From the NCBI GenBank assembly GCA_031458695.1, contig JAVKJW010000005.1, positions 20,390-84,389 on the forward strand: 64,000 bases of DNA, given 5' to 3'. The position numbers were made by a program, and so were the translations under genes. The notes under the pieces were generated by a model that saw nothing but the letters and a program-made list of their open reading frames with translations, was not told where the DNA came from and did no database searches. Positions 1-64,000 of the stretch are shown here, one piece after another (positions within the stretch are counted from its first letter, which is position 1; each line of letters opens with the position of its first letter). Source of the stretch: Candidatus Thermofontivivens primus (GTDB lineage Bacteria > Sysuimicrobiota > Sysuimicrobiia > Sysuimicrobiales > Thermofontiviventaceae).

Positions 1-371
1 TGATCCGGGAGACCCAGAAGATCGTTGGAGAGGCCATTCCTATTGCTCCCACCACAGTCCGCGTCCCCTCCATGGTGGGCCATGGGATCGCCCTCACTGT
101 GGAACTCAACCGATCGCTCTCCCCAGAGGAGGCCAAGGAGATCTTGCGCCAGGCCGAAGGCGTGGAGGTATTGGACGAACCCTCCACTGGGCGCTTTCCC
201 ATGCCCATCTACGCCGCGGGGCGTGACCCCGTCTACGTTGGCCGCATCCGCCGTGATCCTACCGTACCCGCAGGGCTCCACCTCTGGGTGGTAGGGGACA
301 ACCTGCGCAAGGGAGCCGCTTTGAACGCCGTCCAGATTGCCGAGACGATGATCTCCATGGGGCTCCTTTGA
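1..371 (+). CDS. asd: Aspartate-semialdehyde dehydrogenase, C-terminal part (5' end lies outside the window).
   Basis: ORF 72..371 translation (...GHGIALTVELNRSLSPEEAKEIL...GLHLWVVGDNLRKGAALNAVQIAE) matches the conserved ASADH C-terminal dimerisation domain. The frame is open to the window edge. It sits upstream of lysC and dapA. Confidence 0.8.
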   Translation, partial: IRETQKIVGEAIPIAPTTVRVPSMVGHGIALTVELNRSLSPEEAKEILRQAEGVEVLDEPSTGRFPMPIYAAGRDPVYVGRIRRDPTVPAGLHLWVVGDNLRKGAALNAVQIAETMISMGLL

Positions 372-405
372 CGCAGCTCTCAGGTATCAGGGTCCTCCTG
401 CGATC

Positions 406-1740
406 ATGCGCATCCTCGTCCAGAAGTTCGGAGGAACGACCCTGGCAACCCAGGAAGGCCGTGAGCTCGCCGCAGAGGCCATTCTCTGGGAACGTGCCAG
501 GGGGTATACCCCTGTTGCCGTTGTCTCGGCGCCAGGGCGGGAAGGGGACCCGTATGCAACGGACACCCTCTTGGGTCTCGCCAAGGACCTCGGCTCTGAG
601 CTAGATCCCCGCACCCTCGACCTCCTCCTCTCCTGTGGCGAGACGATCTCCGCCGCGCTCCTCACGCTGACGCTTTTACGCAAGGGGTGTCCAGCAGTTG
701 CGTTGACAGGAGCACAGGCGGGGATCATCACTACAGGGGAGTTCGGGAATGCCCGTATACTGCGAGTAGACCCCAGGAGAATCCTTGCCTCCCTCCAGCA
801 GGGAAAGGTTGTGGTGGTTGCAGGATTCCAGGGGGTTAGCGAGGACGGCGAGGTAACCACGCTGGGGAGGGGAGGGAGCGACACCACGGCAGTAGCGCTT
901 GGGGCCGCCTTGAAGGCGGAGAGGGTGGAGCTCTACAAGGATGTAGACGGGGTGATGACTGCCGATCCCCGCCTCGTGCCGAACGCTCAGCCCATCCGGA
1001 AGATCACCTACGATGAAATTGCGCAGATGGCTTGGCTCGGGGCGAGGGTGATCCATCCCCGTGCCGTGGACATCGCCAGGTTCCATCGAGTCCGCCTCGT
1101 CGTACGAAGGCTCTCCCGACCCGGACATGTGCAAGGCGAACATTCGGGAAGCCTGGGCCCTCTGCCCCATTCCCCTGAGGGCTCTGGAGAGGGGACCGTC
1201 CTCGTGAAGGATCCTGACCCCAATGCCCCCTCAGGGCACCCTTTTGCTGTGGAGGGAGAGGAGGAAGGAAGCGTGTCCATTGCAGATGGCCGCGTTGTCG
1301 TAGGTTTAGCCCATATCCCGCACCTCGCCCAGATCGCGCTCGAATGGCCTCCAGAGGAAGGCCTCGGCAGGGTCCTCGACGCCCTCACCGGGATTGCCGC
1401 AGAAGGGATCAGCATCGACCTCATCACGCTCCTCCCTGGCCGACTGTTGTTCACAATCGAGGAAGGGGTTTCGGAGAAGGCGGAACGCCTGCTTCTTGCG
1501 CGAGGGTTCCGCCCCCAAATCCGCCGCGGGTGCGCCAAGGTCTCTGTGGTAGGCGCCGGGATGCGCGGGGTTCCAGGGGTCATGGCTCGCGTCGTGAAGG
1601 CTCTCTATCACGCAGGGGTGGAGATCCTCCAGACCGCCGACTCGCACACAACGATCTCTTGCCTTGTCCCGCAGGAGAAGATGAAAGAGGCCCTCTGTGC
1701 GCTCCACGAGGAGTTCATCACTCCAGCACATACCCTGTGA
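406..1740 (+). CDS. lysC: Aspartate kinase.
   Basis: 444 aa. N-terminus MRILVQKFGGTTL..., amino-acid kinase fold, C-terminal ACT-like region. asd-lysC-dapA order. It has a roughly 35-aa low-complexity insertion (…PGHVQGEHSGSLGPLPHSPEGSGEG…) between the kinase and ACT parts. Confidence 0.9.
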   Translation: MRILVQKFGGTTLATQEGRELAAEAILWERARGYTPVAVVSAPGREGDPYATDTLLGLAKDLGSELDPRTLDLLLSCGETISAALLTLTLLRKGCPAVALTGAQAGIITTGEFGNARILRVDPRRILASLQQGKVVVVAGFQGVSEDGEVTTLGRGGSDTTAVALGAALKAERVELYKDVDGVMTADPRLVPNAQPIRKITYDEIAQMAWLGARVIHPRAVDIARFHRVRLVVRRLSRPGHVQGEHSGSLGPLPHSPEGSGEGTVLVKDPDPNAPSGHPFAVEGEEEGSVSIADGRVVVGLAHIPHLAQIALEWPPEEGLGRVLDALTGIAAEGISIDLITLLPGRLLFTIEEGVSEKAERLLLARGFRPQIRRGCAKVSVVGAGMRGVPGVMARVVKALYHAGVEILQTADSHTTISCLVPQEKMKEALCALHEEFITPAHTL

Positions 1741-1874
1741 CCTTTGCTGGGCTCTGTGGAACAAAAGGGTTTCTTCCTGGCTAACGAGAGGGGGTCCTCC
1801 TTTCGAGGAGGTCATGGAGTCCCCTCTGGCGAATCTCCTCCCCAAGCGATCAGGAGGCTGAGGAGGCGAGAAGC

Positions 1875-2768
1875 ATGGTGGAGTTTGGGCACGTGATCAC
1901 AGCCATGGTGACACCCTTCGATGAAGGGTTGAACGTGGACTACACCCGGGCGGCAGACCTTGCCCGCCGTCTCGTGGAGGAGGGGTCCGATTCCCTGGTC
2001 GTGGCGGGGACTACTGGGGAGTCCCCCACCCTCAGCGATGAGGAGAAGGTGCGCCTCTTCCGGACGGTCAAAGAGGCGGTTGGGGAGAAAGCAAAGGTGA
2101 TTGCGGGGACGGGGACATATGATACCCGCCATAGCATCCACCTAAGCAAGGAGGCCGAGAAAGCTGGAGTCGATGGGCTCCTTCTCGTCGTCCCGTACTA
2201 CAACAAGCCTTCCCAGGAAGGGCTCTACAAGCACTTCCGGGCAATTGCCGAGGAAACCCGCCTTCCCGCGATCCTCTACAACATCCCGGGAAGGACGGGC
2301 GTGAACATGCTTCCAGAGACGGTTGCGCGCCTCGCCGAGGTATCCAACATCGTGGGGATCAAGGAGGCGAGCGGGAACCTCGACCAAGTCTCGGAAATCC
2401 GCAGGCGGACCCCAAAGGAGTTCCTCATCTATAGCGGTGATGATAGCCTCACCTTACCTATCTTGGCCGTTGGAGGGATTGGCGTCATCAGCGTCGCCTC
2501 TCACCTCGCGGGGAGGCAGATCCAAGAGATGATCCGGTCCTTCCTGGGTGGGGATGTCCAGCGAGCTCTGGATTTGCACCTTCGCCTCCTCCCCTTATTC
2601 AAGGCCATGTTCGTCACCACGAACCCTGCTCCTGTGAAAGCGGCCCTTGCACTTGCGGGATTCCCTGTGGGGGGCTTGCGTCCACCTCTCGTGGAGGTTA
2701 CTGAGAAGGAGCGGGAAGTGATCGCTGCAGCCCTGAGGGAACTTGCCCTGGTAGAAGTGGGAGGTTGA
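1875..2768 (+). CDS. dapA: 4-hydroxy-tetrahydrodipicolinate synthase.
   Basis: 297 aa with DHDPS/NAL-family motifs ([14 protein letters not shown]). ATGA overlap with the next gene. Confidence 0.9.
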
Positions 2769-3424
2769 GGACCCTCCAAAGGATCTTTACGATCGTTGAC
2801 AGGACTCGTCCCCAGGAGGCAATAGTTTTGGGAGATGTGAAGGCGGAGTTGGAAAAGCTCCACCAACAAATCAAAGCGTGCGTGGCATGCCCCCTTCATA
2901 GGACACGGACCCAGGCTGTCCCGGGTGTGGGGAGCGCGCGGGCACGGGTGATGTTCATCGGGGAGGGACCTGGCCGGATGGAAGATTTGAAGGGAGAGCC
3001 GTTCGTGGGCCAGGCCGGGAAGTTCCTCGATAGCCTCCTTGCCTCAGTAGGGTTGACGCGGCAGGATGTGTACATCACCAACGTGGTGAAATGCCGCCCG
3101 GTGCGGGGAGCCCCTCCTTACGAGAATCGCCCCCCAAACGCTGAGGAGGTTAGTGCGTGCGCTCCCTGGCTTTCCCAGCAGCTTGCCCTCATCGCTCCCA
3201 AGCTCATTGTTACCCTCGGCCGTTACGCCATGGAAGTCTTTCTCCCAGGACGGAAGATCTCCGAAGTGCATGGGAAGCCGTTCTCCCAGGGTGATCGGAT
3301 CATCCTCCCCCTGTACCACCCGGCAGTAGCCCTCTACAGGGTTGATCAGAAGGAGACACTCATCAAGGACTTCCAGGTGATCCGGAAAGTGCTTACGGAG
3401 ATCTCCTCAGGAGCACGTGGATGA
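2765..3424 (+). CDS. Uracil-DNA glycosylase, family 4 (thermostable Fe-S type).
   Basis: 219 aa. CPL...GEGPG...GxAGKFLD and Cys pattern are typical of UDG family 4. Start ATG overlaps the dapA stop. Confidence 0.85.
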
Positions 3425-4254
3425 TGCTTCGCCTCGCCTTCCTCGGGATCATCCAGGGTTTGACCGAGTTCCTTCCTGTGAGCTCTTCCGCCCATCTCGT
3501 GTTCGCCGAGGCGATCCTAGGGATCCCGCGCCCTGGTGTCTTTCTGGAGGCGATCCTCCACCTCGGGACCCTTGTGGCGTTGGTTGTGGCTTTCCGGGAG
3601 GATCTCGTTGCAATCGCCAGAGGCTTCCTCCTGAGTCTCCTCCGGCCAAGGGAGTGGGTCAATGGAAACCCGCACAGACGGGGGATCCCGTGGGAAGGCC
3701 GGTTAGCCTGGCTCATCCTCGTCGGTTCGGTCCCGACAGGTCTCATGGGTCTTCTGTTTGAACAGGTGTTTGAGCAGATCTTTGCTTCCATCACCCTTGT
3801 GGCGATGTTCTTGTTGGTCACCGGGGCAATCCTCCTCGTGAGCGAACGGCGGTCAGCAAGCCGTCCTCTCCAGGAAGCACGTGTTCTGGACGCCCTCACC
3901 ATAGGGGTCGCTCAAGGGCTTGCCATTGCCCCGGGGATCTCCCGGTCGGGGATCACAATCGCTGCCGGGCTGTGGCGAGGAATGGACCGTGAGGCATCTG
4001 CTCGCTTTTCCTTCCTCCTAGCCATCCCCGCTATCCTGGGTGCCAGCCTCTACAAGGCCAAAGAGATGGCCCTTGCTCAAGCCATGGGAATCACCCCCTT
4101 CCAACTTCTCGTTGCTTTTGGGACATCTGTGGTTACCGGGTACCTCGCAATCCGGTGGATGCTGGAAATCGTCCGGCGCGCACGCCTTTTCTGGTTTGCC
4201 TACTACTGCTTGGGGCTCGGTCTCTTTGTCTTGATCTTCTCGCTGCTCCGGTAA
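3421..4254 (+). CDS. uppP: Undecaprenyl-diphosphatase (BacA/UppP).
   Basis: 277 aa polytopic membrane protein, start [26 protein letters not shown], the conserved UppP motif. Confidence 0.9.
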   Translation: MMLRLAFLGIIQGLTEFLPVSSSAHLVFAEAILGIPRPGVFLEAILHLGTLVALVVAFREDLVAIARGFLLSLLRPREWVNGNPHRRGIPWEGRLAWLILVGSVPTGLMGLLFEQVFEQIFASITLVAMFLLVTGAILLVSERRSASRPLQEARVLDALTIGVAQGLAIAPGISRSGITIAAGLWRGMDREASARFSFLLAIPAILGASLYKAKEMALAQAMGITPFQLLVAFGTSVVTGYLAIRWMLEIVRRARLFWFAYYCLGLGLFVLIFSLLR

Positions 4255-4299
4255 GAGGGACCCACCCTCCCCCGTCGAATCTTCCCACCTAGCGGGAAG

Positions 4300-6450
4300 A
4301 TGGCACGAAAGGAAACGGTGAAGCAGAAAGATCCCCGCAAGGCCAAGACACTAGCCGTTGCTTTCTTGGCCTTGATCTTGGGAGCGAGCCTCCTCCCCAG
4401 GGCTTCTGGGGCTATTCCGCCCCTTCTCGCCCTCTGGCAACGCCGCCTTGCTGGAGAAGGAGCTGTAGCGATCCCCCTCGTTCTCTTCCTCTTGGCAATA
4501 TTCCTTTGGCAAGGGAGGCGGCTCGGAGCTAGGATGGGAGGCCTCCTGGTGCTTACCTTGGGGAGCCTGGGGCTCCTCCAGAGCATCCGGGGGGATGATC
4601 CCTTTGGTGGCAAGGGAGGAGGTGCCATTGGGTGGGCCACACTTTGGGCCCTGCGCCGCTCGATGGGGGAGGTCTCCGCTTGGATCCTCTTGAGCCTTTC
4701 CCTCATCATCGGCTTTGCCCTCCTCACAGGGATCTCCTGGAAGGGAGTTGCGGGGGTCTTAGCCACTGGGGTCAAGTGGGTGTGGCGGGCTTTCGGAGTC
4801 GTGGGAAGAGGGTTCGTCTGTGGACTAGCGAGAATAAGAAAGCGGGCTCTGTGTCCCCGCCCTCTCCCGAGAAGGCCGCTGGTCGAGGAGGCATCTCCTG
4901 GAAAGACCCTTCCTTCCACCCAGGCGGGCGAACTGGTGGAAGAAATCACCGCTGGACCTCCCAGGATCCGGAGACCACGCGAGCCGAGGGAACCCGCACA
5001 GAAGGAAATCAAGCCACCCGTATCCCGGGAGGGATACCAGCTTCCCCTCCTTTCGCTTCTCAACGGGCCACAGGTCAAAGGACGGGAACGCACCGACCCT
5101 GTGGAGGTAGCCAGGGCTCTGGAGCGGACCCTGGAGAGCTTCGGGGTAGAGGCAAAGGTGATAGGGTTCCAGCAGGGGCCTGTTGTTACGAGGTACGAGG
5201 TCCAGCCCGCACCAGGAGTGAAGGTACAACGCATCACCAGCCTCAGCAGTGACATAGCCCTTAGCCTCGCGGCGAGGAGCGTGCGCATCGAGGCACCTAT
5301 CCCCGGCAAGTCCGCCGTGGGGATCGAGATCCCCAACGAGCGGGCGATGCTCGTGCCCATCCAGGAGGTCCTCGCCTCGGAGCAATTCTCCAAGGCTACC
5401 TCCCCTCTCGCCGTCGCGCTGGGGAAGGATCTCGCTGGGACCCCTGTGGTGATGGATCTCCAGGAGATGCCCCACCTGCTCATCGCCGGTGCCACGGGAT
5501 CAGGGAAGTCGGTCCTTCTCAATGTGATCATCGCAAGCCTCCTGTTCCGGGCGACCCCGCGAGAGGTCCGCCTCCTGCTGATCGATCCCAAGCGGGTCGA
5601 GCTTGCCCAGTACAATGGCATCCCCCACCTCCTCGCGCCAGTTGTCACAAGCCCGCGGGAAGCTGCTGGGAAGTTGAGGTGGATCCTTGGGGAGATGGAA
5701 AGCAGGTTTGCTCGGTTCGCCGAGGCGGGGGTCCGGAACATCCACGCCTATAACCATCGCTTCGCGAAAGATCCGCTCCCGTTCATTGTGATCCTCATCG
5801 ATGAACTTGCCGATTTGATGATGGTAGCCCCATCGGACTTCGAAGATATCATCTGCCGGCTTGCCCAGATGACGCGGGCTACAGGGATCCACCTCGTCGT
5901 GGCAACGCAGAGGCCTTCTGTAGACGTTATCACAGGGCTCATCAAGGCCAACATCCCCTCGCGCATCGCCTTTGCGGTCTCTTCCCAGGTAGACAGCCGG
6001 ACCATCCTCGACATGCCTGGGGCGGAGAAACTCCTCGGCCGAGGGGATATGCTTTTTCTTCCCATTGGCGCATCTAGACCGCTCCGCATCCAGGGCTCGT
6101 ATATCTCCGACGAGGAGATCGAGCGCCTCGTACAGTGGTGGCGGGACCAAGGAGGGCCTGTCTTCGAGCCGGAAGTCCTGGAGGCCGGGCAGGGTGAGGA
6201 GACCGGGGAGGAAGATTCCCTCTTGGAGGAGGCAGCCCGGATCATCGTGCGGGCGGGGTACGGATCCGTCTCCCTTCTCCAGCGGAAGATGCGCATTGGC
6301 TACGTCCGGGCCAGCCGGATCATGGACCAGCTCGAGGAGAAGGGAATCGTGGGGCCCGCACAAGGCAGCAATCCTCGGGAGGTCCTCGTCGGGCTTGACG
6401 ACCTGGAACACCTCTTTGCCCGCAAGAGGCGGGAGCGAAGCGAAATGTAA
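4300..6450 (+). CDS. ftsK: DNA translocase FtsK/SpoIIIE.
   Basis: 716 aa. N-terminal TM helices, Pro-rich linker, C-terminal FtsK motor (GATGSGKS Walker A, DELADLMM), gamma domain at the C-terminus. Confidence 0.9.
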   Translation: MARKETVKQKDPRKAKTLAVAFLALILGASLLPRASGAIPPLLALWQRRLAGEGAVAIPLVLFLLAIFLWQGRRLGARMGGLLVLTLGSLGLLQSIRGDDPFGGKGGGAIGWATLWALRRSMGEVSAWILLSLSLIIGFALLTGISWKGVAGVLATGVKWVWRAFGVVGRGFVCGLARIRKRALCPRPLPRRPLVEEASPGKTLPSTQAGELVEEITAGPPRIRRPREPREPAQKEIKPPVSREGYQLPLLSLLNGPQVKGRERTDPVEVARALERTLESFGVEAKVIGFQQGPVVTRYEVQPAPGVKVQRITSLSSDIALSLAARSVRIEAPIPGKSAVGIEIPNERAMLVPIQEVLASEQFSKATSPLAVALGKDLAGTPVVMDLQEMPHLLIAGATGSGKSVLLNVIIASLLFRATPREVRLLLIDPKRVELAQYNGIPHLLAPVVTSPREAAGKLRWILGEMESRFARFAEAGVRNIHAYNHRFAKDPLPFIVILIDELADLMMVAPSDFEDIICRLAQMTRATGIHLVVATQRPSVDVITGLIKANIPSRIAFAVSSQVDSRTILDMPGAEKLLGRGDMLFLPIGASRPLRIQGSYISDEEIERLVQWWRDQGGPVFEPEVLEAGQGEETGEEDSLLEEAARIIVRAGYGSVSLLQRKMRIGYVRASRIMDQLEEKGIVGPAQGSNPREVLVGLDDLEHLFARKRRERSEM

Positions 6451-6563
6451 GCAACAGGGGGTCGAAACCTTCGAGGACTTCTCGTTGAGGAAGCCAGGGG
6501 ATCAGTCCAGGAATGTAGGTATGAACTCACCTGGCGCAAATCTAAGGTGTTCGCGAGGAGTTC

Positions 6564-7547
6564 CTACTCCCGGGCGTAGGGGCGGCCGATGGTGCGAGGG
6601 AAGCGCCGTTGCCCAATCACGAGGGCAACCACGACGAGGGTCGTTACGTAGGGAATCATGCTCACGAAGTAGAAGGGGATTCGCTCTTTTACCCCCGGGG
6701 TCACGGCCACGGCAGAGGCGAAGCCATCCGCGAACCCGAAAAGCATCGCAGCACCAAGGGCAAGCAGCGGTTCGAGACCGGCGAATACCACGCAGGCCAG
6801 GGCGATGAACCCGCGGCCTGCCGAGATCTCCTTGACGACGGCGCCAAACCAGCCGAGAGGGAGGAACGCCCCGCCGATTCCTGCAAGCGCTCCCCCAAGG
6901 GTACTCGTGAGCAAGCGGAGGTGGTCCACTCGGAGGCCTGCAACGTCGACCGCTTCGGGCCTTTCCCCCACAGCCCTGATCCGGAACCCAAGCACCGTGC
7001 GGTGGAGCAGGAGATGGGCAAGGAAGGCAACCAGGACCGCGAACACCGTCACCGGGCTGACCTGTCCGAAGGGCGTGATCCACCTGGGGACCATAAGCTC
7101 GTTGGGGAAGATGTGGATCCCTGGGAATGCCCAGAGGCTGATGAGGAGGAAGGGGACGAAGCCTAGGGCAAAGATATTCAGACCCATCCCGGCGATGATC
7201 TGGTCTGCCCGCCCGTACACGCTGATCACGCCGAGGGCGAAGCCGAGGACCGCGCCAGCCAGCGCTCCTCCAAGGAGTCCCATGGCCCCGTTCCCGAACA
7301 CTTCCGCCGTCCACACCCCGGTGACGGAGGTAATCATGAAGATGCCCTCCAGGCCGATGTTGACGACGCCAGCCTTCTCGTTCACGCACTCACCCACCGC
7401 GGCAAGCGCAAGCGGCGTCATGGCCAGCAATCCCGCCTCAATCAGAGAGACTGGCCTCAGGCCGGCACGCTCCAGGGCCATCCCAAAGAGGGCAAGGAGT
7501 GCAATGGCCAGGAGGTACACCGCGGCCCGCCGGATCGCCTGGCTCAT
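6564..7547 (-). CDS. ABC transporter permease (nucleoside / BMP-family system).
   Basis: 327 aa polytopic membrane protein, in an operon with a second permease, a duplicated-NBD ATPase and a BMP-family binding protein. Confidence 0.85.
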   Translation of the reverse strand: MSQAIRRAAVYLLAIALLALFGMALERAGLRPVSLIEAGLLAMTPLALAAVGECVNEKAGVVNIGLEGIFMITSVTGVWTAEVFGNGAMGLLGGALAGAVLGFALGVISVYGRADQIIAGMGLNIFALGFVPFLLISLWAFPGIHIFPNELMVPRWITPFGQVSPVTVFAVLVAFLAHLLLHRTVLGFRIRAVGERPEAVDVAGLRVDHLRLLTSTLGGALAGIGGAFLPLGWFGAVVKEISAGRGFIALACVVFAGLEPLLALGAAMLFGFADGFASAVAVTPGVKERIPFYFVSMIPYVTTLVVVALVIGQRRFPRTIGRPYARE

Positions 7548-8587
7548 CGGATCCGCCTCCTTCGGAGCATCGCCCAGACCTCTGGAACCGCCAGCGTGAC
7601 CACAATGATCCCGTTTAGGGCGCGCACAAGCTCAGACAGGACTCCCGCCTGGTATTCCATGAGCCTCCCCCCATGCGCGAGCGCGCCGAACAGAAAGGCT
7701 GCCAGGATCCCCCCAAGAGGATGGTTCCGACCCACAAGGGCGACACCGATCCCATCAAACCCGAGCGTTGCGACATTCCCCAAGGTCGCATAGAGCGACC
7801 AGGCCGGGGGCCGGCCGATGATCTGGCTGGCCCCGGCGAGCCCAGCAGCAAGTCCGCCGATGACAAAACTCAAAAGAATGACGCGGTTCGCGTTCACCCC
7901 TGCATACCGGGCAGCATCAGGGTTCTCGCCACCCAAGCGGAGCTCATATCCCGCCCGCGTCCCCCATAGGTACAGGTAGATCGCAGCGCAGAAGGCGATG
8001 GCCACGAAAATTACGGCGGTCAACGTGGCATCTTCCGTGAGCACGGGGTAGCGCGCAGTGGGGAGGGCGGGAACGGTACGGTCCGCGCGGGTGGGATCCC
8101 CCAAGAAGTTGATGGCGAGATAGGTGGAGAGGTGAAAAGCGATCCAGTTGGCCATGATCGTGGAGATGACCTCGTGCACGCCCCGCCAGACCTTGAGGAG
8201 GGCAGGGATCATCGCCCACGCTGCACCGAAGAGCATTCCCGAAGCCGTTGCCGCCGCGATATGGATCCCAGGAGGGAGGGAAACCATGCCGGCAACAAAG
8301 GTCGTGCCAATGGCGCCGAGGTACATCTGGCCTTCTGCACCGATGTTGAAGAGGCCCGCGCGAATGCCGACCGAGAACGTCAAGGCCGTCAACATGAGTG
8401 GGGTGGCAAAGGCGATTGTCTCCAGAACGTCGGCTGGCGTACCGAATGCGCCAATGAATAAGGCCTGGTAGGCACGCAACGGGCTGTAGCCGAAAGCGCC
8501 CATGAGGAGAGCTCCAGCGGTGAGCCCAATGAAGATCGTGACCAGCGATTCAATCAGAGGTCGGGGAAGATGCCAGCGCGCTTTCAT
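7544..8587 (-). CDS. ABC transporter permease (nucleoside / BMP-family system).
   Basis: 347 aa polytopic membrane protein. Start overlaps the ATPase gene 3' end. Confidence 0.85.
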   Translation of the reverse strand: MKARWHLPRPLIESLVTIFIGLTAGALLMGAFGYSPLRAYQALFIGAFGTPADVLETIAFATPLMLTALTFSVGIRAGLFNIGAEGQMYLGAIGTTFVAGMVSLPPGIHIAAATASGMLFGAAWAMIPALLKVWRGVHEVISTIMANWIAFHLSTYLAINFLGDPTRADRTVPALPTARYPVLTEDATLTAVIFVAIAFCAAIYLYLWGTRAGYELRLGGENPDAARYAGVNANRVILLSFVIGGLAAGLAGASQIIGRPPAWSLYATLGNVATLGFDGIGVALVGRNHPLGGILAAFLFGALAHGGRLMEYQAGVLSELVRALNGIIVVTLAVPEVWAMLRRRRIR

Positions 8588-10118
8588 CTCTCCCTTTCGG
8601 GGTGATCCCTCCCATCATCAGCCCTATCTCTTCCCGGCTGAGCTCCTCGACCTTTCCCGAGCCGATGAACTGTCCCTCATACATCACTGCGATGCGGTCG
8701 CTGATCTCCAACACCTCGTCCAGGTCTGCAGAGACGAGGAGGACGCCCTTCCCCTCATCCCGCATCTGCACGAGGAGCTCACGGATGTACACCGTGGAGG
8801 CGATGTCCAGGCCTCTCGTGGGATGCACAGCAATCACCAGGACGGGTTCCTTGCTCAATTCCCTTCCTACCAGTAACCGCTGCTGGTTCCCTCCGCTCAG
8901 GCTGCGAACGGGGGTGTGCAGGCCTGGGGCTAACACGTTGAACCTCTCCACCAGTTGGCGGGCATAGGAAAGGATAGCATTCCAGTTGAGCCGTCCCATT
9001 CTTGTGGAGAAAGCTGGCTCACGTTGCCGGCTCAAAATGGAATTCTCGGCGAGGTCAAAGTTGAGGGCAAGGCCGAACCGGAGCCTGTCCTCTGGGATAT
9101 GAGCACCTCCTAGGCGATAGAGGTCGAGGGGGGTCAAGTGTTTGATCTCTGCTCCGTTGAGGGAGATCTCCCCGGAGCGGATGGGACGAAGTCCAGCGAG
9201 GGCCTGGACAAGCTCGCTCTGCCCGTTCCCCTCCACGCCAGCGATCCCAAAGATCTCTCCTGCGCGGACCTCAAAGGAGATCCCCTTCACCGCGAGGGCC
9301 CCCTGGTCGTTGGCAACTTGGAGGTTGCGGACGATGAGCACAGGATCTCCAGGAGGACGGCTGGACCGGCTCACGCGCGGAACAATCTCACGCCCTACCA
9401 TGAGCTCCGCAAGACGCTCGGGGGTTGCCTGGGCCGTGGGGAGCTCTCCCGTCACCTGTCCGTTGCGAAGTACCACAATCCGATCAGAGATCTCCATGAC
9501 CTCCCGGAGCTTGTGAGTGATGAACACAATGGATCTCCCAGTAGCCCTAAGACCACGCAAGAAGCGGAATAGGTCATGGACCTCTGTGGGGGTGAGCGCA
9601 GAGGTTGGTTCGTCGAGGATCAAGACCGAGGTCCCCTTGTAGAGCGTCTTCACGATTTCCACCCTCTGCTGGACCCCAATGGGGAGCGACTCCACCGGGA
9701 CATCCAAGGGGATAGAAAGGCCCGTCTCCTCAAGAAGCTCGGAGATCCGCTGGCGCGCCTTCTCAACCCGGAGGGCACCGAGGGTGGGGCTCCCTTCTTG
9801 GCCTAGGATGATGTTCTCGAGAGCTGAGAAAGGTGGGACCAGGGTGAAGACCTGGTGAACCATCCCGATGCCCACGCGCAAGGCGTCGGAGGGATTCCGG
9901 AACAGCACAGGGTGGCCATCGATGAGGATTTCCCCCCGGGTCGGTTGCAGCAGACCAGAGAGGATCTTCATCAAGGTGGTCTTCCCTGCCCCATTCTCCC
10001 CCAGGAGGCCGACGATCTCCCCGGGGTGCAGGTGGAAATCCACCCCGCGCAGAGCAACAGTCCCGTCGGGATATACCTTGTGAATGCCGCGCATCTCCAC
10101 GCGCGGTGCGGCGGCCAT
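8550..10118 (-). CDS. ABC transporter ATP-binding protein with two nucleotide-binding domains.
   Basis: 522 aa. Two Walker A motifs (GENGAGKTT, GVEGNGQSE) and two signature/Walker B sets. Typical of sugar/nucleoside-type CUT2 importers. Confidence 0.9.
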   Translation of the reverse strand: MAAAPRVEMRGIHKVYPDGTVALRGVDFHLHPGEIVGLLGENGAGKTTLMKILSGLLQPTRGEILIDGHPVLFRNPSDALRVGIGMVHQVFTLVPPFSALENIILGQEGSPTLGALRVEKARQRISELLEETGLSIPLDVPVESLPIGVQQRVEIVKTLYKGTSVLILDEPTSALTPTEVHDLFRFLRGLRATGRSIVFITHKLREVMEISDRIVVLRNGQVTGELPTAQATPERLAELMVGREIVPRVSRSSRPPGDPVLIVRNLQVANDQGALAVKGISFEVRAGEIFGIAGVEGNGQSELVQALAGLRPIRSGEISLNGAEIKHLTPLDLYRLGGAHIPEDRLRFGLALNFDLAENSILSRQREPAFSTRMGRLNWNAILSYARQLVERFNVLAPGLHTPVRSLSGGNQQRLLVGRELSKEPVLVIAVHPTRGLDIASTVYIRELLVQMRDEGKGVLLVSADLDEVLEISDRIAVMYEGQFIGSGKVEELSREEIGLMMGGITPKGRDESALASSPTSD

Positions 10119-10153
10119 AATGACCTCTCCTCGACTCCTCCCTCCAGAACATG

Positions 10154-10204
10154 GGCAGGGGCAAGCCTCTTCAGGAGCCGAATAGCCCGAAGCTTGCCCC
10201 TGCC
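10154..10204 (-). other. Perfect 13-bp-stem hairpin between the binding-protein gene and the ATPase gene of the ABC operon.
   Basis: ggcaggggcaagc ... gcttgcccctgcc with a 25-nt loop. No U-tract. Intra-operon position. Confidence 0.5.
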
Positions 10205-10238
10205 AGCGAGACGGATCTTGATTCTAGCTGGGCCAGGG

Positions 10239-11525
10239 CTAGCCCAGTTCCTTCCGCCACTTCTCGATGTCTGGCTTCGTCAGCACGAGGGGTACCGTGA
10301 CCGTGCCCTCCCGGATCTTCTTCTCCAGCTCGGCAACAGCAGCCCAGATCCACTGTGGTTGCGCCTCGCGCATCGCCTTGACCTTTGCACGGATCTCCGC
10401 TGGCGGGGCAGGGAGGACCTTCTTCCCCGTCAGCTTCTCGGCAGTCTGTCCCATCTTGATGAACTCGTCGAGATCGGCGAGCGTGGAGACTGAGATCCCC
10501 TCGGTGAGCTCACCAGCGACCTTAGTGCCGATCCCCAGGACCAGCGTCCCCTTGGTCTGCTTCACGAGGTCCCGGAACTTGCCATCCTTGACGAACTTTG
10601 TCGCATAGTAGACGCCCTTGTCCACGCGCTTCATCATGCTGGCGATGACGAAGCCCGGGTTGATCCAGTCCTGGTTGGCGTCGACGCCGATCCAGAACGG
10701 CGGGCCCATCTTCAGGCCCCTGGCCTTGGCGATTTCCTGTACCGCTTGGTTGATGCCAAGTCCCAGGGGACCGGCGATGTTGTACACCGCAACCGCATCC
10801 TTGGCGTACATCGCCTTTGCGGCTGCATAACCCTTGGGGATGTCGCTGAAGGTGCCGGTGTACGTCCAAAGGACAAAGTCCGTGCGATACTTAAAGGCTT
10901 TATCTGGCTTGTTCTTGAACATCCACTCCGTCGCCCACCGGGCCCCCCACTTGTAGCCGATCTCAAACTTCCAGAGGACGGGGATCTCAATGCCGAATAC
11001 TCCGCCAATGTAGGGTTTGTTGTAGTGGGCTGCCAGCAACGTGGCCAGGGCGCCCACGAGGGCGCTCCCCTTGTGCTCTTCGTACACGATATCCATCAGG
11101 TTGGGCAAAGGGTACTTAGCCGGGAACTTCTCCTTGATAATGGATTGGGCAAAGGTATCGATTCCCACGAAGTTCTTGTTGGGGAACCTCTGGGCGACCT
11201 GGGCGAGGGCATCGCTGAGCAGGAAGCCCACCCCCACAATGAGCTGGACATCTGGATCCCTGGCCGCAGTCGTCAGGTTGGGGACGTAATCGGCCTCCAC
11301 CTTGCTGATGAGCTCCACCATCTGGACGCCGAAATCCCTCTCCGCATCCTCACCGCCCTTGAATGCCATGTCGTTGAAGCTGAGGTCCCCCCGGCCTCCG
11401 ATGTCGGAGACAACGGCGATCTTGAAGCGTTTGGGGGCGGCCTGGACGAGTGCGTAGGGGAAGGACTGGAGCAGCAAAGCCGCGAGGATGATGAAAAGCG
11501 CCCCAAGCCACAACCGTGACTTCAT
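10239..11525 (-). CDS. BMP-family (PnrA-like) ABC substrate-binding protein, probably nucleoside-binding.
   Basis: Start placed at MKSRLWLGALFIILAALLL... (signal peptide) rather than the longer track ORF. BMP/Med-family fold. First gene of the transporter operon. Confidence 0.85.
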   Translation of the reverse strand: MKSRLWLGALFIILAALLLQSFPYALVQAAPKRFKIAVVSDIGGRGDLSFNDMAFKGGEDAERDFGVQMVELISKVEADYVPNLTTAARDPDVQLIVGVGFLLSDALAQVAQRFPNKNFVGIDTFAQSIIKEKFPAKYPLPNLMDIVYEEHKGSALVGALATLLAAHYNKPYIGGVFGIEIPVLWKFEIGYKWGARWATEWMFKNKPDKAFKYRTDFVLWTYTGTFSDIPKGYAAAKAMYAKDAVAVYNIAGPLGLGINQAVQEIAKARGLKMGPPFWIGVDANQDWINPGFVIASMMKRVDKGVYYATKFVKDGKFRDLVKQTKGTLVLGIGTKVAGELTEGISVSTLADLDEFIKMGQTAEKLTGKKVLPAPPAEIRAKVKAMREAQPQWIWAAVAELEKKIREGTVTVPLVLTKPDIEKWRKELG

Positions 11526-11789
11526 CGCCTCTCCCTCCTCTTTCGCATGTTGGCGGCCGGGGTCTTGGTTTGGAAAACCGTTCTCCCCGGAAGCCCCAGG
11601 GGACCTTGCCCGGCACACCACTTCTAAAACTACGTCACACCCTTCCCGGAAACCTGCAAAGAGATCTACGCAGCCAAAGGATTTTTACACCTCAGCGATA
11701 TGCAAAAAGGCAACCGCGCACGCGGCCACGAATTCATGATTGTAAAGCGGCTCTGTACCCAGCGAGGCGGTCGCGGAGGGGGAGAGGGG

Positions 11790-12683
11790 TTGGCCCGGAT
11801 TCTTGTCACCGGTGCAGCGAATGTGGATCTCATTGGCGCTCCTGCTGACCCGCTTATCCCAGGAGTGTCCAACCCTGGGACAATCGCGCTGGCCCCAGGT
11901 GGAGCAGCCCGGAATGTGGCCGAGCACCTCTCCCAGATGGGCCATGATGTGCACCTGATCACGGCTGTAGGGGATGATCCCTTCGGGAGGTGGGTCCTCG
12001 ACGCGACCGCGCAGGCGGGCGTAGATGTTTCCAGCGCTTTCCAGTTTCCAGGTCAGCGCACAGGGCTTTACCTTGCGATCCTCGACGATGGGGAAGTCAC
12101 TGCAGCAGTCTCAGCCACAGGGATCGTCGAGGAGCTGACCCCTGAATCCCTCCAGACGCGCGCACCGTTGTTTTCTCAGGCAGACATCGTCGTAGCAGAT
12201 GCGAACCTCCTTCCTGAAGCTCTCTGGGAGGTGCATCGCCTTTCCAGGAACGCTCTCCTATGCCTCCTTCCTGTCTCCCCCCAAAAAGCCACCCGCCTCC
12301 GCGGGATCCTGGCAGAGGCTGATCTCGTCGTGGGGAGCGCCAAGGAGGGAGAGGTCCTTGCTGGCCGCCCGTGTGGATCTCGGGCGGATCTCATCCTTCT
12401 TGGGAGGGCGATCCTCTCCCATGGCCCGAAGGTCGTCGCCCTCACGATGGGTGGAGAGGGTGCGGTGGTGATCACAGAGGATGCATACCTCTGGGCTCCT
12501 GCTCCCAACGTCAAGGTTGTGGACCCCACGGGAGCAGGGGATGCCTTCGCGGCAGGGATCATCCATGGAAGAGCCCTTAGGCTTCCCCTCCGGGAGATGC
12601 TGGAAGGTGCCATGGACAGGGCAGCCATTGCCCTCAAAGCTCGTGGGAATCTCTGGAGGCATCTTCTAGGAGATTCATCCTGA
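11790..12683 (+). CDS. pfkB-family carbohydrate/nucleoside kinase, probable pseudouridine kinase.
   Basis: Ribokinase-like N-terminus (ARILVTGAANVDLIG) and GAGD motif near the C-terminus. Immediately upstream of a pseudouridine-5'-phosphate glycosidase gene. Start is uncertain: the track ORF starts at 11700, and a TTG at 11790 preceded by GGAGG is my preferred start. Confidence 0.7.
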   Translation: MARILVTGAANVDLIGAPADPLIPGVSNPGTIALAPGGAARNVAEHLSQMGHDVHLITAVGDDPFGRWVLDATAQAGVDVSSAFQFPGQRTGLYLAILDDGEVTAAVSATGIVEELTPESLQTRAPLFSQADIVVADANLLPEALWEVHRLSRNALLCLLPVSPQKATRLRGILAEADLVVGSAKEGEVLAGRPCGSRADLILLGRAILSHGPKVVALTMGGEGAVVITEDAYLWAPAPNVKVVDPTGAGDAFAAGIIHGRALRLPLREMLEGAMDRAAIALKARGNLWRHLLGDSS

Positions 12684-12708
12684 TCCTCTTCAGAAGGGAG
12701 AGAGATCC

Positions 12709-13638
12709 ATGGGGGTCGAGATCCTCCACGCCTTCGTCGACCTCAGCCCTGAAGTGGCCGAGGCAATAAGCCAGGGTCTTCCTCTTGTTGCCCTGGAGAC
12801 CACAGTGGTCACCCACGGTCTCCCCTTCCCTTACAACCTCCAGGCGATGGAGGAGATGGAAAAGGCCGTTCGTGAGTGGGGAGCGGTCCCAGCAGCAATT
12901 GGGGTCATCCGGGGACGTCTCCGGATCGGCCTCTCTAAAGAGGACCTCAACTGGCTTGCAGAGGGGAAAGTGGAGAAAGCCACGGCGAACGACCTTGCGG
13001 CGATGGTGACGAAGGGCCAAAGCGCGGGGTTGACTGTCTCTGGGACCCTCGCCGCGAGTAGGCTCCTAGACATCCCTATCCTGGCTACGGGAGGGATTGG
13101 AGGAGTCCACAGAGGGGGATGGAGGACGTGGGATGTGAGCAGGGACCTCTACGAGCTTAGTAGGACCCAAGCGGCTGTTGTGTGTAGCGGGGTGAAGATC
13201 CTCTGTGATGTAGCGTTGACCCTAGAGCTCCTGGAATCCCTGGGGATAGGAGTGGTAGGGTTCCAGACCGATACCTTTCCTTATTTTTACCTGAGATCCA
13301 GTGGGCTTCCCATTTCCACCACAATGGCCGATCCGAAAGAGATTGCCAACCTCCTGCTTGTTCGGCGGAGGTTACACCAGCAGGAAGGGATCCTTGTGGT
13401 GCAACCCCTTCCAGAGGACTTAAGCCTTGAACGATCCATGGTGGAAGAGGCATTACGCGTGGCTGAGAGGAACGCGAGGGCGAAGGGGATCCGTGGGAAA
13501 GCGCTCACCCCGTTTCTCCTCCAGTCCCTCCATGCGCTTACCTCTGGAGCCACGGTCCAGGCCAACCTCGCGTTGCTCTCGTCCAATGCCCGGCTTGCCG
13601 CTCAGATCGCCTCTGCCCTCGCGGATCTCAGGAGGTAG
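12709..13638 (+). CDS. psuG: Pseudouridine-5'-phosphate glycosidase (IndA family).
   Basis: 309 aa. Conserved GGIGGVHRG...VVCSGVKILCD motifs of PsuG. Confidence 0.85.
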   Translation: MGVEILHAFVDLSPEVAEAISQGLPLVALETTVVTHGLPFPYNLQAMEEMEKAVREWGAVPAAIGVIRGRLRIGLSKEDLNWLAEGKVEKATANDLAAMVTKGQSAGLTVSGTLAASRLLDIPILATGGIGGVHRGGWRTWDVSRDLYELSRTQAAVVCSGVKILCDVALTLELLESLGIGVVGFQTDTFPYFYLRSSGLPISTTMADPKEIANLLLVRRRLHQQEGILVVQPLPEDLSLERSMVEEALRVAERNARAKGIRGKALTPFLLQSLHALTSGATVQANLALLSSNARLAAQIASALADLRR

Positions 13639-13692
13639 GTCCGAGGGGACCGTGGAAGTGTAAGTCCATAAGGAGGATTTCGGGGGCAGGAC

Positions 13693-14481
13693 TTGACCGA
13701 AGGAGAGTTGCCCGTCATGAGGGAATTGCAGCAGGGTGAGTTGGGGCTTGGGGAACTCCTGCGCCGTGCCAGGGAGAGAAAAGGGCTCTCCTACGTCGAC
13801 CTGGAGGCGATGACCAGGATCCGGAGGACCTACCTGAAGGCCTTGGAAGAGGAGAAGTTCGAACTACTTCCTCCACCTATATTTGTGAAAGGCTACCTGA
13901 AGATCCTCGCCCAGGCACTGGATATCGAGGAAGGTTCACTCCTCCACATCTACGCGCAGATATCCCAGCCTCCTCCTCAGGCTGAATTCGCCAAGGTTCC
14001 CATTGAGCCGGCTACCCCTCCCTCCCCATGGCGCCGCGTTGTGGTCCTTGCTACCCTTTTCCTCCTCGTGGTCCTCAGTGCTGTTGGGTACTACGCCCTG
14101 ACAGAGCTTAGACAGTTCCTCGCCCCTCAGCCCCAGGTGGAAACTACCTACATCCAACCGGAGCCATCCCAGGAAGCTTTTGGGGGAGACCAGGGAGCTA
14201 TCCAGGAATCCCCGCCTCCAAAAGCGCCACCGGCTCAAAGCGGGGTGCGTGTCGTGCTGAAGGCGAGTGGCAGGTCCTGGGTGCGGGTCATCGCCGACAG
14301 GGAGAAGGTGTTTGAAGGGTTCCTGAAGAGCGGTGAAATGGGAAGCTGGGAGGCGTCGGAGGAGATCACCATCCGCGTTGGAAATGCTGGGGGTGTTGCG
14401 GTCTCTGTGAACGGCTCCACCTTTACTCCCATGGGAAAGCCAGGACAAGTCGTCGAGCAAACTTTCACCTCCTCTCCATAG
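13693..14481 (+). CDS. rodZ: RodZ-like cytoskeleton protein (XRE-type HTH, TM helix, C-terminal DUF4115-like domain).
   Basis: N-terminal HTH (LGELLRRARERKGLSYVDLEAMTRIRRTYLKALEE), one TM segment, Pro-rich linker, C-terminal beta domain. Confidence 0.7.
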   Translation: MTEGELPVMRELQQGELGLGELLRRARERKGLSYVDLEAMTRIRRTYLKALEEEKFELLPPPIFVKGYLKILAQALDIEEGSLLHIYAQISQPPPQAEFAKVPIEPATPPSPWRRVVVLATLFLLVVLSAVGYYALTELRQFLAPQPQVETTYIQPEPSQEAFGGDQGAIQESPPPKAPPAQSGVRVVLKASGRSWVRVIADREKVFEGFLKSGEMGSWEASEEITIRVGNAGGVAVSVNGSTFTPMGKPGQVVEQTFTSSP

Positions 14482-14511
14482 CCTGAATCCTTGTTGCAAG
14501 AATTACATTTT

Positions 14512-14540
14512 TCTTTTATACTAGAATCACTTGATTGTTT
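14512..14540 (+). promoter_or_regulatory. Sigma-A-type promoter upstream of cinA.
   Basis: TTGCAA, 17 bp, TATACT in an AT-rich intergenic stretch about 70 bp before the cinA start. Confidence 0.5.
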
Positions 14541-14609
14541 TTCGGCGAGGGTTGAGTAAAGGGAGAGCGGGGTCCTCCGTCCAAGTAGTTAGGGAAACAA
14601 GGCCTGAGG

Positions 14610-15875
14610 TTGGAGATGCGTGCTGAGATTATTTCCGTGGGGACCGAACTGCTCCTTGGCCAGATTGTGGACACCAATGCTACTTTCCTGGCCCAGGTCC
14701 TGGCCGAACTCGGGATTGACCTCTATTTTAAGACCACCGTGGGGGATAACTGGGCGCGTATCCAGCAGGTAACAAAAGAGGCGCTGTCCCGTTCCGATCT
14801 CCTCCTCTTTACGGGGGGGCTCGGCCCTACAGAGGACGATCTCACCAAGGAGGCAGTGGCAGACCTCCTGGGGTTAGAGCTGGTACGGGAGGAGAGCGTG
14901 GAAGCCCATATCCGCGCGTTGTTTGAACAGCGTCGTCGACCCCTGGTGGAATCCGTGCTCAAGCAAGCCCTCATCCCCAGGGGGGCCAAGATCATTCCAA
15001 ACCGGTGGGGAACCGCTCCCGGGTTGATCATCGAACACGGGGAGAAGATCCTGATCCTTCTCCCGGGGGTTCCCCGCGAGATGAAAGGGATGGTCCGGGA
15101 AGGGGTCATCCCTTATCTCCACTCCAGAGGGTTCACAGGGAAGGAAGTCATCCGTTCCCGCATCCTCCGGATCGCAGGGGCGGGAGAGGCATTGGTCGAA
15201 GCAAAGCTGGCCGGCCTTCTCTCGCGGGCAAACCCGACCATTGCCTTCTTGGCCCATCGGGGAGAGGTCCACGTCCGCATCACCGCGAAGGGGAACCCTG
15301 AGGAGGTAGCAGCAATGCTGGAGGCTGCGGAACAGGAAGTTCGCGGGCGTCTGGGCGAGCTTGTCTTTGGAATCGATGAGGAAAGCCTGGAGGAAGTCGT
15401 GGGCCGCCTCCTGCGTGGCCGTCGCCTAACCCTTGGGGTTGTCGAGTCGTGTACAGGTGGCCTCCTCTCCCACCGGTTGACCAACGTCCCCGGGAGCTCG
15501 GAATACCTTGTGGGAGCTGCGGTGCCCTACACGAAGCGGGCGAAGATGCAGCTTGGCCGGTTGAAGGAAGCACTTCTTAGAGAGGCGGGCGAGGTGAGCC
15601 CGGAGGTGAGCGTGGCCATGGCCAGGGAAGCGAGGGCGCTCTTGGGGAGCGATCTTGGGCTGTCAGTAACTGGGGTGGCTGGGCCCCAACGCGTAGGGGA
15701 ACTTCCTGTAGGAACTGTGTATATCGCCCTTGCCGCACCGGAAGGGGAAGAGGTAGAGGAGCACCGGTTTGGGGAAGAACCTGGGCGCGAGGGGATCAAG
15801 TGGCTCGCATCCCAGGCTGCGTTGAACTTGCTACGGCTTTACCTTCTTCGGGGTCTCAACGGGAGGAGATCGTGA
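14610..15875 (+). CDS. cinA: Competence/damage-inducible protein CinA (MoeA-like domain plus CinA C-terminal deamidase domain).
   Basis: 421 aa, MEMRAEIISVGTELLLGQIVDTNATFLA..., canonical CinA N-terminus. Sits upstream of recA as in Bacillus. Confidence 0.9.
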   Translation: MEMRAEIISVGTELLLGQIVDTNATFLAQVLAELGIDLYFKTTVGDNWARIQQVTKEALSRSDLLLFTGGLGPTEDDLTKEAVADLLGLELVREESVEAHIRALFEQRRRPLVESVLKQALIPRGAKIIPNRWGTAPGLIIEHGEKILILLPGVPREMKGMVREGVIPYLHSRGFTGKEVIRSRILRIAGAGEALVEAKLAGLLSRANPTIAFLAHRGEVHVRITAKGNPEEVAAMLEAAEQEVRGRLGELVFGIDEESLEEVVGRLLRGRRLTLGVVESCTGGLLSHRLTNVPGSSEYLVGAAVPYTKRAKMQLGRLKEALLREAGEVSPEVSVAMAREARALLGSDLGLSVTGVAGPQRVGELPVGTVYIALAAPEGEEVEEHRFGEEPGREGIKWLASQAALNLLRLYLLRGLNGRRS

Positions 15876-16465
15876 ACCGCGAGCAGCCACGTCTTCATCG
15901 CGTGTTCATCGCCGTGGAGCTTGATCATCAGCTCAGGGAGAAGGTTGTTCATATCCAGCAGGCCCTCAAGGAGTCAGGCGCGCACATGCGGTGGGTCCAG
16001 CCCCAGAACCTCCATTTTACCCTCCGGTTCTTGGGGGAACTCCCTTTGGCTGAGGTGGCCAAGGCAAAGATCGCCGTGCGCGAGGCAGGCCGCAGGGCCT
16101 CTCCATTCGCGATCCATCTCAAGGGGGTAGGGGCTTTCCCTAGCCTGGAGCGCCCCCAGGTGGTCTGGATCGGTGTTGGGGAGGGGGAGGCTGAACTCGC
16201 TAGGCTTGCTGAAGCCGTCAGCCTTTCCCTGGCGCGATACCACTTTCCCAAAGAGGACCGGCCGTTTACTGCCCACCTCACCCTTGGCAGGCTGAAGACG
16301 AGCAGGAACTGGGGGGATCTCGTCCGCCTCCTGCGCTCCCTGAAGGATGTGGATGTGGGCGATCAGCGCGTGGAGGCTATGGTGGTGATGGAGAGCCGCC
16401 TCACTCCGAGCGGGCCCATCTATACCCCTCTGGAGACAGTTCTCCTGGGGGAAAATGGGGCTTGA
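15872..16465 (+). CDS. thpR: RNA 2',3'-cyclic phosphodiesterase / 2'-5' RNA ligase (LigT/ThpR, 2H family).
   Basis: Two H-x-T/S-x motifs (HFTLRFLG, HLTLGRL). GTGA start overlaps the cinA stop, preceded by GGGAGGAG. Confidence 0.8.
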   Translation: MNREQPRLHRVFIAVELDHQLREKVVHIQQALKESGAHMRWVQPQNLHFTLRFLGELPLAEVAKAKIAVREAGRRASPFAIHLKGVGAFPSLERPQVVWIGVGEGEAELARLAEAVSLSLARYHFPKEDRPFTAHLTLGRLKTSRNWGDLVRLLRSLKDVDVGDQRVEAMVVMESRLTPSGPIYTPLETVLLGENGA

Positions 16466-16490
16466 CAATCAAACATATGTTTGGTATAGT
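16462..16490 (+). promoter_or_regulatory. recA promoter (TTGACA, 17 bp, TATAGT) with an embedded palindromic LexA (Cheo-type) box CAAACATATGTTTG.
   Basis: Seen directly: cTTGACAatCAAACATATGTTTGgTATAGT about 30 bp upstream of the recA ATG. The 14-mer is a perfect palindrome of the GAAC-N4-GTTC class (AAAC/GTTT variant). Confidence 0.7.
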
Positions 16491-16516
16491 GAGTTCAAGC
16501 AAAGAGGGAGGTAGTC

Positions 16517-17587
16517 ATGATGAATGAGCGTCAGCGTGCTCTCGAATTAGCCCTCACCCAGATTGAGAAGCAATTTGGAAAAGGATCGATCATGAAACTT
16601 GGCGAGGCAAGCGCCAAGCTCGCAGTGGAAGTGATCTCCACGGGTGCCCTTTCCCTCGATGCTGCCCTTGGCATCGGGGGAGTCCCGCGGGGCAGGGTGG
16701 TGGAGATCTACGGCCCTGAAGCGTCGGGGAAGACCACCTTGGGGTACCACATCATTGCTGAGGCCCAACGGGAAGGGGGAATTGCTGCTTTCATTGACGC
16801 GGAGCACGCGCTTGACCCCAACTATGCCCGGGCGATTGGCGTGGATGTCGACAACCTCTATATCTCCCAGCCCGACTCCGGGGAACAGGCCCTGGAGATC
16901 GCGGAGATGCTTGTGCGAAGCGGGGCTGTGGACGTGATTGTCATCGACTCAGTGGCCGCCCTCGTCCCCCGGGCTGAGCTCGATGGGGAGATGGGGGATG
17001 CTCACGTGGGGCTTCAGGCAAGACTCATGTCCCAGGCGCTCCGCAAACTCGTCGGCGCCATCAGCAAGTCCCGCACCACTGTCGTGTTCATCAACCAGGT
17101 GCGCGAGAAGATCGGGGTAATGTTTGGGAACCCCGAGACCACGACGGGAGGGCGCGCACTAAAATTCTACTCCTCTGTCCGCATGGAGATCCGAAGAACC
17201 GAGAGCCTGAAGTCTGGGGAGGATACAGTGGGCATGCGCGCCCGGGTGAAGGTCGTCAAGAACAAGCTGGCCCCGCCCTTCAAGGAAGGGGAGGTGGAGA
17301 TTCTCTACGGGAAGGGCATTTCCAAGGCAGGGAATATCCTCGACATGGCTGTCTCCACTGGGATCATCACCCGTAGCGGCACGTGGTACACCTATGGGGA
17401 CATCCGGTTGGGCCAAGGGAGGGAGAATGCCCGGGATTTCCTGGAGAGCAACCCTGAGCTTGCCCACGAGATCGAGGACAAAGTGCGGGAGAAACTGGGG
17501 CTTCCTAGGTTGAAGACGGTAGGGGAGGTTAAAGCATCCGACCCGGAGCAGGTACGCAAAGAGCCTCAGGCAAAAGTGAAGGCGTAA
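16517..17587 (+). CDS. recA: Recombinase RecA.
   Basis: 356 aa. Walker A GPESSGKTT, L1/L2 loops. Unmistakable RecA. Confidence 0.97.
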
Positions 17588-17670
17588 GCGGGCGAGCTCC
17601 CTCCTGAAGATAGGAGTACCACTCCACAGGATCTACTTCGGGTGTTGGTGGGGTACTTGGGAGAGCGACG

Positions 17671-18312
17671 ATGGTCACCGTTCGACGAATTCGTTCTCTT
17701 CCAGGCGCTGTGGAGAGGGCTATCGTGGAGGTGGAGGGAAAGGGGAGATTTTTGGTCTCAAGAGGGCTTGCGGCGGAGTTAGAAGTAGGGATGGCCCTCG
17801 ATGATCGGCTCCTTAGGAGGCTCGCGAGCGAGGACCTTTTGCACCGTGCGCTGCAAGTTGCTCTCCGGCTTTTACGCATCCGCCTGTACAGCAGGGCAGA
17901 AATGACCCTCCACCTTAAAAGGCGCGGATTCCCTCCCCAGATCGTGACGAATGTGATCCGCATGTTAGAGCAGCAGGGAGTTCTCAACGACCTCCAGTTT
18001 GCCAAGACTTGGATCACTGGGGTCATGGCGAGACGACCAGCGTGGCAGAAGAGGCTAGAAGCGGAGCTACGGGCAAAGGGGGTGGTGAAGGAGGTGATCG
18101 CACAAGCGCTCGATGAGGCCCTCTCCGGGACTACAGAAGTTGAGGTTGCGCGGGAAGTTGCCCTCCGTCGCCTCCGGGCGTATCATCGCTTTCCCCCGGA
18201 GGTGCAACAAAGGCGTTTGATCTCCTTCCTCCAGCGCAGGGGGTTCACTCCCGAGACAGCTACATCTGTGGTGAGGGAGCTTGTGCGGGAGGAAGGATCT
18301 CGTGAATCCTGA
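17671..18312 (+). CDS. recX: RecA regulator RecX.
   Basis: 213 aa, three-helix-repeat RecX family, directly downstream of recA. Confidence 0.85.
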   Translation: MVTVRRIRSLPGAVERAIVEVEGKGRFLVSRGLAAELEVGMALDDRLLRRLASEDLLHRALQVALRLLRIRLYSRAEMTLHLKRRGFPPQIVTNVIRMLEQQGVLNDLQFAKTWITGVMARRPAWQKRLEAELRAKGVVKEVIAQALDEALSGTTEVEVAREVALRRLRAYHRFPPEVQQRRLISFLQRRGFTPETATSVVRELVREEGSRES

Positions 18313-18321
18313 GGGCACGTC

Positions 18322-21300
18322 ATGGGGAAACGAAGACACCGCAACCTGGCTTCGAGGACGAGGAAAGGCGAAGAAAGTGAGGACCAACTCCCCTTGGGCC
18401 TCGAACCTCCCTCTGTAGAACTCCTCCATGCGGGGCTGCCGCATGAATCGAGAGTGGCGGAGGAGCCTGCTGAATTCCTGAAGGAGTTGGGGGAGCTCTC
18501 GGTCAGCAGGATCCTTGCTGACCTCAACGAAGAGCAAAGGCGCGCAGTCACCCACGGGGAAGGGCCTCTCCTGATTGTTGCAGGCGCAGGCACCGGAAAG
18601 ACCACGGTGATCACCCGCCGCATTGCCTATCTTATCGCGACGAAGCGGGCGAGACCACGGGAGATCCTGGCGCTCACCTTCACCGACAAGGCCGCCGCGG
18701 AGATGGAGGAGAGGGTAGACCTCCTCGTTCCCTATGGGTATGCGGACGTGTGGATTAGTACATTCCACGCGTTCGGAGACCGGATCCTTCGGGAGAATGC
18801 CCTGGAGATCGGCCTTAACCCAGACTTCCGCATCCTCTCCAAGGCGGAGCAGATCATCTTTTTCCGCGAGCACCTTTTCGACTTTCCATTGGACTACTAC
18901 CGCCCGCTCGGTGACCCTACCAAATATGTAGAGGCAATGATCACCCTATTCAGCCGGGCAAAAGATGAGGATGTGAGCCCGGAGGAGTACCTGACGTATG
19001 CAGAAAAACTCCTTGCAGAGGCGGATCCAACTGACCCTGAAGCAGTGCAAGAGGCTCGCAGGCAACTCGAGATTGCCCGTACGTACCAGCGCTACCAGGA
19101 ACTCCTGGCGAAGGAAGGCCTCGTGGACTTTGGAGATCTCATCACCCTCACGCTCAAGCTCTTCCGGGAGCGACCGCATGTCCTGCGGCGCTATCAAGAG
19201 CAGTTCAAGTATATTCTCGTCGATGAGTTCCAGGACACGAACTACGCCCAGTTCCAGCTCACCAAGCTCCTGGCCAGCCGACATGAGAACATCACCGTGG
19301 TGGGCGATGACGACCAGAGCATCTACAAGTTTAGGGGGGCTGCGATTAGCAACATCTTGAACTTTATGGATACCTATCCGCACGCCACCCAGATAGTCCT
19401 TACCAGGAACTATCGTTCTTCTCAGCTCATCCTCGATGCCGCCTATCGCTTGATCCGGTACAACGACCCCGATCGTCTGGAGGTCAAAAACCAGCTGGAC
19501 AAGCGCCTGTTCGCCGTCCATATGGAGGGACAGCCTGTTCGACACCTCCACTTTGATTCACTCTCCAGTGAAGCGGACGCGGTTGCAAGCATCATTGCGG
19601 AGAAGGTGGAGAAAGGTGCATACCGGTATAAGGATTTTGCCATCCTTGTTCGCTCCAACAACGACGCCGACCCTTTCCTGCGTTCCTTAAATATGAGGGG
19701 GATTCCCTTTCACTTCAGCGGGGGGCAGGGGCTCTACCAGCGGGAGGAGATCCGCCTGGTCATGGCTTTTCTCCGATCTCTCACTAACCCGTATGACAAC
19801 CTAAGCCTCTACCATCTGGGAAGTTCCCCCCTCTACCAGATTGACCCCGGGGACCTCGCCCGTTGCCTTGCCGTGGCGAATCGCAAAAACCGCTCCCTGG
19901 AGCACATCTTCGACCAGCTCCACGCGTACGAGGAGTTGGAGGAGGTCTCCCCAGAGAGCCGTGCTGCCATCGCCAAGCTCGTGGAGGACCTCAAAGAGAT
20001 GCGTTCCTTTGCTCAGCACCACGTGACCGGCCGGGTTCTCTACGAGTACCTCGTGAACCGGACAGGATATATCCGGCGCCTCGTTGCTTCAGGCAATGTG
20101 GAGGACGAGATCAAAGTCGCCAACCTGGCGAAGTTTTTCGACATTGTGGCCAAAGTAGCCCAGCTCCTGCGCTACGACAACGTGCACGCGTTCGTAGAGT
20201 ACATGGATAAGCTCATCGAAGCAGGGGATGATCCCACAGCTGCGGAGCTCTCCGGTCCCGACCTCGATGCAGTCCACGTCATGACCGTGCACAAGGCCAA
20301 AGGCCTGGAGTTTCCCGTGGTCTTCCTGGTGAGCTGTGTCTCCGATCGCTTCCCGACCCGGAACCGCAACGAGGGGTTGAGCCTGCCTGATCCTCTGATC
20401 AAGGACATCCTCCCCAGCGGCGATTTCCACCTCCAGGAGGAGCGGCGCCTGTTTTACGTGGGGATGACACGGGCCCAGAAAGAACTCTACTTGACAAGCG
20501 CGCGGGACTATGGGGGGGTTCGGCCACGGAAGGTAAGCCAGTTCGTCCTTGAAGCGATGGATATGCCCAAGGTGGATCCTGAGGTAGCAAAGGCCTCGGC
20601 GGTGGAAGCCATCGAACGGCATGCGCCGCCTGTGGTGGAGTCCTTGATGGGCCAGCCACTTCCTGAGGACAGTCCCCTCATCCTCAGCTTCCGGCAGATC
20701 GACGACTACGATACGTGCCCGCTCAAGTACAAATATATCCATATCCTTCGCGTCCCAGTGATGCGGGATCACCGGGTGGTTTACGGCGCAGCCCTCCACG
20801 AGGCCGTGCGAGAGTATAACCGGAGGAAAGCTCGGAACCAGCCGATGAGCCTGGAAGAGCTCATTTCGTACTTCGAGCGGGTCTGGACAAACGAAGGGTT
20901 CGTCAGCCGGGAACACGAGGATTACCGGTTTGAGGAAGGCCGCCAGGTCCTGCGACAGTTCTTCCTATTCGAAGAAGGTAGTGGGGTTACTCCCACCCTC
21001 GTGGAGATGCCCTTCAGCTTCCAGCTTGGGAAGACGCGTGTAAAGGGGAGGTGGGATCGGGTAGACGTCCACGGGGACGAGGTCGTCATTGTGGACTTCA
21101 AGACGAGCGATGTCCGCGACACGAAGGAGGCCAATAGGAGGACCAGGGAGAGCCTCCAGTTGGCCATTTACGCACTCGCCTACAAGGAGGTCTATGGACG
21201 CCTCCCCTCTTGGGTAGAGCTCCGTTTTTTGGGGAGTCAGCAGGTACTGGTGGGGCGTGCAGAGCCGCATGAGGAGTATATCCGCGAAGCGATAGAGGTG

Positions 21301-21420
21301 ATCGAGAAGGTAGCTAAGGGGATTCGGGCACAGCGCTTTGTGGCCACGCCAGACTTCTACCGGGCGTGCAGGTTTTGTGCTTTCAACCAGATTTGTCCTT
21401 ACACCGCAGCAGGGGAGTGA
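18322..21420 (+). CDS. UvrD/PcrA-type superfamily-1 helicase fused to a C-terminal Cas4/AddB-like PD-(D/E)XK nuclease with a 4-Cys Fe-S cluster.
   Basis: 1032 aa. N-terminal helicase motifs (AGAGTGKTTV, DEFQDTNYAQ, VGDDDQSIYKFRGA, QNYRS, TVHKAKGLEF). C-terminal nuclease (C-x...RWDRVD...IVDFKT...QLAIYALAY...CRFCAFNQIC). Starts 9 nt after the recX stop. Confidence 0.85.
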   Translation: MGKRRHRNLASRTRKGEESEDQLPLGLEPPSVELLHAGLPHESRVAEEPAEFLKELGELSVSRILADLNEEQRRAVTHGEGPLLIVAGAGTGKTTVITRRIAYLIATKRARPREILALTFTDKAAAEMEERVDLLVPYGYADVWISTFHAFGDRILRENALEIGLNPDFRILSKAEQIIFFREHLFDFPLDYYRPLGDPTKYVEAMITLFSRAKDEDVSPEEYLTYAEKLLAEADPTDPEAVQEARRQLEIARTYQRYQELLAKEGLVDFGDLITLTLKLFRERPHVLRRYQEQFKYILVDEFQDTNYAQFQLTKLLASRHENITVVGDDDQSIYKFRGAAISNILNFMDTYPHATQIVLTRNYRSSQLILDAAYRLIRYNDPDRLEVKNQLDKRLFAVHMEGQPVRHLHFDSLSSEADAVASIIAEKVEKGAYRYKDFAILVRSNNDADPFLRSLNMRGIPFHFSGGQGLYQREEIRLVMAFLRSLTNPYDNLSLYHLGSSPLYQIDPGDLARCLAVANRKNRSLEHIFDQLHAYEELEEVSPESRAAIAKLVEDLKEMRSFAQHHVTGRVLYEYLVNRTGYIRRLVASGNVEDEIKVANLAKFFDIVAKVAQLLRYDNVHAFVEYMDKLIEAGDDPTAAELSGPDLDAVHVMTVHKAKGLEFPVVFLVSCVSDRFPTRNRNEGLSLPDPLIKDILPSGDFHLQEERRLFYVGMTRAQKELYLTSARDYGGVRPRKVSQFVLEAMDMPKVDPEVAKASAVEAIERHAPPVVESLMGQPLPEDSPLILSFRQIDDYDTCPLKYKYIHILRVPVMRDHRVVYGAALHEAVREYNRRKARNQPMSLEELISYFERVWTNEGFVSREHEDYRFEEGRQVLRQFFLFEEGSGVTPTLVEMPFSFQLGKTRVKGRWDRVDVHGDEVVIVDFKTSDVRDTKEANRRTRESLQLAIYALAYKEVYGRLPSWVELRFLGSQQVLVGRAEPHEEYIREAIEVIEKVAKGIRAQRFVATPDFYRACRFCAFNQICPYTAAGE

Positions 21421-21872
21421 GCATATATCCCATTTCGTATAGAGAAAACGCCATTCCTACTCTGCGTGGGTATGCTTTCCGCTTCGCGAAGGAGGGGGTG
21501 CAATCGGGTGGGGTCATCGTTAGCCCGTGGAGGGAGGAGTTGATCCGAGCGATTCAAGAGAGGCGGATCCTCCATCTCACCTATCAAAAGAAAGGGGGAT
21601 CTGTGGAGAAGTACGTTATCGCTCCATGGGATTTGGTCCCAGGAGGTGAGACAGGTGAGGAGCTCCTTGTGGCCTTTGCCTATAACCGGAACGATTTCCG
21701 CTCGTTCCGCTTGAGCAGGATCCTGAGCATCCGGGAGCTAGGAGAGGAATTCGACCCACGGGAGTTCTATCCGAGGCTCGCTACGTGGCCTCCTCGTTGG
21801 CATGTCCTGCGCGCGTGGCCCCTTCAGGAAGGCGAATATCCCGCGGGGAAGGGAGGCCTGGGAAGGGGATGA
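21417..21872 (+). CDS. Stand-alone WYL-domain protein (no HTH).
   Basis: About 151 aa. ILHLTYQKKGGSVEKYVIAPWDLV...LLVAFAYNRNDFRSFRLSRILSIRELGEEFDP matches the WYL domain signature. GTGA overlap with the helicase-nuclease stop and ATGA overlap with the next gene. Confidence 0.7.
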   Translation: MSIYPISYRENAIPTLRGYAFRFAKEGVQSGGVIVSPWREELIRAIQERRILHLTYQKKGGSVEKYVIAPWDLVPGGETGEELLVAFAYNRNDFRSFRLSRILSIRELGEEFDPREFYPRLATWPPRWHVLRAWPLQEGEYPAGKGGLGRG

Positions 21873-22981
21873 TCAAGTTGCTCCACCTCTCAGATGTCCA
21901 TCTGGGGGCGCGGTTCCAGATGCTGGGTGAGCGAGGACGAGAACATCGTCGCCAGCTGCAGGAGACCTTCGCTAGGGCCATTGGGATAGCGTGCGAGGAG
22001 CCCGTGGACCTTGTCCTCATCGCTGGCGACCTGTTCGATTCCCCCCACCAGTCAGAATCCACCATCTCCTTTGTGCGCGAACAGTTTCGCCGCCTGGAGG
22101 CGAGGGGAATCCCGTTGTGTCTGATTGCCGGGAACCATGACCCTTTCGAAGAGGGGGGCGTCTACGCGGTCGGACGATTCGAGCAGTGCAGCAACGTCAC
22201 CCTGTTTGGGACCACCCCGGGAAGCAAGGTATTCTCCCAGCTCGACCTCACTGTGTTCGGGAGCTCCCCATCCCCTGGCTCTGGCCGCAGCCCGCTCGCA
22301 GGCTGGAAGGTAGAACGGCAAACGCGCTTTGCTGTGGGCTTGGTCCATGGGAGCATCTACCGTTCAGGGCAAGTGGAAGGCCCAGCGACAATCCACCCCG
22401 AGGAAATCCGGGGTCTCGGGCTCGACTATCTTGCGCTTGGCGACTGGCACTCTTGCCAGCGGGTCCTGGGGCCGCCCACCACTGCTTGGTACTCAGGTTC
22501 CCCTGAGTTCTTAAGCCTCGACCAGGAGGGGGCGGGCCATGTTCTTTTGGTGACACTGGAGGAGCCTGGCTCTGTGCACGTCCGGCCTGTTCGTGTGGGT
22601 CGAAGGTCCTACAAAAAAATTGAACTCGAGATCTCCGCCCTCCCTGTGGAGGAGATCAAGGCCCGGATCCTCCAGGAGGCAGATCCTGATCTCATCATGG
22701 ACGTGATCCTCAAGGGGTTCATCCAGCCCGGGATCTCTATTTCAGCAGCGGAACTGGAAGAGGATCTGGGTGGGCATTTCTTCCGCTTGCGTGTGCGCAA
22801 CGAGAGTTCCCTTCGGCTGGAGGACTTGGACGAGCAGGACTTCCCCGAAGGAACCGTTCTGGGGAGGTTCGTTCGCTTAATGCGAAAGAGAATGGAGGAA
22901 CTAGACCCTGCAGAGCGTCCCCTCCTTGAGGAGGCACTCCAGCTTGGGGTGGGACTTTTGCAGGGGAGGGAGGTCCTCTAG
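21869..22981 (+). CDS. SbcD/Mre11-family metallophosphoesterase nuclease (YhaO-like).
   Basis: MIKLLHLSDVHLG...DLVLIAGDLFD...GNHD calcineurin-like motifs. Translationally coupled on both sides. Confidence 0.85.
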   Translation: MIKLLHLSDVHLGARFQMLGERGREHRRQLQETFARAIGIACEEPVDLVLIAGDLFDSPHQSESTISFVREQFRRLEARGIPLCLIAGNHDPFEEGGVYAVGRFEQCSNVTLFGTTPGSKVFSQLDLTVFGSSPSPGSGRSPLAGWKVERQTRFAVGLVHGSIYRSGQVEGPATIHPEEIRGLGLDYLALGDWHSCQRVLGPPTTAWYSGSPEFLSLDQEGAGHVLLVTLEEPGSVHVRPVRVGRRSYKKIELEISALPVEEIKARILQEADPDLIMDVILKGFIQPGISISAAELEEDLGGHFFRLRVRNESSLRLEDLDEQDFPEGTVLGRFVRLMRKRMEELDPAERPLLEEALQLGVGLLQGREVL

Positions 22982-25146
22982 TGCGCCTTCGTCGCCTTCG
23001 AGTACGACGCTTTCGTCGCCTGCGGGGCTTGGAGATCACCTTCCATCCAGGTCTCAACGTCATCGTCGGCCCGAACGAGGCAGGCAAGTCCACTCTCCGC
23101 GAGGCGATCATCATGGCTCTGTATGGGAACGCCGCGACGACCTCCCAGGCAATCCGGGAAAGCACCCGCTCCTGGGGCTCGGATCGTCCTGCGGTCCTTG
23201 AGCTGGAATTTGAGGCGGACGGGGAGGTCTACACCCTGGGCAAGGATTTCCACGGACGCAAGGTCTTCTTGCGCGACAGCAAGGGGAACAACTGGGAGGG
23301 ACACGCGCGGATCCAGAGGGAGATCGGGACTCTTCTTGGGTTTCCCAACGAAAATCTCTATCGGTCCACTGCGCATGTGGCCCAGGCAGAGCTTGACCGG
23401 CTATCCACTGACACCCCGGATATCGCCAAGGAGCTTTCCAGGATCATCACCGGTGGAGGACAGGATGCGAACGTGGTAACGGTCCTTCACCGGCTTGAGC
23501 AAGCGATCGAAGCCCAACGGAAGGGGCTCCAGCGGTACGCCAAAGATCCGGGGCCTATTAAGCGACTGGAGAACATTGTGACTTCCCTCGAGGGGCGGCG
23601 GGCGGAACTTCTCCAGAAGGCCCAACAGGCCATCCAGAGCCGCAAGGAGATTATCGAGGTGAGCAAAGAGCTTGAACGGGCTGCAACCACACTGACCATC
23701 AAAGACAACCTTCTCAAGGTGAACCAAGAGCTCATGCGCGTTGAGAACCGCCTGCAGGAACTCAAAACACAGGAATCTCAGTTGGGAGACCGGATAAGGA
23801 AAATTCACCAAAACATCCTCAAACTTTCACAGATCAAAGAGGAGATTGCTGCGCTCATTGGGGAGGGAGAGGTTCCAGACGAGGAGACGATGCACAAGCT
23901 CCGGGAAACCTACGCTTTTTATTCCGGCGCAGCATCGCGTGCCGAACGCCTAGCCGAAGAAGTAAGGGCAATGGAGGGAAGCCTCGCTCAGTTCCCGCGA
24001 TTCGCCGGGCGGGCCGTTTCCGCTCTTCTCACCCTCGCGACAGTGAGCCTCATCGCTAGCATGGTCCTCTCCGCGTGGAGGGGGATCGTGTGGGGGGGTC
24101 TTACGGCCCTGCCAGGGGTCCTCTTTCTCCTTTTCGCTTACAATTTCTGGAAAATGGAGGAGGCGCGACGCATCGAGGAAGATCGGCTGGAAGCCCGGCG
24201 AAAAGAGCTGGAGGTCGCGCGCAGGGATGCTGGCAAGTTCGAGGAGGAAATGCGCCAATTGCTCAAGGAACTGAGGTGCAATAGCCTGGAGGAGGCCACT
24301 CGCCGGTATGAGCATTACCAACGCCTTGTCGGGGAGCAAAGAGCCCTTGCGCAGTCCCTCCAAGACCTCCAGGGGGATCAGACGGTAGAGACCTTGCAAG
24401 AACAGTATCAGGATATCCAGCGGGAGATCTTCGTGCGAACGGAATACTTGAAGAACCCAGAGGTAGCGGCGAAGCGCCTTCTCCCCCTCGAAGTGCAACA
24501 CCTAGAGGAAGAGGTGGAACGTCTCAGAACCCAGGTGCGTCAGCTCGAGCAGAGGAAGCAACGGCTTGAGTGGGAGATTGAGCATTACTCCCCCGCCCTC
24601 GAGGAGCTCAAGGAGGTTGAGGAGCAGCTCGACGAGAGCAAGGAGCGCCTCCAGCTGGAGAGGAATCGCCTGCGCGTCTACGAAATGGCCTATGAAGTGC
24701 TACGGGAAGCGCACCAGCAGGTTATGGTCCCTGCCCGGGAGGTGGTCAGCTCCCTGGCAGGGGAATACCTCAAGGTCCTCACGGGAGGACGCTACCATCG
24801 CGTGCGCATGGCCGAGGATTCCCTCCAGGTGGAGGTCTGGGTGGACGAGGCGCAACGGTGGATCGCCCCCAAAGAGCCAGAATTTAGTCGTGGGGCCATC
24901 GATCAAGTCTACCTTGCGACCCGCCTCGCGCTCGTCGAAGTCCTTGCCCAGGGGAAATCCCCGCCCCTTGTGCTGGACGACCCCTTCGTCCACTTCGACG
25001 AGGAGCGGCTCCAGGCTGCCATAGACCTGATCAGGCGGCTTTCCTCCCGTTACCAAGTGCTGCTGTTCACGTGTAGGCGAGAGTACAGCAAGTATGCCGA
25101 CCACCTCATTCACATTGACACCCTCTCGGGGATAGGGATACAATAG
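22981..25146 (+). CDS. SbcC/SMC-like ATPase with long coiled coil and two internal transmembrane helices (YhaN/SbcE-like).
   Basis: 721 aa. N-terminal Walker A (GPNEAGKST), C-terminal signature/Walker B (LVLDDPFVHFD), heptad-rich middle. Hydrophobic pair ...AVSALLTLATVSLIASMVLSAW...LTALPGVLFLLFAYNFW... in the middle of the coiled coil. GTG start overlaps the sbcD-like stop. Confidence 0.8.
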   Translation: MRLRRLRVRRFRRLRGLEITFHPGLNVIVGPNEAGKSTLREAIIMALYGNAATTSQAIRESTRSWGSDRPAVLELEFEADGEVYTLGKDFHGRKVFLRDSKGNNWEGHARIQREIGTLLGFPNENLYRSTAHVAQAELDRLSTDTPDIAKELSRIITGGGQDANVVTVLHRLEQAIEAQRKGLQRYAKDPGPIKRLENIVTSLEGRRAELLQKAQQAIQSRKEIIEVSKELERAATTLTIKDNLLKVNQELMRVENRLQELKTQESQLGDRIRKIHQNILKLSQIKEEIAALIGEGEVPDEETMHKLRETYAFYSGAASRAERLAEEVRAMEGSLAQFPRFAGRAVSALLTLATVSLIASMVLSAWRGIVWGGLTALPGVLFLLFAYNFWKMEEARRIEEDRLEARRKELEVARRDAGKFEEEMRQLLKELRCNSLEEATRRYEHYQRLVGEQRALAQSLQDLQGDQTVETLQEQYQDIQREIFVRTEYLKNPEVAAKRLLPLEVQHLEEEVERLRTQVRQLEQRKQRLEWEIEHYSPALEELKEVEEQLDESKERLQLERNRLRVYEMAYEVLREAHQQVMVPAREVVSSLAGEYLKVLTGGRYHRVRMAEDSLQVEVWVDEAQRWIAPKEPEFSRGAIDQVYLATRLALVEVLAQGKSPPLVLDDPFVHFDEERLQAAIDLIRRLSSRYQVLLFTCRREYSKYADHLIHIDTLSGIGIQ

Positions 25147-25383
25147 CCTAAGGTGCACCGGACTCGTCTTCCCTGAGGGCCTGTGGGAATCCCGCCAGGG
25201 AGCTGCAGGAGAACTGCACTGGACGATGCACCAGCAAGGAAATCCTGAGACCCCCTTGCTTGAGAGTGAGGTGGGCTGTCAGGAGCGACGTACCTGAAGG
25301 GGCCCGCACATCTCTGGGCCTATCAAAATCTCCAGGGGGCTCCCCTGGGGTACACAAGGAGGTGAACAGCCATCGACCCCGCG

Positions 25384-26916
25384 TTGGTTTCCTACGCGAT
25401 CGCGGCCGGGCTGGGGTTGGTTGGATTCCTCCTTGGATACCTCCTGCGCAGGTTCGTCGCCGAGGCGAAGATTAAATCAGCGGAAGAAGCTGCCCGCCGG
25501 ATACTCGAGGATGCAAAGAAGGAAGCGGAGGCAAAGAAACGTGAAGCGATCCTCGAAGCGAAGGATGAGGCATACCGGATCAAGCGGGAAGCTGAACGGG
25601 AGATCCGCGAGCAACGGGCAGAGATTCAGCGTCTCGAGCGACGTATTGTGCAACGCGAGGAATCCTTGGACCGCAAGGCGGAAGCCTTGGAGCGTCGAGA
25701 GCGTGCCCTCATCCAGAGAGAGCAGGAGGTTTCAAAGGCCAGGGAGGAGGTAGAAGCGCTTCGGAGGGAGCACCGCCTTGAGCTTGAGCGCATCGCAGGT
25801 CTAACCTCAGAAGAGGCCAAAGAGCAACTGCTGCGCGAGATCGAGGCGGAGGTTCGCCACGAGGCGGCCCAGCTCATCAAGAAAGTGGAGGAGCAGGCAA
25901 GGGCAGAAGCCGACCGCCTTGCCAAGGAGATCATTGCCCTTGCCATTCAGCGGTGTGCTGCCGACCACACCGCCGAGGTTACTGTATCGGTGGTCCCCCT
26001 GCCCAACGAGGATATGAAGGGAAGGATCATCGGTCGTGAGGGGCGGAACATTCGTACTCTGGAGACCCTCACAGGTGTGGACCTGATCATCGACGATACC
26101 CCAGAAGCGGTGACCATTTCCTCCTTTGATCCCATCCGCCGGGAGATCGCCAAGATCACCTTGGAAAAACTCATTGCCGATGGGCGGATCCACCCAGCGC
26201 GCATCGAGGAGATGGTGGAGAAGGCGCAGCGGGAACTCGAGGCCAGGATCCGGGAGGAAGGGGAGCGTGCCGCATTTGAGGCGGGGGTCCACGGCTTGCA
26301 TCCCGAGGAGATCAAGTTGCTTGGGCGCCTCCGGTTCCGGTACAGCTACGGTCAGAACCTCCTCCAGCACTCCGTGGAGGTCGCGCTCCTGGCCGGGCTC
26401 ATGGCCTCCCACCTGGGTGCTAATGTAGCCCTGGCAAAACGCGCAGGGCTGCTCCACGACATTGGGAAGGCCCTCACCCACGAGGTAGAAGGGACACACA
26501 GCGCCATCGGGATAGACATTGCCAAACGCTACCACGAGCCCCCGGAGGTTCTGAACGCCATCGCCTACCACCATGGCGAGGAGGAGGCCAAGTGCATCGA
26601 GGCGATCCTCGTCGCTGCTGCTGATGCCATCTCTGCCAGCAGGCCAGGCGCCAGGAAGGAGACTGTGGAGATGTACCTGAAACGCCTGGAGAACCTGGAA
26701 CGCTTGGCGAGTTCCTTCGATGGTGTGGAGAAGGCATACGCTATCCAGGCTGGTCGGGAGGTCCGGGTGATTGTCAGACCCCAGGAGGTGGATGACAGCG
26801 GCGCAGTTCTTCTGGCACGCCAGATCGCCAAGAAGATCGAAGAAGAACTGGAGTACCCCGGTCAGATCAAAGTTACCGTCCTGAGGGAGACGCGTGTGGT
26901 GGAGTACGCAAAGTGA
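25384..26916 (+). CDS. rny: Ribonuclease Y (TM anchor, coiled coil, KH and HD domains).
   Basis: 510 aa. End-to-end similarity to RNase Y ([17 protein letters not shown] motif, HD domain). TTG start. Confidence 0.9.
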
Positions 26917-26938
26917 AACCGGCCGGGGGATCCTCTCT

Positions 26939-27739
26939 ATGAAGGTACTCATGGTTGGCGACATCACCGGCAGGCCCGGGCGAAGGGTTCTTATGCGCTT
27001 CCTCCCCCACCTTCGCCAGAAGTTTGAGGTAGATTTCGTCATCGCCAACGGGGAGAACGCCGCAGGAGGAACCGGGTTGACCAAGGCAACAGTAGAGGAG
27101 ATCTTTGCATGTGGCGTTGACGTCATCACAGGGGGGAACCATACTTGGCACCACCGCGAGATCTACGAAGTCCTCAATAGCCACCCTAGGGTCTTGCGGC
27201 CGGCAAACTACCCTCCTGGGGCCCCTGGACGAGGATCCCTCGTTGCGCAAGGCCCCAGGGGGCAGCGGGTTGGCGTCGTCAACCTCCAAGGCCGGGTGTT
27301 TATGCAAGAACTCGAGGATCCGTTCCGGGTAGGGCTAGAGGAGGTGGAAAAACTCCGGGAGGAGACTCCCCTGATCTTTGTGGATATCCACGCCGAGGCC
27401 ACTTCGGAGAAGATGGCCCTCGCCTGGTTCCTGGATGGCAAGGTCTCTGCCGTCCTTGGCACGCACACCCATGTACAGACGGCTGACGAACGCATCCTTC
27501 CAGGGGGGACTGCTTACATCACCGACGTTGGGATGACAGGGCCGCGGGATGGAATCATCGGTATGGAGAGGGAGGAAGTCATCCAGAGGTTCCTCACCCA
27601 GCTCCCCGTGCGCTTCCAGGTTGCTAAGGGAACAGCCCAGCTTGATGCCGTTCTCGTTGAGGTTGACGAGCAAACTGGGAAGGCTCTTGCCATCCAGCGG
27701 ATCCATCTGGTCGAAGGGTTCGGGGAAATGGACCCGTAA
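26939..27739 (+). CDS. ymdB: YmdB-family 2',3'-cyclic-nucleotide phosphodiesterase (metallophosphoesterase).
   Basis: MKVLMVGDITGRPGRR..., TIGR00282-like. Follows rny as in Bacillus. Confidence 0.85.
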   Translation: MKVLMVGDITGRPGRRVLMRFLPHLRQKFEVDFVIANGENAAGGTGLTKATVEEIFACGVDVITGGNHTWHHREIYEVLNSHPRVLRPANYPPGAPGRGSLVAQGPRGQRVGVVNLQGRVFMQELEDPFRVGLEEVEKLREETPLIFVDIHAEATSEKMALAWFLDGKVSAVLGTHTHVQTADERILPGGTAYITDVGMTGPRDGIIGMEREEVIQRFLTQLPVRFQVAKGTAQLDAVLVEVDEQTGKALAIQRIHLVEGFGEMDP

Positions 27740-27833
27740 AGAGCGAACTCTTTGTGAATTTTGCCGGGGACCTCAGGATTTCCGAGAAGCCTCCCGCAAG
27801 CGGTGAAAGAAGTTCGCAGAGGTACTCAAGGAG

Positions 27834-28664
27834 ATGCGTGTGGACCTTCACACCCACACCACTGCCTCAGATGGGCTCCTTTCCCCACGAGCCTTGGTGG
27901 AGGAGGCTGCCCGCCTGGGTGTGGCGATCCTCGCAATCACGGATCACGATACGACCGACGGGATCGAGGAAGCACTCGAGGTAGGCAAGGAGCTGCGCGT
28001 AGAGGTTATCCCAGGAGTCGAGATCAATACAGACGTTCAGGGCGCGGAGATCCACGTCCTGGGATACTACATCGACCACAGAAGCGAGTGGTTTCAAGGG
28101 ACCTTGCGTCGCCTCCGAGAGAGCCGCCTCGACCGTGCTACCAGGATGCTCGCCAAGCTGGCCAATTTGGGGATCCGCCTGGATCTCCAGCGAGTCCTCG
28201 CCCTTGCGCATGGGGGATCCGTCGGGAGGCCCCACCTCGCCAGGGCGATGGTAGAAGCTGGCTACGTCTCCACTCCTGAGGAGGCATTCAGGCTGTACCT
28301 TGGACGAGGGGGCCCCGCGTACGTGGAACGGGAGAGATTTACCCCTGAGGAGGCGGTACAGGTCATCCTCCGCGCGGGCGGAGTTCCTGTGCTTGCACAC
28401 CCGGGTCTGAGCAACCGGGATGGACTTGTGCCAGATCTCGTCTCCGCTGGCCTCATGGGGATCGAGGTCTACTATCCCGAACACTCCCCTGCGCAAGTGC
28501 AGCACTACCTGGCCCTGGCGAAGAAGCTTGGTCTCCTCACCACAGGGGGTACCGACTTTCACGGAGGCGATCTTGCCCCACGGGTCCAGGTTGGGAGCGT
28601 AGAAGTACCTCTGGAGGTAGTTACATTGCTTAAGGAAAAGGTGAGACTGGTCCGAGGCTCATAG
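27834..28664 (+). CDS. PHP-domain phosphoesterase (TrpH/YciV-like).
   Basis: MRVDLHTHTTASDGLLSP...ITDHDT..., PHP fold, 276 aa. Confidence 0.85.
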   Translation: MRVDLHTHTTASDGLLSPRALVEEAARLGVAILAITDHDTTDGIEEALEVGKELRVEVIPGVEINTDVQGAEIHVLGYYIDHRSEWFQGTLRRLRESRLDRATRMLAKLANLGIRLDLQRVLALAHGGSVGRPHLARAMVEAGYVSTPEEAFRLYLGRGGPAYVERERFTPEEAVQVILRAGGVPVLAHPGLSNRDGLVPDLVSAGLMGIEVYYPEHSPAQVQHYLALAKKLGLLTTGGTDFHGGDLAPRVQVGSVEVPLEVVTLLKEKVRLVRGS

Positions 28665-28687
28665 ATCTCGAACAGGGAGGCTTAAGG

Positions 28688-28900
28688 ATGCGTTGCCCGA
28701 AGTGTGGCACGGAGAACCCTCCTGGGAAGATCGTGTGCCGGAAGTGCGGCGTTCGCCTGAGGCCGCAGGCAACGTCCCAGGAAAGTGTGATCGGGGAGGA
28801 AGTAGTGGTGAGGTGGGTCCGTAGGGACCTTGGCCAGCTGGTTGTTGTTCTGGTCATCCTCATCACCTGTGGAGCTCTCCTGGGCTTTCTCTTCCGGTAA
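28688..28900 (+). CDS. Zinc-ribbon microprotein with C-terminal TM helix.
   Basis: 70 aa. CPKCG...CRKCG zinc ribbon, then LVVVLVILITCGALLGFLF. RBS-like AGGGAGG upstream. Ends exactly where selA begins. Confidence 0.5.
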   Translation: MRCPKCGTENPPGKIVCRKCGVRLRPQATSQESVIGEEVVVRWVRRDLGQLVVVLVILITCGALLGFLFR

Positions 28901-30345
28901 TGGGGGCAATGGCCAGGGGAGGGCCCATGGACCCGAAGGCCTCGCTCCGTCAGCTCCCCCAGGTTGAGCGTGTCCTCGCCCATCTGGACGCCGAGGGGTA
29001 TCTTCTCCGCTATCCCCGCGCGCTGGTTGTGGCTTGTGTCCGAGAGGTGCTAGAAAAGAAGCGCCAGATCCTCATGAGGGAAGATCTCCCCACCGTAGAT
29101 GTCTCCATAGAGGCCATCCTCCGCGAGGCCCGTGCTCTGATCGCACGAAAAAGCCTACCCTCTCTGCGAAGGGTGATCAATGCCACTGGAGTCATCCTCC
29201 ACACCAATCTTGGTCGTGCACCCCTGAGCGAGGCCGCAAGGAGGGCGGTTGCAGAAATGTCCAGCTATTCCACCCTAGAAGTCGGCCTGGAGGGGCGGGG
29301 AAGAGGCTCTCGGCATGCCCACATCGAGTCCCTTCTTGTCCAGGTGACTGGGGCAGAGGCAGGGTTTGCTGTGAACAACAACGCCGCAGCTGTCCTTCTT
29401 GTCCTGACGGCCCTTGCCCAGGGGAAGGAGGTCGTTGTGTCCCGGGGAGAGCTCGTGGAGATCGGAGGGACCTTCCGGATGCCCGATGTCATGGCGGCAA
29501 GCGGGGCCAAGCTCGTGGAGGTGGGAACGACAAACAAGACCTACGTGTGGGATTATGAGCGTGCCATTACCTCCCAAACGGCCCTTCTCCTGAAGGTTCA
29601 CCGAAGCAACTTCACTCTCCGGGGATTTGTGCATGAGACCGCCCTCCCAGAGCTCGTCCAACTCGGGAGGCGCGCGGGTATCCCAGTGATGTACGATCTC
29701 GGTAGCGGTGCCCTCCTGGACCTTGGCCGCCGTGGTCTACCCCAGGAACCAACTGTTGGGGAGGCGGTAAAAGCAGGGGTGGATGTGGTGACCTTCAGCG
29801 GGGACAAGCTCTTGGGAGGTCCCCAGGCAGGCTTGATCGTTGGCCGGAAAGAAGTCCTCAGGCGGATCCAATCCCATCCCCTTGCCCGAGCCTTGCGCAT
29901 CGACAAGCTCAACCTTGCTGCTCTCGTAGCAACCCTTCGCCACTACCTTGATCCCGAACGTGCGTGGCAAGAAGTACCCGTCCTACGCATGCTGTCGGCT
30001 CCCCAGGAGGAACTGGAAAGGCGGGCTCGCCAGCTTTGTGGAAGATTAGAGGAGATCCTCAGGGGAACTGCAGAGACGACTGTGGTAGAGACGGCCGCTG
30101 AGGCCGGCGGGGGCTCCCTCCCTGAAGCCCATCTTCCCTCCTATGCGGTGGCCATCCGTCCCCTTACCGAACCCGTGGAAAAATGGGATCAAAGGTTGCG
30201 CTCCCTTCCCCTCCCCCTCATCGGGGTGATTCGGGAGGATGCCCTCCTCCTTGATGTTCGTACACTTCTCCCCGGTGAGGAGGAGGAAGTGGTCGAGGTA
30301 TTTCGAACCCTCCTTACCCCGGATACACGAGAAATCATCACGTGA
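28900..30345 (+). CDS. selA: L-seryl-tRNA(Sec) selenium transferase.
   Basis: PLP-dependent SelA family (...[18 protein letters not shown]...). Start may be the downstream ATG ([10 protein letters not shown]...) at about 28927. Confidence 0.85.
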
Positions 30346-30352
30346 AACGGCT

Positions 30353-32299
30353 ATGCGGCAGTTCGTCATTGGTACGGCAGGCCACATCGACCACGGCAAG
30401 AGTGCCCTCGTGAAAGCTCTTACCGGCATGGACCCCGATCGGCTAGAAGAAGAAAAGCGACGGGGGATGACCATTGATCTTGGGTTTGCTTATCTTGACC
30501 TCCCAAGCGGGCGAAGGGTTGGGATCGTGGATGTCCCTGGACACGAGAGACTCATCCGGACGATGCTTGCCGGTGCGACTGGGATCGATCTTGTCCTTTT
30601 GGTCGTGGCAAGCGACGAGGGAGTGATGCCCCAAACGCGGGAACACTTGGACATCCTGCGTTTCCTGCACCCGAGCTGTGGCGTCGTGGTGCTCACTAAG
30701 ATCGACCTCGTTGAAGATCATGCTTGGCTCGCCCTCGTCCAAGAAGAAGTTGCTCAGCTGGTGGAGGGGACCTTCCTGCAAGGAATGCCGGTTATCCCTG
30801 TCTCCGCCAAGACCGGGGAAGGCCTCGACGTGCTCATACGAACCATCGATAAGCTTCTCGACGAGATCCCTCTACACCCCCAGGAGGGCCCTGTCCGTCT
30901 CCCTGTAGACAGGAGTTTCGTCATGCCTGGATTTGGGACTGTGGTCACAGGGACGCTCTGGAGCGGGCGGATCCGGCCGGGAGACGTTCTGGAACTGCTT
31001 CCGTCAGGGAAAGAGGTGCGTGTTCGAGGCATCCAGAGTTATGGGCAGTGGGTGGAGGAGGGAATCGCCGGGACCCGTGTTGCCCTGAACCTCGCGGGAA
31101 TCTCCAGGGAGGAGGTCCAACGAGGGGACGTCCTTGTCACCCCTCAAGCCTTTACCCCTGCGACGCTCCTCGACGTGCGCGTCGAGCTTCTTCCTCAAGC
31201 ACCGCCCGTTGCCCATATGACCCGCCTGCGCTTCTACCTGGGGACAGCAGAGGCGTTTGGTCGGCTTGCCCTTCTGGACCGGGAGGTCCTTGGTCCCGGG
31301 GAGAGCGCTGTTGGCCAGGTCCGGCTGGAAACCCCTGTTGTGGCAGCACGCGGGGATCCATTTGTCCTTCGACGCTACTCCCCCCTCCAGACCATCGGTG
31401 GGGGAAAGGTAATCTCCTCCGCTCTCGCGAAGCGCAGGCGAGGGGATTCCTGCGCTCTGGCAGAAATCCTCGCCCTGGAACGAATGGGTGAAGATGAGCT
31501 TGCCGAGAGGTTCACCTGGGAAGCAGGGTATAGGGGGATCACAATGGAAGAACTCTCCCAGCGCCTAGGACTCGCCCTGCCCACGGTCTACGAACTCATC
31601 CAGAAAATGTCCAGCGCGGGGTCAGCGATCCTCCTTGGGAGCAGGATCTTCCATTCGAAGGTTTTGGAAGACCTCAAGGAGGCGATCCTCTCGGCGCTCG
31701 CCAGCTACCACAGCGAGGCTGCATGGCGAGTGGGGATGCCCCGGGAAGAACTCAAGAAAAGGGTGTTTCGGGGTGGGGATGACCGCCTCTTTTCCCATGC
31801 GTTGGAGGACCTCCAACGGGAAGATCCCCTGGGAGGGCTCTCTGGGGAACCCTCCCAGGGAAAGGTGGCACTTAAAGGTTCGTTGGTCCGCCTCGAGGGT
31901 CATCGCCCGGTGAGAACAGAAGTGGAGGAGAGGTGCCTCCAGCACCTTCTCCGCATCTACGCCGAAGGTCGCTTCACGCCTCCTTCCAAGGAGGAGGCCT
32001 TTGCGCTCCTCCCAGAAGATCGGGCCGTCCTAGAACGCATGTACCAAGCTGCCTTGGACGAGGGCCTCCTTGTCGAAGTCAGACCTGGCATGGCATTCTC
32101 CCACCAAGCCCTGGAGGAGATGAAGATCATCGTCCTCCGGCATATCCAGGAGCATGGAGGGATCACCGTAGGAAACCTCCGTGATCTCCTTGCAACCAGC
32201 CGGAGGTATGCCCTCGCCGTTCTGGAACATTTCGATGCCTTAGGCCTCACGAGGCGCGTAGGAGATCGGCGGATTGCTGCCCACCGTTGGTTGGAGTAA
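30353..32299 (+). CDS. selB: Selenocysteine-specific elongation factor SelB.
   Basis: [25 protein letters not shown]... GTPase domain, beta barrels and C-terminal winged-helix domains. Start is 8 nt after the selA stop. Confidence 0.9.
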
Positions 32300-32351
32300 A
32301 TTCCGCTGGTTTTTCCAGAAGCCCAGCAAAACTCGATCAAGATTTTGCTGG

Positions 32352-32669
32352 CTACTCAGTGGGCTTTTCCTCTGGAGCCGCTTTCGGCCGTGCAACCCTC
32401 GGGCGTGCCCTGCGTACAGCACGCCTGCGCACTGCTCTCCTCCCCCTCACAGCCCGTCGGCGTGCGACGCGTCGGACTGGTGCAAGCAAGGATCGACCTT
32501 TCGTTAAAGCGCCGTGGTAGCGCGTCGCATCTTGCGAAACTTGCTTCAAACGTTGAATGAGCGTTGCAAGTGCCTCTGCATTGTTCTCTAACCAGAACCT
32601 TCGGATGGACATCTCAATTGCCACAAGGGAGTTCTCAAGCTCTTTATCAACGACTTTTGCACGTGCCAT
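32352..32669 (-). CDS. Hypothetical small protein in an AT-rich island: helical N-terminus, Arg-rich C-terminal tail.
   Basis: Strong RBS (ACAGGAGGTGACAGAGT ATG). N-terminal roughly 60 aa (MARAKVVDKELENSLVAIEMSIRRFWLENNAEALATLIQRLKQVSQ...) lie in low-GC DNA. The distal Arg/Ala/Val-rich tail lies in GC-rich DNA and may be read-through noise, so the true stop is uncertain. Confidence 0.3.
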   Translation of the reverse strand: MARAKVVDKELENSLVAIEMSIRRFWLENNAEALATLIQRLKQVSQDATRYHGALTKGRSLLAPVRRVARRRAVRGRRAVRRRAVRRARPRVARPKAAPEEKPTE

Positions 32670-32943
32670 ACTCTGTCACCTCCTGTGATTTTCTTTCTCC
32701 AAAACGCTCCCCCTTTCCTCGTGCTTCTCCAAAAAACAGATTAACACCGAATACTGCTTCCTACAATCCAAGCGGATCATCGTCCATCAAAGAGTTGGTA
32801 AATGTCCGGGCATATATTTTGATAAATTTGCCGTGTTGCGTCGATCATGGAAAGGAACGGATGGTTTTGTGAGTATCAAGAAGGGGTCAAACGTCATGAA
32901 GAAGAATGACACTCACAAGAGTTGCTGAGCGGAGGGAGGGACG

Positions 32944-34581
32944 ATGCCCTATCGGATGGGCGCACACAGCTTGGCGAAGGCTTTCAGGAGAGAGGGAGTG
33001 GATTGTATCTTTACCCTCTGTGGAGGACACATCATGCCGATCTACGAGGCGTGCCTGGACGAGGGGATCCGTATCATCGACGTGCGCCATGAACAAGCTG
33101 CTGCGTTCGCGGCAGATGCCTGGGGGCGGATGAAGCGTCGGCCTGGCGTTGCGGTGGTCACTGCAGGGCCTGGGATCACGAATACCGTCACAGCCGTTGC
33201 CAACGCATTCAAGGCAGGAACGCCGCTGGTCGTGATCGGCGGACAGGCCCCTCTCCTCCGTCTAGGGAAGGGAGATCTCCAAGAACTCGATGCGTTGAGC
33301 ATCCTGCGACCAATCACCTGTTGGGCCGCTCGCGCATGGACCGCTAACCGCCTTGCGGAGATGACCCACACCGCCTTTCACGAGGCAATGTCCAGGCGCG
33401 GGCCGGTTTTCCTGGAGGTCCCCATGGATGTCCTCCTCGAACCCGCCGGCGAGGAATCCCCCCAAATGCGACCAGGCCCCATGCAGCTCCATGGAGAGCC
33501 CTCCAAGGTGAAGGAGGCTGCCCAGCTCTTAGCGACCGCGGAGCGGCCTGTCCTCATGGGAGGGAGTGACCTCTGGTGGTCGGGAGCGGAGGAAAGCCTT
33601 ATGCGCTTTCTCGAGGTCCTTCCCTTGCCTGTCTACCTTAACGCAATGGGGCGGGGGATGCTTCCACCCGACCATCCCTGCTTCTTTGCCCTTTCCAGAG
33701 GGTGGGCACTGCGGGAAGCCGATGTCGTCCTTCTCATCGGGACCCCCATGGACTTCCGGTTAAATTTCGGGCGGGCCTTTGGAGAGAAAGCGAAAATCGT
33801 CCAGGTGGATCGAAATCCTGGGAACATTGGACAGAATCGGGAGGTTACCATTGGAATCTGGTCGGACGCACGCCCTTTCCTGGAGCTTGTAGCAGAGGAG
33901 ATCGCTGCGATCCCCCACCGTCGGAGCTCCCGCTCCTGGGTAGAGGCTGTCCGGCAGATCGAGCAACAACGACGGCAGGAACGGATCCCTCTCGAGGAAT
34001 CCGAAGCAATCCCCATTCATCCACTTCGCCTGGCCAGGGAGCTTGCAGATGTTTGTAGTGAAAACACGATCTTTGTCGGGGATGGCGGAGATGTGGTGTC
34101 GATCGCGGCGACGATCATTCACCCGTACCGGCCAGGGCATTGGCTTGATCCGGGGCCGATGGGCACCCTTGGGATGGGCGTTCCTTTTGCTCTCGCGAGT
34201 AAGCTGGCCTATCCGGAGAAAGAAGTGATTGCGCTCTTTGGCGATGGGGCTATCGGGTTCTCCATCATGGAGTACGATACCGCCGTGCGCCATGGAATTC
34301 CCTTCATTGGGATTGTCGGCAACAACGGGCAGTGGGCGCAGATCCGGTATGGCCAGGTTAGCATGTTCGGGGAAGAGCGTGCCGTCGCTACGAAGCTGCG
34401 AGTGGCGCGATATGAGCAGGTCGTGGAGGCATTGGGGGGCTATGGGGAGTACATTGAAGATCCGCGGGAGATCCGGCCTGCCCTCGAGCGCGCACGAGCA
34501 TCGGGAAAGCCGGCGCTCCTCAACGTCCGGCTGGATGAGACGTACTACAGTGACGCGACAAAACGCCTCTATAAGCTCTGA
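32944..34581 (+). CDS. Thiamine-diphosphate-dependent enzyme of the acetolactate synthase / oxalyl-CoA decarboxylase family.
   Basis: 545 aa. N-terminal Pyr domain (…DVRHEQAAAFAADAWGRM…GPGITN…), central domain, C-terminal PP domain (GDGAIGFSIMEYDTAVRHGIPFIGIVGNNGQW). Confidence 0.85.
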   Translation: MPYRMGAHSLAKAFRREGVDCIFTLCGGHIMPIYEACLDEGIRIIDVRHEQAAAFAADAWGRMKRRPGVAVVTAGPGITNTVTAVANAFKAGTPLVVIGGQAPLLRLGKGDLQELDALSILRPITCWAARAWTANRLAEMTHTAFHEAMSRRGPVFLEVPMDVLLEPAGEESPQMRPGPMQLHGEPSKVKEAAQLLATAERPVLMGGSDLWWSGAEESLMRFLEVLPLPVYLNAMGRGMLPPDHPCFFALSRGWALREADVVLLIGTPMDFRLNFGRAFGEKAKIVQVDRNPGNIGQNREVTIGIWSDARPFLELVAEEIAAIPHRRSSRSWVEAVRQIEQQRRQERIPLEESEAIPIHPLRLARELADVCSENTIFVGDGGDVVSIAATIIHPYRPGHWLDPGPMGTLGMGVPFALASKLAYPEKEVIALFGDGAIGFSIMEYDTAVRHGIPFIGIVGNNGQWAQIRYGQVSMFGEERAVATKLRVARYEQVVEALGGYGEYIEDPREIRPALERARASGKPALLNVRLDETYYSDATKRLYKL

Positions 34582-34609
34582 GAAATGTGATCCCAATCGA
34601 AGGATCGCC

Positions 34610-34704
34610 GGAGGGGGATGGGGCCTGGTGGTCCTCCTGGTCTTCAAAACCAGTGACGAGCCTGGATGGCCCGTGGTGGGTTCGATTCCCACACCCCTCC
34701 GCCA
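34610..34704 (+). tRNA. selC: tRNA-Sec (selC), anticodon UCA.
   Basis: Hand-folded. 8-bp acceptor GGAGGGGG / (A)CCCCTCC (terminal G.A mismatch). Anticodon stem CTGGT/ACCAG with loop CTTCAAA. Long variable arm TGACGAGCCTGGATGGCCCGTGG. T-arm GTGGG-TTCGATT-CCCAC. Discriminator G plus encoded CCA. Classic bacterial 8/5 tRNA-Sec architecture. Confidence 0.85.
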
Positions 34705-34753
34705 GAGGGTCTCTGCGCACCTTTGCTGAAAAATTTTGCTGAGGAGTGATCGC

Positions 34754-35230
34754 ATGGACGAGATGGCCATTCAAGACTTCTATCCTGACGAGCTGAACTA
34801 TTGCTATGGGTGTGGCCAGCTCAACGCGGATGGCCTGAAGCTAAGGAGTTTCTGGATAGGGGAGGAGGCGGTCGCCCAATTCACGCCTCGTTCCTACCAC
34901 ACCGCCATCCCTGGCTACGTCTACGGGGGGCTCATTGCTTCCTTGATCGATTGCCACAGTACAGCGACCGCTGCCGCGGCGAGCTACCAAGCAGAAGGAC
35001 GGGAGATGGGGACGGAGCCACCATTTCGATTCGTCACAGCATCGCTCCACGTGGACTATCTCCGCCCTGTTCCCATGGGTGTAGTGCTGGAGATCCGGGG
35101 ACGGGTGAAAGAACTCAAGGGACGGAAGGCTGTTGTACAATCCGAGGTGTTCGCCAATGACGAGGTTTGCGCCCGCGGGGAAGTGGTTGTAGTGCAGCTC
35201 CCCGAGCACATGGTCCCGAAGAAATCTTAA
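34754..35230 (+). CDS. Hotdog-fold acyl-CoA thioesterase (PaaI/YbgC-like).
   Basis: 158 aa. ...PGYVYGGLIASLIDCHSTATAAAA... matches the 4HBT motif. RBS GAGGAG. Confidence 0.8.
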   Translation: MDEMAIQDFYPDELNYCYGCGQLNADGLKLRSFWIGEEAVAQFTPRSYHTAIPGYVYGGLIASLIDCHSTATAAAASYQAEGREMGTEPPFRFVTASLHVDYLRPVPMGVVLEIRGRVKELKGRKAVVQSEVFANDEVCARGEVVVVQLPEHMVPKKS

Positions 35231-35344
35231 CCTGCAGTACCCCGAAAAACCTCTTTTGGCTTTGGCCAGCCTCTTCTTCCACAGGGTCCTGATCAAGATA
35301 CCCGCATTCGTGGGAACAGGAAGCAGGAAGCGCTTCGCATCGCC

Positions 35345-36070
35345 CTACTGCGCTTTTCGTTCCTTGAGCAAGCGAAGTAGGGGAATTTCCTTGAGCAGCT
35401 TCTCGCTGATGTATTGCCAGAGGATGCCAGGAGGGCGTGGTCTGGAGGTCCGGGTTTCAATGACCTGGGTAGGAGTCACGATCCAATCGACGGGCACATC
35501 GTAGGGATCAAGGTCGATCTCTTCCACTACTTGGACATCGTGTACCGTCGTCACGATGGGCGTCCGCTCGTCGACAAGACCAAGCTCGCATAGGATGGCA
35601 AATTCTAGCTCGCTGTAGCCTTCCCCTTTGCCAATCCGCGCCCCATCGGGCGTCACAGCCACCGAGCCGACCACGATGAGGTACGGCCGAGGGAGGTTGT
35701 CAAGTCCTGCCTCCTTTCCGTAGTGGAATGCACCTTTGATCGTTGCAGCTTCCTCGAGCCTGGGCTGGGGGATCTCCCGGGGATCCAGGATCAGGAACCC
35801 AGACCGTAGACGGGGTGCTGGCATGAGCACTTCCTTCCCTGCTCGCAGGGCCAACCGACGTATCGGAAGTTGCGGGGCGTCTGGATTGACCTTCACGCGT
35901 GTGGCTTTTCGAAAGATGTCAAGCTCTGCAAGGCGCCGTGCAGCTTCTTCTGCCCCAGCGAAGTTAGGAATGCGGCCATAGACAGGGCGAGGGAAACGGG
36001 CGATCCCCTCCCGCTCCATCCGGCTCCAGATACGCCTGCGGATGTCCTCCTTAGACGCCATCAGGAACAT
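35345..36070 (-). CDS. 5-formyltetrahydrofolate cyclo-ligase-fold family protein.
   Basis: 241 aa. ...LIVVGSVAVTPDGARIGKGEGYSELEF... resembles the MTHFS GxGxGYYD region. Start placed at the internal ATG (MFLMASKEDIRRRIW...). Confidence 0.6.
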   Translation of the reverse strand: MFLMASKEDIRRRIWSRMEREGIARFPRPVYGRIPNFAGAEEAARRLAELDIFRKATRVKVNPDAPQLPIRRLALRAGKEVLMPAPRLRSGFLILDPREIPQPRLEEAATIKGAFHYGKEAGLDNLPRPYLIVVGSVAVTPDGARIGKGEGYSELEFAILCELGLVDERTPIVTTVHDVQVVEEIDLDPYDVPVDWIVTPTQVIETRTSRPRPPGILWQYISEKLLKEIPLLRLLKERKAQ

Positions 36071-36122
36071 GGTTCGGCCTCCACTCCTGCGTTCCTCCAG
36101 CGGGCTCTCTCCAGTTCCGCGT

Positions 36123-36359
36123 TTACCCATCCAGGAGCTCGAAGACGCTGGAAAAGACACTGGGCTTGTAGGGGTAGCCACAGAGCGTGCAGGTTCCAGT
36201 GGCATCCCGCAGGACCATACCGCAAGCAGGACAGTTGGTGAGGAGGGGAACGCCACAGACGGGACAGAAATCGGGGAACCCACGAGGGTCACTCGCACTC
36301 CATGTGAACGCGCACGCTGGATCAGGACATACAGCAAAGAACTCGAGTGACCTCGCCAT
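36123..36359 (-). CDS. Cys-rich double zinc-ribbon microprotein.
   Basis: 78 aa with four C-x2-C pairs (CPDPAC, CPVCG, CPACG, CTLCG). Confidence 0.5.
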   Translation of the reverse strand: MARSLEFFAVCPDPACAFTWSASDPRGFPDFCPVCGVPLLTNCPACGMVLRDATGTCTLCGYPYKPSVFSSVFELLDG

Positions 36360-36560
36360 CTCTTACCCCATGACAAACTCCGAGTGGAAGGACCTCCTCC
36401 TTTGCATACAATCGGCCCTTGAACCACCGACTTGAACCTCCTGCGCATCACTCCATCCCCTTTCTCTATGGGGGATCCCCAGGGATTTTAACCAATATCC
36501 GTTCATGTCGTGTGGTGTTCGTCCGATCATTATGAGATGAGAACACCGGAGGATGGGGGA

Positions 36561-37043
36561 ATGGCAAGGTACAGGAGTCGCCTCCCAGTTAAGGAATTCC
36601 AAGTCATCCACCGGTTCTGCCTGCACAAACCGGGGAATGTCCGGCGATTCCTGGGCCTCTCCTCCCGGGAGGCGCACGAGCTCAGTGGCCTCGCTCTCGC
36701 CGGGGTCGTGAACACCTCGGATGAGGTCATCTATATTGACCACTGCTTGAGTGAACCTGAGAAAGAATTCACAGAAATCCACGAGCTCGTGCACGCGCGG
36801 CGCCAGATAAACGGGGAGGAGCTCCAGGATTACGATCTTGAGGAGATCTACGTGGAGCTGGAGACGATCGCCCGCACCCGTAGGCCTACGTTGTTGAGCC
36901 TTTTCCCGAATACCCTCCTCATTCTCCTCCACGACTACCTTACCGAAAGGGGCCGCCTGAAACCGGATCGGAAGCAAGATCTTGCCAAGATTTACAGGAA
37001 GATCGAGGCTCTCATTGCCCTCATGTGCCCTGGGCGTTCCTAA
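36561..37043 (+). CDS. ImmA/IrrE-like (M78/DUF955) HExxH metallopeptidase-domain protein, orphan.
   Basis: ...EPEKEFTEIHELVHARRQ... matches the ImmA signature R-F-T-x-A-H-E-L-G-H. GGAGGA RBS 8 nt before the ATG (MARYRSRL...). No HTH partner nearby. Confidence 0.5.
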   Translation: MARYRSRLPVKEFQVIHRFCLHKPGNVRRFLGLSSREAHELSGLALAGVVNTSDEVIYIDHCLSEPEKEFTEIHELVHARRQINGEELQDYDLEEIYVELETIARTRRPTLLSLFPNTLLILLHDYLTERGRLKPDRKQDLAKIYRKIEALIALMCPGRS

Positions 37044-37166
37044 GGTGGGCCAAAGGATCTATAGGCTTCTTCCTTTCCCCTTTGTAAAACTAGTTTCCAC
37101 CGGAGCCTTGCTGCCAAAAGATTTGGCTGGGGTTCCATTGTTTGTTATGGTATAATTTGGGAAGCT

Positions 37167-38516
37167 ATGGAAAGGAAGTTCTGTATCATCACCTATGGCT
37201 GCCAGATGAATGTCCGGGACTCGGAGGCAATGGCCGGGATCCTCCTCCAGATGGGGTATAACCCCACGGAGGACCCCGAGGAAGCCGACGTGATCCTCCT
37301 CAACACCTGTACCGTGCGGGAAGGCGCTGAGGAACGAGCTTACGGACGGATCAACGAACTGCATGCTCTCAAGCGCCGCAAACCCCACCTCATCATTGGC
37401 ATGGCTGGGTGCATCCCTCAGAAGGACCGGGAGCGTGTCTTCGCAAAAGCTCCTCACGTTGACCTCGTGTTCGGCGTCCACAACATCCATCGTCTCCCTG
37501 AGCTCCTCCGGCAGGCGAAGGAGGGATGCATGCCTGTGTACGAGGTCTACAGGAGGCCTCCAGAGGACCTCCCCCGTCTTCCTGCCCTGCGGAAGAACAA
37601 GATCAAGGCCTACGTGAATATCATCCACGGGTGCAACAAGTGGTGCACCTTCTGTATCGTCCCCCTCACGCGCGGACCCGAACGAAGCATCCCTCCTGAC
37701 CAGGTGCTCGCGGAGATCGAAGAGCTTGCCAGGGAGGGCTACAAAGAAGTTACCCTCCTTGGCCAAAATGTGGACTCCTATGGCCACGATCTACGGCCCA
37801 AGGTGGATCTCGCGGACCTGCTCACCATGGTCCACGACGTTGAGGGGATCCAGCGCATCCGGTTCACAACCTCTCATCCCCGGGACATGACGCTGAAGCT
37901 CATCAAGACGGTGGCTGCCCTGCCGAAGGTCTGTGAGCACATCCACCTCCCTATCCAAGCAGGGGATGACCTGGTTCTCTCCCGGATGCGTAGGGGGTAC
38001 ACCGTGGCGCAGTACAAGGAGATCGTCGCCGCCATCCGGGAGCACATCCCTGGGGTCAGCATCACCACGGATGTGATTGTGGGGTTCCCTGGAGAGACAG
38101 AGGAACAATTCGAGAATACCCTCCAGCTTTTGGAGGAGATCCGGTTCGATGCCGTCAACAGTGCGATGTATTCCCCGCGCGAGTACACCCGGGCGGCCAC
38201 CTTCCCGGACCAGATCGATGAGGAGACTAAGAAACGCCGGCTGTGGAGGCTGAACTCCCTCCAGGAACGCATCGCCCTTGAAATCAACCGTGAGCTCGTG
38301 GGAACGCGCCAGGAGGTTCTTCTGGAAGGCAAAGGGGAAAAGGGAGGCCTTGTTGGTCGGACTCGCACGAACAAAGTCGTTGTAGTAGAGGGAGATGGCT
38401 TCCATCTGGAAGATGGAGACAAGCTTGCGGGGCAGACAGTTGACGTCTTCATCACGGACGCAGGTTCCTGGGTCCTCCGCGGGCGCCTAGTCAAAGGATC
38501 CCTCGTTGCAGTATAA
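37167..38516 (+). CDS. miaB: tRNA-i6A37 methylthiotransferase MiaB (radical SAM MTTase).
   Basis: 449 aa. UPF0004 N-domain (ITYGCQMNVRDSE), radical-SAM CNKWCTFC, TRAM C-domain. Preceded by an extended -10 (TGgTATAAT). Confidence 0.9.
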   Translation: MERKFCIITYGCQMNVRDSEAMAGILLQMGYNPTEDPEEADVILLNTCTVREGAEERAYGRINELHALKRRKPHLIIGMAGCIPQKDRERVFAKAPHVDLVFGVHNIHRLPELLRQAKEGCMPVYEVYRRPPEDLPRLPALRKNKIKAYVNIIHGCNKWCTFCIVPLTRGPERSIPPDQVLAEIEELAREGYKEVTLLGQNVDSYGHDLRPKVDLADLLTMVHDVEGIQRIRFTTSHPRDMTLKLIKTVAALPKVCEHIHLPIQAGDDLVLSRMRRGYTVAQYKEIVAAIREHIPGVSITTDVIVGFPGETEEQFENTLQLLEEIRFDAVNSAMYSPREYTRAATFPDQIDEETKKRRLWRLNSLQERIALEINRELVGTRQEVLLEGKGEKGGLVGRTRTNKVVVVEGDGFHLEDGDKLAGQTVDVFITDAGSWVLRGRLVKGSLVAV

Positions 38517-38741
38517 GGATCCCACCGACCTCTTTTGGTAAGATTTCGCTGGGCTGCGTAGCGTTGCTCCCTTCTGGGAAGATTTCCGCACTTGCGCTTG
38601 CACATCTCTCTACTGGCCAAGCGGAGGATTTCGGAAGGAAACCACGAATTCTCATCCCAAGGCACCCACGGGAGAGGGCCTGAGCTCATTGCAGGAAGGG
38701 AGGCGGGAGGTCCGAGATCGTTGACGGAACGCGTCACTCCT

Positions 38742-41507
38742 ATGCTCGAGCAGTACCGCCGCTTGAAGTCGCGGCACCCAGACGCTCTTCTTTTATTCCG
38801 CCTGGGTGATTTCTACGAGCTCTTTGAGGAAGATGCCCGCATCGCCGCGCGTGAACTCCAGCTCGTGCTCACGTCACGGTCGTTCAGCAAGGATGTGCGG
38901 CTCCCCATGTGCGGCGTCCCCCACCACTCTGTAACCTCCTACATCGCCCGCCTGATCGAACGAGGATACAAAGTAGCAGTCGTCGAGCAGTTGGAGGATC
39001 CCAGGAAGGCGAGAGGGCTCGTGAAACGGGATATCGTCCGGGTGATTACCCCCGGGACGGTGGTGGAGGAAGAGCTGCTCAAGGGATACCGGGAGAATTT
39101 CCTCGTAGCCATCGCCCACAGGAAGCAAGGATATGGGCTCTCCTTCGTGGATCTTTCCACGGGCGAGTTCGCCACCTGCCAGATCACCGGGCCGGGGGCC
39201 TGGGATCTCCTGATCGAAGAACTCCACCGCTTGCGACCGAGCGAATACATTCTCCCCGAGGGCCTCAGCCGCGATGAACGAGTCCGGCAAACGCTCCTTG
39301 AGATCGGCCCTGCGCGTATCTCCCCCCTTGACGAGAAAGCGTTCGATCCCGAGATTGCGCGCGCCCGCCTCCTGGAACACTTTGGGGTGCTCTCCCTGGA
39401 AGCTTTTGGGTGTGCAGAGCTTCCGTTGGCCATCGCCGCGAGCGGAGCGATCCTCCAATACCTGAAAGAGAATCAACCCTCTGCCTTCCTGGATCCTCGC
39501 ATCCAAGGGCAATCCCTCATGCACCTCCAACGCCTCGTCACGTACTCCCCTGAAGGATACATGCTCCTGGATGGGATCACTCGGCGCAACCTAGAGCTGA
39601 CGGAGAGCCTGCGCGATGGAACCACCCAGGGAAGCCTCCTTGATGTGCTGGATCATACCGTCACTCCCATGGGCAGGCGTCTCCTGCGAAGGTGGATCAA
39701 TCAACCCCTTCTCGATCTCTCTCAGATCCACGAGCGCCTGGACGCGGTTGGGGAGCTCGTGGAGGACAACCTGTTCCGTGGGGACCTGGGTGCCGCCCTT
39801 GAGGGGATGTCCGATGTGGAACGACTGACAGGCCGCATTGGGTTTGGGACTGCCAACGCCAGGGATCTCGTCGCCCTCAAGCGATCCCTCTTGCGCCTTC
39901 CCAGAATCAAGGAGGTGCTCCAGGGGGCGCGCACTGGACGGTTGGTCTTCCTACGAGAGAACCTGGATGACCTCCAGGATGTCTGCCGAACCATCGAGGA
40001 GGCCATTGTAGAGGATCCTCCCATCCAGCTCAAGGAAGGGGGGTTGATCAAGCCAGGATACAGCGCCGACCTGGATCACCTCCGGGAGGTGGCTGCGCGG
40101 GGGAAAGGCTGGCTGGCGGAATTGGAGGCAGCCGAGCGGGCCCGTACCGGGATCAAGGGGCTACGGATCCGGTATAATGAGGTCTTCGGCTTCTTCCTCG
40201 AGGTGCCCAGGAGCCAGAGCCACCTTGTCCCTCCGGAGTACGAGCGTCGGGCAACGATTACGCACGCCGAACGCTTCATCACTCCTGCGCTGCGCGCCAA
40301 AGAGGGAGAGATCTTGGGGGCGGAGGAACGGATCAGGGAGCTCGAGTACGAGCTCTTCGTGGAAGTTCGCACTAGGGTGGCGAGGGAGGTCGCACGCCTC
40401 CAGGAAACGGCAAGGATCTTGGCTGAGCTTGACGTGCTTGCCTCTCTGGCAGAGGCCGCAGCGCGATATGGGTATGTGAAGCCAATCGTCGATGAGGGCG
40501 ATGAGATCGAGATCCGGGAGGGACGCCACCCCGTGGTGGAGCGCTATCTCCCAGAAGGGAAGCGGTTCGTCCCGAACGATACCATGCTCAACCTCACCCA
40601 TCACCGCCTGATCCTCCTCACCGGGCCCAACATGTCAGGCAAATCGGTGTACATCCGGCAGGTCGCCTTGATCGTATTGATGGCCCAGATGGGGAGCTTT
40701 GTCCCAGCTTCCCACGCCCGGATCGGGCTTGTGGACCGCATCTTCAGCCGAGTGGGGGCGACGGACGACATCTCGCAAGGGAGGAGCACTTTCCTTGTGG
40801 AGATGAGCGAGACGAGTTATATCCTACACCACGCAACTACCCGGAGTCTTGTCATTCTTGATGAAGTAGGGAGGGGTACAAGCACCTACGATGGGATCAG
40901 CCTCGCCTGGGCGGTGGCGGAGTACTTGCACAACCACATCGGTGCGAAAACGCTCTTTGCCACGCACTTCCACGAGCTGACTCGCCTCGCTGGCAAGACA
41001 GGGGAGGAGGGGAGGTCCGGGCAACTTGGCAAGAGGGTCGGCAGAAGGTTCGTTCCCATGCCGCACCCTCAACTCCCAGGAGCGAAGAACTACACCATGG
41101 CTGTGAAGGAGCAGGGAAGCGAGATCCTCTTCCTGTACCGGGTGATCCCAGGGACCACGGATCGGAGCTACGGGATCCATGTGGCTCAGCTTGCCGGCCT
41201 TCCTGCTCCAGTGATCTCCAGGGCTCAGGAGATCCTCCAGATACTGGAACGGGCGAACGGCGCGGTTCCGCTCAGAGAGGGAGAAGGGGAAGTGATCCCA
41301 TTCCCGCGGGTCGACGAGGCGCGCGGGAAGGTCTTGGATACCCTCGCCAGCGTGGACATTGCATCGACGACCCCTCTTGAGGCGTTGAACCTCTTGTATC
41401 ATTTGCAGCAACAGGTTCGTGAGGCCAGGGTCCAGGGGATGGAGCACCTCAGGAGGGGACCTCGCCAAGATCTCCCGAGAGATTTTGGTGAGGTGGCACC
41501 GCGATGA
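38742..41507 (+). CDS. mutS: DNA mismatch repair protein MutS.
   Basis: Start at MLEQYRRLKSRHPDALLLFRLGDFYELF (the track ORF begins upstream). Walker A GPNMSGKS. Roughly 60-aa insertion near the C-terminus. Confidence 0.9.
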   Translation: MLEQYRRLKSRHPDALLLFRLGDFYELFEEDARIAARELQLVLTSRSFSKDVRLPMCGVPHHSVTSYIARLIERGYKVAVVEQLEDPRKARGLVKRDIVRVITPGTVVEEELLKGYRENFLVAIAHRKQGYGLSFVDLSTGEFATCQITGPGAWDLLIEELHRLRPSEYILPEGLSRDERVRQTLLEIGPARISPLDEKAFDPEIARARLLEHFGVLSLEAFGCAELPLAIAASGAILQYLKENQPSAFLDPRIQGQSLMHLQRLVTYSPEGYMLLDGITRRNLELTESLRDGTTQGSLLDVLDHTVTPMGRRLLRRWINQPLLDLSQIHERLDAVGELVEDNLFRGDLGAALEGMSDVERLTGRIGFGTANARDLVALKRSLLRLPRIKEVLQGARTGRLVFLRENLDDLQDVCRTIEEAIVEDPPIQLKEGGLIKPGYSADLDHLREVAARGKGWLAELEAAERARTGIKGLRIRYNEVFGFFLEVPRSQSHLVPPEYERRATITHAERFITPALRAKEGEILGAEERIRELEYELFVEVRTRVAREVARLQETARILAELDVLASLAEAAARYGYVKPIVDEGDEIEIREGRHPVVERYLPEGKRFVPNDTMLNLTHHRLILLTGPNMSGKSVYIRQVALIVLMAQMGSFVPASHARIGLVDRIFSRVGATDDISQGRSTFLVEMSETSYILHHATTRSLVILDEVGRGTSTYDGISLAWAVAEYLHNHIGAKTLFATHFHELTRLAGKTGEEGRSGQLGKRVGRRFVPMPHPQLPGAKNYTMAVKEQGSEILFLYRVIPGTTDRSYGIHVAQLAGLPAPVISRAQEILQILERANGAVPLREGEGEVIPFPRVDEARGKVLDTLASVDIASTTPLEALNLLYHLQQQVREARVQGMEHLRRGPRQDLPRDFGEVAPR

Positions 41508-43123
41508 CCATCCGCATCCTGGACCGTTCCGTGGTCGAGCGCATCGCCGCGGGAGAGGTTATCGAACGTCCAGCCTCTGTGGTCAAAGAACTGATTGAGA
41601 ACGCCCTTGACGCCGGCAGCACGGCGATCCACGTAGAGATCCTCGACGGCGGCCTCTCCTATATCCGGGTCAGCGACAACGGGTGTGGGATGACTGCAGA
41701 GGACGCGGTGTTGGCCTTAGAGCGCTTCGCCACGAGCAAGATCTCTTCAAGCGAGGACCTAGATAAGATCCGTACGCTAGGGTTCCGAGGAGAGGCCCTA
41801 CCGAGCATCGCATCAGTGAGCCGCCTGGAGCTTGTGACACGGGCCTCCCCTGCACCAGAGGGGAGGCGCCTGATCGCGGAGGGAGGGGCGGTTACCGTTG
41901 AGGCGGCCGCTAGTCCTGTGGGGACCAGCGTCACAGTCCGCGACCTCTTCTACAATACCCCTGCACGCCGGAAGTTCCTCAAATCTCCTCTGAGGGAGGC
42001 CGAGCTGGTGCAGAGGACGGTCCTCCGGTACGCCCTCGCCTACCCGCAAGTTGCCTTTCGCCTCACCATTGACAGAAGAGAGAGCCTAGTACTCCCCCAA
42101 GGGAAGCTCCTGGATCGGATCGCTGCCCTGTGGGGGAGGGAGGTTGCTTCGGAGATGCTGGAGGTCCAGTGGGAGGGTGTTGATCTCCACGTGTGGGGGT
42201 ATGTCAGCCGGCCTACCATCGCCAAGGCAAGCCGGGAATTCCAACACCTCTTTGTCAACGGCCGGCCAGTACGCCCAGGATTTCTCTCTGTGGCCATAGA
42301 ACGTCCCTACCATGGCCTCCTCCCGCCGGGGAGGCACCCTCTCGCGGTCCTCTCCCTGGTGATCCACCCATCCCTCGTCGATGTGAACGTCCACCCCCAA
42401 AAGGCGGAGATTCGGTTCCTCCAGGAGAGGTCAGTCTACTGGGCGATTTCGCAGGCGATCGGAAAGGCGCTCTCTCGCATTTCCCCTGAAGAGATTCCCC
42501 AGCAGGCTTGGCCATTCCCCGAAAGTAGGGCTGAGGAAGTTCGAGAAACCCCCACCCCCTACATTGGAGACCTCCGTGTCTTGGGCCAGCTACACCACAC
42601 CTATATCCTTGCGATAGATCCTCAAGGGCTCTGGATTGTGGACCAACATGCCGCCCACGAGCAGGTTCTCTTTGAGCGGATCCTCAAAAACCCTAGCCCT
42701 GTGATCCTTTCCCCGCCAGTGAGCCTCCAGGTCCCCCCTCGGGAAGGGGAACTCCTGCGTACCTTCCAGGAAGTTCTTGAGGCGATTGGCGTCGAGATGG
42801 AACCATTTGGGGGCCAGACCATTCTCATCCGCTCCGTCCCTGAGGTTGCTAAAACCGTAGACCTCACCGAGCTCCTAGTCGAAATCGGCGGAGTTCTTGA
42901 TCGCTACAGAGGTAGTCTCTCTGAACACCTCCGAGAGCAGTTGGCAATGAAGGTTGCATGCATCGCTGCCTATAAGAGCGGGGATCCTCTTACTCGTGAG
43001 CAGATGCAATCCCTTCTGGACGAGCTCCAGACCGCCTGGTCCCCTGCAACCTGCCCTCACGGCCGGCCAACCTTCGTGATCCTCTCCGTGGAGGAATTGG
43101 AGCGGAGGTTTCTGCGGAGATGA
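41504..43123 (+). CDS. mutL: DNA mismatch repair protein MutL.
   Basis: GHKL ATPase N-terminus (IAAGEVIERPASVVKELIENALDAG). C-terminal dimerisation/endonuclease domain with DQHAAHE motif. Confidence 0.9.
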   Translation: MTIRILDRSVVERIAAGEVIERPASVVKELIENALDAGSTAIHVEILDGGLSYIRVSDNGCGMTAEDAVLALERFATSKISSSEDLDKIRTLGFRGEALPSIASVSRLELVTRASPAPEGRRLIAEGGAVTVEAAASPVGTSVTVRDLFYNTPARRKFLKSPLREAELVQRTVLRYALAYPQVAFRLTIDRRESLVLPQGKLLDRIAALWGREVASEMLEVQWEGVDLHVWGYVSRPTIAKASREFQHLFVNGRPVRPGFLSVAIERPYHGLLPPGRHPLAVLSLVIHPSLVDVNVHPQKAEIRFLQERSVYWAISQAIGKALSRISPEEIPQQAWPFPESRAEEVRETPTPYIGDLRVLGQLHHTYILAIDPQGLWIVDQHAAHEQVLFERILKNPSPVILSPPVSLQVPPREGELLRTFQEVLEAIGVEMEPFGGQTILIRSVPEVAKTVDLTELLVEIGGVLDRYRGSLSEHLREQLAMKVACIAAYKSGDPLTREQMQSLLDELQTAWSPATCPHGRPTFVILSVEELERRFLRR

Positions 43124-44073
43124 TCCCACATGGTCCTTTGATCGTCATCTGTGGCCCCACGGCGGTCGGGAAGACCGCTGCGAGTATCGAGGTTGCCAAG
43201 GCAATTGGGGGAGAGATCATCTGTGCAGATTCGCGGACTGTCTACCGATACATGGATATTGGGACCGCCAAGCCGACGGAGGATCAGCGGCGGCAGGTTC
43301 CCCATCACCTCCTGGACGTAGCTGACCCCTCCGAAGTCTTCACCGTCGTCCAGTTCGTGGCAATGGCCGAGGAGGCCATCCGGAGCATTCATGAAAAGGG
43401 GAAGGTTCCCCTTCTGGTAGGGGGTACGGGCCTCTACATCCGTGCGGTAGTGGACGGGCTGACGATCCCAATGGTTCCCCCGAACTGGGAGCTTCGGTCC
43501 CGCCTGGAGGAGGAGGCAAGGAAGTTCGGACCAGAGGCCTTGCACCGCCGGCTCGCCGAGACTGACCCCGTCGCGGCACAACGCATTCACCCTGGAAACG
43601 TCCGGAGGGTCATCCGAGCGCTGGAGGTGTACGCGGCCACAGGTCGTCCCATCTCTTCCATGCAGTCCCGCAAAGGATCTCCCTATACTGTCACCATGAT
43701 CGGCCTTACCCTGGACCGGCCAAAGCTCTATGCACGCATCGCAGACAGAGTCTATACACAAATCCACCAGGGCCTCGTGGAGGAAGTCAGAAGCCTCCTT
43801 GCGCGGGGATATTCCCGAGAGCTCCCTGCTATGCAAGGGCTCGGATACAAGGAGATTGCGGGGTACCTGCAGGGAGAGTACTCGCTGGAGGAGGCGATCC
43901 GGCGGGTGATTGTCAACACCCGCCGCTACGCCAAACGGCAGTTTACCTGGTTTCTCCGGGATCCCCGGATCCAGTGGATCGACGTGGACGATCTTTCTCC
44001 CCCTGAAATAGCAAGGAGGATCCTCGGCTTGCTGGGGGAGATTGGAGCTCGGGGGAAGAGTGTGGTACCATGA
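43120..44073 (+). CDS. miaA: tRNA dimethylallyltransferase MiaA.
   Basis: ICGPTAVGKT P-loop, 317 aa. ATGA overlap with mutL. No hfq downstream. Confidence 0.9.
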   Translation: MIPHGPLIVICGPTAVGKTAASIEVAKAIGGEIICADSRTVYRYMDIGTAKPTEDQRRQVPHHLLDVADPSEVFTVVQFVAMAEEAIRSIHEKGKVPLLVGGTGLYIRAVVDGLTIPMVPPNWELRSRLEEEARKFGPEALHRRLAETDPVAAQRIHPGNVRRVIRALEVYAATGRPISSMQSRKGSPYTVTMIGLTLDRPKLYARIADRVYTQIHQGLVEEVRSLLARGYSRELPAMQGLGYKEIAGYLQGEYSLEEAIRRVIVNTRRYAKRQFTWFLRDPRIQWIDVDDLSPPEIARRILGLLGEIGARGKSVVP

Positions 44074-44177
44074 GGCAAATAGATGGAACAAGGAGGCGGA
44101 TTCGCTCGCCCAGCGAAGGAGTCTTGGCGTAATCTTTTGGTAAGACCTCTTAAGGGTACTGGAGGGGAGGAAAGGGT

Positions 44178-45350
44178 ATGGAGTCCAAGAGGTTACAGCG
44201 AGTCCCAAGTTACCTGTTCAGCGATCTTGACCGGAAACAGGAGGCTCTGCAAGCCCAGGGAATGGATGTGATCAACCTGGGGGTAGGGGACCCTGATCTC
44301 CCCCCGCCTCCTCATGTCGTAGAAGCGCTGCGGCAGGCACTCAACGAACCGGCAAACCACCGGTATCCCCCTTACGCGGGAACGAAGGAGTTCCGGGAGG
44401 CGGTTGCCCAGTGGTACCAGCGAAGGTTTGGGGTGAGCCTGGATCCAGACCGCGAGGTACTCGCACTGATCGGTTCCAAAGAAGGACTGGCTCATCTCCC
44501 GTGGGCCCTCCTCGACCCTGGCGACGTTGCGCTTGTACCCGACCCAGGTTACCCGGTGTATAAGACAGCTGTCTTGCTGGCAGATGGGGAACCCTTCCCA
44601 GTTCCATTAGATCCTCAAAGTGGCTTCCTTCCTGATTTGGAGACTATCCCTCCAGAGATTGCACGGAGGGCGAAGGTCTTCTTTCTGAATTATCCAAACA
44701 ATCCTACAGCAGGTGTAGCAACCAAGGAGTTCTTCAGGGACCTTGTGAAGTTTGCACAAGATTATGGTATTATCCTTGTGCAGGATAACTCCTATTCTGA
44801 GATCGCCTATGATGGATATAGACCCCCGAGCCTCCTAGAGGTCGAGGGGGCCAAAGAGGTAGGGATTGAATTCCACTCGCTCTCTAAGACATACTGTATC
44901 ACGGGGTGGCGCATTGGGTTTGTCGTGGGCAATCCCAAGGTGGTAGGAGCGCTTGGGAAGCTCAAGACGAACCTAGACTCGGGAGTGTTCCGGGCAATCC
45001 AACATGCGGGAACGGTGGCCCTCAATGGGCCTCAGGACGAGGTCCTCAAGCGGTTGGAGGTCTTCCAACGGCGCAGGGATCTTGTGGTCAACCGCCTCCG
45101 GGAACTTGGGTGGGAGGTGCCGCTTCCCAAAGCAACGTTTTATATCTGGCTCCGAACCCCCGATGGTTCAACTGCGAGAACCTTCGCAGAGACCGTGTTG
45201 ATGCGGACCGGGGTGGTGGTCACTCCTGGAAGCGGGTATGGTGAGAGGGGAGAAGGATATGTCCGCCTCTCGATCACTGTACCCGATGCCCGCCTTGAGG
45301 AAGCCCTCAACCGGATCACCGAAGCATTCAAGGGCTTCGGGCAAGGTTGA
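44178..45350 (+). CDS. Class-I PLP aminotransferase, probably LL-diaminopimelate aminotransferase (DapL type).
   Basis: 390 aa. N-terminus ...YLFSDLDRKQEALQAQGMDVINLGVGDPDLPPP..., typical of LL-DAP aminotransferase / AspB-like enzymes. Confidence 0.75.
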   Translation: MESKRLQRVPSYLFSDLDRKQEALQAQGMDVINLGVGDPDLPPPPHVVEALRQALNEPANHRYPPYAGTKEFREAVAQWYQRRFGVSLDPDREVLALIGSKEGLAHLPWALLDPGDVALVPDPGYPVYKTAVLLADGEPFPVPLDPQSGFLPDLETIPPEIARRAKVFFLNYPNNPTAGVATKEFFRDLVKFAQDYGIILVQDNSYSEIAYDGYRPPSLLEVEGAKEVGIEFHSLSKTYCITGWRIGFVVGNPKVVGALGKLKTNLDSGVFRAIQHAGTVALNGPQDEVLKRLEVFQRRRDLVVNRLRELGWEVPLPKATFYIWLRTPDGSTARTFAETVLMRTGVVVTPGSGYGERGEGYVRLSITVPDARLEEALNRITEAFKGFGQG

Positions 45351-45407
45351 TAGGTTCCTTCTGGGGTCACTGAAGATCGGCAGAGGCAGGGATTCACTAA
45401 AGGGGAG

Positions 45408-47222
45408 ATGGGAAGCCTGGAAAGGATCCATGGCCTGACGAAAGGGATCAAGGAAGAGCACCGGAAAGCTTTGGAAGCCCTCCGGGGGTTCACCATTCCT
45501 TCGAACGTCATTTGCACCCCAGAGCTTGCTGGAGAGATCGCCTACCTAAGTCACGTCATTGGGAGAGATGTGGGTGTCCTCGTGGACCGTCACGGATCGG
45601 TCCATGAGGTCGTACTTGGCCACCGGTGGGGGTCGTGGTTAGAGGAGATCCCGCCACGGAGTGGCTCCCAACCACTTGCTGGGCTTCGCCTCATCGAGGC
45701 CCATCCCGTGAGGGACGGGAGGCCCACGGATGCGGAGCGAAGGCTCCTGTTTGACGCGGGCCTCGACCTCCTCGTCACTCTCGGTTCTGCCGATGGCTTG
45801 CCTACGGAGGCGTGGATCGCTACTTTGGGGGCATGCGATGGTCGTCTCACCATCCATGAAGAGGGCCCCTACACCATGGACACCCTTGCGCACCTTGACC
45901 TCGCCTATCGCGTCCGCTCAGCCGAAAAAGCCCTCCGTTCCACTCTGTTGAGGCCTATCAGGGCTCCGACAAAGGAACGGGCAATTCTTGTGGCCCTTCA
46001 AAGGGGTGGAGGCGCGGATTGGGAGATAGAGGACTCCCTGGAGGAGCTCACCCGTCTTGCGGAGACCGCAGGAGCCCAGGTGGTGGGCGTGATCACCCAA
46101 CAACGCAAGAGCCCTGATCCAGCCACGTTCATCGGTCGCGGGAAGGTCCAGGACGTTCTGCGTATGAGCGATGAAAAGGAAGCGAACCTGGTGATCTTTG
46201 ACGATGAGCTTACCCCAGCACAACAGCGGAACCTGGAGCAAGCACTTGGGCTCAAGGTCATCGACCGTACCGCGCTCGTCCTGGACATTTTTGCTCGGAG
46301 AGCGCGGACACGAGAGGGCCGTTTGCAAGTAGAACTCGCCCAGTTGCAGTATATGCTCCCACGCCTCGCAGGGAGGGGCGTCTGGCTTTCCCGCCTCGGA
46401 GGCGGCATTGGAACACGAGGCCCTGGCGAGACGAAACTGGAAGTGGACCGGAGGCATATTCGAAGCCGCATCACCGACTTGAAGCGAGAGATCCAGGAGA
46501 TCAGCCGGCACCGTCGGCTCCACCGGGAGGCCAGGAAGGAGGCGGTACTTCCGGTAGTGGCCCTTGTGGGGTACACCAACGCCGGCAAGTCGACCCTCCT
46601 AAATGCTCTCACCAACGCGAATGCTTTCGTGGAGGACAAGCTCTTTGCCACACTGGATCCTCTCGTCCGGAAGGCGATCCTTCCCGATGGGCGAGCGGTC
46701 CTGTTCGTGGACACTGTCGGGTTCATCCGGAAGCTCCCCACCCAGCTCGTGGCAGCCTTCCGGGCAACTCTGGAGGAGGTTGTAGAATCCACCTTGCTTG
46801 TCCATGTCGTGGATGCCACCCACCCGCGCAGGCTGGAGCAGGTTCAGGTGGTCAATGCGATTCTAGAGGAGCTAGGAGCTTTAGAAAAGCCCGTCGTATA
46901 TGCCTTGAACAAGGTGGATGCACTTTCTCCACAGGAAGTGCAAAGGATCCAGATGGAGATTCCCGAGGGCGTACCAGTCTCGGCGTTGTATCATAGAGGC
47001 CTTGCAGACCTCCTTGCGCGTATCTCCGAGCGCCTCCCTGGTCGCCCTGAACGCCTTCACCTGCGGATTCCTTATACAAAAGCAAGGCTTCTAGCGGAAA
47101 TTCGCGAGCGTGGGAAGGTCCTCGCAGAGGAGTTTAAAGAGGAGTGGATAGAGATAGAGGCAGAGGTACCCCCCGCGGCAGCGAACCAGCTCAGAGCTTT
47201 CTTGCACGCCGAAACGCAGTAG
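45408..47222 (+). CDS. hflX: GTPase HflX with a roughly 170-aa N-terminal extension.
   Basis: HflX N-domain, G-domain (GYTNAGKSTLLNAL, DTVGF, NKVD) and C-domain. The extra N-terminal region has no recognisable motif. Confidence 0.85.
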   Translation: MGSLERIHGLTKGIKEEHRKALEALRGFTIPSNVICTPELAGEIAYLSHVIGRDVGVLVDRHGSVHEVVLGHRWGSWLEEIPPRSGSQPLAGLRLIEAHPVRDGRPTDAERRLLFDAGLDLLVTLGSADGLPTEAWIATLGACDGRLTIHEEGPYTMDTLAHLDLAYRVRSAEKALRSTLLRPIRAPTKERAILVALQRGGGADWEIEDSLEELTRLAETAGAQVVGVITQQRKSPDPATFIGRGKVQDVLRMSDEKEANLVIFDDELTPAQQRNLEQALGLKVIDRTALVLDIFARRARTREGRLQVELAQLQYMLPRLAGRGVWLSRLGGGIGTRGPGETKLEVDRRHIRSRITDLKREIQEISRHRRLHREARKEAVLPVVALVGYTNAGKSTLLNALTNANAFVEDKLFATLDPLVRKAILPDGRAVLFVDTVGFIRKLPTQLVAAFRATLEEVVESTLLVHVVDATHPRRLEQVQVVNAILEELGALEKPVVYALNKVDALSPQEVQRIQMEIPEGVPVSALYHRGLADLLARISERLPGRPERLHLRIPYTKARLLAEIRERGKVLAEEFKEEWIEIEAEVPPAAANQLRAFLHAETQ

Positions 47223-47230
47223 GGATTTAT

Positions 47231-47845
47231 CTAATGCAAACGCCGGATGAGTGCAATAGCTTTCCCCAGGATGACCACGTCCCGGACGAGAATGGGCTCC
47301 ATGGCGGGGTTTTCTGGTTGCAACCGGATGTACTCGCGCTCCTTGTAGAATCGCTTGACTGTCGCTTCGTCCTCCAGAAGGGCAACGACGATATCTCCGT
47401 TCTCGGCAGTCTGTTGCCTGCGTACCAGAAGAAGATCACCGTCGAAGATCCCGGCACCGACCATGCTGTCGCCACGAACGCGGAGTAGGAAAACTTCCTC
47501 GCCACGCACGAAATCCCAAGGAAGAGGGAAGACATCTTCGATATTCTCCACGGCGAGAATAGGCTGCCCTGCCGTGACCCGGCCGATAATCGGAACGGGC
47601 ACAACCCGCTTCATGGGAAGGCTTGTCTCATCACGGAGGATCTCGATGGCTCGGGGTTTTGTGGGATCCCGGTGGATATATCCTTTCTTTTCCAAGGCGG
47701 CAAGGTGGCTGTGGACCGTTGAGCTGCTGGTCAGTCCAAGGGCGCGCCCGATCTCCCGCACTGAGGGTGGATATCCTCGGGAACGTGTGTACTCCTGGAT
47801 ATACGAGAGGATTTCCCGCTGCCGTTTTGTCAGGGCTTTGCTCAT
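47231..47845 (-). CDS. lexA: SOS repressor LexA.
   Basis: Start at [19 protein letters not shown]... (wHTH). C-terminal S24 peptidase with Ser-Lys dyad (GDSM ... VKRF). Confidence 0.9.
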
Positions 47846-47904
47846 AGGAAGCCCTCCTTCTGAAGTCTTCACCGGGCAGATTATACCACAACTTCCATCT
47901 TTTG

Positions 47905-47920
47905 GCAAACATTTGTTCGC
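47905..47920. promoter_or_regulatory. Cheo-like LexA box in the lexA / DUF72 divergent promoter region.
   Basis: gcAAACATTTGTTCgc, same class as the recA box. A second palindrome, TGTTTAttatgTAAACA, lies about 20 bp away at about 47940-47957. Confidence 0.55.
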
Positions 47921-48055
47921 AAAGAACTTATTTCGCATAATGTTTATTATGTAAACAACCTTCTTTGAGAAGGGCGTTGAGGTATCGCTCCCCGCTGAGG
48001 AGTAAAATAAAGGCCGGAGCCACACCTTCTCCTCGCGAATGGTAGGGTCGACAGG

Positions 48056-48853
48056 ATGGCAAGGGCATGGATCGGTACTTCAGGATATAACTATGCCCAC
48101 TGGGAGGGAGTCTTCTATCCTCAAGGGTTGCCAGCACGTAAGTGGCTTTCTTACTATGCTCAGAGGTTTTCCATCGTCGAGTTGAACGTCACGTTTTACC
48201 GACTTCCACAGAAGAAAACCTTTGAGACGTGGGCGAAGACAGCGCCTGAAGGGTTTGTCTTTGTTCTCAAAGGGAGCCGTTTCATTACGCACATTAAGCG
48301 GTTAAAGGAAACGGAAAGCTCTCTCTATATCCTGTTCGACCAGTCCTCACCTCTTGCGGACAGGATCGCCGCCGTCCTCTGGCAGCTCCCTCCACGCTTC
48401 CGGGCGGACCTGGAACGCCTGGAAAGCTTCCTGCAGGCTCTGCGCGCTTCTCCCTTGGCCCAGCGCTACCGCCATGCTTTCGAGTTCCGGGATATGACGT
48501 GGTTCCGCGATGACATCTACGAGATCTTGAAAAAGCACAATGTCGCCCTCGTCCTTGCAGATTGGCCCTTCCAGGTGCTCGGGCCAGGGATGAAAGCCCA
48601 GCACATTGACAGGGAGGCGATCCAGGTCCCCCATACTGCCAATTTCGTCTATCTCCGCCGACACGGGCCCGGGGCGCTGTTCAGCAGCAACTACCCGGAG
48701 AGGATGATCAAATCTGACGCAGAGGCAATCCAGAAGTGGCTCGCGGAGGGCCGGGAGGTCTATTGTTTCTACAACAACGATGTCGCTGGCTATGCCGTCA
48801 AGAATGCGTTAAAGCTGAAGGAGCTGGTAGAAGGAAAGGGATCAGCGTCCTGA
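48056..48853 (+). CDS. DUF72 (UPF0759, YecE-like) family protein.
   Basis: [22 protein letters not shown]...[15 protein letters not shown]... is canonical DUF72. Divergent from lexA. Confidence 0.8.
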
Positions 48854-49741
48854 GGATGAAATGACAATAGCATCTAACCGAGTAGCGGCTTCACGGGCAG
48901 AAGGGTGGATAACGAACCCGAAGAGGACCACGATGAACTTTCCAGGAAGCTGCGGAGCTAATTGGGTAGCCTTGCGGACAGCTGCCTCCACGTCACGGCC
49001 ATAGATTCGACTCTTTACCTCACCCACCACGGCTACTACTTCACCATCCTGGGTTCCCTCCCCGTAGAAATCCACCTCCACCTCTTGGCCATCTACGGTG
49101 AAGAAATGACGATCCAACACAGGAACTTGAATCCCATAATGCTGGGCGAGGTAGGCGGGAGTCACCTCGCGAGCAAGGTCTTCGAGGGTAAAGCCTATGG
49201 TTTCGCTGAGGCGGAAAACTTGCTGTGAAAGGGTACGGACGGTCTCTTCTGTCCTCGCTTGTGCCTCAGCGAGCCTGGCAACGGCCTCTTCAAGGCGCCC
49301 TACACGTTCTTCAGTCCTCGCTTGTGCCTCAGCGAGCCTGGCAACGGCCTCTTCAAGGCGCCCTACACGTTCTTCAGTCCTCGCTTGTGCCTCAGCGAGC
49401 TTGGCAATGGCCTCTTCAAGGCGCCCTACACGTTCTTCAGTCCTCGCTTGTGCCTCAGCGAGCTTGGCAATGGCCTCTTCAAGGCGCCCTACACGCTCTT
49501 CAGTCCTTGCTTGTGCCTCAGCGAGCTTGGCAACGGCCTCTTCAAGGCGCCCTACACGCTCTTCAGTCCTTGCTTGTGCCTCAGCGAGTTCTCCCAGCCG
49601 AGTCTCTGTCCTAACTTGCGCCTCAGCGAGCCGATCGACGCGCTCGGCAAGCACTTGAAGGGTACCCTGCGTCTGTGCCTGAGCTTCGGCCAAGCGGGCA
49701 AGAGCAGATTCTAACCTGTCCACGCGAGGATCGCGCAACAT
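48842..49741 (-). CDS. Coiled-coil protein with 21-aa tandem repeats and a C-terminal PD-(D/E)XK-like (DUF3782-like) domain.
   Basis: About six copies of AEAQARTEERVGRLEEA(V/I)A(K/R)L. C-terminus ...EVEVDFYGEGTQDGEVVAVVGEVKSRIYGRD... has the D...E-x-K nuclease-fold signature. Sigma-A-like promoter (TTGACG, 17 bp, TATGCT) upstream. Confidence 0.6.
   Translation of the reverse strand: MLRDPRVDRLESALARLAEAQAQTQGTLQVLAERVDRLAEAQVRTETRLGELAEAQARTEERVGRLEEAVAKLAEAQARTEERVGRLEEAIAKLAEAQARTEERVGRLEEAIAKLAEAQARTEERVGRLEEAVARLAEAQARTEERVGRLEEAVARLAEAQARTEETVRTLSQQVFRLSETIGFTLEDLAREVTPAYLAQHYGIQVPVLDRHFFTVDGQEVEVDFYGEGTQDGEVVAVVGEVKSRIYGRDVEAAVRKATQLAPQLPGKFIVVLFGFVIHPSAREAATRLDAIVISSSGR
49245..49620. 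repeat. About six near-identical 63-bp tandem repeats (coding, in the coiled-coil gene).
   Basis: Unit tcttcagtcctcgcttgtgcctcagcgagc(c/t)tggcaa(c/t)ggcctcttcaaggcgccctacacg(t/c), repeated head-to-tail. Confidence 0.85.
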
Positions 49742-49890
49742 ACGCCCTCATTCTCCGTTTGAAGCATATCGGCTTATTCCCTCTACGTCAAGGGTCGCAC
49801 GACGCAGCTCGCGCTCGTCCGGTGAGCATGGATCCATTTCGGCTACCGGGGCGAAGCGGTAGCAGTGGGTAGAGTGAGGGATGAGGGGGG

Positions 49891-51177
49891 CTAACGAAGG
49901 TGACGGAAGACCTCTCGTGCAGCTTCTACTGTACGCTCGATCTCTTTCTCGCTGTGGGAAAGGGAGACAAACCAAGCCTCAAACTGGGAGGGTGGGATGT
50001 ATACCCCTCTCTCCAGCATCCCCCAGAAGAAACGGCTGAACTGCTGCTTGTCGGAACGGTTCGCGTCATCGAAATTCTCAACAGGACCTTCTGTGAAGAA
50101 CACGGTGAGCATAGATCCAACTCTGTTCACGGTCACAGGAATCCCTGCTTCTCTTGCTGCTTCCCTTAATCCTTCCGCCAACCGCACCCCAAGCTTCTCC
50201 AGCCGGCCGTATGGGTCCGTGGTCCGGAGGATCCGCAACGTAGTCGCCCCGCATGCCATAGCCACGGGGTTCCCGGAGAGCGTTCCTGCTTGGTACACCG
50301 GACCGAGAGGGGCAACGAGCTTCATGATCTCTCGCGGTCCTCCAAAAGCGCCCACAGGGAATCCGCCACCAATAATTTTCCCCAGGCAAGTGAGGTCTGG
50401 AAGAACCCCGTACAAAGCTTGTGCGCCTCCATAGCTCACGCGAAATCCTGTAATCACTTCATCAAAGATGAGCAACGAACCCGAACCCTTGGTCAGCCTG
50501 CGTAACCCTTCAAGGAACCCAGGCTTTGGGGGAACTACTCCCATGTTCCCGGCGATGGGCTCGACGATGACAGCCGCGATGCGTTCGCCATATAGTTGGA
50601 AAGCCCGCTCCACAGCTTCGAGGTCGTTATAGGGAAGGGTCAAGGTCATCTCCGCAATTGCCTGGGGGATTCCGGGCCGCGTTGTGATTCCGAGGGTGGC
50701 GATCCCGGAGCCACCTTGGACGATGAGCCCATCGGAATGCCCGTGGTAGCCCCCAGCGAATTTCACCACTAGATCTCTGTTGGTATACGCTCGGGCCAGC
50801 CGGACCGCGCTCATGACCGCTTCTGTCCCCGAGTTGACCATGCGCACCATTTCCACCGAGGGTACTCCTTCCACGATCAGTTGGGCAAGATCTACCTCCC
50901 ATGGGGAAGGCGCTCCGAAGCTGCTCCCCAGCCGGAGAACCTGGGAGGCAACCTCCACCACCTCTGGGTGGGCGTGCCCAAGGATCAACGGTCCCCAGGA
51001 GCACACGTAGTCGATGAATCTGTTGCCATCCACGTCTATAAGATAGGCCCCTTCCCCCTTCGCAATGAAAAAGGGGGTCCCTCCGACAGCTTGGAATGCG
51101 CGTACAGGGCTGTTTACGCCTCCTGGGATCAAGTTGCAAGCCTGGGCATAGAGCTGTTGTGACCGATTCTGTATCAA
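49891..51177 (-). CDS. hemL: Glutamate-1-semialdehyde 2,1-aminomutase.
   Basis: 428 aa, class-III aminotransferase, highly conserved GSA-AM N-terminus. Confidence 0.9.
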   Translation of the reverse strand: MIQNRSQQLYAQACNLIPGGVNSPVRAFQAVGGTPFFIAKGEGAYLIDVDGNRFIDYVCSWGPLILGHAHPEVVEVASQVLRLGSSFGAPSPWEVDLAQLIVEGVPSVEMVRMVNSGTEAVMSAVRLARAYTNRDLVVKFAGGYHGHSDGLIVQGGSGIATLGITTRPGIPQAIAEMTLTLPYNDLEAVERAFQLYGERIAAVIVEPIAGNMGVVPPKPGFLEGLRRLTKGSGSLLIFDEVITGFRVSYGGAQALYGVLPDLTCLGKIIGGGFPVGAFGGPREIMKLVAPLGPVYQAGTLSGNPVAMACGATTLRILRTTDPYGRLEKLGVRLAEGLREAAREAGIPVTVNRVGSMLTVFFTEGPVENFDDANRSDKQQFSRFFWGMLERGVYIPPSQFEAWFVSLSHSEKEIERTVEAAREVFRHLR

Positions 51178-52385
51178 CTCTCCACACCTCCGCCGGCCAG
51201 GATTCTGGCGACATCTTCCTGGAAGGGGAAGCTCCCCGGCTCGTAGGCACAGAATGGATCCTCCGCAAGAGGATCAGCGCTGACTCCGAAGGCCCTGGAC
51301 CTGGATCCTCCGCAGACTGTGCGGAACTCGCACCTCCCGCACCTGCCCCGCAGCTGATCTGGGTCCCGCAGCGATCGAAAGAGGGGAGAGCTCCTGTATA
51401 ACTCTCCGAGCGGGGTCAGACGGACGTTTCCAACTCCAAGAGGCAGAAATCCGCTCGGGAAGACCTCTCCGAGGTGGTTGATGAACACGAACCCCTTGCC
51501 GGCGTTAACGTCAAGGGGAGGACGCCGCATCTTTCCTGGGATCTCCCCCGCCCCTGGGAGGTGCACGCGCTCCCGCAGCTTGCGGTACGTTGGCCCAAGG
51601 GGCAGGATCTCCTCGGGAGGGATCCCCCGCTGTTCCAGGATGGTTCGCTGGACCACCACGCGTTTGTAGTGATGGCCCTCTGTGGTCTTCACCGGGAGAA
51701 CCTTGGAGACATCGTAAAGAAAGTGCATGACATCTTCAAACTCCTGTGGGGTGAGCTGAGGAAGACCCTTTCCCCTCCCTGTGGGAACTAAGAAGAAGAT
51801 GCTCCAGGTCATCACCCCCCTACTCCGGACCAGCTCGAAGATGTTGGGGAGGTCATCGAGGTTGTGAGGGGTAACGGTGGTGTTGATCTGCACCTTCAGC
51901 CCACAGGATCTCGCCGCATCCCAGCCCCGCAGGGTCCAATGATAGACCCCATCCACCCTGCGGAAACCATCGTGAATTGCGGGAGTAGATCCGTCGACGC
52001 TGAAGGAAATGGCCACGGCTCCTGCCTCCCTTAGCCTGCGGATGTTCTCCGGCGTCAGCGTTGGAGTTCCCGAGGGTGATACGGAGACAGGAAGCCCCTT
52101 CTCCGCTCCGTACCGGACGAGGTCAAACAGATCCTCCCGCTTGAAGGGATCTCCCCCTGTCAGGATGAACAGGGGCGGAGGAGGGATGAACTCAGCGACC
52201 TGATCGATGAGCCTGTATCCCTCCTCTGTGGTCAGCTCCCCTTCCTCTCGTTCTGGGATTGCAGAGGCTCGGCAGTGGACACAGGCGAGATCACATGCCC
52301 GCGTAACCTCCCAGATCACCAGAAACGGGCGCTGATTCAGATCGTAGGTAGGATGTCGAATTGTCTTTACCCGTGAGGTGTTCAT
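51174..52385 (-). CDS. Radical SAM / SPASM-domain protein, AhbD/NirJ-like (heme-branch maturase).
   Basis: CDLACVHC cluster motif, C-terminal Cys-rich SPASM (CGRCEFRTVCGG...C). Embedded between hemL and hemB, overlapping hemL by 4 nt. Confidence 0.75.
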   Translation of the reverse strand: MNTSRVKTIRHPTYDLNQRPFLVIWEVTRACDLACVHCRASAIPEREEGELTTEEGYRLIDQVAEFIPPPPLFILTGGDPFKREDLFDLVRYGAEKGLPVSVSPSGTPTLTPENIRRLREAGAVAISFSVDGSTPAIHDGFRRVDGVYHWTLRGWDAARSCGLKVQINTTVTPHNLDDLPNIFELVRSRGVMTWSIFFLVPTGRGKGLPQLTPQEFEDVMHFLYDVSKVLPVKTTEGHHYKRVVVQRTILEQRGIPPEEILPLGPTYRKLRERVHLPGAGEIPGKMRRPPLDVNAGKGFVFINHLGEVFPSGFLPLGVGNVRLTPLGELYRSSPLFRSLRDPDQLRGRCGRCEFRTVCGGSRSRAFGVSADPLAEDPFCAYEPGSFPFQEDVARILAGGGVES

Positions 52386-52388
52386 CCT

Positions 52389-53372
52389 TCAACTCCTTTC
52401 CCTGAGCCAATGTGCCGCATCCTTGGCGAAGTACGTGAGGATCACGTCTGCACCTGCACGCTTGATCGCCGTAAGGATCTCCACGACTGTGGCTCGCTCA
52501 TCCAACCACCCTTGTTGGGCCGCTGCCTTGACCATGGCGTACTCCCCACTCACGTTGTAGGCAGCGGTTGGCATGCGAAACAGCTCTTTGATCTTCGCTA
52601 GGATATCCAAATTGGGAAGGGCAGGCTTGACCATGACCATATCTGCCCCTTCCTCGATGTCCAGGGAGACTTCCCGGATCGCTTCTTCGCGGTTTGCGAT
52701 GTCCATCTGGTAAGAGCGCCTGTCGCCAAACTTCGGTGCGGATTCGGCTGCCTCCCGGAAGGGTCCGTACAGGGAGGAAGCGTATTTGGCTGCGTAGGCC
52801 AGGATGGCGATGTCTTGGTATCCTGCCCCATCCAGGGCCTCGCGGATCGCCCGGACTTGGCCATCCATCATCCCCGAAGGGGCGATGATGTCTGCTCCGG
52901 CTGCAGCTTGGCTGATGGCGATTTCGCGATATCGGTCAAGCGTCCGATCATTGTCCACAGTCCCGTTGCGGACGATCCCACAGTGGCCGTGCGAAGTATA
53001 CTCGCACATGCACAGGTCAGTGATCAGGAGAAGCCTCTCACCGAACTCCTCCCGGATCCGCCGGAGCGCCCGTTGGATGATCCCGTTGGGGTCACTCGCG
53101 CCACTCCCTTCAGGGTCCTTCCGAGCGGGGATGCCAAAGAGGATCACAGCCGGGACACCGACCTCCACGAGTTCCTCGCACTCCCGCACCAAGCTGTCCA
53201 GGGTGTGTTGGTACTGACCGGGCATCGAGGCAATGGGTTCCGGTGCGGCGATCCCCTCCTTCACGAACAGGGGAGCGACGAGGTCGAACACCTCGAGCCT
53301 CGTCTCCTGGACCATCCTCCGGAGAAGAGGGTTGCGGCGCAACCTCCGCATCCTGACGACAGGAAAGCTCAT
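52389..53372 (-). CDS. hemB: Porphobilinogen synthase.
   Basis: Start at MSFPVVRMRRLRR.... Active-site Lys region and metal-binding Cys/Asp residues conserved. Confidence 0.9.
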   Translation of the reverse strand: MSFPVVRMRRLRRNPLLRRMVQETRLEVFDLVAPLFVKEGIAAPEPIASMPGQYQHTLDSLVRECEELVEVGVPAVILFGIPARKDPEGSGASDPNGIIQRALRRIREEFGERLLLITDLCMCEYTSHGHCGIVRNGTVDNDRTLDRYREIAISQAAAGADIIAPSGMMDGQVRAIREALDGAGYQDIAILAYAAKYASSLYGPFREAAESAPKFGDRRSYQMDIANREEAIREVSLDIEEGADMVMVKPALPNLDILAKIKELFRMPTAAYNVSGEYAMVKAAAQQGWLDERATVVEILTAIKRAGADVILTYFAKDAAHWLRERS

Positions 53373-54184
53373 CTTCCTCCCTCCCCTTTCTTCCAACCCA
53401 GGTTCCCAACCAGGGCCCGTACGAGCCCCTCGCTCGTATACTCTTGGGCTACAGCGTCCACCCGGATCCCCAGGTTCCTTGCCGCCTCTGCAGTCACAGG
53501 GCCAATGCACGCCACAAAGACACGGGAGAGGGCGTCGATGCCGCCCTCACCCACCATCACTAGGAAGTTCCGAACGGTGGAGGGGCTGGTGAATGTGATG
53601 GCGTTCACCACTCCCTTGTTCAGCAACTCCCGGATTGCCTCCCCGTTCTCCATATCAGGGACGGTTCGATACGCAGGGACGACGTCCACCTTGGCGCCGA
53701 GCTTCTCTAGCTCCCTCGGGAGGAGATCCCTCGCCTCCTCCGCCCTTGGCAAGAGGATCCGTTTCCCGCGGAGATCGTAGTTGGAGAAAGCCTCCACGAG
53801 CCCTTCCGCTCGATACTCTTTTGGGGATAGAGTGACCCGGATTCCCTGCTCCTCCAGGGCTTCCCGGGTTGCAGGGCCGATGGCCGCAATCTCCATTGCG
53901 AGAAGCTCCCTCGGATCCCTGTGGAGGGCTTTCATCCGTTCCAAGACAGCCCTAACTCCGTTCGCGCTGGTAAACACAACCCATTGATAGGAGGAAAGGT
54001 TCGCTAGCGCGTGGTCCAGCCGCTCGTAGCTCTGGGGTGGGATGATCCGGATGGTGGGGTAGAGCAAGCATTCCGCCCCCAGCTCCTCAAGGGAATGGAC
54101 CAGGTCCTTCGCCTGCTCCCGAGGCCGTGTCACGAGGATCCTCCAGCCGGAAAGAGGCTTGTGCAAGGTCTCACCCCCGCCCAT
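53369..54184 (-). CDS. hemD: Uroporphyrinogen-III synthase.
   Basis: 271 aa HemD fold, between hemC and hemB. Confidence 0.8.
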   Translation of the reverse strand: MGGGETLHKPLSGWRILVTRPREQAKDLVHSLEELGAECLLYPTIRIIPPQSYERLDHALANLSSYQWVVFTSANGVRAVLERMKALHRDPRELLAMEIAAIGPATREALEEQGIRVTLSPKEYRAEGLVEAFSNYDLRGKRILLPRAEEARDLLPRELEKLGAKVDVVPAYRTVPDMENGEAIRELLNKGVVNAITFTSPSTVRNFLVMVGEGGIDALSRVFVACIGPVTAEAARNLGIRVDAVAQEYTSEGLVRALVGNLGWKKGEGGR

Positions 54185-55082
54185 CCCTTTGGAGAACGGC
54201 CTCCGTAAATATCTCGGGGCTCTCTGCGCTCAGCTGCTCTCGCAGTAGCCAAGCAGCCTCTTCCGGAGAAGCGGCGCGCACGCTTCCTCGCAGAATCCGA
54301 CCGGCACGGGTCCCGACCATCCCGGAGAGGGAGATCCCGTCCTCCTCCACGGTGGCATAGGCGCCAACGGGGATCCGGCACCCTCCCCCGAGCACGCGGA
54401 GGAACTCCCTCTCTGCTTGGACTGCCTTTCTGGTCGGGAGATGATCGAGGGCACTGACAAGATCAAGAATGGGCTTGTCATCTGCCCTTACCTCGACCGC
54501 GAGCGCTCCCTGTCCTGGCGCTGGCAACATGATCTCGAGAGGGAGCACCTCTGTGATCTCTTGGGCCCGACCTAGCCTGTGCAGCCCTGCACTCGCGAGG
54601 ACGATCGCCTCACAATCCCCCTGGGAGAGCTTCCTGAGACGGGTGTCAACGTTCCCCCGGATCCCCAGGATGGTCAAATCCGGACGGAAGGCCAGAAGCT
54701 GGACTGCGCGGCGTTCGCTGGTTGTCCCAATCCGGGCCCCTTCAGGAAGGGTCGCAAGCGTGTGGCCTTCCCTGGAGATGAGCGCATCTCGGGGATCTCC
54801 CCGAGGAGGGATTGCCCCGATCACCAACCCTGGGGGTTGTTCTGTGGGGAGGTCCTTGAGGCTGTGGACTGCGATGTCGATCTTCCCAGCCAGGAGCGCC
54901 TCCTCGAGCTCTCGGGTGAAGGCACCAGGCCATGCATCGACCCTTCCCCGGTCTCCGGAGGTTGTGATGATAACCTCTTCAAAGGAAGCATCTGGCCGGG
55001 CTCTGGAGAGCTGTTCTATGACCCAGCGGGTCTGGGCTCGAGCAAGGGCGCTCCCCCGGGTGCCCACGCGTACCCTATGCAT
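54171..55082 (-). CDS. hemC: Hydroxymethylbilane synthase.
   Basis: MHRVRVGTRGSALARAQT... is canonical HemC. Confidence 0.9.
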   Translation of the reverse strand: MHRVRVGTRGSALARAQTRWVIEQLSRARPDASFEEVIITTSGDRGRVDAWPGAFTRELEEALLAGKIDIAVHSLKDLPTEQPPGLVIGAIPPRGDPRDALISREGHTLATLPEGARIGTTSERRAVQLLAFRPDLTILGIRGNVDTRLRKLSQGDCEAIVLASAGLHRLGRAQEITEVLPLEIMLPAPGQGALAVEVRADDKPILDLVSALDHLPTRKAVQAEREFLRVLGGGCRIPVGAYATVEEDGISLSGMVGTRAGRILRGSVRAASPEEAAWLLREQLSAESPEIFTEAVLQRDGRG

Positions 55083-56442
55083 GAGGGTTTACCTCCTGAA
55101 ACCCGGATCTCGTCCTCGGGTCCTGGTCCCCAAGATCGCGCGCCTGAGACCTCAAATCCAATGTCTGAAGCCTACTTTCCGCCGCCCCGTCCAACCCGAA
55201 CATCTCCCTGACCGCCTCAAGGGAGGCAGTTTCACCGTACGCCACCTTCCGCTTCAAGGAGACGACAGGGAGGTGGAGGAGTTTCTTGACCAAGGCGGAA
55301 GTCATGGCTTCCACGATTTCCCTCTCCCGTTCTGTGAGGTGCCCAAGTCGACGTATTGCTTTTCGCACCTCCGCAGCACGGATCATCTCGGCGCGAGCGT
55401 AGAGCTCCGCGATCGTTGGGGCAACTTGGCGCGTTCGGAGCCAGCGGGCGAACTTCTCCACCTCCTCGGCGATGATCCTCTCCGCCCTTGGTACTTCCTC
55501 CATGTTCTCGCGAATCCGCTCGTTGACAATCTCCTGGAGTCCCTCCAGATCGTAGAGGTAGACGTTAGGGAGAGTTCGTACCCGCGGGTCGATATCCCGG
55601 GGGACAGCGATATCGATGAGGAGGAGGGGATGCGTGCGGCACTTCGCAGCTTCCTCCATCAGTTCCAGGGAGATGACAGGATGTGGAGCTGCTGTTGAGC
55701 TGATGACGATATCGACTTCCTTGAGGGCGTCCGGGAGATCCTGGTATGTGATCGCTTGCCCCCCGTATCGTTGAGCGACCACGGATGCCCTCTCAGGGGT
55801 GCGGCTCACCACGAGGATTCTTCCCGTCCCATGCCTGCGAAGAGCTTGGAGGACCAGCTCGCTCGCCGCTCCCGTCCCGATGACCAGGATCACGCGACCG
55901 CGGAGGTCCCCGAAGAGCTTGCGGGCGAGCTCGACAGCGACGGAGCTAATAGATCTCCCATGGCCACCAATTCGAGTCTCCTTCCGCACCCGCGCCCCCA
56001 CCCGGATGGCCTGGCGGAACAGAGCAGAAAGGTATGCCCTGGCTGTGCCTACAGCTGACGCTTGTTTCAACGCATCGCGGACCTGTCCAAGAACTTGGCC
56101 TTCCCCCACCACCATGGAGTCAAGGCCTGAGGCAACGGTGAACAAGTGCTTCGCAGCATCAAGGTCTTGGAGCTGGAACAGGTATTCCTCCAGAACCTCG
56201 AGCGGGACGTCTCGAGATCCCCCGAGGAACCTCATGATCGAGGAAACGCCCGTGGAGACGTCAGGGGTAGCTACGTAGACCTCCGTGCGGTGGCATGTGG
56301 TGAGGAGGACCGCCTCCTTGATGCCTTCCAGCTGGCAGAGCTCAAGTAAAGCCCCAGTGATCGAGCCGGGCGCGAACGTGAATCGTTCTAGAATCTCAAG
56401 AGGTGCGGACCGATGACTCACGCCGACGGCGACGATCTCCAT
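55075..56442 (-). CDS. hemA: Glutamyl-tRNA reductase.
   Basis: Start at MEIVAVGVSHRSAPLEILE.... Catalytic Cys in TCHRTEVY. NADPH-binding GTGAASE. Confidence 0.9.
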   Translation of the reverse strand: MEIVAVGVSHRSAPLEILERFTFAPGSITGALLELCQLEGIKEAVLLTTCHRTEVYVATPDVSTGVSSIMRFLGGSRDVPLEVLEEYLFQLQDLDAAKHLFTVASGLDSMVVGEGQVLGQVRDALKQASAVGTARAYLSALFRQAIRVGARVRKETRIGGHGRSISSVAVELARKLFGDLRGRVILVIGTGAASELVLQALRRHGTGRILVVSRTPERASVVAQRYGGQAITYQDLPDALKEVDIVISSTAAPHPVISLELMEEAAKCRTHPLLLIDIAVPRDIDPRVRTLPNVYLYDLEGLQEIVNERIRENMEEVPRAERIIAEEVEKFARWLRTRQVAPTIAELYARAEMIRAAEVRKAIRRLGHLTEREREIVEAMTSALVKKLLHLPVVSLKRKVAYGETASLEAVREMFGLDGAAESRLQTLDLRSQARDLGDQDPRTRSGFQEVNPHA

Positions 56443-56446
56443 GCCT

Positions 56447-57118
56447 TCACCCTCTCCTCCCCTCCTCGTATCCTTCCATGAGGACGACGAGGATCCGGTC
56501 CATGAACCGGTCAAGCCGGCGTAGCCATTGGACCCGATTCTCAGGGTGAATCTCTTTTCGCTTGGTCACGACCTCGGTCATAAGCCGCTTGATAAACAGG
56601 AAACTTTCTGCGGCCTCCTGGGCCAACAGGTTCTTCTTCCCAGCGAGCAACCCTATACCCCGCCCGGCAACCATCCCTTCCTCCAAGTAGTGTTGCTGCT
56701 GTGGACCACCTCGCAGGTACTTCAGCAATGCACGCAGGAGTTGCCGTCCAAGGACCCGCATTTGGTGCTTGGCTTCCTCATCGAAGGCTTCGTACCATCT
56801 GCGAGTCATGTACCACTCCCGGACAGGCTGCACCACAAGATGATTGCCGGTCCGTTCAATCTCCTCCACGATCGAACCGACGCGGTGCTGCGGGTGCGGC
56901 TGCGTGAGCAACGCCTCGATTTGCTGGCGGGAAAACCGCCGGTGCCCCCCGGGGGTTCGAAAAACTTGGATTTTGCCAGTATCGGCCCACTGGCGTAGGG
57001 TGCTAGGATCCACTCCAAGGAGGAGACTGGCCTGACCCAGGGTCAGCCACTCCGATTGCCCAGCATACTTGCCCCGTTTTCCAACAGTTTCGTTCAAAGG
57101 AGCCGCCCCCGCTTTCAA
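56447..57118 (-). CDS. Excisionase/MerR-superfamily HTH regulator with a C-terminal domain of unknown function, upstream of the heme operon.
   Basis: LTLGQASLLLGVDPSTLRQWADTGKIQVFRTPGGHRRF is an excisionase-type HTH. It is followed by a helical domain of about 150 aa. Confidence 0.5.
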   Translation of the reverse strand: MKAGAAPLNETVGKRGKYAGQSEWLTLGQASLLLGVDPSTLRQWADTGKIQVFRTPGGHRRFSRQQIEALLTQPHPQHRVGSIVEEIERTGNHLVVQPVREWYMTRRWYEAFDEEAKHQMRVLGRQLLRALLKYLRGGPQQQHYLEEGMVAGRGIGLLAGKKNLLAQEAAESFLFIKRLMTEVVTKRKEIHPENRVQWLRRLDRFMDRILVVLMEGYEEGRRG

Positions 57119-57668
57119 TAGCTATAGGGCATATACTGGGAAAATCTATAAAATCCTCCTTGAAACTATGGAAATCTCCAAAAGTGATACCACCTCTAAA
57201 ATAACTACGATCTTGCTCCAAGAGAATCGGGCCACGGACTGATTTGCTGTCAGGTCACAGGAGGATGTTGAGGAGCCTTCTCGAATTTGGAAGAACCTCC
57301 CCCCACCCTGCTCCCTTGCCTGCGCCAGCCCAATCGCCGTGTTCAGGACAAGGAGGTTGGTCGGGTGCATCATCGTAATCCTGAAACAGCCTGTGAACGT
57401 AACTATTCCCGGGAACAGGAGGAAAGTCGCGTTGATCGCGAGAATTTTGGAGCTTATCTTGTGGTTTGGAAACCACTGCATCCCTATACCTGTGGAAAAA
57501 GGATAGCGGCGCGCTTGTAGGGTCCTTGGCTTTCTGGCGATCCCCGGCTTGGGAGGCCTTTTGTGCTGGAGGATATAATGGTAATCTCAGAAAGGTCCAG
57601 GCACAGTGAAAGACTCCCGCAGGGTATGGAACGAATCGTGCCTAGAAGGTCTCTATGGGAGGGTTCTT

Positions 57669-58010
57669 ATGCGCGTTGAGTTCCTGTACTGGGAGGAGTG
57701 TCCTTCGCACGAGGAGGCGCTCGCCCGCCTGAAGGCCGTCCTGGCAGAGGAAGGGTGCGAGGCTACCGTGGAGGTCATCCGTGTGGAGACCGAAGAACAA
57801 GCAGAGGCGCTACGGTTTCCGGGTTCTCCCACCATCCGGTTCGATGGAAAGGACATCGTCCCTGTGCCTGAAGGGACGCGTTTTTCTCTCACCTGCCGTG
57901 TCTACCACCTCGAGGATGGCAGGGTATCCCCGCTTCCCTCCAAGGAAATGATCCGCAGGGCCTTCAAGGAGGCCCTCGCATCAAAAACAACCGAAAGGAG
58001 GTCTCTGTAA
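57669..58010 (+). CDS. Small thioredoxin-fold protein (C-P-S-H motif).
   Basis: MRVEFLYWEECPSHEEA.... GGGAGGG RBS. TAATG overlap with the downstream redoxin gene. Confidence 0.45.
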   Translation: MRVEFLYWEECPSHEEALARLKAVLAEEGCEATVEVIRVETEEQAEALRFPGSPTIRFDGKDIVPVPEGTRFSLTCRVYHLEDGRVSPLPSKEMIRRAFKEALASKTTERRSL

Positions 58011-58546
58011 TGGCTGCCCTTGAGATCGGTGCTTCTCTCATCCCCTTCGCCCTTCCCGGAACCGACGGGAAGATTCACCGGACCGAGGACTACCAGGATA
58101 AGCGAGCGCTCGCAGTCATTTTCACCTGTAACCACTGCCCTTACGCCCAGGCCTGGGAAGGGCGGTTGATCCAACTCCAACGAGAGTATGCTTCCCGAGG
58201 AGTTCAGTTCCTCCTGATCAACCCCAACGATGCTACCAAGTACCCGGAAGATAGTTTCGAGAATATGGTCCGCCGGGCAGAAGAGAAAGGATATCCGTTC
58301 CCTTACCTCAGGGATGAGGACCAGACCGTCGCCCGGGCTTACGGAGCCACAAGGACCCCAGAGATCTTCCTATTCGACCAGGATCGGGTGCTAAGATATC
58401 ACGGAGCTCCGGACGACAACTACGAAAACCCCGCAGCGGTGAGGAAGCACTACCTAAGGGACGCCCTGGAAGCCGTCCTGTCGGGCAGATCCCCCCAGCC
58501 TGCCCAAACCCCTCCGGTGGGGTGCACGATCAAGTGGAAATCGTGA
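58010..58546 (+). CDS. Thiol-disulfide oxidoreductase of the redoxin / AhpC-TSA (TlpA-like) family.
   Basis: ...AVIFTCNHCPYAQAW... CxxC in the thioredoxin fold, 178 aa. Confidence 0.75.
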   Translation: MAALEIGASLIPFALPGTDGKIHRTEDYQDKRALAVIFTCNHCPYAQAWEGRLIQLQREYASRGVQFLLINPNDATKYPEDSFENMVRRAEEKGYPFPYLRDEDQTVARAYGATRTPEIFLFDQDRVLRYHGAPDDNYENPAAVRKHYLRDALEAVLSGRSPQPAQTPPVGCTIKWKS

Positions 58547-58596
58547 TCCTCCACTCCGTTCAGGATGACGATATGGTACAATAGGGCAGGAGTAGT

Positions 58597-58672
58597 GCGC
58601 CCGTAGCTCAGGGGACAGAGCGGCTGCCTTCTAAGCAGCGGGTCGGGGGTTCGAATCCCTCCGGGCGCGCCA
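58597..58672 (+). tRNA. tRNA-Arg (anticodon TCT).
   Basis: Hand-folded. Acceptor GCGCCCG/CGGGCGC, D-arm GCTC...GAGC, anticodon stem GCTGC/GCAGC with loop CTTCTAA, T-arm GGGGG-TTCGAAT-CCCTC, CCA encoded. Confidence 0.85.
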
Positions 58673-58780
58673 ATTCGTGAACCTGGTTTTCAGGTTTTCG
58701 CCCTACACAGGTCCCCAGCGTAAAGGGTTCTTGTATCATCGAATTTCCTTCAAACCAACGGAAGTTGTCGAGGAGGGAAG

Positions 58781-59899
58781 ATGCGTATCACACGGATCGA
58801 AGTCTATGGCTACACGTTGACATACATCCATGGTGAGTACAGGATGTCCGGAGGCCGCAGTGTTCGGGAACTCCCATCCACGGTGGTCCGGGTTCTCACA
58901 GATACCGGCGTAGAGGGCTGGGGGGAGGTATGCCCGCTGGGTTCCACGTATCTTCCTGCCTTCGCAGAAGGGGCGAGATCCGCGCTGCGCCTACTTGCCC
59001 CCGCCCTGATTGGCGCAGATCCTAGGAACCTTTCTGAAGTCCACGAGCGGATGGAATCAGCTCTCAAAGGCCACGCGTATGCCAAGAGCCCACTTGACAT
59101 TGCGTGTTGGGACATCCTCGGGAAGGTGACTGGCGAGCCCGTCGTAACCCTTTTGGGTGGCAGGAGGCAGGATCGGTTCCCCTTGTATATGGCTGTCCCT
59201 ATGGGGTCCCCGGAGGAGATGCGGGCCTACGTGCAATCCCGCAAAGCAGAAGGAATCAGAAGGTTCCAGTTAAAGATAGGTGGCAACCCACGGGAGGACG
59301 CCGAACGCGTGCGGAAGGTGATCGAGGGAACAGACGAGGGGGATCTCGTGATCGCCGATGCCAATGGCGGGTGGAGGCTTCAAGACGCGATTGGAGCAGT
59401 GCGGATGATGGAAGGATATCCCCGGCTCTTCTTGGAGCAGCCCTGCCCTACTCTGGAGGAATGCCGGGCGATCCGAAGGATGACTACCCTTCCAATGATC
59501 TACGATGAGCTTGTCACGGACATCCCTTCCCTGTTGGTCGCGATCCAGGAGGGTGGTGCCAGCGGTATCAATTTGAAGATCAGCAGGGTCGGTGGCCTAA
59601 CGAAAGCACGTCAAATCCGAGACCTCGCTGAAGCCCTGGGGGTTTCCCTTACCATTGAAGATATGTGGGGTGGAGATATCACAACTGCTGCAGTAAGCCA
59701 CTTGGCTGCTAGCACGCGCCCTGATCTCTTGTTTACCGTTTCCTTTATGAACGATTGGGTTCAGGAGCATATAGCAGGGTACGAACCTCGCTCTGTAGGT
59801 GGGTTTGGTAGGGTGCCTATGGGTCCGGGATTAGGGATCCAAGTCGATCTGAAATCCCTTGGAAAACCTCTGCTGAGTATCCCGACAAACGTCTTTTAA
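58781..59899 (+). CDS. Enolase-superfamily enzyme (mandelate racemase / muconate-lactonizing / dipeptide-epimerase class).
   Basis: 372 aa. Capping domain plus TIM barrel with KxK region and metal ligands (D...E...D). ...DANGGW... motif. Confidence 0.85.
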   Translation: MRITRIEVYGYTLTYIHGEYRMSGGRSVRELPSTVVRVLTDTGVEGWGEVCPLGSTYLPAFAEGARSALRLLAPALIGADPRNLSEVHERMESALKGHAYAKSPLDIACWDILGKVTGEPVVTLLGGRRQDRFPLYMAVPMGSPEEMRAYVQSRKAEGIRRFQLKIGGNPREDAERVRKVIEGTDEGDLVIADANGGWRLQDAIGAVRMMEGYPRLFLEQPCPTLEECRAIRRMTTLPMIYDELVTDIPSLLVAIQEGGASGINLKISRVGGLTKARQIRDLAEALGVSLTIEDMWGGDITTAAVSHLAASTRPDLLFTVSFMNDWVQEHIAGYEPRSVGGFGRVPMGPGLGIQVDLKSLGKPLLSIPTNVF

Positions 59900-60013
59900 C
59901 CTGAAATTTTGCCGGATTCCTTCTCTCACTGGAGAGAAAGAGAAAAAGATTCACAATCCCTTGGCACGTGTTCTTATGGTATAATGAAATAAACGAGAGC
60001 TACGCGCGGGACG

Positions 60014-61420
60014 ATGAAGATCCTTCTCATCCAACCGAGGCGGAGCTCAGGTTTAGGCTTTCACCCCCATGCCCTCGTCGAGCCGCTTGGGCTCGAAATG
60101 GTGGCTGGCGCGCTCGACGCACATCAAGTGAGTATCCTGGACCTCCTTCCTTCAGAGAACCTCCAAGCCGCCCTCGAGTCTTTCCGCCCCGACGCATGTG
60201 GGATCAGCTGTACCTTCACCGTGGACGTTTATCGAACCTTAGAGATCGCAGCGAAGATCAAAGAGATCCTTCCTCACTGCTTCGTTTTTGTCGGTGGGCA
60301 CCACGCTACACTGAACCCTATGGATTTCTTCCAAGGATCCGTGGACGCTGTCATCCTGGGAGAGGGCGAGACGATAGCACCTGCGTTGCTCCGGGCCCTT
60401 CAGACAGGTGAAGACCTTCGGACCGTTCCCGGCCTCATGCTCTTCACCCCTGAAGGGCCGTACTTCACAGGTTTGCGTTCGCTCCTCGAAGATCTCGATC
60501 ATCTACCGTTCCCAGCCCGTCACCTCACCGCACCCTACCGCCGTCACTATCACTTAGGACTCAATCCCATCGCCACTGTGGAGACGGCACGGGGGTGCCC
60601 GTATCGCTGCAACTTCTGTAGCGTCTGGCGCTTCTACCGGAAGCGCTTTCGCTCCAAGAGCCCAGAACGGGTAATCGCCGAGTTGCTCGCTACGCCAGGA
60701 TCTCAGGTCCTTTTTACAGACGACAACTTCCTCACGGATATCCGTCGGGCCTTCCGTATCGCGGAGTTGGTGCGGCAGCATAGGATCCGCAAGGAGTTCC
60801 TTTTTCAGGCGCGCAGCGACAGCATCGTGCGGCATCCTGAGGTCATCACGGAGTGGCGCAAGGCAGGTCTATCCAGCGTCTTTATCGGTTTTGAGAAGAT
60901 CGACGATGAGGCCCTGGAGAGTGTCGAGAAGCGCAACAGCGTGGCGAACAATGAGCGTGCCCTGGAGATCCTTCGTCGTCTCAAGATCCGTGTCGTTGCC
61001 TCCTTTATTGTGGACCCCAATGACGGGCCAAACGAGTTTTCACGGTTGCGCGCGTACGTCCGACGGCTCCGCATCCGAACACCCACATTCTCTGTGCTCA
61101 CGCCGCTTCCTGGGACACAGCTGTTTGAAACACTCCGCCAGCGCTTGACCACCACCAATTATGAACTCTTCGATCTCCTGCATGCAGTACTTCCCACGCG
61201 CCTCCCCCTCCCGGAGTTCTACCGGGAGATGGCCAGGCTCTATCGTTCTGCTTACCTTGGCCAGTTTGCAAATTGGTTGAGCACTGCTCGTGCGTTAACT
61301 GCAGGACTGGTGCGTGGCCGAATCTCTCTGGGACGTGTGAAAGACAGTGTCCTCGCCGGATGGAACCTCTTTAACCCGCGCAGCTACCTTGCCGATCATG
61401 CGCGCACGGCAATGGGGTGA
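60014..61420 (+). CDS. B12-binding (class B) radical SAM enzyme.
   Basis: N-terminal cobalamin-binding Rossmann-like domain (MKILLIQPRR...), radical-SAM CPYRCNFC. Preceded by an extended -10 (TGgTATAAT). Confidence 0.85.
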   Translation: MKILLIQPRRSSGLGFHPHALVEPLGLEMVAGALDAHQVSILDLLPSENLQAALESFRPDACGISCTFTVDVYRTLEIAAKIKEILPHCFVFVGGHHATLNPMDFFQGSVDAVILGEGETIAPALLRALQTGEDLRTVPGLMLFTPEGPYFTGLRSLLEDLDHLPFPARHLTAPYRRHYHLGLNPIATVETARGCPYRCNFCSVWRFYRKRFRSKSPERVIAELLATPGSQVLFTDDNFLTDIRRAFRIAELVRQHRIRKEFLFQARSDSIVRHPEVITEWRKAGLSSVFIGFEKIDDEALESVEKRNSVANNERALEILRRLKIRVVASFIVDPNDGPNEFSRLRAYVRRLRIRTPTFSVLTPLPGTQLFETLRQRLTTTNYELFDLLHAVLPTRLPLPEFYREMARLYRSAYLGQFANWLSTARALTAGLVRGRISLGRVKDSVLAGWNLFNPRSYLADHARTAMG

Positions 61421-61449
61421 AAAATCATTGGGAAAGGAGGGTTCCAGAG

Positions 61450-63051
61450 ATGGCAAACGGACTCATTCTTCATCCATCCCGTTTCAGTGGCCCAGTGGAA
61501 ACTTCCCATGAGATCGAGCGAGGATCCCTGGCAAAAACCAAAGGACGTCTGCCGGGGTACTTCCACACCCTTGTTGTTGATCGTCTCGTCGACCTTTCGG
61601 ATCATCTCCTGCGCAATGACCGCCTACGCTCGCTCCTCATGCGTCAGGTCGAGCGGCTCTTGATCCGCTACCTGGAAGAGCAGACCCGCGGTTCCCCCCA
61701 TCCCAGAAGGGTGGAAGAGGACAAGCGGGACATGCTCCTTGCTTTGGCTCGCTCCATTGACCGGGGTTTGCGGGAGGGGGTGATCTCTCCTCACGTCAGC
61801 CGCACGCTCCTCCGCACTGTAATCTTCAACGTAATCACCCGCAGCACCAGGGAGGTCGCAGAGGCCCGCGCCCGTTTTTCTGCAGAGCATGGTGGCTACG
61901 GACCACCGGCTTTCCTTGTACTCAGCCCGACGAAGATGTGTAACCTACGCTGCACAGGTTGTTACGCGAACGCAGGTCCATCCCCTGAGAAGCTTGAATG
62001 GGAGGTCTTCGACAGGATCATCGAGGAAGCGAAGTCGCTGTGGGGGGTGCGTTTCTTTACTATCTCCGGTGGCGAGCCGTTGATGTACCAGTCACAGGGG
62101 AAAGGCATCCTCGATGCTGCCAAAAAGCACTCGGATTGTTTCTTCCTCATGTTCACCAATGGGACCCTGATCACCGACCGTGTGGCAGCCCAGATGGCGC
62201 AGGTGGGCAACCTCACTCCCGCGATCTCGCTCGAGGGATGGGAGGCCCGGACAGATGCACGGCGGGGTCCAGGGGTTTATCGAAAGGTCCTCCAGGCGAT
62301 GGCAAGGCTGCGGGAAGCAGGGGTTCCTTTCGGCATCTCCCTGACCGCCACAAAGGAGAATTGCGAGGAGATTCTCTCCAATGAGTTCCTGGAGTTCTTC
62401 TTCGAGGAGCAGAAGGCGCTCTACGGCTGGCTTTTCCAGTACATGCCCATCGGCCGCTCCTATACCCTTGACCTCCTGCCCACGCCTGCCCAGCGGGTGT
62501 GGATGTGGCAGAGAACATGGTACTTCATCCGGGAACGCGGGTACTTCCTGCCAGACTTCTGGAACTGCGGGACCGTATCCAACGGGTGTATCGCCGGGGG
62601 GCGCGAAGGAGGGTATCTCTATATTGATTGGAACGGCAAGGTGATGCCCTGTGTCTTCGTTCCCTACTCCGCCGTGAACATCCACGAGATCTACCGCAAG
62701 GGAGGTACCCTGAACGATGCCTGGGAAGCGCCTTACTTCCAGGCGATCCGGCGGTGGCAGTGGGAGTATGCCCTCGGCAAACAGAGGCTCGAGGACCATG
62801 GAAATTGGCTCATCCCTTGCTCCATCCGGGATCACTATGATGTGTGCCGGCGCCTCCTCGATACCTACCACCCGGAGCCCGAGGATGTGAGCGCCGCCGA
62901 AGCCCTCCAGGATCAGGGATACTTAGAGGGGATGCTGGCATACGATCGAGCGCTAGCAGAAGCCTTCGATCCCATTTGGAGGAGGGAGTATTTGGAGGTG
63001 GAGCACGCCAAGAAAAAGGAGGGAGCGGTGTCCGGAAGGTTCTCCGCTTAG
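61450..63051 (+). CDS. Radical SAM enzyme with C-terminal SPASM-like Cys cluster and a roughly 140-aa N-terminal extension.
   Basis: CNLRCTGCY (C-x3-C-x2-C). Downstream Cys-rich CGTVSNGCIAGG...C...C. RBS GGAAAGGAGGG 8 nt before the ATG. End follows the track. My hand count of the stop differed by a few nt. Confidence 0.75.
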   Translation: MANGLILHPSRFSGPVETSHEIERGSLAKTKGRLPGYFHTLVVDRLVDLSDHLLRNDRLRSLLMRQVERLLIRYLEEQTRGSPHPRRVEEDKRDMLLALARSIDRGLREGVISPHVSRTLLRTVIFNVITRSTREVAEARARFSAEHGGYGPPAFLVLSPTKMCNLRCTGCYANAGPSPEKLEWEVFDRIIEEAKSLWGVRFFTISGGEPLMYQSQGKGILDAAKKHSDCFFLMFTNGTLITDRVAAQMAQVGNLTPAISLEGWEARTDARRGPGVYRKVLQAMARLREAGVPFGISLTATKENCEEILSNEFLEFFFEEQKALYGWLFQYMPIGRSYTLDLLPTPAQRVWMWQRTWYFIRERGYFLPDFWNCGTVSNGCIAGGREGGYLYIDWNGKVMPCVFVPYSAVNIHEIYRKGGTLNDAWEAPYFQAIRRWQWEYALGKQRLEDHGNWLIPCSIRDHYDVCRRLLDTYHPEPEDVSAAEALQDQGYLEGMLAYDRALAEAFDPIWRREYLEVEHAKKKEGAVSGRFSA

Positions 63052-63122
63052 TAGGGCTACTCTTCCCTCTCCTTGCTCTCTTCACGCCTCGGGGGATTCC
63101 TGCAATCGTCGCGGGAGCGCTC

Positions 63123-63587
63123 TTGGGAATCCTCCTGATGTTGGAGGGGGGAAGGCTCTTCTATGTGCAGTTCAACGAATTCCTTCTCCGATGTGGGATC
63201 CTTCGGGAGAGGGAGCGAAGAAAACTCAGCGCAATTACCTGGTTCGTGCTCGCTTCCTTTCTCCTTGCGTTGTTCGCTTCAGAGAAAGCAGCAATTGCCG
63301 CGTGGCTGTATGCCCTCTTCGGGGATTGGATGGCAGCAGTTGTGGGCACGCGCTGGGGAAAGCACCGCAAGGGGGAGAAATCGCTTGAGGGCACTACTGC
63401 CAACCTGCTGGCCTGCCTTTTCCTCGCTTTGCTTGTCTCCCCCTCGCTCAAGTTCCCACTCGCCGTGGCGATTGCTGGGGCATTGGTGGCAACGGTGGTA
63501 GAGCTTATCCCCCTTCCCCTTGACGACAATTTCACTGTTCCATTCCTGGCCGGGTTTGTGATGCACTTTCTTGAGAGGATACGCTGA
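63123..63587 (+). CDS. Small polytopic membrane protein of the CTP-dependent polyprenol/phosphatidate kinase (DolK / CdsA / phytol-kinase) superfamily.
   Basis: ...LYALFGDWMAAVVGTRWGKHRKGEKSLEGTTANLL... resembles the CdsA/dolichol-kinase C-terminal motif. Start uncertain: TTG at 63123 or ATG at 63138, in the frame of the longer track ORF. Confidence 0.55.
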   Translation: MGILLMLEGGRLFYVQFNEFLLRCGILRERERRKLSAITWFVLASFLLALFASEKAAIAAWLYALFGDWMAAVVGTRWGKHRKGEKSLEGTTANLLACLFLALLVSPSLKFPLAVAIAGALVATVVELIPLPLDDNFTVPFLAGFVMHFLERIR

Positions 63588-63630
63588 GAGAGTTTCTCCA
63601 GAGGTGAGAAAACGCCATCCATCGATGTAA

Positions 63631-63665
63631 CCCCAGCAAAATCTCTTGTCGAGATTTTGCTGGGG
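63631..63665. other. Perfect 15-bp-stem hairpin (ccccagcaaaatctc TTGTC gagattttgctgggg) in the leader of the downstream peptidase gene.
   Basis: Seen directly. Followed at about 63768-63792 by a second perfect palindrome, gcgaagtcttt TGC aaagacttcgc. Confidence 0.6.
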
Positions 63666-63865
63666 ACCCGTTATGCAAGAGGGGCTCCCAGCAAGCGTCC
63701 AAAGACTTTTGTCGGGGTACTTAAATCCCTTGTCAAGCGGAGCAATGTGTGCAAAAATCTGGATCCCAGCGAAGTCTTTTGCAAAGACTTCGCTCGAGCT
63801 ATGGAGAGGATTGACGCGGAGGGCGTGGGGATCCAAACTGGAACTAGTGAGAGCGGGAAAAGGCC

Positions 63866-64000
63866 ATGCTCCCGGGAGGTCCCTTTTCTGAACAGAAGGC
63901 ACAGGCAGAGCTTCTGCGGCTCTTAGCCATTCCCAGCGAAACAGGTCATGAGCAAGCGATCATTGCCTACCTGGAGAGTAGGCTGGAAGCTCTGGGACTC
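63866..64000 (+). CDS. N-terminus of an M20/M42-type metallopeptidase (truncated by the window end).
   Basis: MLPGGPFSEQKAQAELLRLLAIPSETGHEQAIIAYLESRLEALGL resembles the N-terminal region of M20/M42 peptidases. No stop before the window edge. Confidence 0.4.
   Translation, partial: MLPGGPFSEQKAQAELLRLLAIPSETGHEQAIIAYLESRLEALGL

Follow-up and report, generated by a model that had tools for sequence, protein, structure and literature searches.

A putative SOS-controlled DNA-end-processing operon built on recA-recX and a one-chain helicase-nuclease in the phylum CSP1-3

The recA-recX genes of Candidatus Thermofontivivens primus are followed by a one-chain helicase-nuclease gene, here called HEL, and by a YhaO/YhaN (SbcF/SbcE)-type nuclease-ATPase pair. 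Sequence and gene order lead us to favor, with moderate confidence, the interpretation that these genes form an SOS-induced DNA-end-processing (recombination-repair) operon under a LexA-type operator. Comparison of genomes indicates that the arrangement recA - recX - HEL - variable slot - YhaO-like - YhaN-like is ancestral to the candidate phylum CSP1-3 (Ca. Sysuimicrobiota; Armatimonadota under the NCBI label). The source organism belongs to this phylum and not to the Firmicutes, against whose gene order, that of Clostridia included, the initial annotation had read the block. The window is the whole stretch of 64,000 nt that was analyzed.

Gene layout and candidate LexA control

The genes, their junctions and the promoter palindrome were confirmed by sequence reading and Pfam searches at the positions of the initial annotation (Table 1), and HMM searches with the four proteins downstream of recX matched its assignments (UvrD_C + PDDEXK_1/Cas4, WYL, Metallophos and AAA_23). 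As read directly from the sequence, the HEL ATG lies 9 nt after the recX stop codon, and the following genes are joined by the overlaps GTGA (21417-21420), ATGA (21869-21872) and TAGTG (22979-22983). The HEL-WYL-phosphoesterase-ATPase stretch, put at 6.8 kb before, measures 6825 bp, and the composition of the block is not foreign-looking (GC 0.56-0.61, GC3 0.63-0.72). No terminator-like sites were found after recA or recX or elsewhere inside the unit, and the recA-recX spacer folds no better than shuffled sequence (z 0.71).

Table 1. Features of the recA-recX-HEL region and of the lexA locus, in window coordinates
Feature	Position	Strand	Evidence or remark
recA promoter, TTGACA-17-TATAGT	16462-16490	+	11/12 matches; -35 TTGACA 16462-16467, -10 TATAGT 16485-16490
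LexA-type operator CAAACATATGTTTG	16470-16483	+	perfect palindrome in the -35/-10 spacer of the recA promoter
recA	16517-17587	+	Pfam RecA, E 4.6e-140
recX	17671-18312	+	Pfam RecX_HTH1/2/3
HEL, one-chain helicase-nuclease, 1032 aa	18322-21420	+	UvrD-helicase 2.8e-86, UvrD_C 2.5e-55, PDDEXK_1 1.4e-32, Cas_Cas4 1.2e-4
HEL helicase segment	~18523-20502		
HEL nuclease segment	~20683-21399		
WYL-only ORF, no HTH domain	21417-21872	+	Pfam PF13280, E 2.6e-11
YhaO (SbcF)-type Mre11/SbcD-fold phosphoesterase, 370 aa	21869-22981	+	Pfam Metallophos; motifs
YhaN (SbcE)-type Rad50/SMC-like ATPase, 721 aa	22981-25146	+	AAA_23/AAA_27/SMC_N
Hydrophobic centre of the ATPase	24001-24141		residues ~341-387
Promoter-like site TTGACA-18-TACAAT	25115-25144	+	sole other 11/12 site; 3′ end of ATPase gene
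rny, then ymdB	25384-26916 (rny)		
lexA	47231-47845	-	LexA_DNA_bind E 4.9e-29, Peptidase_S24 E 7.5e-37
LexA-type box CGAACAAATGTTTG	47906-47919	-	61-74 nt 5′ of lexA start codon; candidate autoregulation

The palindrome had been called a perfect Cheo-type LexA box. The symmetry is indeed perfect, but the half-sites are AAAC/GTTT and not the canonical GAAC/GTTC. The consensus in the phylum is CGAAC-N4-GTTTG, and a box is located 47-108 nt ahead of recA in every locus holding that region. Six species have recA not adjacent to recX, and the box precedes recX in all six: in the five that were aligned it lies ~30 nt upstream, between TTGAGG and TAnCAT, and it is also present in the sixth (L051). 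Stray matches numbered only ~3 in ~1.2 Mb of loci. LexA control of the recA-recX-HEL unit is well supported as a prediction from these sequences.

The recA promoter, formerly described as the only visible one, is not alone: two weaker promoter-like sites (9/12), at 17340 and 18158, fall within recA and recX, and a second 11/12 site precedes rny. The latter probably represents the rny promoter and the 3′ boundary of the unit.

Conservation across the phylum and the variable slot

We compared 68 species-level genomes of CSP1-3, in which 56 loci were evaluable for recX-HEL and 60 for the downstream genes. HEL lies directly 3′ of recX in 56/56 loci, also where recA is elsewhere and where the nuclease pair is missing. 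The next position is occupied by the YhaO/YhaN-type pair in 45/60 loci and by RmuC in 11/60, while rny directly follows HEL in the remaining 4/60. HEL is tied to recX and not to the pair, which is replaced by RmuC or missing in a quarter of the species. The median gaps from recX to HEL, from HEL to the sbcD-like gene and from there to the sbcC-like gene are all -4 nt, and in each of the 33 loci measured the distance from the ATPase gene to rny is 118 nt or more. Outside the phylum, HEL and the YhaO/N pair are each found alone, and HEL is found without recX. Searches of 2.9 million viral contigs and of 72,556 plasmids for signs of mobility detected no close relatives.

These counts contradict the view of a recently inserted cassette of four genes traveling together. 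Phylum-wide conservation of the operator, of gene order and of the 4-nt overlaps now makes the in silico case for a damage-regulated polycistronic unit transcribed from the recA promoter much stronger.

The WYL gene is, judged by its distribution, a rare, lineage-restricted accessory in the variable slot between HEL and the phosphoesterase. Only three lineages have it, L002/L102 and L098 carrying it at the corresponding place, and just 2 relatives at E ≤ 1e-10 were found among 1.84 billion representatives. Its start is ambiguous: GTG 21417 gives 151 aa with the overlap and GTG 21498 gives 124 aa, and conservation begins at the latter, which has AAGGAGG just 5′ of it. In other loci the slot holds a HAD hydrolase or, in one relative, an R-M-like pair of a methyltransferase and an unknown gene.

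Proposed role and alternatives

The single chain of HEL is predicted to unite an AdnB/PcrA-like motor with an AdnA/AddB-like Fe-S PD-(D/E)XK nuclease. The motor is of the UvrD/PcrA-type SF1A, with all SF1A motifs readable in the sequence, and is closest to PcrA (3e-111), UvrD and AdnB (7e-55). Four Cys, D..D, DFK and Q..Y are invariant in the nuclease (alignment A2). In a model of moderate quality (mean pLDDT 66) whose Cys-bearing segments are of low confidence, the nuclease fold best matches the AdnA nuclease domain (E 1.6e-11, TMq 0.58), with AddB and AddA coming next. By these features HEL belongs to the UvrD-Cas4-like fusions (pfam12705), a family described computationally by Hudaiberdiev et al., 2017 from defence contexts (PMC5704561), and the earlier term 'undescribed' no longer applies to the machine. 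In the downstream pair, the phosphoesterase carries the motifs DVH, GDLFD, GNHD, H and GDWH, the last in place of GHxH, and the ATPase has DD in Walker B versus DE in Rad50; the activities of both are thus only predicted.

In the end-processing model, DNA damage would activate RecA and lead to LexA self-cleavage, upon which the whole unit would be transcribed. The YhaO/YhaN-type Mre11/Rad50-like complex may open or clean blocked or hairpin ends, the tip of its coiled coil being a hydrophobic, probably membrane-inserted apex that replaces the zinc hook. HEL would then resect the end, in either a main or an auxiliary capacity. In AdnAB, 3′-to-5′ translocation is driven by AdnB, and the displaced 5′ strand is cut by the AdnA nuclease domain, which bears an Fe-S cluster (PMC13000450); likewise, the PcrA/AdnB-like motor of HEL would move 3′-to-5′ on the 3′ strand while its nuclease cuts the displaced 5′ strand to leave a 3′ tail for RecA. 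RecX, translationally coupled to HEL, would restrain the RecA filament, and the WYL-only protein may be an optional, probably ssDNA-binding accessory that tunes HEL. The YhaO/N pair may be replaced in one clade by RmuC, which is a membrane-anchored coiled-coil nuclease of the PD-(D/E)XK type.

Alternatively, HEL might be mainly a regulator of the RecA filament that acts with RecX as an anti-recombinase: the translocase would strip RecA from ssDNA, the nuclease would degrade toxic intermediates such as D-loops and reversed forks, and YhaO/N or RmuC would be loosely associated neighbors on the SOS transcript. As the HEL motor resembles PcrA and UvrD, which strip RecA, and HEL has a closer link with recX than with the YhaO/N pair, such a role fits equally well. 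Consistent with this, the recX-HEL adjacency with its median 4-nt overlap persists even without adjacent recA or the pair, and B. subtilis PcrA is described in one report as disrupting RecA filaments in vitro (PMC7385302). However, filament stripping needs no invariant Fe-S RecB-family nuclease with a fold closest to the 5′-strand nuclease of AdnAB, HEL occurs without recX outside the phylum, and the partners encoded 3′ of it, YhaO/N or RmuC, are in every case nucleases that act on DNA ends or DNA structures. We consider filament regulation unlikely to be the main role of HEL.

It is quite improbable that the unit is a defence-type system of helicase-nuclease, WYL sensor and SMC-like ATPase plus nuclease effector that became fixed beside recA and attacks invading or replicating phage DNA when triggered by SOS. 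Elsewhere, the usual reported neighbors of UvrD-Cas4 fusions are Type III R-M or Dcm-Vsr genes, sometimes with WYL-HTH regulators, and some fusions stand alone; their inferred role is defence or ancillary (PMC5704561). An archaeal plasmid homologue of HEL (26-31% identity) is found near csa3 and helicase/HSP90-like genes, the slot of one relative holds the methyltransferase pair, and PADLOC reported matches to GajB and LmuB. These matches, however, reflect generic UvrD and SMC-head similarity with no GajA TOPRIM, LmuA or LmuC partner. The phylum-wide synteny, housekeeping neighborhood and native composition are unlike defence islands, the viral contigs and plasmids searched hold no close relatives, the WYL gene is missing from almost all members, and the ATPase and nuclease are repair proteins of the YhaN and YhaO types. 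Within CSP1-3 no defence-pointing features were found; the defence-like contexts were seen in distant relatives.

Mere packing of the genes between recX and rny, with constitutive promoters of their own and a LexA box governing only recA (and recX), would suit the weak sites inside recA and recX and the unrelated insertions in the slot but is just as improbable as the defence reading, given that most species have 4-nt overlaps at three junctions in a row, given the box kept ahead of recX-HEL where recA has moved away, and a unit devoid of internal terminator-like sites.

Relation to known systems

The nuclease-ATPase pair is, on sequence grounds, homologous to B. subtilis yhaO-yhaN and not merely analogous, because the ATPase scores above the Pfam AAA_27 cut-off, lacks the CxxC zinc hook and has a hydrophobic centre, and because both proteins resemble a Firmicute YhaO/YhaN pair; the link drawn earlier to this module therefore stands. 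The hydrophobic centre is conserved in nearly all of 41 ATPase homologues, and homologues outside the phylum carry the name YhaN (JGI, UniRef). In both systems the Mre11/SbcD-fold gene lies directly 5′ of the SMC/Rad50-like ATPase gene, and the head motifs SRG..Q.YLA.R.AL, LDD.FVHFDE and LFTC are common to a Firmicute YhaN and the protein here. Identity is nevertheless low (25-37% over the heads): the phosphoesterase is 25% identical to Cohnella YhaO over 278 aa (1e-16) and the ATPase 37% identical to Cohnella YhaN over the C-terminal head (1e-12). At ~720 aa the ATPase is shorter than the Cohnella protein (1107 aa) and B. subtilis YhaN (963 aa). The pair here also differs by its GDWH motif, by having no yhaM after it and by lacking its own promoter, being translationally coupled behind recA-recX-HEL. 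SbcE, likewise hookless with a hydrophobic central domain, and SbcF function in double-strand-break repair, and yhaONM is within the B. subtilis LexA regulon, a membership predicted here (PMC2811018, PMC2731908).

RmuC (pfam02646), encoded right behind HEL in 11 species and also in one genome of the Gemmatimonadota, shares with the YhaN-type ATPase a hydrophobic/transmembrane segment and a coiled coil combined with nuclease activity (PMC1189080) but has an unrelated fold (single-chain PD-(D/E)XK nuclease) and no ABC ATPase, and it is not in this window. The slot protein shares the WYL domain PF13280 with PafBC, BrxR/CapW and WYL1 and weakly matches PafBC chains; it differs in lacking HTH or WCX domains, in its size (only ~105-150 aa) and tiny family, and in being encoded between helicase-nuclease and nuclease genes and not as a divergent regulator.

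HEL resembles AdnAB and AddAB in its motor, which is like AdnB and AddA, and in its Fe-S ligand pattern C ... CxxCx5C, as in AddB/AdnA. In contrast to them, it has a single motor and a single nuclease within one polypeptide, without a partner subunit, a second nuclease or a Chi-scanning dead-helicase domain, and its score against NCBIfam AddA falls far short of the cut-off (252.8 versus 707.65). In B. subtilis, sbcD-sbcC follow the AddAB genes, a gene order parallel to HEL and then the nuclease/ATPase pair.

With the UvrD-Cas4-like fusions HEL shares the one-chain UvrD-type SF1 helicase and C-terminal Cas4-like nuclease with four Cys, and it is collinear over its full length with the archaeal plasmid member. 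The literature searched contained no experimentally characterized member. Unlike the fusions in the published contexts, HEL here has a fixed place beside repair nucleases in an operon of recA and recX that carries a LexA-type operator, and this setting points to DNA-break repair for a helicase-nuclease family whose role in phage defence has until now been no more than a guess.

The recA-recX region in the window and its relatives

The gene order, the 9-nt gap, the overlaps and the promoter palindrome described in the initial annotation proved accurate when domains, junctions, promoter and palindrome were re-read in the window sequence using Pfam and a promoter scan. The gene for HEL, a UvrD/PcrA-type helicase fused to a Cas4/AddB/AdnA-type Fe-S nuclease, follows recX after 9 nt, and the next junctions overlap in GTGA (21417-21420), ATGA (21869-21872) and TAGTG (22979-22983). 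Two promoter sites scored 11/12, the first (TTGACA-17-TATAGT) with CAAACATATGTTTG, a perfect palindrome, as part of its spacer and the second lying just 5′ of rny. No terminator-like site was found 3′ of recA or recX in the window scan, the recA-recX spacer folded no better than shuffled sequence and was without significant structure, and Rfam returned zero matches in window positions 14000-28500. With a GC content of 0.56-0.61 and GC3 of 0.63-0.72, the block is not distinct from its neighbors.

Features of the window around recA-recX and lexA
Feature	Window position	Strand	Evidence or remark
cinA	14610-15875	+	Pfam CinA, MoCF_biosynth
LigT/ThpR-type phosphoesterase	ends 16465	+	Pfam LigT_PEase
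Promoter with palindrome	16462-16490		promoter scan, 11/12
recA	16517-17587	+	Pfam RecA, E 4.6e-140
recX	17671-18312	+	Pfam RecX_HTH1/2/3
HEL, 1032 aa	18322-21420	+	UvrD-helicase, UvrD_C, PDDEXK_1
WYL-only ORF	ends 21872	+	Pfam WYL, E 2.6e-11
Metallophos protein, 370 aa	21869-22981	+	Pfam Metallophos
AAA_23/AAA_27/SMC_N ATPase, 721 aa	22981-25146	+	Pfam
Promoter-like site 5′ of rny	25115-25144		promoter scan, 11/12
rny	25384-26916	+	Pfam RNase_Y_N, HD
ymdB	3′ of rny	+	Pfam YmdB
PHP-domain protein, selA-selB	27834-32299		3′ of ymdB
miaB-like, mutS, mutL, hflX, lexA	37167-47845		~12-26 kb downstream
lexA	47231-47845	-	LexA_DNA_bind, Peptidase_S24
299-aa ORF	48842-49741	-	adjoins lexA
Loose LexA-box match	3759-3772		TGAACAGGTGTTTG
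Loose LexA-box match	43932-43945		CAAACGGCAGTTTA

The order of the PHP-domain gene and selA-selB is syntenic in three related loci (L002, L004 and L006), so the phylum conserves the whole stretch from cinA to selB. In the more distant group ending with lexA, Pfam confirmed mutS, mutL and lexA, and miaB and hflX were named by eye only; the grouping resembles that of Firmicutes, to which the phylum does not belong. The 299-aa ORF next to lexA encodes about six tandem coiled-coil repeats of ~22 aa (RLAEAQARTEERVGRLEEA...); its C-terminal domain is free of repeats, and Pfam gave only weak coiled-coil matches.

The Firmicutes setting initially assumed for the locus has to be replaced: the host belongs to the uncultured phylum CSP1-3, named Sysuimicrobiota (PMC11604079), where 68 syntenic relatives were found. 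These loci (L007-L074) came from a scan of one genome per GTDB species with the HEL nuclease-domain alignment (A2) as query, and include Armatimonadetes bacterium CSP1-3, Candidatus Sysuimicrobiota, Ca. Geohabitans, Calidihabitans and Fervidifonticultor. Ten window proteins were compared with all loci by tblastn and the species loci were then classified. recX lies directly upstream of HEL in every evaluable locus (56/56), preceded by recA in 41 of 47 and lacking recA there in the other six. Downstream of HEL we found the phosphoesterase/ATPase pair in 45 of 60 evaluable loci, RmuC in 11 and rny directly in four. The median gap is -4 nt at recX-HEL, HEL-phosphoesterase and phosphoesterase-ATPase alike, and the ATPase-rny gap is at least 118 nt throughout the loci measured. 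HEL also has homologues of 52-62% identity outside the phylum, in Gemmatimonadota, NC10/Methylomirabilales, Rokubacteria and one Thermodesulfobacteriota MAG, where tblastn of the loci detected no recA, recX, pair or rny nearby. The Metallophos/AAA_27 pair in turn forms a two-gene module of its own in Cohnella (Firmicutes) and on two other out-of-phylum contigs.

The synteny counts and these solo occurrences establish recX-HEL as the stable core in the phylum, usually with recA in front and the YhaO/N-type pair behind, rather than a four-gene mobile cassette. The initial annotation had the helicase-nuclease, WYL, SbcD-like and SbcC-like genes travel together beside recA as an insertion; the synteny table rules out such a unit of inheritance, as recX-HEL is universal, and the pair is present in only three quarters of the loci and the WYL gene in three lineages. 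A mobile-element origin within CSP1-3 was also rejected: viral contigs gave only Cas4-like proteins of 21-27% identity, and plasmids at most 26%.

Some of the relatives carry an intein with a LAGLIDADG_2 homing endonuclease in recA (L004/L005 at 7175-9346, L006 at 7165-9321, and also L007, L018, L026 and L049), inserted near residue 204 and giving a product of ~712-723 aa. The window recA is intein-free.

The single-chain helicase-nuclease

HEL retains a complete set of SF1A motifs, AGAGTGKT, DEFQDTN, GDDDQSIYKFRGA, NYRS, TVHKAKGLEF and VGMTRA. Its motor is nearest to PcrA (E 3e-111), followed by UvrD and AdnB (7e-55), with AddA more distant. HEL falls far short of the NCBIfam equivalog cut-offs of PcrA (TIGR01073, 510 vs 911), UvrD (368 vs 1144), Rep, AddA (addA_Gpos, 252.8 vs 707.65) and RecB (168.8 vs 696); it differs from housekeeping PcrA/UvrD in this sub-equivalog score and in the presence of a nuclease domain. 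PcrA and UvrD have Trp at a position in motif III that is Phe both in HEL (QSIYKFRGA) and in an archaeal plasmid homologue. The AdnB residue at this position is Trp325, the ‘ratchet pawl’ (PMC13000450).

Throughout A2, the C-terminal domain keeps four Cys (C...CxxCx5C) together with D..D, DFK and Q...Y, at C67, C284, C287 and C293, D180/D183, D193-F-K195 and Q214..Y218. A structural model of this domain was of moderate confidence (mean pLDDT 66), with a good core and low-confidence Cys-bearing ends. Foldseek placed the nuclease domain of AdnA first (E 1.6e-11, TMq 0.58), followed by the Cas4-family ACE1, RecE, AddA/AddB and Cas4, suggesting that HEL shares with AddB and AdnA a RecB-family nuclease fold with an Fe-S subdomain. 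The lead motor of AdnAB, AdnB, follows the 3′ strand in the 3′-to-5′ direction (PMC13000450). Judging from motifs and model, HEL is predicted to unite on one chain the lead-motor type and the 5′-strand-nuclease type of the two-subunit enzymes, from which we infer that it may cut back the 5′ strand, leaving a 3′ tail.

This architecture is widespread: all 120 homologues among the matches listed carry the N- and C-terminal UvrD helicase domains and PDDEXK_1 on one chain. The archaeal plasmid member is collinear with HEL (31% identity in the helicase and 26% in the nuclease) and has a defence-like neighborhood. HEL shares its architecture, the four Cys and the RecB-type catalytic residues with the UvrD-Cas4-like fusions, which are reported to form the largest branch of pfam12705 and to be monophyletic (Hudaiberdiev et al., PMC5704561). 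Those fusions were found next to Type III R-M genes (in some cases with WYL-HTH regulators), next to Dcm-Vsr, or stand-alone, and were predicted to have a defence or ancillary role (PMC5704561). Our literature search found no experimental characterization of them.

The YhaO/YhaN-type pair, its replacement by RmuC and the variable slot

The window ATPase matches AAA_23 and SMC_N, with Rad50 head matches at residues 1-145 and 552-718, and exceeds the gathering cut-off of Pfam AAA_27, the YhaN AAA domain, at 43.8 vs 22 bits. PF13514 is found on nearly all of its listed homologues, and several of those outside the phylum are named YhaN by JGI/UniRef. The central CxxC of the zinc hook is absent in 41 of 41 homologues, nearly all of which have a hydrophobic stretch at residues ~330-395. 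What defines B. subtilis SbcE (YhaN) is just this lack of a zinc hook, along with a unique, partly hydrophobic and insoluble central domain (PMC2811018); the window ATPase agrees with it in the missing hook and the hydrophobic center. Against the YhaN-domain protein P0221 of Cohnella candidum, the identity is 37% in the C-terminal head (1e-12) and 27% in the N-terminal head (3e-10); the window phosphoesterase is 25% identical to the Cohnella protein at the yhaO position over 278 aa (E 1e-16). A Metallophos gene directly precedes the YhaN-type gene in the window, in Cohnella and on two other out-of-phylum contigs.

Canonical Mre11/SbcD chains match only the first ~100 residues of the window phosphoesterase. 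Its motifs I-IV are conserved. Motif V (residues ~191-194) reads GDWH in each of the 52 phylum members compared; Cohnella YhaO and two further homologues from the outgroup have GHxH, so that in the phylum Asp invariably takes the place of a metal-ligand His. Canonical SbcCD/Mre11-Rad50 identity is not borne out by the missing hook or by the scores (TIGR00618 sbcc, 35.8 vs 478.5; TIGR00619 sbcd, 70.9 vs 77.65; Rad50 NF003034, 131.5 vs 700). A conventional AddAB/SbcCD assignment, against which the four proteins were to be checked, thus failed on scores below curated cut-offs and on the absence of hook and partner subunit. The yhaO-yhaN analogy drawn at the outset was upheld by AAA_27, the hookless hydrophobic center and the similarity to the Cohnella pair, and sequence features assign the pair to the repair-type YhaN/YhaO kind. 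In B. subtilis, yhaO-yhaN-yhaM is a LexA-regulon operon (PMC2731908). While yhaM lies downstream there, no yhaM-like gene was seen anywhere in the window locus, and rny comes 238 nt after the ATPase gene. The poorly understood SbcE/SbcF (YhaN/YhaO) module is thereby extended past Firmicutes.

In one CSP1-3 clade, the gene directly after HEL encodes RmuC (~390 aa; PF02646, E 2e-57), as in L047 (10935-12095) and ten other loci. On a Gemmatimonadota chromosome (L075, RmuC at 11025-12101) the order is HEL, RmuC and then a separate 743-aa PcrA/UvrD-type helicase. RmuC is described as a nuclease of the PD-(D/E)XK type with coiled coils and a transmembrane helix (PMC1189080). Because it takes the place of the YhaO/N pair in the operon, there are hints that the two are functionally equivalent, both being coiled-coil nuclease systems with a hydrophobic segment.

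The HEL-phosphoesterase junction is a hot spot for insertions. In most species a 4-nt overlap leaves no space for a gene. A HAD hydrolase (PF00702, E 2e-28) occupies this slot in 7 of the 45 pair-bearing loci (L056, L058, L061, L062, L066, L069, where it spans 10905-11603, and L073), and an N6_N4 methyltransferase together with a 303-aa protein of unknown function in L006 (13101-15097). The WYL gene is a rare passenger, present in the slot in three lineages (the window, L002/L102 and L098). Relatives of its product formed two clusters only in a word-index search, and in a full HMMER search of 1.84 billion representatives two of them reached E≤1e-10, with 29 reaching E≤1e-3; a JGI metagenome scan gave one locus. 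The nearest relative outside the lineage of the window, P0243 (105 aa, 47% identity), is encoded between the 3′ end of a HEL gene (64% identity) and a phosphoesterase gene (47%). Two other small homologues, P0245 and P0246, lie on contigs of 1-3 kb on which HEL and the phosphoesterase are absent, and are uninformative. Translation may start at GTG 21498, where conservation begins just downstream of AAGGAGG, rather than at GTG 21417. The protein of 124-151 aa matched PF13280 alone in Pfam, without an HTH, whereas WYL regulators of the PafBC/BrxR/CapW type combine an N-terminal HTH with WYL (and WCX). An AlphaFold model from three sequences was unusable (pLDDT 40).

PADLOC matches of the four proteins to GajB (UvrD) and to LmuB or the GajA P-loop were generic, and TOPRIM, LmuA and LmuC were unmatched; Gabija and Lamassu were rejected.

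A predicted LexA operator and the proposed role of the unit

The palindrome before recA had been described as a Cheo-type LexA box. The perfect symmetry stands, but the half-sites are AAAC/GTTT instead of the canonical GAAC/GTTC. A LexA-type box, CGAACAAATGTTTG, also lies 61-74 nt 5′ of the lexA start codon. LexA-type boxes at both recA and lexA and an encoded LexA protein, the marks of a Cheo-type regulon, occur together in the window. Scanning all loci for [CT][GA]AAC-N4-GTT[TC][GA] located a box 47-108 nt before recA in every locus with a recA upstream region, and about three other matches in ~1.2 Mb of loci. The phylum-wide consensus is CGAAC-N4-GTTTG, of which the window recA box is a symmetric variant (CAAAC..GTTTG), and the -35 element, box and -10 element align among relatives. 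Where recA is not adjacent, five aligned species (L058, L061, L062, L069 and L073) have the box ~30 nt before recX, flanked by TTGAGG and TAnCAT and immediately 3′ of an unrelated dehydrogenase-like gene; in the sixth such species (L051) it is also upstream of recX. Since the unit from recX through HEL to the ATPase keeps the predicted operator even without recA, there is strong comparative evidence that the whole unit is under SOS control.

We consider the unit to be, probably, an SOS-induced end-processing operon. With its operon structure and operator shown in silico, the enzymology would be as follows. Damage would trigger cleavage of LexA, and the whole unit would be transcribed; ends or secondary structures in the DNA would be opened or cleaned by the YhaO/N complex or by RmuC, possibly at the membrane; HEL would resect the end to a 3′ tail; and RecA would load onto the tail, with RecX restraining the filament.

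The universal coupling of recX and HEL favors the main rival, in which HEL is a PcrA/UvrD-like remover of RecA filaments acting as a partner of RecX, but such a role is unlikely given the invariant Fe-S nuclease of HEL and the nature of the downstream partners. A defence-type system, suggested by the contexts of distant HEL relatives and by the generic PADLOC matches, is quite improbable in view of the phylum-wide synteny in a housekeeping region, the native composition, the repair-type identity of the pair and the searches in which close viral or plasmid relatives were not found. Mere adjacency of genes with separate promoters is just as improbable, as the overlaps are conserved and the box is retained.

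A further-reaching extension of the end-processing operon is possible, if rather doubtful: HEL would be a self-sufficient, Chi-independent single-chain resection enzyme for double-strand breaks, with an AdnB-type motor and an AdnA-type 5′-strand Fe-S nuclease, which together with membrane-anchored YhaO/YhaN or, interchangeably, RmuC and with RecX would constitute the main presynaptic pathway of CSP1-3 and replace AddAB/RecBCD. If so, the large UvrD-Cas4 family would by extension consist of end-resection enzymes and not of defence accessories.

The building blocks are already known, the UvrD-Cas4 fusions computationally only and the SbcEF module as LexA-regulated. What appears to be new is their joining into the recA-recX operon throughout a phylum, the exchange of the YhaO/N pair for RmuC, the occasional WYL-only accessory and a defined predicted LexA operator for the uncultured CSP1-3. 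Compared with the AddAB, AdnAB and RecBCD heteromers, HEL has no second helicase-nuclease gene in its locus, and this context offers a simple, testable biochemical model of one motor and one 5′-strand nuclease. The role of UvrD-Cas4 fusions has so far been guessed from defence-type neighbors, as the published members lie beside Type III R-M or Dcm-Vsr genes, whereas HEL lies among recA-recX, YhaO-YhaN and rny. Its fixation to recA-recX behind a LexA-type operator is the clearest contextual evidence yet for a role in recombinational repair, and provides a very large, uncharacterized helicase-nuclease family with a concrete, testable repair hypothesis.

Follow-up and report, generated by a model that had tools for sequence, protein, structure and literature searches.

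A WYL-only protein encoded between a helicase-nuclease and SbcD in a predicted SOS operon

WYL domains are established sensors of single-stranded DNA (ssDNA), and nearly all the examples studied so far act through transcription. In PafB, mutation of R211/R214 abolishes both ssDNA binding and activation, and a WYL-WCX tunnel dimer has been described for PafBC (PMC11804915). Pif1 helicases carry a C-terminal WYL domain that works in cis: that of TePif1 is required for high-affinity ssDNA binding and couples the ATPase to unwinding (bioRxiv 10.1101/163188), in other words an accessory ssDNA-binding module tuning a motor (10.1101/163188; PMC9964779), and four arginines of DdPif1 (R491, R495, R498, and R501) are predicted to contact ssDNA (PMC9964779). 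YolD-like proteins, which belong to a WYL-like superfamily, have been proposed as accessory subunits, counterparts of UmuD (PMC6511836; PMC4012209). In the literature, we found no paper characterising a bare-WYL protein. A free-standing WYL domain encoded between two DNA-end-processing enzymes in an SOS operon would be a suitable test case for action in trans on repair enzymes.

Such a gene lies in the 64-kb stretch of DNA analysed here as a whole (the window), where the gene order is cinA, thpR (LigT), recA, recX, the helicase-nuclease gene, the WYL gene, sbcD, sbcC, and, after a gap, rny and ymdB. The genes that surround it are the following:

recA, 16517-17587, and recX, 17671-18312, + strand: opening the transcription unit, from profile matches
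helicase-nuclease, 18322..21420, + strand: SF1A UvrD/PcrA-like helicase fused to a Cas4/AddB-type PD-(D/E)XK nuclease
sbcD/Mre11-like nuclease, 21869..22981, + strand: Metallophos, N-terminus MIKLLHLSDVHLG; its ATG overlaps the WYL stop
sbcC/Rad50-like (SMC-like) ATPase, 22981..25146, + strand: profile match

The nuclease/helicase surroundings that had been read from the sequence alone are, thus, real, with the fused enzyme upstream and the SbcD-like and SbcC/Rad50-like proteins downstream. The fused enzyme is 1032 aa long, with the nuclease domain at its C-terminal end; its four cysteines (CPLKY ... C-x2-C-x5-C) are arranged as in Cas4 and AddB (Cas4-like Fe-S nuclease), and its nearest solved relatives are PcrA, UvrD, and AdnB. 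No mobile-element genes or repeats were found near the operon.

The signals that may drive this unit are:

recA promoter, 16462..16490, + strand: TTGACA-17-TATAGT with a TG extension, near-consensus
candidate LexA (SOS) operator CAAACATATGTTTG, 16470-16483, + strand: perfect palindrome within the spacer of the recA promoter
lexA, 47234-47845, − strand: related box CAAACATTTGTTCG at 47906-47919, 61 nt upstream of the lexA start

Between the recA promoter and sbcC, neither a promoter of comparable strength nor a convincing terminator was found; three promoter-like matches of lower strength and several that resemble terminators occur in that interval at chance level, and a second promoter (25115-25144) stands before rny. 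All 23 of the related loci compared (23/23) have a C[GA]AAC-N4-GTTTG box no more than about 100 nt 5' of recA. The candidate operator has the form CAAAC-N4-GTTTG; the Firmicutes-type box GAAC-N4-GTTC was discarded, its single exact match being at chance level and inside the helicase gene. Judging from these motifs, recA-recX-helicase/nuclease-WYL-sbcDC very probably forms an SOS operon under LexA. As the operon has a LexA-type box, the WYL protein is not needed as its regulator.

Delimiting the WYL gene was not straightforward, and three stretches have to be distinguished:

WYL-only ORF as first delimited, 21417..21872, + strand: 151 aa; its GTG start shares letters with the TGA of the helicase gene, and its TGA stop with the ATG of sbcD
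doubtful N-terminal 26 codons, 21417..21494, + strand: intergenic-like identity to L005, unalignable to L001/L013, low AlphaFold2 (AF2) pLDDT
conserved coding core, 125 aa, 21495..21872, + strand: GTG start kept in all four lineages, AAGGAGG just 5'

The frame is open from 21366 on and closes with the TGA at 21870-21872, and the 151-aa product is what the gene callers chose in three near-identical contigs. The GTG at 21417 is indeed present and overlaps the TGA of the helicase-nuclease gene as GTGA, but the first 26 codons look like non-coding DNA. Compared with the near-identical strain (L005), they are 97.4% identical, where coding genes of the two strains show 99.4-100% identity and a true intergenic region shows 96.2%, and both differences in these codons are non-synonymous (Y4H and R9G). 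No alignment of 21417-21494 is possible with the more distant loci L001 and L013, which have frame-breaking indels there, differ from each other in this region by a 1-nt indel, and start the gene with an ATG 49 nt 3' of the helicase stop; in a fourth locus, L008, which carries the most distant ortholog, the helicase-WYL gap is 51 nt. The AF2 model gives residues 1-32 a pLDDT of 30-36 (disordered), and the N-terminus of the 125-aa form starting at GTG 21495 fits the family norm. Shine-Dalgarno spacing does not discriminate between 21417 and 21495; the well-supported ATG of sbcD is likewise abutted by a G-rich stretch.

As codons 1-26 resemble non-coding DNA and the relatives begin the gene 49-51 nt 3' of the helicase stop, two claims of the sequence-only reading, a length of 151 aa and translational coupling to the upstream gene, are doubtful: the ORF and the overlap in the letters exist, but the product is probably the 125-aa form. 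Codons 1-26 are probably either a spacer that is not translated or a disordered extension specific to the lineage, GTG 21417 is probably not the true start, and the GTGA overlap probably has no biological meaning. Coupling to sbcD, on the other hand, stands: the stop/start overlap ATGA (21869-21872) is in the sequence, as claimed, and recurs in L005, L001, and L013. It is not kept in L008, where 111 nt separate the WYL gene from sbcD.

That the WYL ORF is a real gene under purifying selection is clear from its core, which gives a dN/dS of 0.11 against an 81%-identical relative (recX 0.15, sbcD 0.09, helicase 0.055) and is 80.6% identical to L001/L013 at the nucleotide level, similar to the neighbouring genes. 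Three parts of its product are referred to below:

WYL domain, residues 40-106, 21534..21734, + strand: one helix, then a five-stranded Sm/SH3-like barrel, from Pfam, AF2, and Foldseek
arginine ladder R91, R95, R98, R101 (RNDFRSFRLSR), 21687..21719, + strand: predicted ssDNA-binding groove, from alignment to DdPif1 and PafB
C-terminal tail motif FDPR...WP..W...R.WP, 21750..21821, + strand: occupies the place of WCX and marks a small WYL-only family

The Pfam WYL family PF13280 matches residues 40-106 with E=2e-11 (44.1 bits for a cutoff of 21.8), and the PADLOC WYL models match at 6e-14 and 1e-11. When the 151-aa product was compared with Pfam at E<=0.1, PF13280 alone matched, and neither an HTH family nor WCX (PF25583) was found; NCBIfam holds no model for the WYL-only protein, and the YolD profile does not match it. 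In the AF2 model, built from a 24-sequence family alignment, the core (residues 39-123, pLDDT about 90) is made of one helix (39-47), the five strands of the barrel, and one helix, and residues 143-151 are disordered. When this model was searched against the PDB with Foldseek, the top matches were all WYL domains (PafBC, BrxR, CapW, and DriD, probability 1.00); those of BrxR and CapW align over 74-87 columns with an rmsd of 1.7-2.5 A. The Pfam match, the AF2 core, and the top Foldseek matches, thus, confirm the WYL assignment and the absence of an HTH, both of which had been called from the letters; the accompanying view that the protein is not an HTH-type transcription factor agrees with this absence and with the conventional LexA-type box of the operon.

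Only about 45 residues follow the barrel. Their AF2 confidence is moderate (about 55-78), and they carry the tail motif. Alignment A1 shows no variation at F112, P114, R132, or W134 of this motif; in A3, which is larger, P114 still does not vary and F112 is nearly invariant.

The predicted link of this barrel to ssDNA is the arginine ladder. Among solved-structure entries, the top sequence match of the protein is the helicase-fused WYL domain of DdPif1 (8bnv), whose R491/R495/R498/R501 align with R91/R95/R98/R101; R98 and R101 also align with R211 and R214 of PafB. R101 is nearly invariant across family alignment A3. In the L008 ortholog, R98 and R101 are replaced by H and A. Binding of ssDNA by the window protein, via the retained basic groove, is plausible from these alignments.

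The subfamily to which this protein belongs is very small. Searching 5.8 billion proteins returned nothing beyond a 99% twin and a relative at 81%, and an exhaustive phmmer search of 1.84 billion representatives added one operon-embedded relative, P0003, at 47% identity; a search seeded with this distant ortholog found itself only (singleton). The operon-embedded subfamily, thus, amounts to three clusters among 5.8 billion proteins, and the slot (helicase-nuclease / WYL / sbcD) is identical in three lineages, down to 47% identity. A metagenome scan gave one further locus, L013, and a scan of 185,579 reference genomes with the WYL alignment gave no relative; a scan of viral contigs gave no relative of the operon-embedded subfamily.

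The operon itself is far more widespread than the WYL gene. When 185,579 species-representative genomes were scanned with the nuclease C-terminus, 27 orthologous loci were found at 60-71% identity, in MAGs labelled Armatimonadota, CSP1-3, Candidatus Sysuimicrobiota, and similar, with the operon conserved; the window itself most probably derives from a Sysuimicrobiota-like bacterium of this group. The family HMM found the WYL ORF in none of the reference-genome loci (0/31). Twenty of these loci keep both the helicase-nuclease gene and sbcD, all 20 without the WYL gene and with a spacing of 8-27 nt (124 nt in one); five relatives have no sbcDC at all. The flanking enzymes, thus, work without the WYL protein, as all 20 loci with both genes lack it. 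The proposal, made from the sequence alone, of a stoichiometric subunit is not supported: a core subunit of the helicase-nuclease or of SbcCD should co-occur with its enzyme, which is not the case at the 31 loci, nor is the coupling to the upstream gene conserved. The case against an obligatory role of any kind is strong, as most orthologous operons do without the gene and the L008 ortholog does without R98/R101.

How the gene came to be so patchy was addressed with a neighbour-joining tree of the flanking genes (helicase C-terminus and SbcD N-terminus, 300 aligned columns), on which the WYL-carrying lineages formed a clade in 0 of 60 bootstraps. Missing from 20 related operons, and with its carriers not grouped on this tree, the gene is a dispensable accessory, which we read as old and repeatedly lost; lateral re-insertion into the same slot is a possible alternative. 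The WYL protein and the SbcD N-terminus have diverged alike (47-49% and 47%, respectively), and this, together with the identical slot, suggests that the genes have long been inherited together and were not inserted repeatedly by chance.

Beyond the operon, profile searches delineate a wider WYL-only family of about 23 clusters (101-148 aa) made of the barrel and a C-terminal motif, FDPR..WP..W..PR.W. As defined here, members measure about 100-150 aa and combine a WYL barrel with the tail residues F112/P114/R132/W134, and the window protein has all of these features; no second member is encoded in the 64-kb window. Using phmmer with the window protein, we retrieved P0003, P0005, P0006, P0008, P0011, P0020, and P0023; longer hits (P0004, P0009, P0010, and others), which have an HTH and WCX, are distant relatives. 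The longer hits were considered as "Rosetta stone" helicase-WYL fusions and rejected, all of them being ordinary HTH-WYL-WCX regulators or WYL repeats. JGI annotation pipelines label family members "YafY regulator".

The neighbourhoods of the family members are diverse. On two independent contigs, a distant member lies directly upstream of a co-oriented PvuII-type endonuclease gene, beside a convergent methyltransferase gene; two others abut an N6 methyltransferase gene in mobile/defence-like islands (with toxin-antitoxin, terminase-like, or SLFN-helicase genes), and one stands in a metabolic neighbourhood. The slot upstream of the endonuclease is of the kind where the C proteins (control proteins) of restriction-modification (R-M) systems occur. 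The members associated with R-M systems are only about 30% identical to the window protein. The bare-WYL architecture in itself is not rare: phage proteomes contain many WYL-only proteins of 70-135 aa with a similar structure.

We tentatively favour, with rather less than even confidence, an optional ssDNA-binding accessory acting in trans for the neighbouring end-processing enzymes. What leads us there is that the groove arginines are kept, that the best match is the WYL domain of DdPif1, that the WYL domain of TePif1 has such a role, and that the order is that of an SF1 helicase followed by WYL. The protein is a stand-alone WYL, probably of about 125 aa, in which an Sm-like barrel with a basic groove is followed by a short tail rich in Trp, and HTH and WCX are absent. 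Its gene would be co-transcribed from the LexA-controlled recA promoter with those of RecA, RecX, the helicase-nuclease, and SbcCD, and co-induced with them by DNA damage, its translation being coupled to that of SbcD. The protein may then hold or sense the single strand made by the helicase-nuclease or by SbcCD, and this would tune unwinding or cutting, much as the in-cis WYL domain does in Pif1 helicases. The ssDNA binding, the physical partner, and any effect on the enzymes are inferred, whereas domain identity, fold, lack of HTH and WCX, purifying selection, operon position, SOS box, and patchy distribution are observed.

In weighing the accessory reading, we counted for it the WYL profile and fold, the slot shared by three lineages, the conserved ATGA overlap, the low dN/dS, the transcription unit without a strong internal promoter or terminator, the conserved LexA box, and that distant family members are again found directly upstream of a nuclease gene (PvuII-type endonuclease). 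Counted against it were the 20 operons with both flanking genes that lack the WYL gene, the non-monophyletic carriers, the rarity of the subfamily, the R-M, mobile-element, and metabolic contexts elsewhere, the loss of arginines in L008, and the upstream overlap that is not conserved.

A rival reading concerns the nucleases. The WYL protein may restrain or license the nuclease encoded downstream (SbcD here, PvuII-type restriction endonucleases in distant members), by contact or by coupled translation, with ssDNA or an oligonucleotide as the switch. The sole conserved overlap is with sbcD, and the two independent distant members directly 5' of PvuII-type endonuclease genes, as well as the two that abut N6 methyltransferase genes, fit this view; however, L008 has its 111-nt gap before sbcD, the SbcCD of the relatives needs no such factor, and the R-M-associated members, at about 30% identity, may act differently. 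We hold this main rival to be unlikely, though worth keeping in sight. Its broadest version, in which the whole WYL-only family would be an unrecognised class of ssDNA-sensing "nuclease governors" that switch the enzymes encoded next to them post-translationally (SbcCD/helicase-nuclease here, restriction endonucleases elsewhere), seems to us decidedly doubtful; if true, it would shift the sensing logic of WYL domains from transcription to direct control of enzymes.

The gene may also owe little to its neighbours: a WYL-only gene derived from a mobile element, soaking up ssDNA or oligonucleotides or having no repair role at all, could have settled in a permissive slot. The many small WYL-only proteins of phages, the family members in prophage-like, R-M, and toxin-antitoxin neighbourhoods, and the patchy, non-monophyletic presence in the operon speak for it. 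Set against these are the same slot despite divergence to 47% (about equal to that of the SbcD N-terminus), the strong purifying selection, the viral scan without subfamily relatives, and surroundings free of mobile-element genes and repeats. We find this reading somewhat less likely still than the main rival.

It is improbable, in our opinion, that the protein controls genes in a non-canonical way, either as a transcription factor that binds DNA although it lacks an HTH or as a co-regulator that pairs with a WYL regulator having an HTH and encoded at another locus. Transcription factors make up more than 90% of the known WYL proteins (PMC6789036), and the label given by the JGI pipelines points the same way, but both the HTH and the WCX dimerisation domain are absent, the longer hits that have them are only distantly related, the operon carries its own predicted LexA operator, and the window encodes no other member of the family. 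Finally, we give next to no credence to an artefact, i.e., a spurious overlapping ORF or a frameshift-made C-terminal extension of the helicase-nuclease; the sequence-only reading had named a spurious overlap, with a C-terminal extension of a neighbour as the real product, as what would refute it. In the window and in L013, the open WYL frame does reach some 100 nt upstream into the helicase end, but the Pfam match, the confident fold, and the dN/dS contradict it, and the fusion is rejected by an in-frame TGA between the two genes in L001, the 51-nt gap in L008, and junction indels that are not multiples of three.

The WYL gene is, thus, a real, conserved, and rare optional add-on to the repair operon and not a core subunit, a narrower conclusion than the one first proposed. 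Its impact is limited, as the subfamily is very rare, the host uncultured, and most relatives lack the gene; the proteins are small and probably come from a thermophilic lineage, so biochemical assays are expected to be straightforward.

How does this protein compare with the described systems? PafBC, DriD, CapW, and BrxR (YafY family) are its top structural matches and share with it ligand-binding arginines and a link to the DNA-damage response, but they have an HTH and WCX, and the window protein, without either, can neither read a promoter nor form a WYL-WCX tunnel dimer of the PafBC type. The WYL-only proteins of phages are, like it, little more than a WYL barrel, but they have no detectable sequence relationship to the window subfamily and are not found in repair operons. 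WYL1, known from Cas13d systems, also has a ribbon-helix-helix domain. It resembles the window protein as a WYL protein modulating a nuclease post-translationally (PMC5935466), but it is much larger, its ligand is ssRNA (PMC11804915), and its gene is part of a CRISPR locus.

The YolD-like proteins are small, stand-alone, HTH-less members of a WYL-like superfamily, encoded in an SOS operon beside a DNA-repair enzyme; their partner is a Y-family polymerase, whereas those of the window protein would be the helicase-nuclease and SbcCD, and, given these different enzymes and the unmatched YolD profile, the window protein is not YolD-like. With the WYL domains of Pif1 helicases (TePif1, DdPif1, and SsPif1) it shares the arginine ladder, the SF1 helicase-then-WYL order, and the lack of an HTH. 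Unlike them, it is encoded as a polypeptide of its own, in another reading frame, and has an extra Trp-rich tail; the Pif1 motor is SF1B, whereas the neighbouring helicase-nuclease is of the SF1A UvrD/PcrA type. It is not a helicase-fused WYL, as its ORF is separate and in a different frame, with an in-frame stop or a 49-51-nt spacer in the relatives. By analogy, then, the window protein would be most like the WYL module of Pif1 in the way it works, while its genomic logic resembles that of the SOS accessory proteins of the YolD type.

The recA promoter (16462-16490) of the operon that carries the WYL-only gene contains, in its spacer, a palindromic box that recurs upstream of lexA, and the features concerned are as follows.

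Within 16462-16490: candidate LexA operator C[GA]AAC-N4-GTT[TC]G, in the recA promoter spacer
47906-47919: lexA copy of the candidate operator, lying 61 nt before the lexA start
47234-47845, minus strand: lexA

A matching box was found in the recA upstream region of 23/23 related Sysuimicrobiota-like loci; the loci considered for this observation were L001, L013 and L015-L041, together with the window. C[GA]AAC-N4-GTT[TC]G appears to be the SOS box of the phylum, which has received little study.

Downstream, beside lexA, lies the end of a further cluster of genome-maintenance genes (38592-47222), and a selenocysteine toolkit occupies 28900-34700, its selA-selB pair being found again downstream of the operon in the related loci L001 and L002.

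28900-30345: selA
30239-32299: selB
34610-34700: tRNA-Sec (76.9 bits)
38592-41507: mutS
41504-43123: mutL
45408-47222: HflX-type GTPase, adjoining lexA

Other members of the WYL-only family were found in two other kinds of neighbourhood. The genes for the distant members P0008 and P0035 stand directly 5' of a PvuII-type restriction endonuclease gene in the same orientation (L011, 1568-3439; L046, 5822-7771), and this endonuclease in turn adjoins a convergent N4/N6 methyltransferase gene. The slot upstream of a restriction endonuclease is the usual place of control (C) proteins; no HTH control protein was recognised near either WYL-only gene in L011 and L046. The genes for P0036 and P0040 share a conserved block (L045, 6001-9014; L047, 6001-8871). 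Downstream of the WYL-only gene, this block contains a short convergent N6_Mtase-like gene and two genes lacking annotation, of about 300 aa and about 370-420 aa. Its surroundings look mobile or defence-like, with PIN and PemK toxins, an SLFN-like helicase, UDG and a terminase-like gene as neighbours, and the block itself may be an uncharacterised R-M-like system.

Back in the window, the doubtful 26 N-terminal codons of the WYL ORF contain a weak hairpin (21456-21470), CCTACTCTGCGTGGG with a T-rich tail behind it; the hairpin's terminator-scan score was not above chance.

Immediately 5' of sbcDC, the recA operon includes the following gene, in a layout kept across the phylum.

18322-21420: UvrD/PcrA-like helicase and Cas4/AddB-type four-cysteine PD-(D/E)XK nuclease in one polypeptide

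In five related genomes (L035-L039, about 9700-11800 in each), sbcD and sbcC are missing 3' of the helicase-nuclease, and their place in front of rny is taken by other sequence, about 1.2 kb long. Since no AddB/AdnA-like partner gene adjoins the helicase-nuclease gene, its product may be an analogue of AddAB/AdnAB that consists of one subunit or forms a homodimer.

Follow-up and report, generated by a model that had tools for sequence, protein, structure and literature searches.

Mre11-Rad50 and SbcCD are textbook soluble complexes in which the zinc hook is essential. SbcE and SbcF of B. subtilis act in double-strand-break repair and transformation, the mutants are sensitive to DNA damage, and the two proteins gather at the pole bearing the DNA-uptake machinery (PMC2811018). 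Both are insoluble on overproduction. SbcE has two heptad regions of ~300 aa, a predicted mass of 106 kDa and, between the heptad regions, a hydrophobic 'unique central domain'; neither this domain nor the full-length protein was at all soluble on overproduction. SbcE-YFP foci were reported to lie on the nucleoid, moved from pole to pole within a minute and were not read as membrane localisation (PMC2811018). The original prediction for the locus described here cited membrane anchoring as already proposed for YhaN/SbcE. This overstates the literature, since the 2009 paper describes a hydrophobic, insoluble domain and never proposed anchoring (PMC2811018); a literature search on membrane anchoring of YhaN/SbcE found nothing beyond that paper.

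The window, a 64,000-nucleotide stretch of DNA from an Armatimonadota bacterium, encodes a homologous pair of genes (Table 1).

Table 1. Features of the nuclease-ATPase locus, in positions of the window.
Feature	Position (nt)	Strand	Basis
Near-consensus promoter upstream of recA/recX	16462-16490		Promoter scan
recA	16517-17587	+	Translation, homology to L001 and L002
recX	17671-18312	+	Translation, homology to L001 and L002
UvrD/PcrA-type helicase with C-terminal PD-(D/E)XK (Cas4/AddB-like) nuclease fusion	18322-21420	+	Pfam UvrD-helicase, UvrD_C, PDDEXK_1
WYL-domain ORF	21417-21872	+	Pfam WYL; likely GTG start overlaps helicase stop (GTGA)
370-aa Mre11/SbcD/YhaO(SbcF)-like metallophosphoesterase gene	21869-22981	+	Pfam Metallophos, sub-threshold sbcd/Mre11 hits
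YhaN/SbcE-family Rad50-like ATPase gene	22981-25146	+	Single 721-aa ORF, GTG start
N-terminal head half, residues 1-190	22981-23550	+	Motifs, Rad50 head matches residues 1-145
Ascending coiled-coil arm, helices 192-294 and 301-335	23554-23985	+	DSSP on AF2 model
Predicted transmembrane helix 1, AVSALLTLATVSLIASMVLSAW, residues 345-366	24013-24078	+	Hydropathy, charge-free run, AF2 helix 342-367
One-residue turn, R367	24079-24081	+	AF2 helix break at residue 368
Predicted transmembrane helix 2, GIVWGGLTALPGVLFLLFAYNFW, residues 368-390	24082-24150	+	Hydropathy, charge-free run, AF2 helix 369-430
Descending coiled-coil arm, residues 391-600	24151-24780	+	DSSP on AF2 model
C-terminal head half	24781-25143	+	Motifs, match to Listeria YhaN
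Promoter-like TTGACA-18-TACAAT, 11/12 matches	25115-25144	+	Consensus scan alone

The ATPase ORF was present exactly as predicted, and both hydrophobic peptides quoted for it were found in its translation. Its GTG shares bases with the TAG stop codon of the nuclease gene before it (TAGTG). The protein is a Rad50/SbcC-like ATPase with a head split between the N- and C-termini, in agreement with the SMC/Rad50/SbcC-like assignment of the original prediction. Pfam AAA_23, SMC_N and AAA_27 all scored above their cut-offs, the nearest PDB sequences were Rad50 heads, aligned to residues 1-145 and 552-717, and a Foldseek search with the AlphaFold model (pLDDT 85) returned Rad50 chain 7zr1 as the top match. 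Scores for the NCBIfam models of the canonical proteins were far below cut-off (PRK03918 Rad50, 131.5 against 700; TIGR00618 sbcc, 35.8 against 478.5). One third of all residues are charged. A protein from a MAG labelled Armatimonadota bacterium (P0001) shares 99% identity with it, and the layout is the same in full-length homologues at 99%, 74%, 73% and ~40% identity.

Sequence comparison places the ATPase in the YhaN/SbcE family, a kinship that had been anticipated. AAA_27 (PF13514) scored 43.8 bits against a cut-off of 22, with only profile positions 1-61 of 206 aligned, and homologues at 27-38% identity carry the JGI label 'uncharacterized protein YhaN', which we take to be COG4717. The Listeria yhaO-yhaN-yhaM locus, recognised by its hit to the YhaM equivalog model (578 bits; cut-off 460), was used as reference; its record, a 2.9-Mb chromosome, is mislabelled as a plasmid. 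The ATPase was matched to Listeria YhaN by hhalign with a probability of 99.6% (E 2.9e-24) and by BLASTP with 29% identity over 198 aa (E 4e-22). Features common to the ATPase and YhaN/SbcE are the split Rad50-like head, the long antiparallel coiled coil, a hydrophobic mid-length segment in place of the CxxC hook and an Mre11-like phosphoesterase gene directly upstream; the C-terminal head shares with Listeria YhaN the motifs LTxGxY, LSxxTxxQxYLAxRxAL, DD[PG]FxxFDxxR and QVxxFTC. The proteins differ in size (721 aa here, 907 aa in Listeria) and at the H-loop, which is TCH in YhaN and TCR in the ATPase. The ~300-aa heptad regions and predicted 106-kDa mass of B. subtilis SbcE are likewise not matched, the arms here being about half as long; given the wide size range of hairpin-bearing relatives, such dimensions are probably traits of the Bacillales proteins and not defining for the family. 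The host is an Armatimonadota bacterium, whereas that of B. subtilis SbcE is Gram-positive. Downstream yhaM, present in Listeria, is absent here, where a recA-recX-helicase/nuclease string and rny are found instead.

Walker A, Q-loop, signature motif, Walker B and an intramolecular coiled coil are common to the ATPase and SbcC/Rad50. Walker A is GPNEAGKS (residues 30-37, nt 23068-23091), with P31, N32, E33, G35 and K36 invariant among 56 aligned sequences; the Q-loop residue is Q135, the signature motif is FSRGAIDQ (residues 635-642) and Walker B is LVLDDP (residues 662-667, nt 24964-24981). The DD pair, D673 and R676 are invariant in the same alignment. SbcC/Rad50 proteins have DE in Walker B and an H-loop histidine, in contrast to DD and R699 (in the sequence FTCR) in the ATPase; most of the short-armed clade has Ser at the histidine position. 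With these two replacements the protein may turn over ATP slowly or not at all. The ATPase is thus a short-armed YhaN/SbcE variant lacking the H-loop histidine, of a protein type that has already been catalogued. In the AF2 model the ascending arm is about 144 residues long and the descending arm about 210, the latter being ~60 residues longer, with extra modelled helices at 436-498.

The two longest uncharged runs of the ATPase, of 22 residues (345-366) and 23 residues (368-390), are separated by R367 alone and centred on the midpoint of the protein (relative position 0.49-0.52). This coincides with the position of the CxxC in hook-bearing relatives (0.50), so that a hydrophobic pair does occupy the zinc-hook site, as had been predicted. 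No CxxC hook is present in the 721 residues, again as predicted, the only cysteines being at 433 and 698. A buried coiled coil had been raised as the alternative; the segments are free of charged residues and for this reason unlike coiled-coil heptads. Kyte-Doolittle 19-residue peaks were 2.18 (345-363) and 1.91 (368-386). Approximate values of dGapp on the Hessa scale were -0.38 kcal/mol for helix 1 and +1.56 kcal/mol for helix 2, against a median of about +23 for the protein and a best value of +9.8 outside residues 330-400. Helix 2, which contains Pro-Gly, is therefore marginal alone (about +1.6). In composition-preserving shuffles, 46 consecutive residues with one charge or none were seen in 1 of 100,000, and a hydropathy as high as that of the hairpin over 46 residues in 6 of 20,000. 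Among controls from the window, the N-terminal anchor of RNase Y gave comparable values (KD 1.85, dGapp +0.96) and all soluble neighbours had dGapp of at least +4.6.

The 19-residue hydropathy peak was by itself a weak discriminator: RecA reached 1.77 and SelA 1.75, shuffle maxima averaged 1.55, and the peak of 2.18 lies only ~2 standard deviations above the shuffle mean. The case for the hairpin is accordingly built on the length of the charge-free runs, on dGapp and on conservation in the family. In the AF2 model the hairpin consists of helices 342-367 and 369-430, flanked by long helices, and helix 2 is modelled as continuing directly into the descending coiled-coil helix; confidence within the hairpin is moderate (61-73). 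Together, sequence statistics, conservation and the AlphaFold secondary structure suggest that the hairpin is inserted in the membrane.

The main results of a survey of relatives were that the hairpin is near-universal in the family, spans 42-54 residues (median 47) and lies exactly mid-protein, in at least 12 phyla. At a relative position of ~0.5 it was present in 139 of 149 distant representatives at 50% identity and in 58 of 60 genome-derived relatives, the latter from at least 12 phyla; ~105 of the 120 word-index hits had it as well. The YhaN-like hairpin family comprises hundreds of 50%-identity clusters, likewise in at least 12 phyla. Its hairpin-bearing members are between about 610 and 1200 aa long, with medians of 337 residues before and 335 after the hairpin, the two lengths being correlated (r = 0.84). 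Listeria YhaN and the Paenibacillus and Monoglobus homologues have a mid-length hydrophobic hairpin. Some proteins named 'YhaN family' by NCBI, such as one on a Sphingobium plasmid, do not, and three relatives without it (P0082, P0092, P0102) have the CxxC at mid-length. None of the hairpin-bearing relatives among the word-index hits had a CxxC near mid-length. Hairpin sequence varies while hydrophobicity is kept, the composition being 20% Leu, 18% Ala, 14% Gly and 13% Val; in the representatives at 50% identity the flanks have 2.6 Lys+Arg against 1.4 Asp+Glu on one side and 3.5 against 1.5 on the other. Small-xxx-small (GxxxG-type) motifs were not enriched in the hairpins and were slightly depleted (1361 observed, 1437 +/- 25 in shuffles), and thus give no support for direct TM-TM dimerisation.

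The upstream metallophosphoesterase matches the SbcD-like partner of the original prediction and overlaps the ATPase gene stop to start, the two genes thus being translationally coupled; at its other end, its ATG shares bases with the WYL stop codon (ATGA). Its nearest PDB sequences are Mre11 and SbcD, motifs I-V are retained, as in Mre11-Rad50, and it is 29% identical to Listeria YhaO (E 2e-24). Nearly all related loci have a homologue of this gene directly ahead of the ATPase gene, and by analogy with the known complexes the protein is presumed to be the nuclease partner of the ATPase. When ORFs from 80 related loci were clustered, no third conserved gene was found and the nuclease-ATPase pair alone was conserved; lineage-restricted neighbours were EamA-like and MFS membrane proteins in Chloroflexota. 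Antisense ORF clusters in this set were artefacts of GC-rich DNA.

The gene order here is a tight string of recA, recX, helicase/nuclease, WYL, sbcD-like and yhaN-like genes, followed by rny. The helicase/nuclease is the first of four overlapping genes and also lies upstream of the pair in the closest Armatimonadota relatives (L001, L002), from which the WYL ORF is missing; the repair-gene arrangement is otherwise conserved in these Armatimonadota. By association, the recA-recX-helicase/nuclease neighbourhood suggests a role in recombinational repair. Judged from its match to consensus, the promoter-like site that falls within the final 30 nt of the ATPase ORF is probably the promoter of the RNase Y gene downstream (25384-26916). 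A functional tie between the ATPase and RNase Y was considered, by analogy with Bacillales in which yhaN lies beside the HD-domain RNase gene yhaM, and is probably incidental because a near-consensus promoter precedes rny. In B. subtilis, too, recA lies next to rny-ymdB, so that insertion of the repair genes into an older recA...rny-ymdB order may be the simple explanation.

The mechanism that we consider most likely, with fairly good confidence, is a membrane-tethered Mre11-Rad50-type DNA-end-processing complex. From the N-terminal head half the polypeptide would run through an arm of ~150 residues, cross the membrane outwards at 345-366, turn at R367 on the predicted outer side of the cytoplasmic membrane, return at 368-390 and descend through the second arm strand to the C-terminal head half. 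As the hairpin would cross out and back, both head halves would be cytoplasmic. The coiled-coil apex, the site of the zinc hook in Rad50/SbcC, is predicted to sit within the bilayer, and the membrane would stand in for the hook, or supplement it, in keeping the two arms together. By analogy with Mre11-Rad50 and SbcCD, the upstream nuclease would bind the heads as a dimer, giving a nuclease for DNA ends or hairpins that is gated by ATP and suspended some 15-20 nm beneath the membrane.

A different reading of the same segment is that it forms a buried, soluble dimerisation core of four hydrophobic helices from two subunits, a substitute hinge or hook, with the complex working on the nucleoid as SbcCD does. 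The mobile SbcE-YFP foci on nucleoids and the treatment of the region as a novel 'central domain' by the 2009 authors (PMC2811018) fit such a core, as do the moderate AF2 confidence in the hairpin and the marginal dGapp of helix 2. A core of this kind would be expected to retain conserved packing residues and some polarity; instead the sequence varies and what is kept is hydrophobicity, the absence of charge and the 42-54-residue span. The Leu/Ala/Gly/Val-dominated composition, the Lys/Arg-rich flanks on both sides, a dGapp matching that of the RNase Y anchor and the complete insolubility of the B. subtilis domain and full-length protein (PMC2811018) also count against it, and we regard a soluble core as improbable. 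That the hydrophobic pair arose by chance or through an annotation artefact (a frameshift or a two-gene fusion) is scarcely credible: apart from the modest hydropathy peak nothing was found in its favour, both head halves are required for one ATPase and lie in the same frame, charge-free stretches of this length are very rare in shuffles, and conservation of the layout down to ~40% identity refutes it.

The same anatomy could instead serve surveillance of foreign DNA, with linear phage, plasmid or transforming DNA degraded at entry by what would be a defence or uptake module. Foreign DNA would first appear at the membrane, WYL-domain genes are common in defence contexts, and PADLOC reported partial matches of the ATPase head to Lamassu LmuB (79 bits, residues 395-710) and of residues 1-57 to the N-termini of Gabija GajA and Septu PtuA. 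In contrast to LmuB, GajA and PtuA, for which families no TM hairpin is described, the ATPase is without cognate partner genes and in a housekeeping context. No known defence architecture was matched and no neighbour matched LmuA or LmuC with PADLOC; a defence system was rejected, as there were only partial matches to the ATPase head. The neighbours recA, recX, rny and ymdB keep their order in other Armatimonadota, the WYL gene is absent from the closest relatives, and across at least 12 phyla the pair is carried on the chromosome, among varied neighbours that are not island-like. A single plasmid record (Monoglobus, H1) covered most of the ATPase and was the only one to exceed 36%, and matches in a phage collection, which are unannotated and taken to be host DNA, covered only its C-terminal 15-19%. 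The DNA-damage sensitivity of B. subtilis mutants (PMC2811018) also points away from surveillance, which we consider unlikely.

For the family as a whole, the bilayer may have taken over the role of the Rad50 zinc hook, with DNA handled at the membrane and not in general double-strand-break repair; we offer this tentatively and consider it rather doubtful. If true, two membrane-anchored arms and the ATP-engaged heads would make up a ring that the membrane closes, and DNA held in the clamp would be fastened physically to the cell envelope. Such DNA would be incoming transforming or conjugative DNA, or membrane-attached regions of the chromosome, and the short-armed clade's loss of the H-loop histidine would be in keeping with a clamp that is slow and long-lived, and not with a processive nuclease. 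The individual ATPase gene described here is otherwise an ordinary member of its family, and the compact 721-aa variant may be biochemically easier than the insoluble B. subtilis protein. A widespread paralogue with a membrane hairpin in place of the hook would imply a membrane-proximal branch of DNA-end processing, represented so far by a single study in B. subtilis from 2009 in which the membrane aspect went unrecognised (PMC2811018).

The yhaN-like ATPase gene was translated as one uninterrupted open reading frame of 721 aa with a GTG start, and both hydrophobic peptides quoted in the original prediction were located in the product. The two highest Kyte-Doolittle peaks over 19 residues were 2.18 (residues 345-363) and 1.91 (residues 368-386). 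The two longest charge-free runs, of 22 residues (345-366) and 23 residues (368-390), were separated by R367 alone, giving the layout ...FPRFAGR / AVSALLTLATVSLIASMVLSAW / R / GIVWGGLTALPGVLFLLFAYNFW / KMEEARRIEEDR... in a protein of which one third of the residues are charged. A 46-residue window with no more than one charged residue was obtained in 1 of 100,000 composition-preserving shuffles and the 46-residue hydropathy of the hairpin in 6 of 20,000. The hairpin was confirmed to be far beyond chance, and the probability that it is an artefact is negligible.

Insertion energies (dGapp) were approximated with a position-independent form of the Hessa biological scale. The two segments gave -0.38 and +1.56 kcal/mol, against a median of about +23 for the ATPase. 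Other proteins of the window served as controls: the RNase Y N-terminal anchor gave +0.96 and all soluble neighbours at least +4.6. The second segment (TM2, residues 368-390) is marginal and contains Pro-Gly. A scan of the translation located no CxxC anywhere in the ATPase, with Cys only at 433 and 698, so the predicted absence of a zinc hook was borne out.

Pfam AAA_23, SMC_N and AAA_27 (the YhaN AAA domain) each scored above cut-off. The NCBIfam matches were far below threshold (Rad50 131 bits against a cut-off of 700, SbcC 36 against 478). The nearest solved sequences were archaeal and Thermotoga Rad50 heads, aligned at residues 1-145 and 552-717; E. coli SbcC and structures of any YhaN were absent from the solved-sequence matches at E <= 1e-3. 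An AlphaFold2 model was generated from a 56-sequence alignment (mean pLDDT 85, 61-73 within the hairpin). The modelled order was a beta-rich head half, helices 192-294 and 301-335, a loop, helix 342-367, a break at residue 368, helix 369-430 continuing as the descending arm (helical as far as residue 600) and, last, the C-terminal head half. The top Foldseek match was Rad50 from the Chaetomium MRN complex, with SMC proteins ranked next, in agreement with the SMC/Rad50-type assignment made originally. The two modelled arms differ in length, the descending one (391-600) exceeding the ascending one (192-335) by ∼60 residues, and helices 436-464, 469-491 and 493-498 are without an obvious partner; from the model, these may be a helical element inserted at the coil break at 295-300.

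The ATPase motifs were Walker A GPNEAGKS, Q135, signature FSRGAIDQ and Walker B LVLDDP. All 56 aligned relatives have DD in place of DE in Walker B. The ∼720-aa clade lacks the H-loop His (R699 in the ATPase, Ser in 31 of the 56 aligned sequences), whereas Listeria YhaN retains TCH at this position. The DD Walker B and the absent His cast doubt on ATP turnover and, judged from these motifs, hydrolysis may be slow or altered.

An exhaustive search returned 446 clusters at E <= 1e-30. Relatives were encoded in genomes of Armatimonadota, Chloroflexota, Bacillota, Desulfuromonadales/Geobacteraceae, Deferribacteres, Rhodothermales, Terriglobia, Eremiobacterota, Binatia, Eiseniibacteriota, Patescibacteria, Wirthbacteria and others; one match (P0001, from an Armatimonadota MAG) was 99% identical. 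A mid-length hairpin was present in about 105 of 120 word-index matches, at a relative position of 0.47-0.52 regardless of length (700-1200 aa), and in 58 of 60 full-length ORFs from species-representative genomes. With a criterion of mean hydropathy >=1.3 over 42 residues and <=3 charges, 139 of 149 representatives of 50%-identity clusters carried it, and most of those not passing were slightly under threshold at the same position. Three matches (P0082, P0092 and P0102) had no hairpin and carried CxxC at mid-length instead, the canonical hook.

Across 247 family members the charge-bounded hydrophobic span was 42-54 residues (median 47) and rich in Leu, Ala, Gly and Val. The numbers of residues before and after it were correlated (medians 337 and 335, r = 0.84). 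The hairpin sequence itself was unconserved, Lys + Arg exceeded Asp + Glu on both flanks, and helix-packing motifs were not enriched in the family hairpins. A length that fits two crossings of the bilayer, a variable sequence, positively charged flanks and placement exactly at the fold-back are as predicted for a transmembrane helical hairpin; neither coiled-coil heptads nor a domain for soluble dimerisation would be expected to show them.

The link to YhaN/SbcE was examined through a Listeria monocytogenes chromosome, on which a 411-aa phosphoesterase, a 907-aa ATPase and the YhaM exoribonuclease (578 bits against an NCBIfam equivalog cut-off of 460) are encoded by three successive genes, matching the yhaO-yhaN-yhaM order of B. 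subtilis (PMC2811018). This locus (L081, NZ_CP030101.1) is a PLSDB 'plasmid' record of 2.9 Mb, evidently a chromosome. The alignment proposed as a check gave a probability of 99.6% (E 2.9e-24) for the clade profile against the C-terminal head of the Listeria ATPase, and the motifs LTxGxY, LSxxTxxQxYLAxRxAL, DD[PG]FxxFDxxR and QVxxFTC are common to both. The Listeria phosphoesterase and the sbcD-like product of the window share 29% identity (E 2e-24). The Listeria ATPase has its hairpin at residues 429-470 (relative position 0.50). B. subtilis YhaN presumably also carries predicted transmembrane helices in sequence-database annotation.

No CxxC occurs in B. subtilis SbcE, and the first half of its 'unique central domain' is hydrophobic; overproduced SbcE, its central domain and SbcF were all insoluble (PMC2811018). 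SbcE is reported to function in transformation and in the repair of double-strand breaks and to accumulate at the cell pole together with the machinery for DNA uptake, and its foci were described as mobile and nucleoid-associated (PMC2811018). Membrane insertion was proposed neither in that 2009 paper nor in any later paper found. The reading as a YhaN/SbcE-like membrane-tethered complex is supported, but the statement that such anchoring was an existing proposal for SbcE was incorrect.

The Sphingobium cloacae plasmid pSCLO_3 (L082, 2037-5486) encodes a 1149-aa NCBI 'YhaN family protein' beside a 'DNA repair exonuclease'. This protein has neither hydrophobic hairpin nor CxxC, so the family label extends to conjugative-plasmid relatives that lack a hook and are apparently soluble. 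Matches to the C-terminal end of the ATPase also came from several short 'Listeria phage' and 'Staphylococcus phage' records of the phage collection, which carry no annotation; we suspect these to be host chromosomal DNA including yhaN.

Positions of the features in the window
Feature	Position	Strand	Description
Promoter-like site	16462-16490		Near-consensus; promoter of recA and recX, which precede the four-gene string
Helicase-nuclease fusion	18322-21420	+	1032 aa; UvrD/PcrA-type with C-terminal PD-(D/E)XK, Cas4/AddB-like; first in overlapping string
WYL-domain ORF	21417-21872	+	GTGA and ATGA overlaps
sbcD-like gene	21869-22981	+	370 aa; calcineurin-like phosphoesterase
Motif V of sbcD-like product	22442-22453	+	Residues 192-195
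yhaN-like gene	22981-25146	+	721 aa; ATPase
ATPase helices without obvious partner	24286-24474	+	Residues 436-498
Walker B to H-loop of ATPase	24964-25080	+	Residues 662-700
Sigma-70 promoter-like site	25115-25144	+	TTGACA-18-TACAAT, 11/12 consensus matches; inside last 30 nt of ATPase gene
RNase Y gene (rny)	25384-26916		Followed by YmdB gene
70-aa ORF	28688-28900	+	N-terminal zinc-ribbon pattern (CPKC...CRKC); very hydrophobic C-terminal segment
481-aa ORF	28900-30345		Read as SelA from translation alone
686-aa ORF	30239-32299		May be SelB
tRNA-SeC	34610-34704

The predicted SbcD-like partner was found directly upstream, closest to Mre11 and SbcD and with motifs I-V retained (D9/H11, D54, N89/H90, H160, D192/H194). 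Motif V reads GDWH, whereas 45 of 52 relatives have GHWH there. At motif III, GTHD replaces the canonical GNHD in most Chloroflexota partners. The partner TAG stop overlaps the GTG start of the ATPase (TAGTG), and in nearly all related loci with upstream sequence the ATPase gene is directly preceded by a phosphoesterase homologue. The pair closes a four-gene string joined by stop/start overlaps, in which the WYL ORF separates it from the helicase-nuclease gene. The C-terminal domain of the helicase-nuclease has Cys spaced as in an Fe-S cluster motif (CPLKYKY ... CRFCAFNQICPY). In the closest Armatimonadota relatives (L001 and L002) the order is recA-recX-helicase/nuclease-sbcD-like-yhaN-like ... 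rny-ymdB; the WYL ORF is absent and its flanking genes abut. The promoter-like site at the end of the ATPase gene suggests that rny is transcribed separately.

Among the related loci compared, no neighbours beyond the nuclease-ATPase pair were conserved across phyla. A Wirthbacteria locus (L076) has a related helicase-nuclease gene, but downstream of the pair. In 16 Chloroflexota loci (L071, 8451-9260, and 15 others) an ORF whose translation, judged by eye, resembles a multi-pass EamA/DMT-like membrane protein lies directly downstream on the same strand, and the convergent gene after a Paenibacillus homologue (L072, 9151-10131) is EamA by Pfam; this neighbour is probably lineage-specific. Elsewhere in the window, 28900-34704 resembles a selenocysteine gene cluster, and the C-terminal segment of the 70-aa ORF immediately upstream of the putative selA gave a 19-residue Kyte-Doolittle value of 3.0 and a dGapp of about -4.4.

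The pair demonstrably combines an ATPase with a split head of Rad50 type, an apical hairpin of transmembrane-like properties and no hook with a translationally coupled partner of Mre11 type, in which the active-site pattern is intact. A membrane-anchored Mre11-Rad50-type complex for DNA-end processing in recombinational repair is the likely reading. The marginal TM2, the lack of enrichment in helix-packing motifs, the mobile nucleoid-associated foci described in B. subtilis and the doubts on ATP turnover weaken it. Were the hydrophobic segment instead a soluble substitute for the hinge, its free sequence, fixed length, flank charges and the insolubility reported for SbcE would be unexpected, and we regard this as improbable. 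The same anatomy could serve surveillance of incoming DNA or DNA uptake, for which partial LmuB-like matches of the ATPase and the WYL neighbour speak; however, the gene context is housekeeping and conserved, and most of the ATPase is covered by a single plasmid record (Monoglobus) and by no phage record, leaving this role a small chance.

In the membrane-anchored complex, both head halves would be cytoplasmic and the hairpin would cross the bilayer outward and return after a turn of one residue on the outer side, which would make it an anchor rather than a sensor. By analogy with Mre11-Rad50 or SbcCD, two ATPase subunits would assemble with a dimer of the nuclease, the heads being suspended roughly 15-20 nm beneath the membrane. 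Bilayer confinement, with or without direct helix contacts, would substitute for the hook in holding the arms together, and the complex would process DNA ends near the envelope in the course of recombinational repair.

The ATPase gene adds an Armatimonadota member, short-armed and lacking the H-loop His, to a family that is known but poorly studied.
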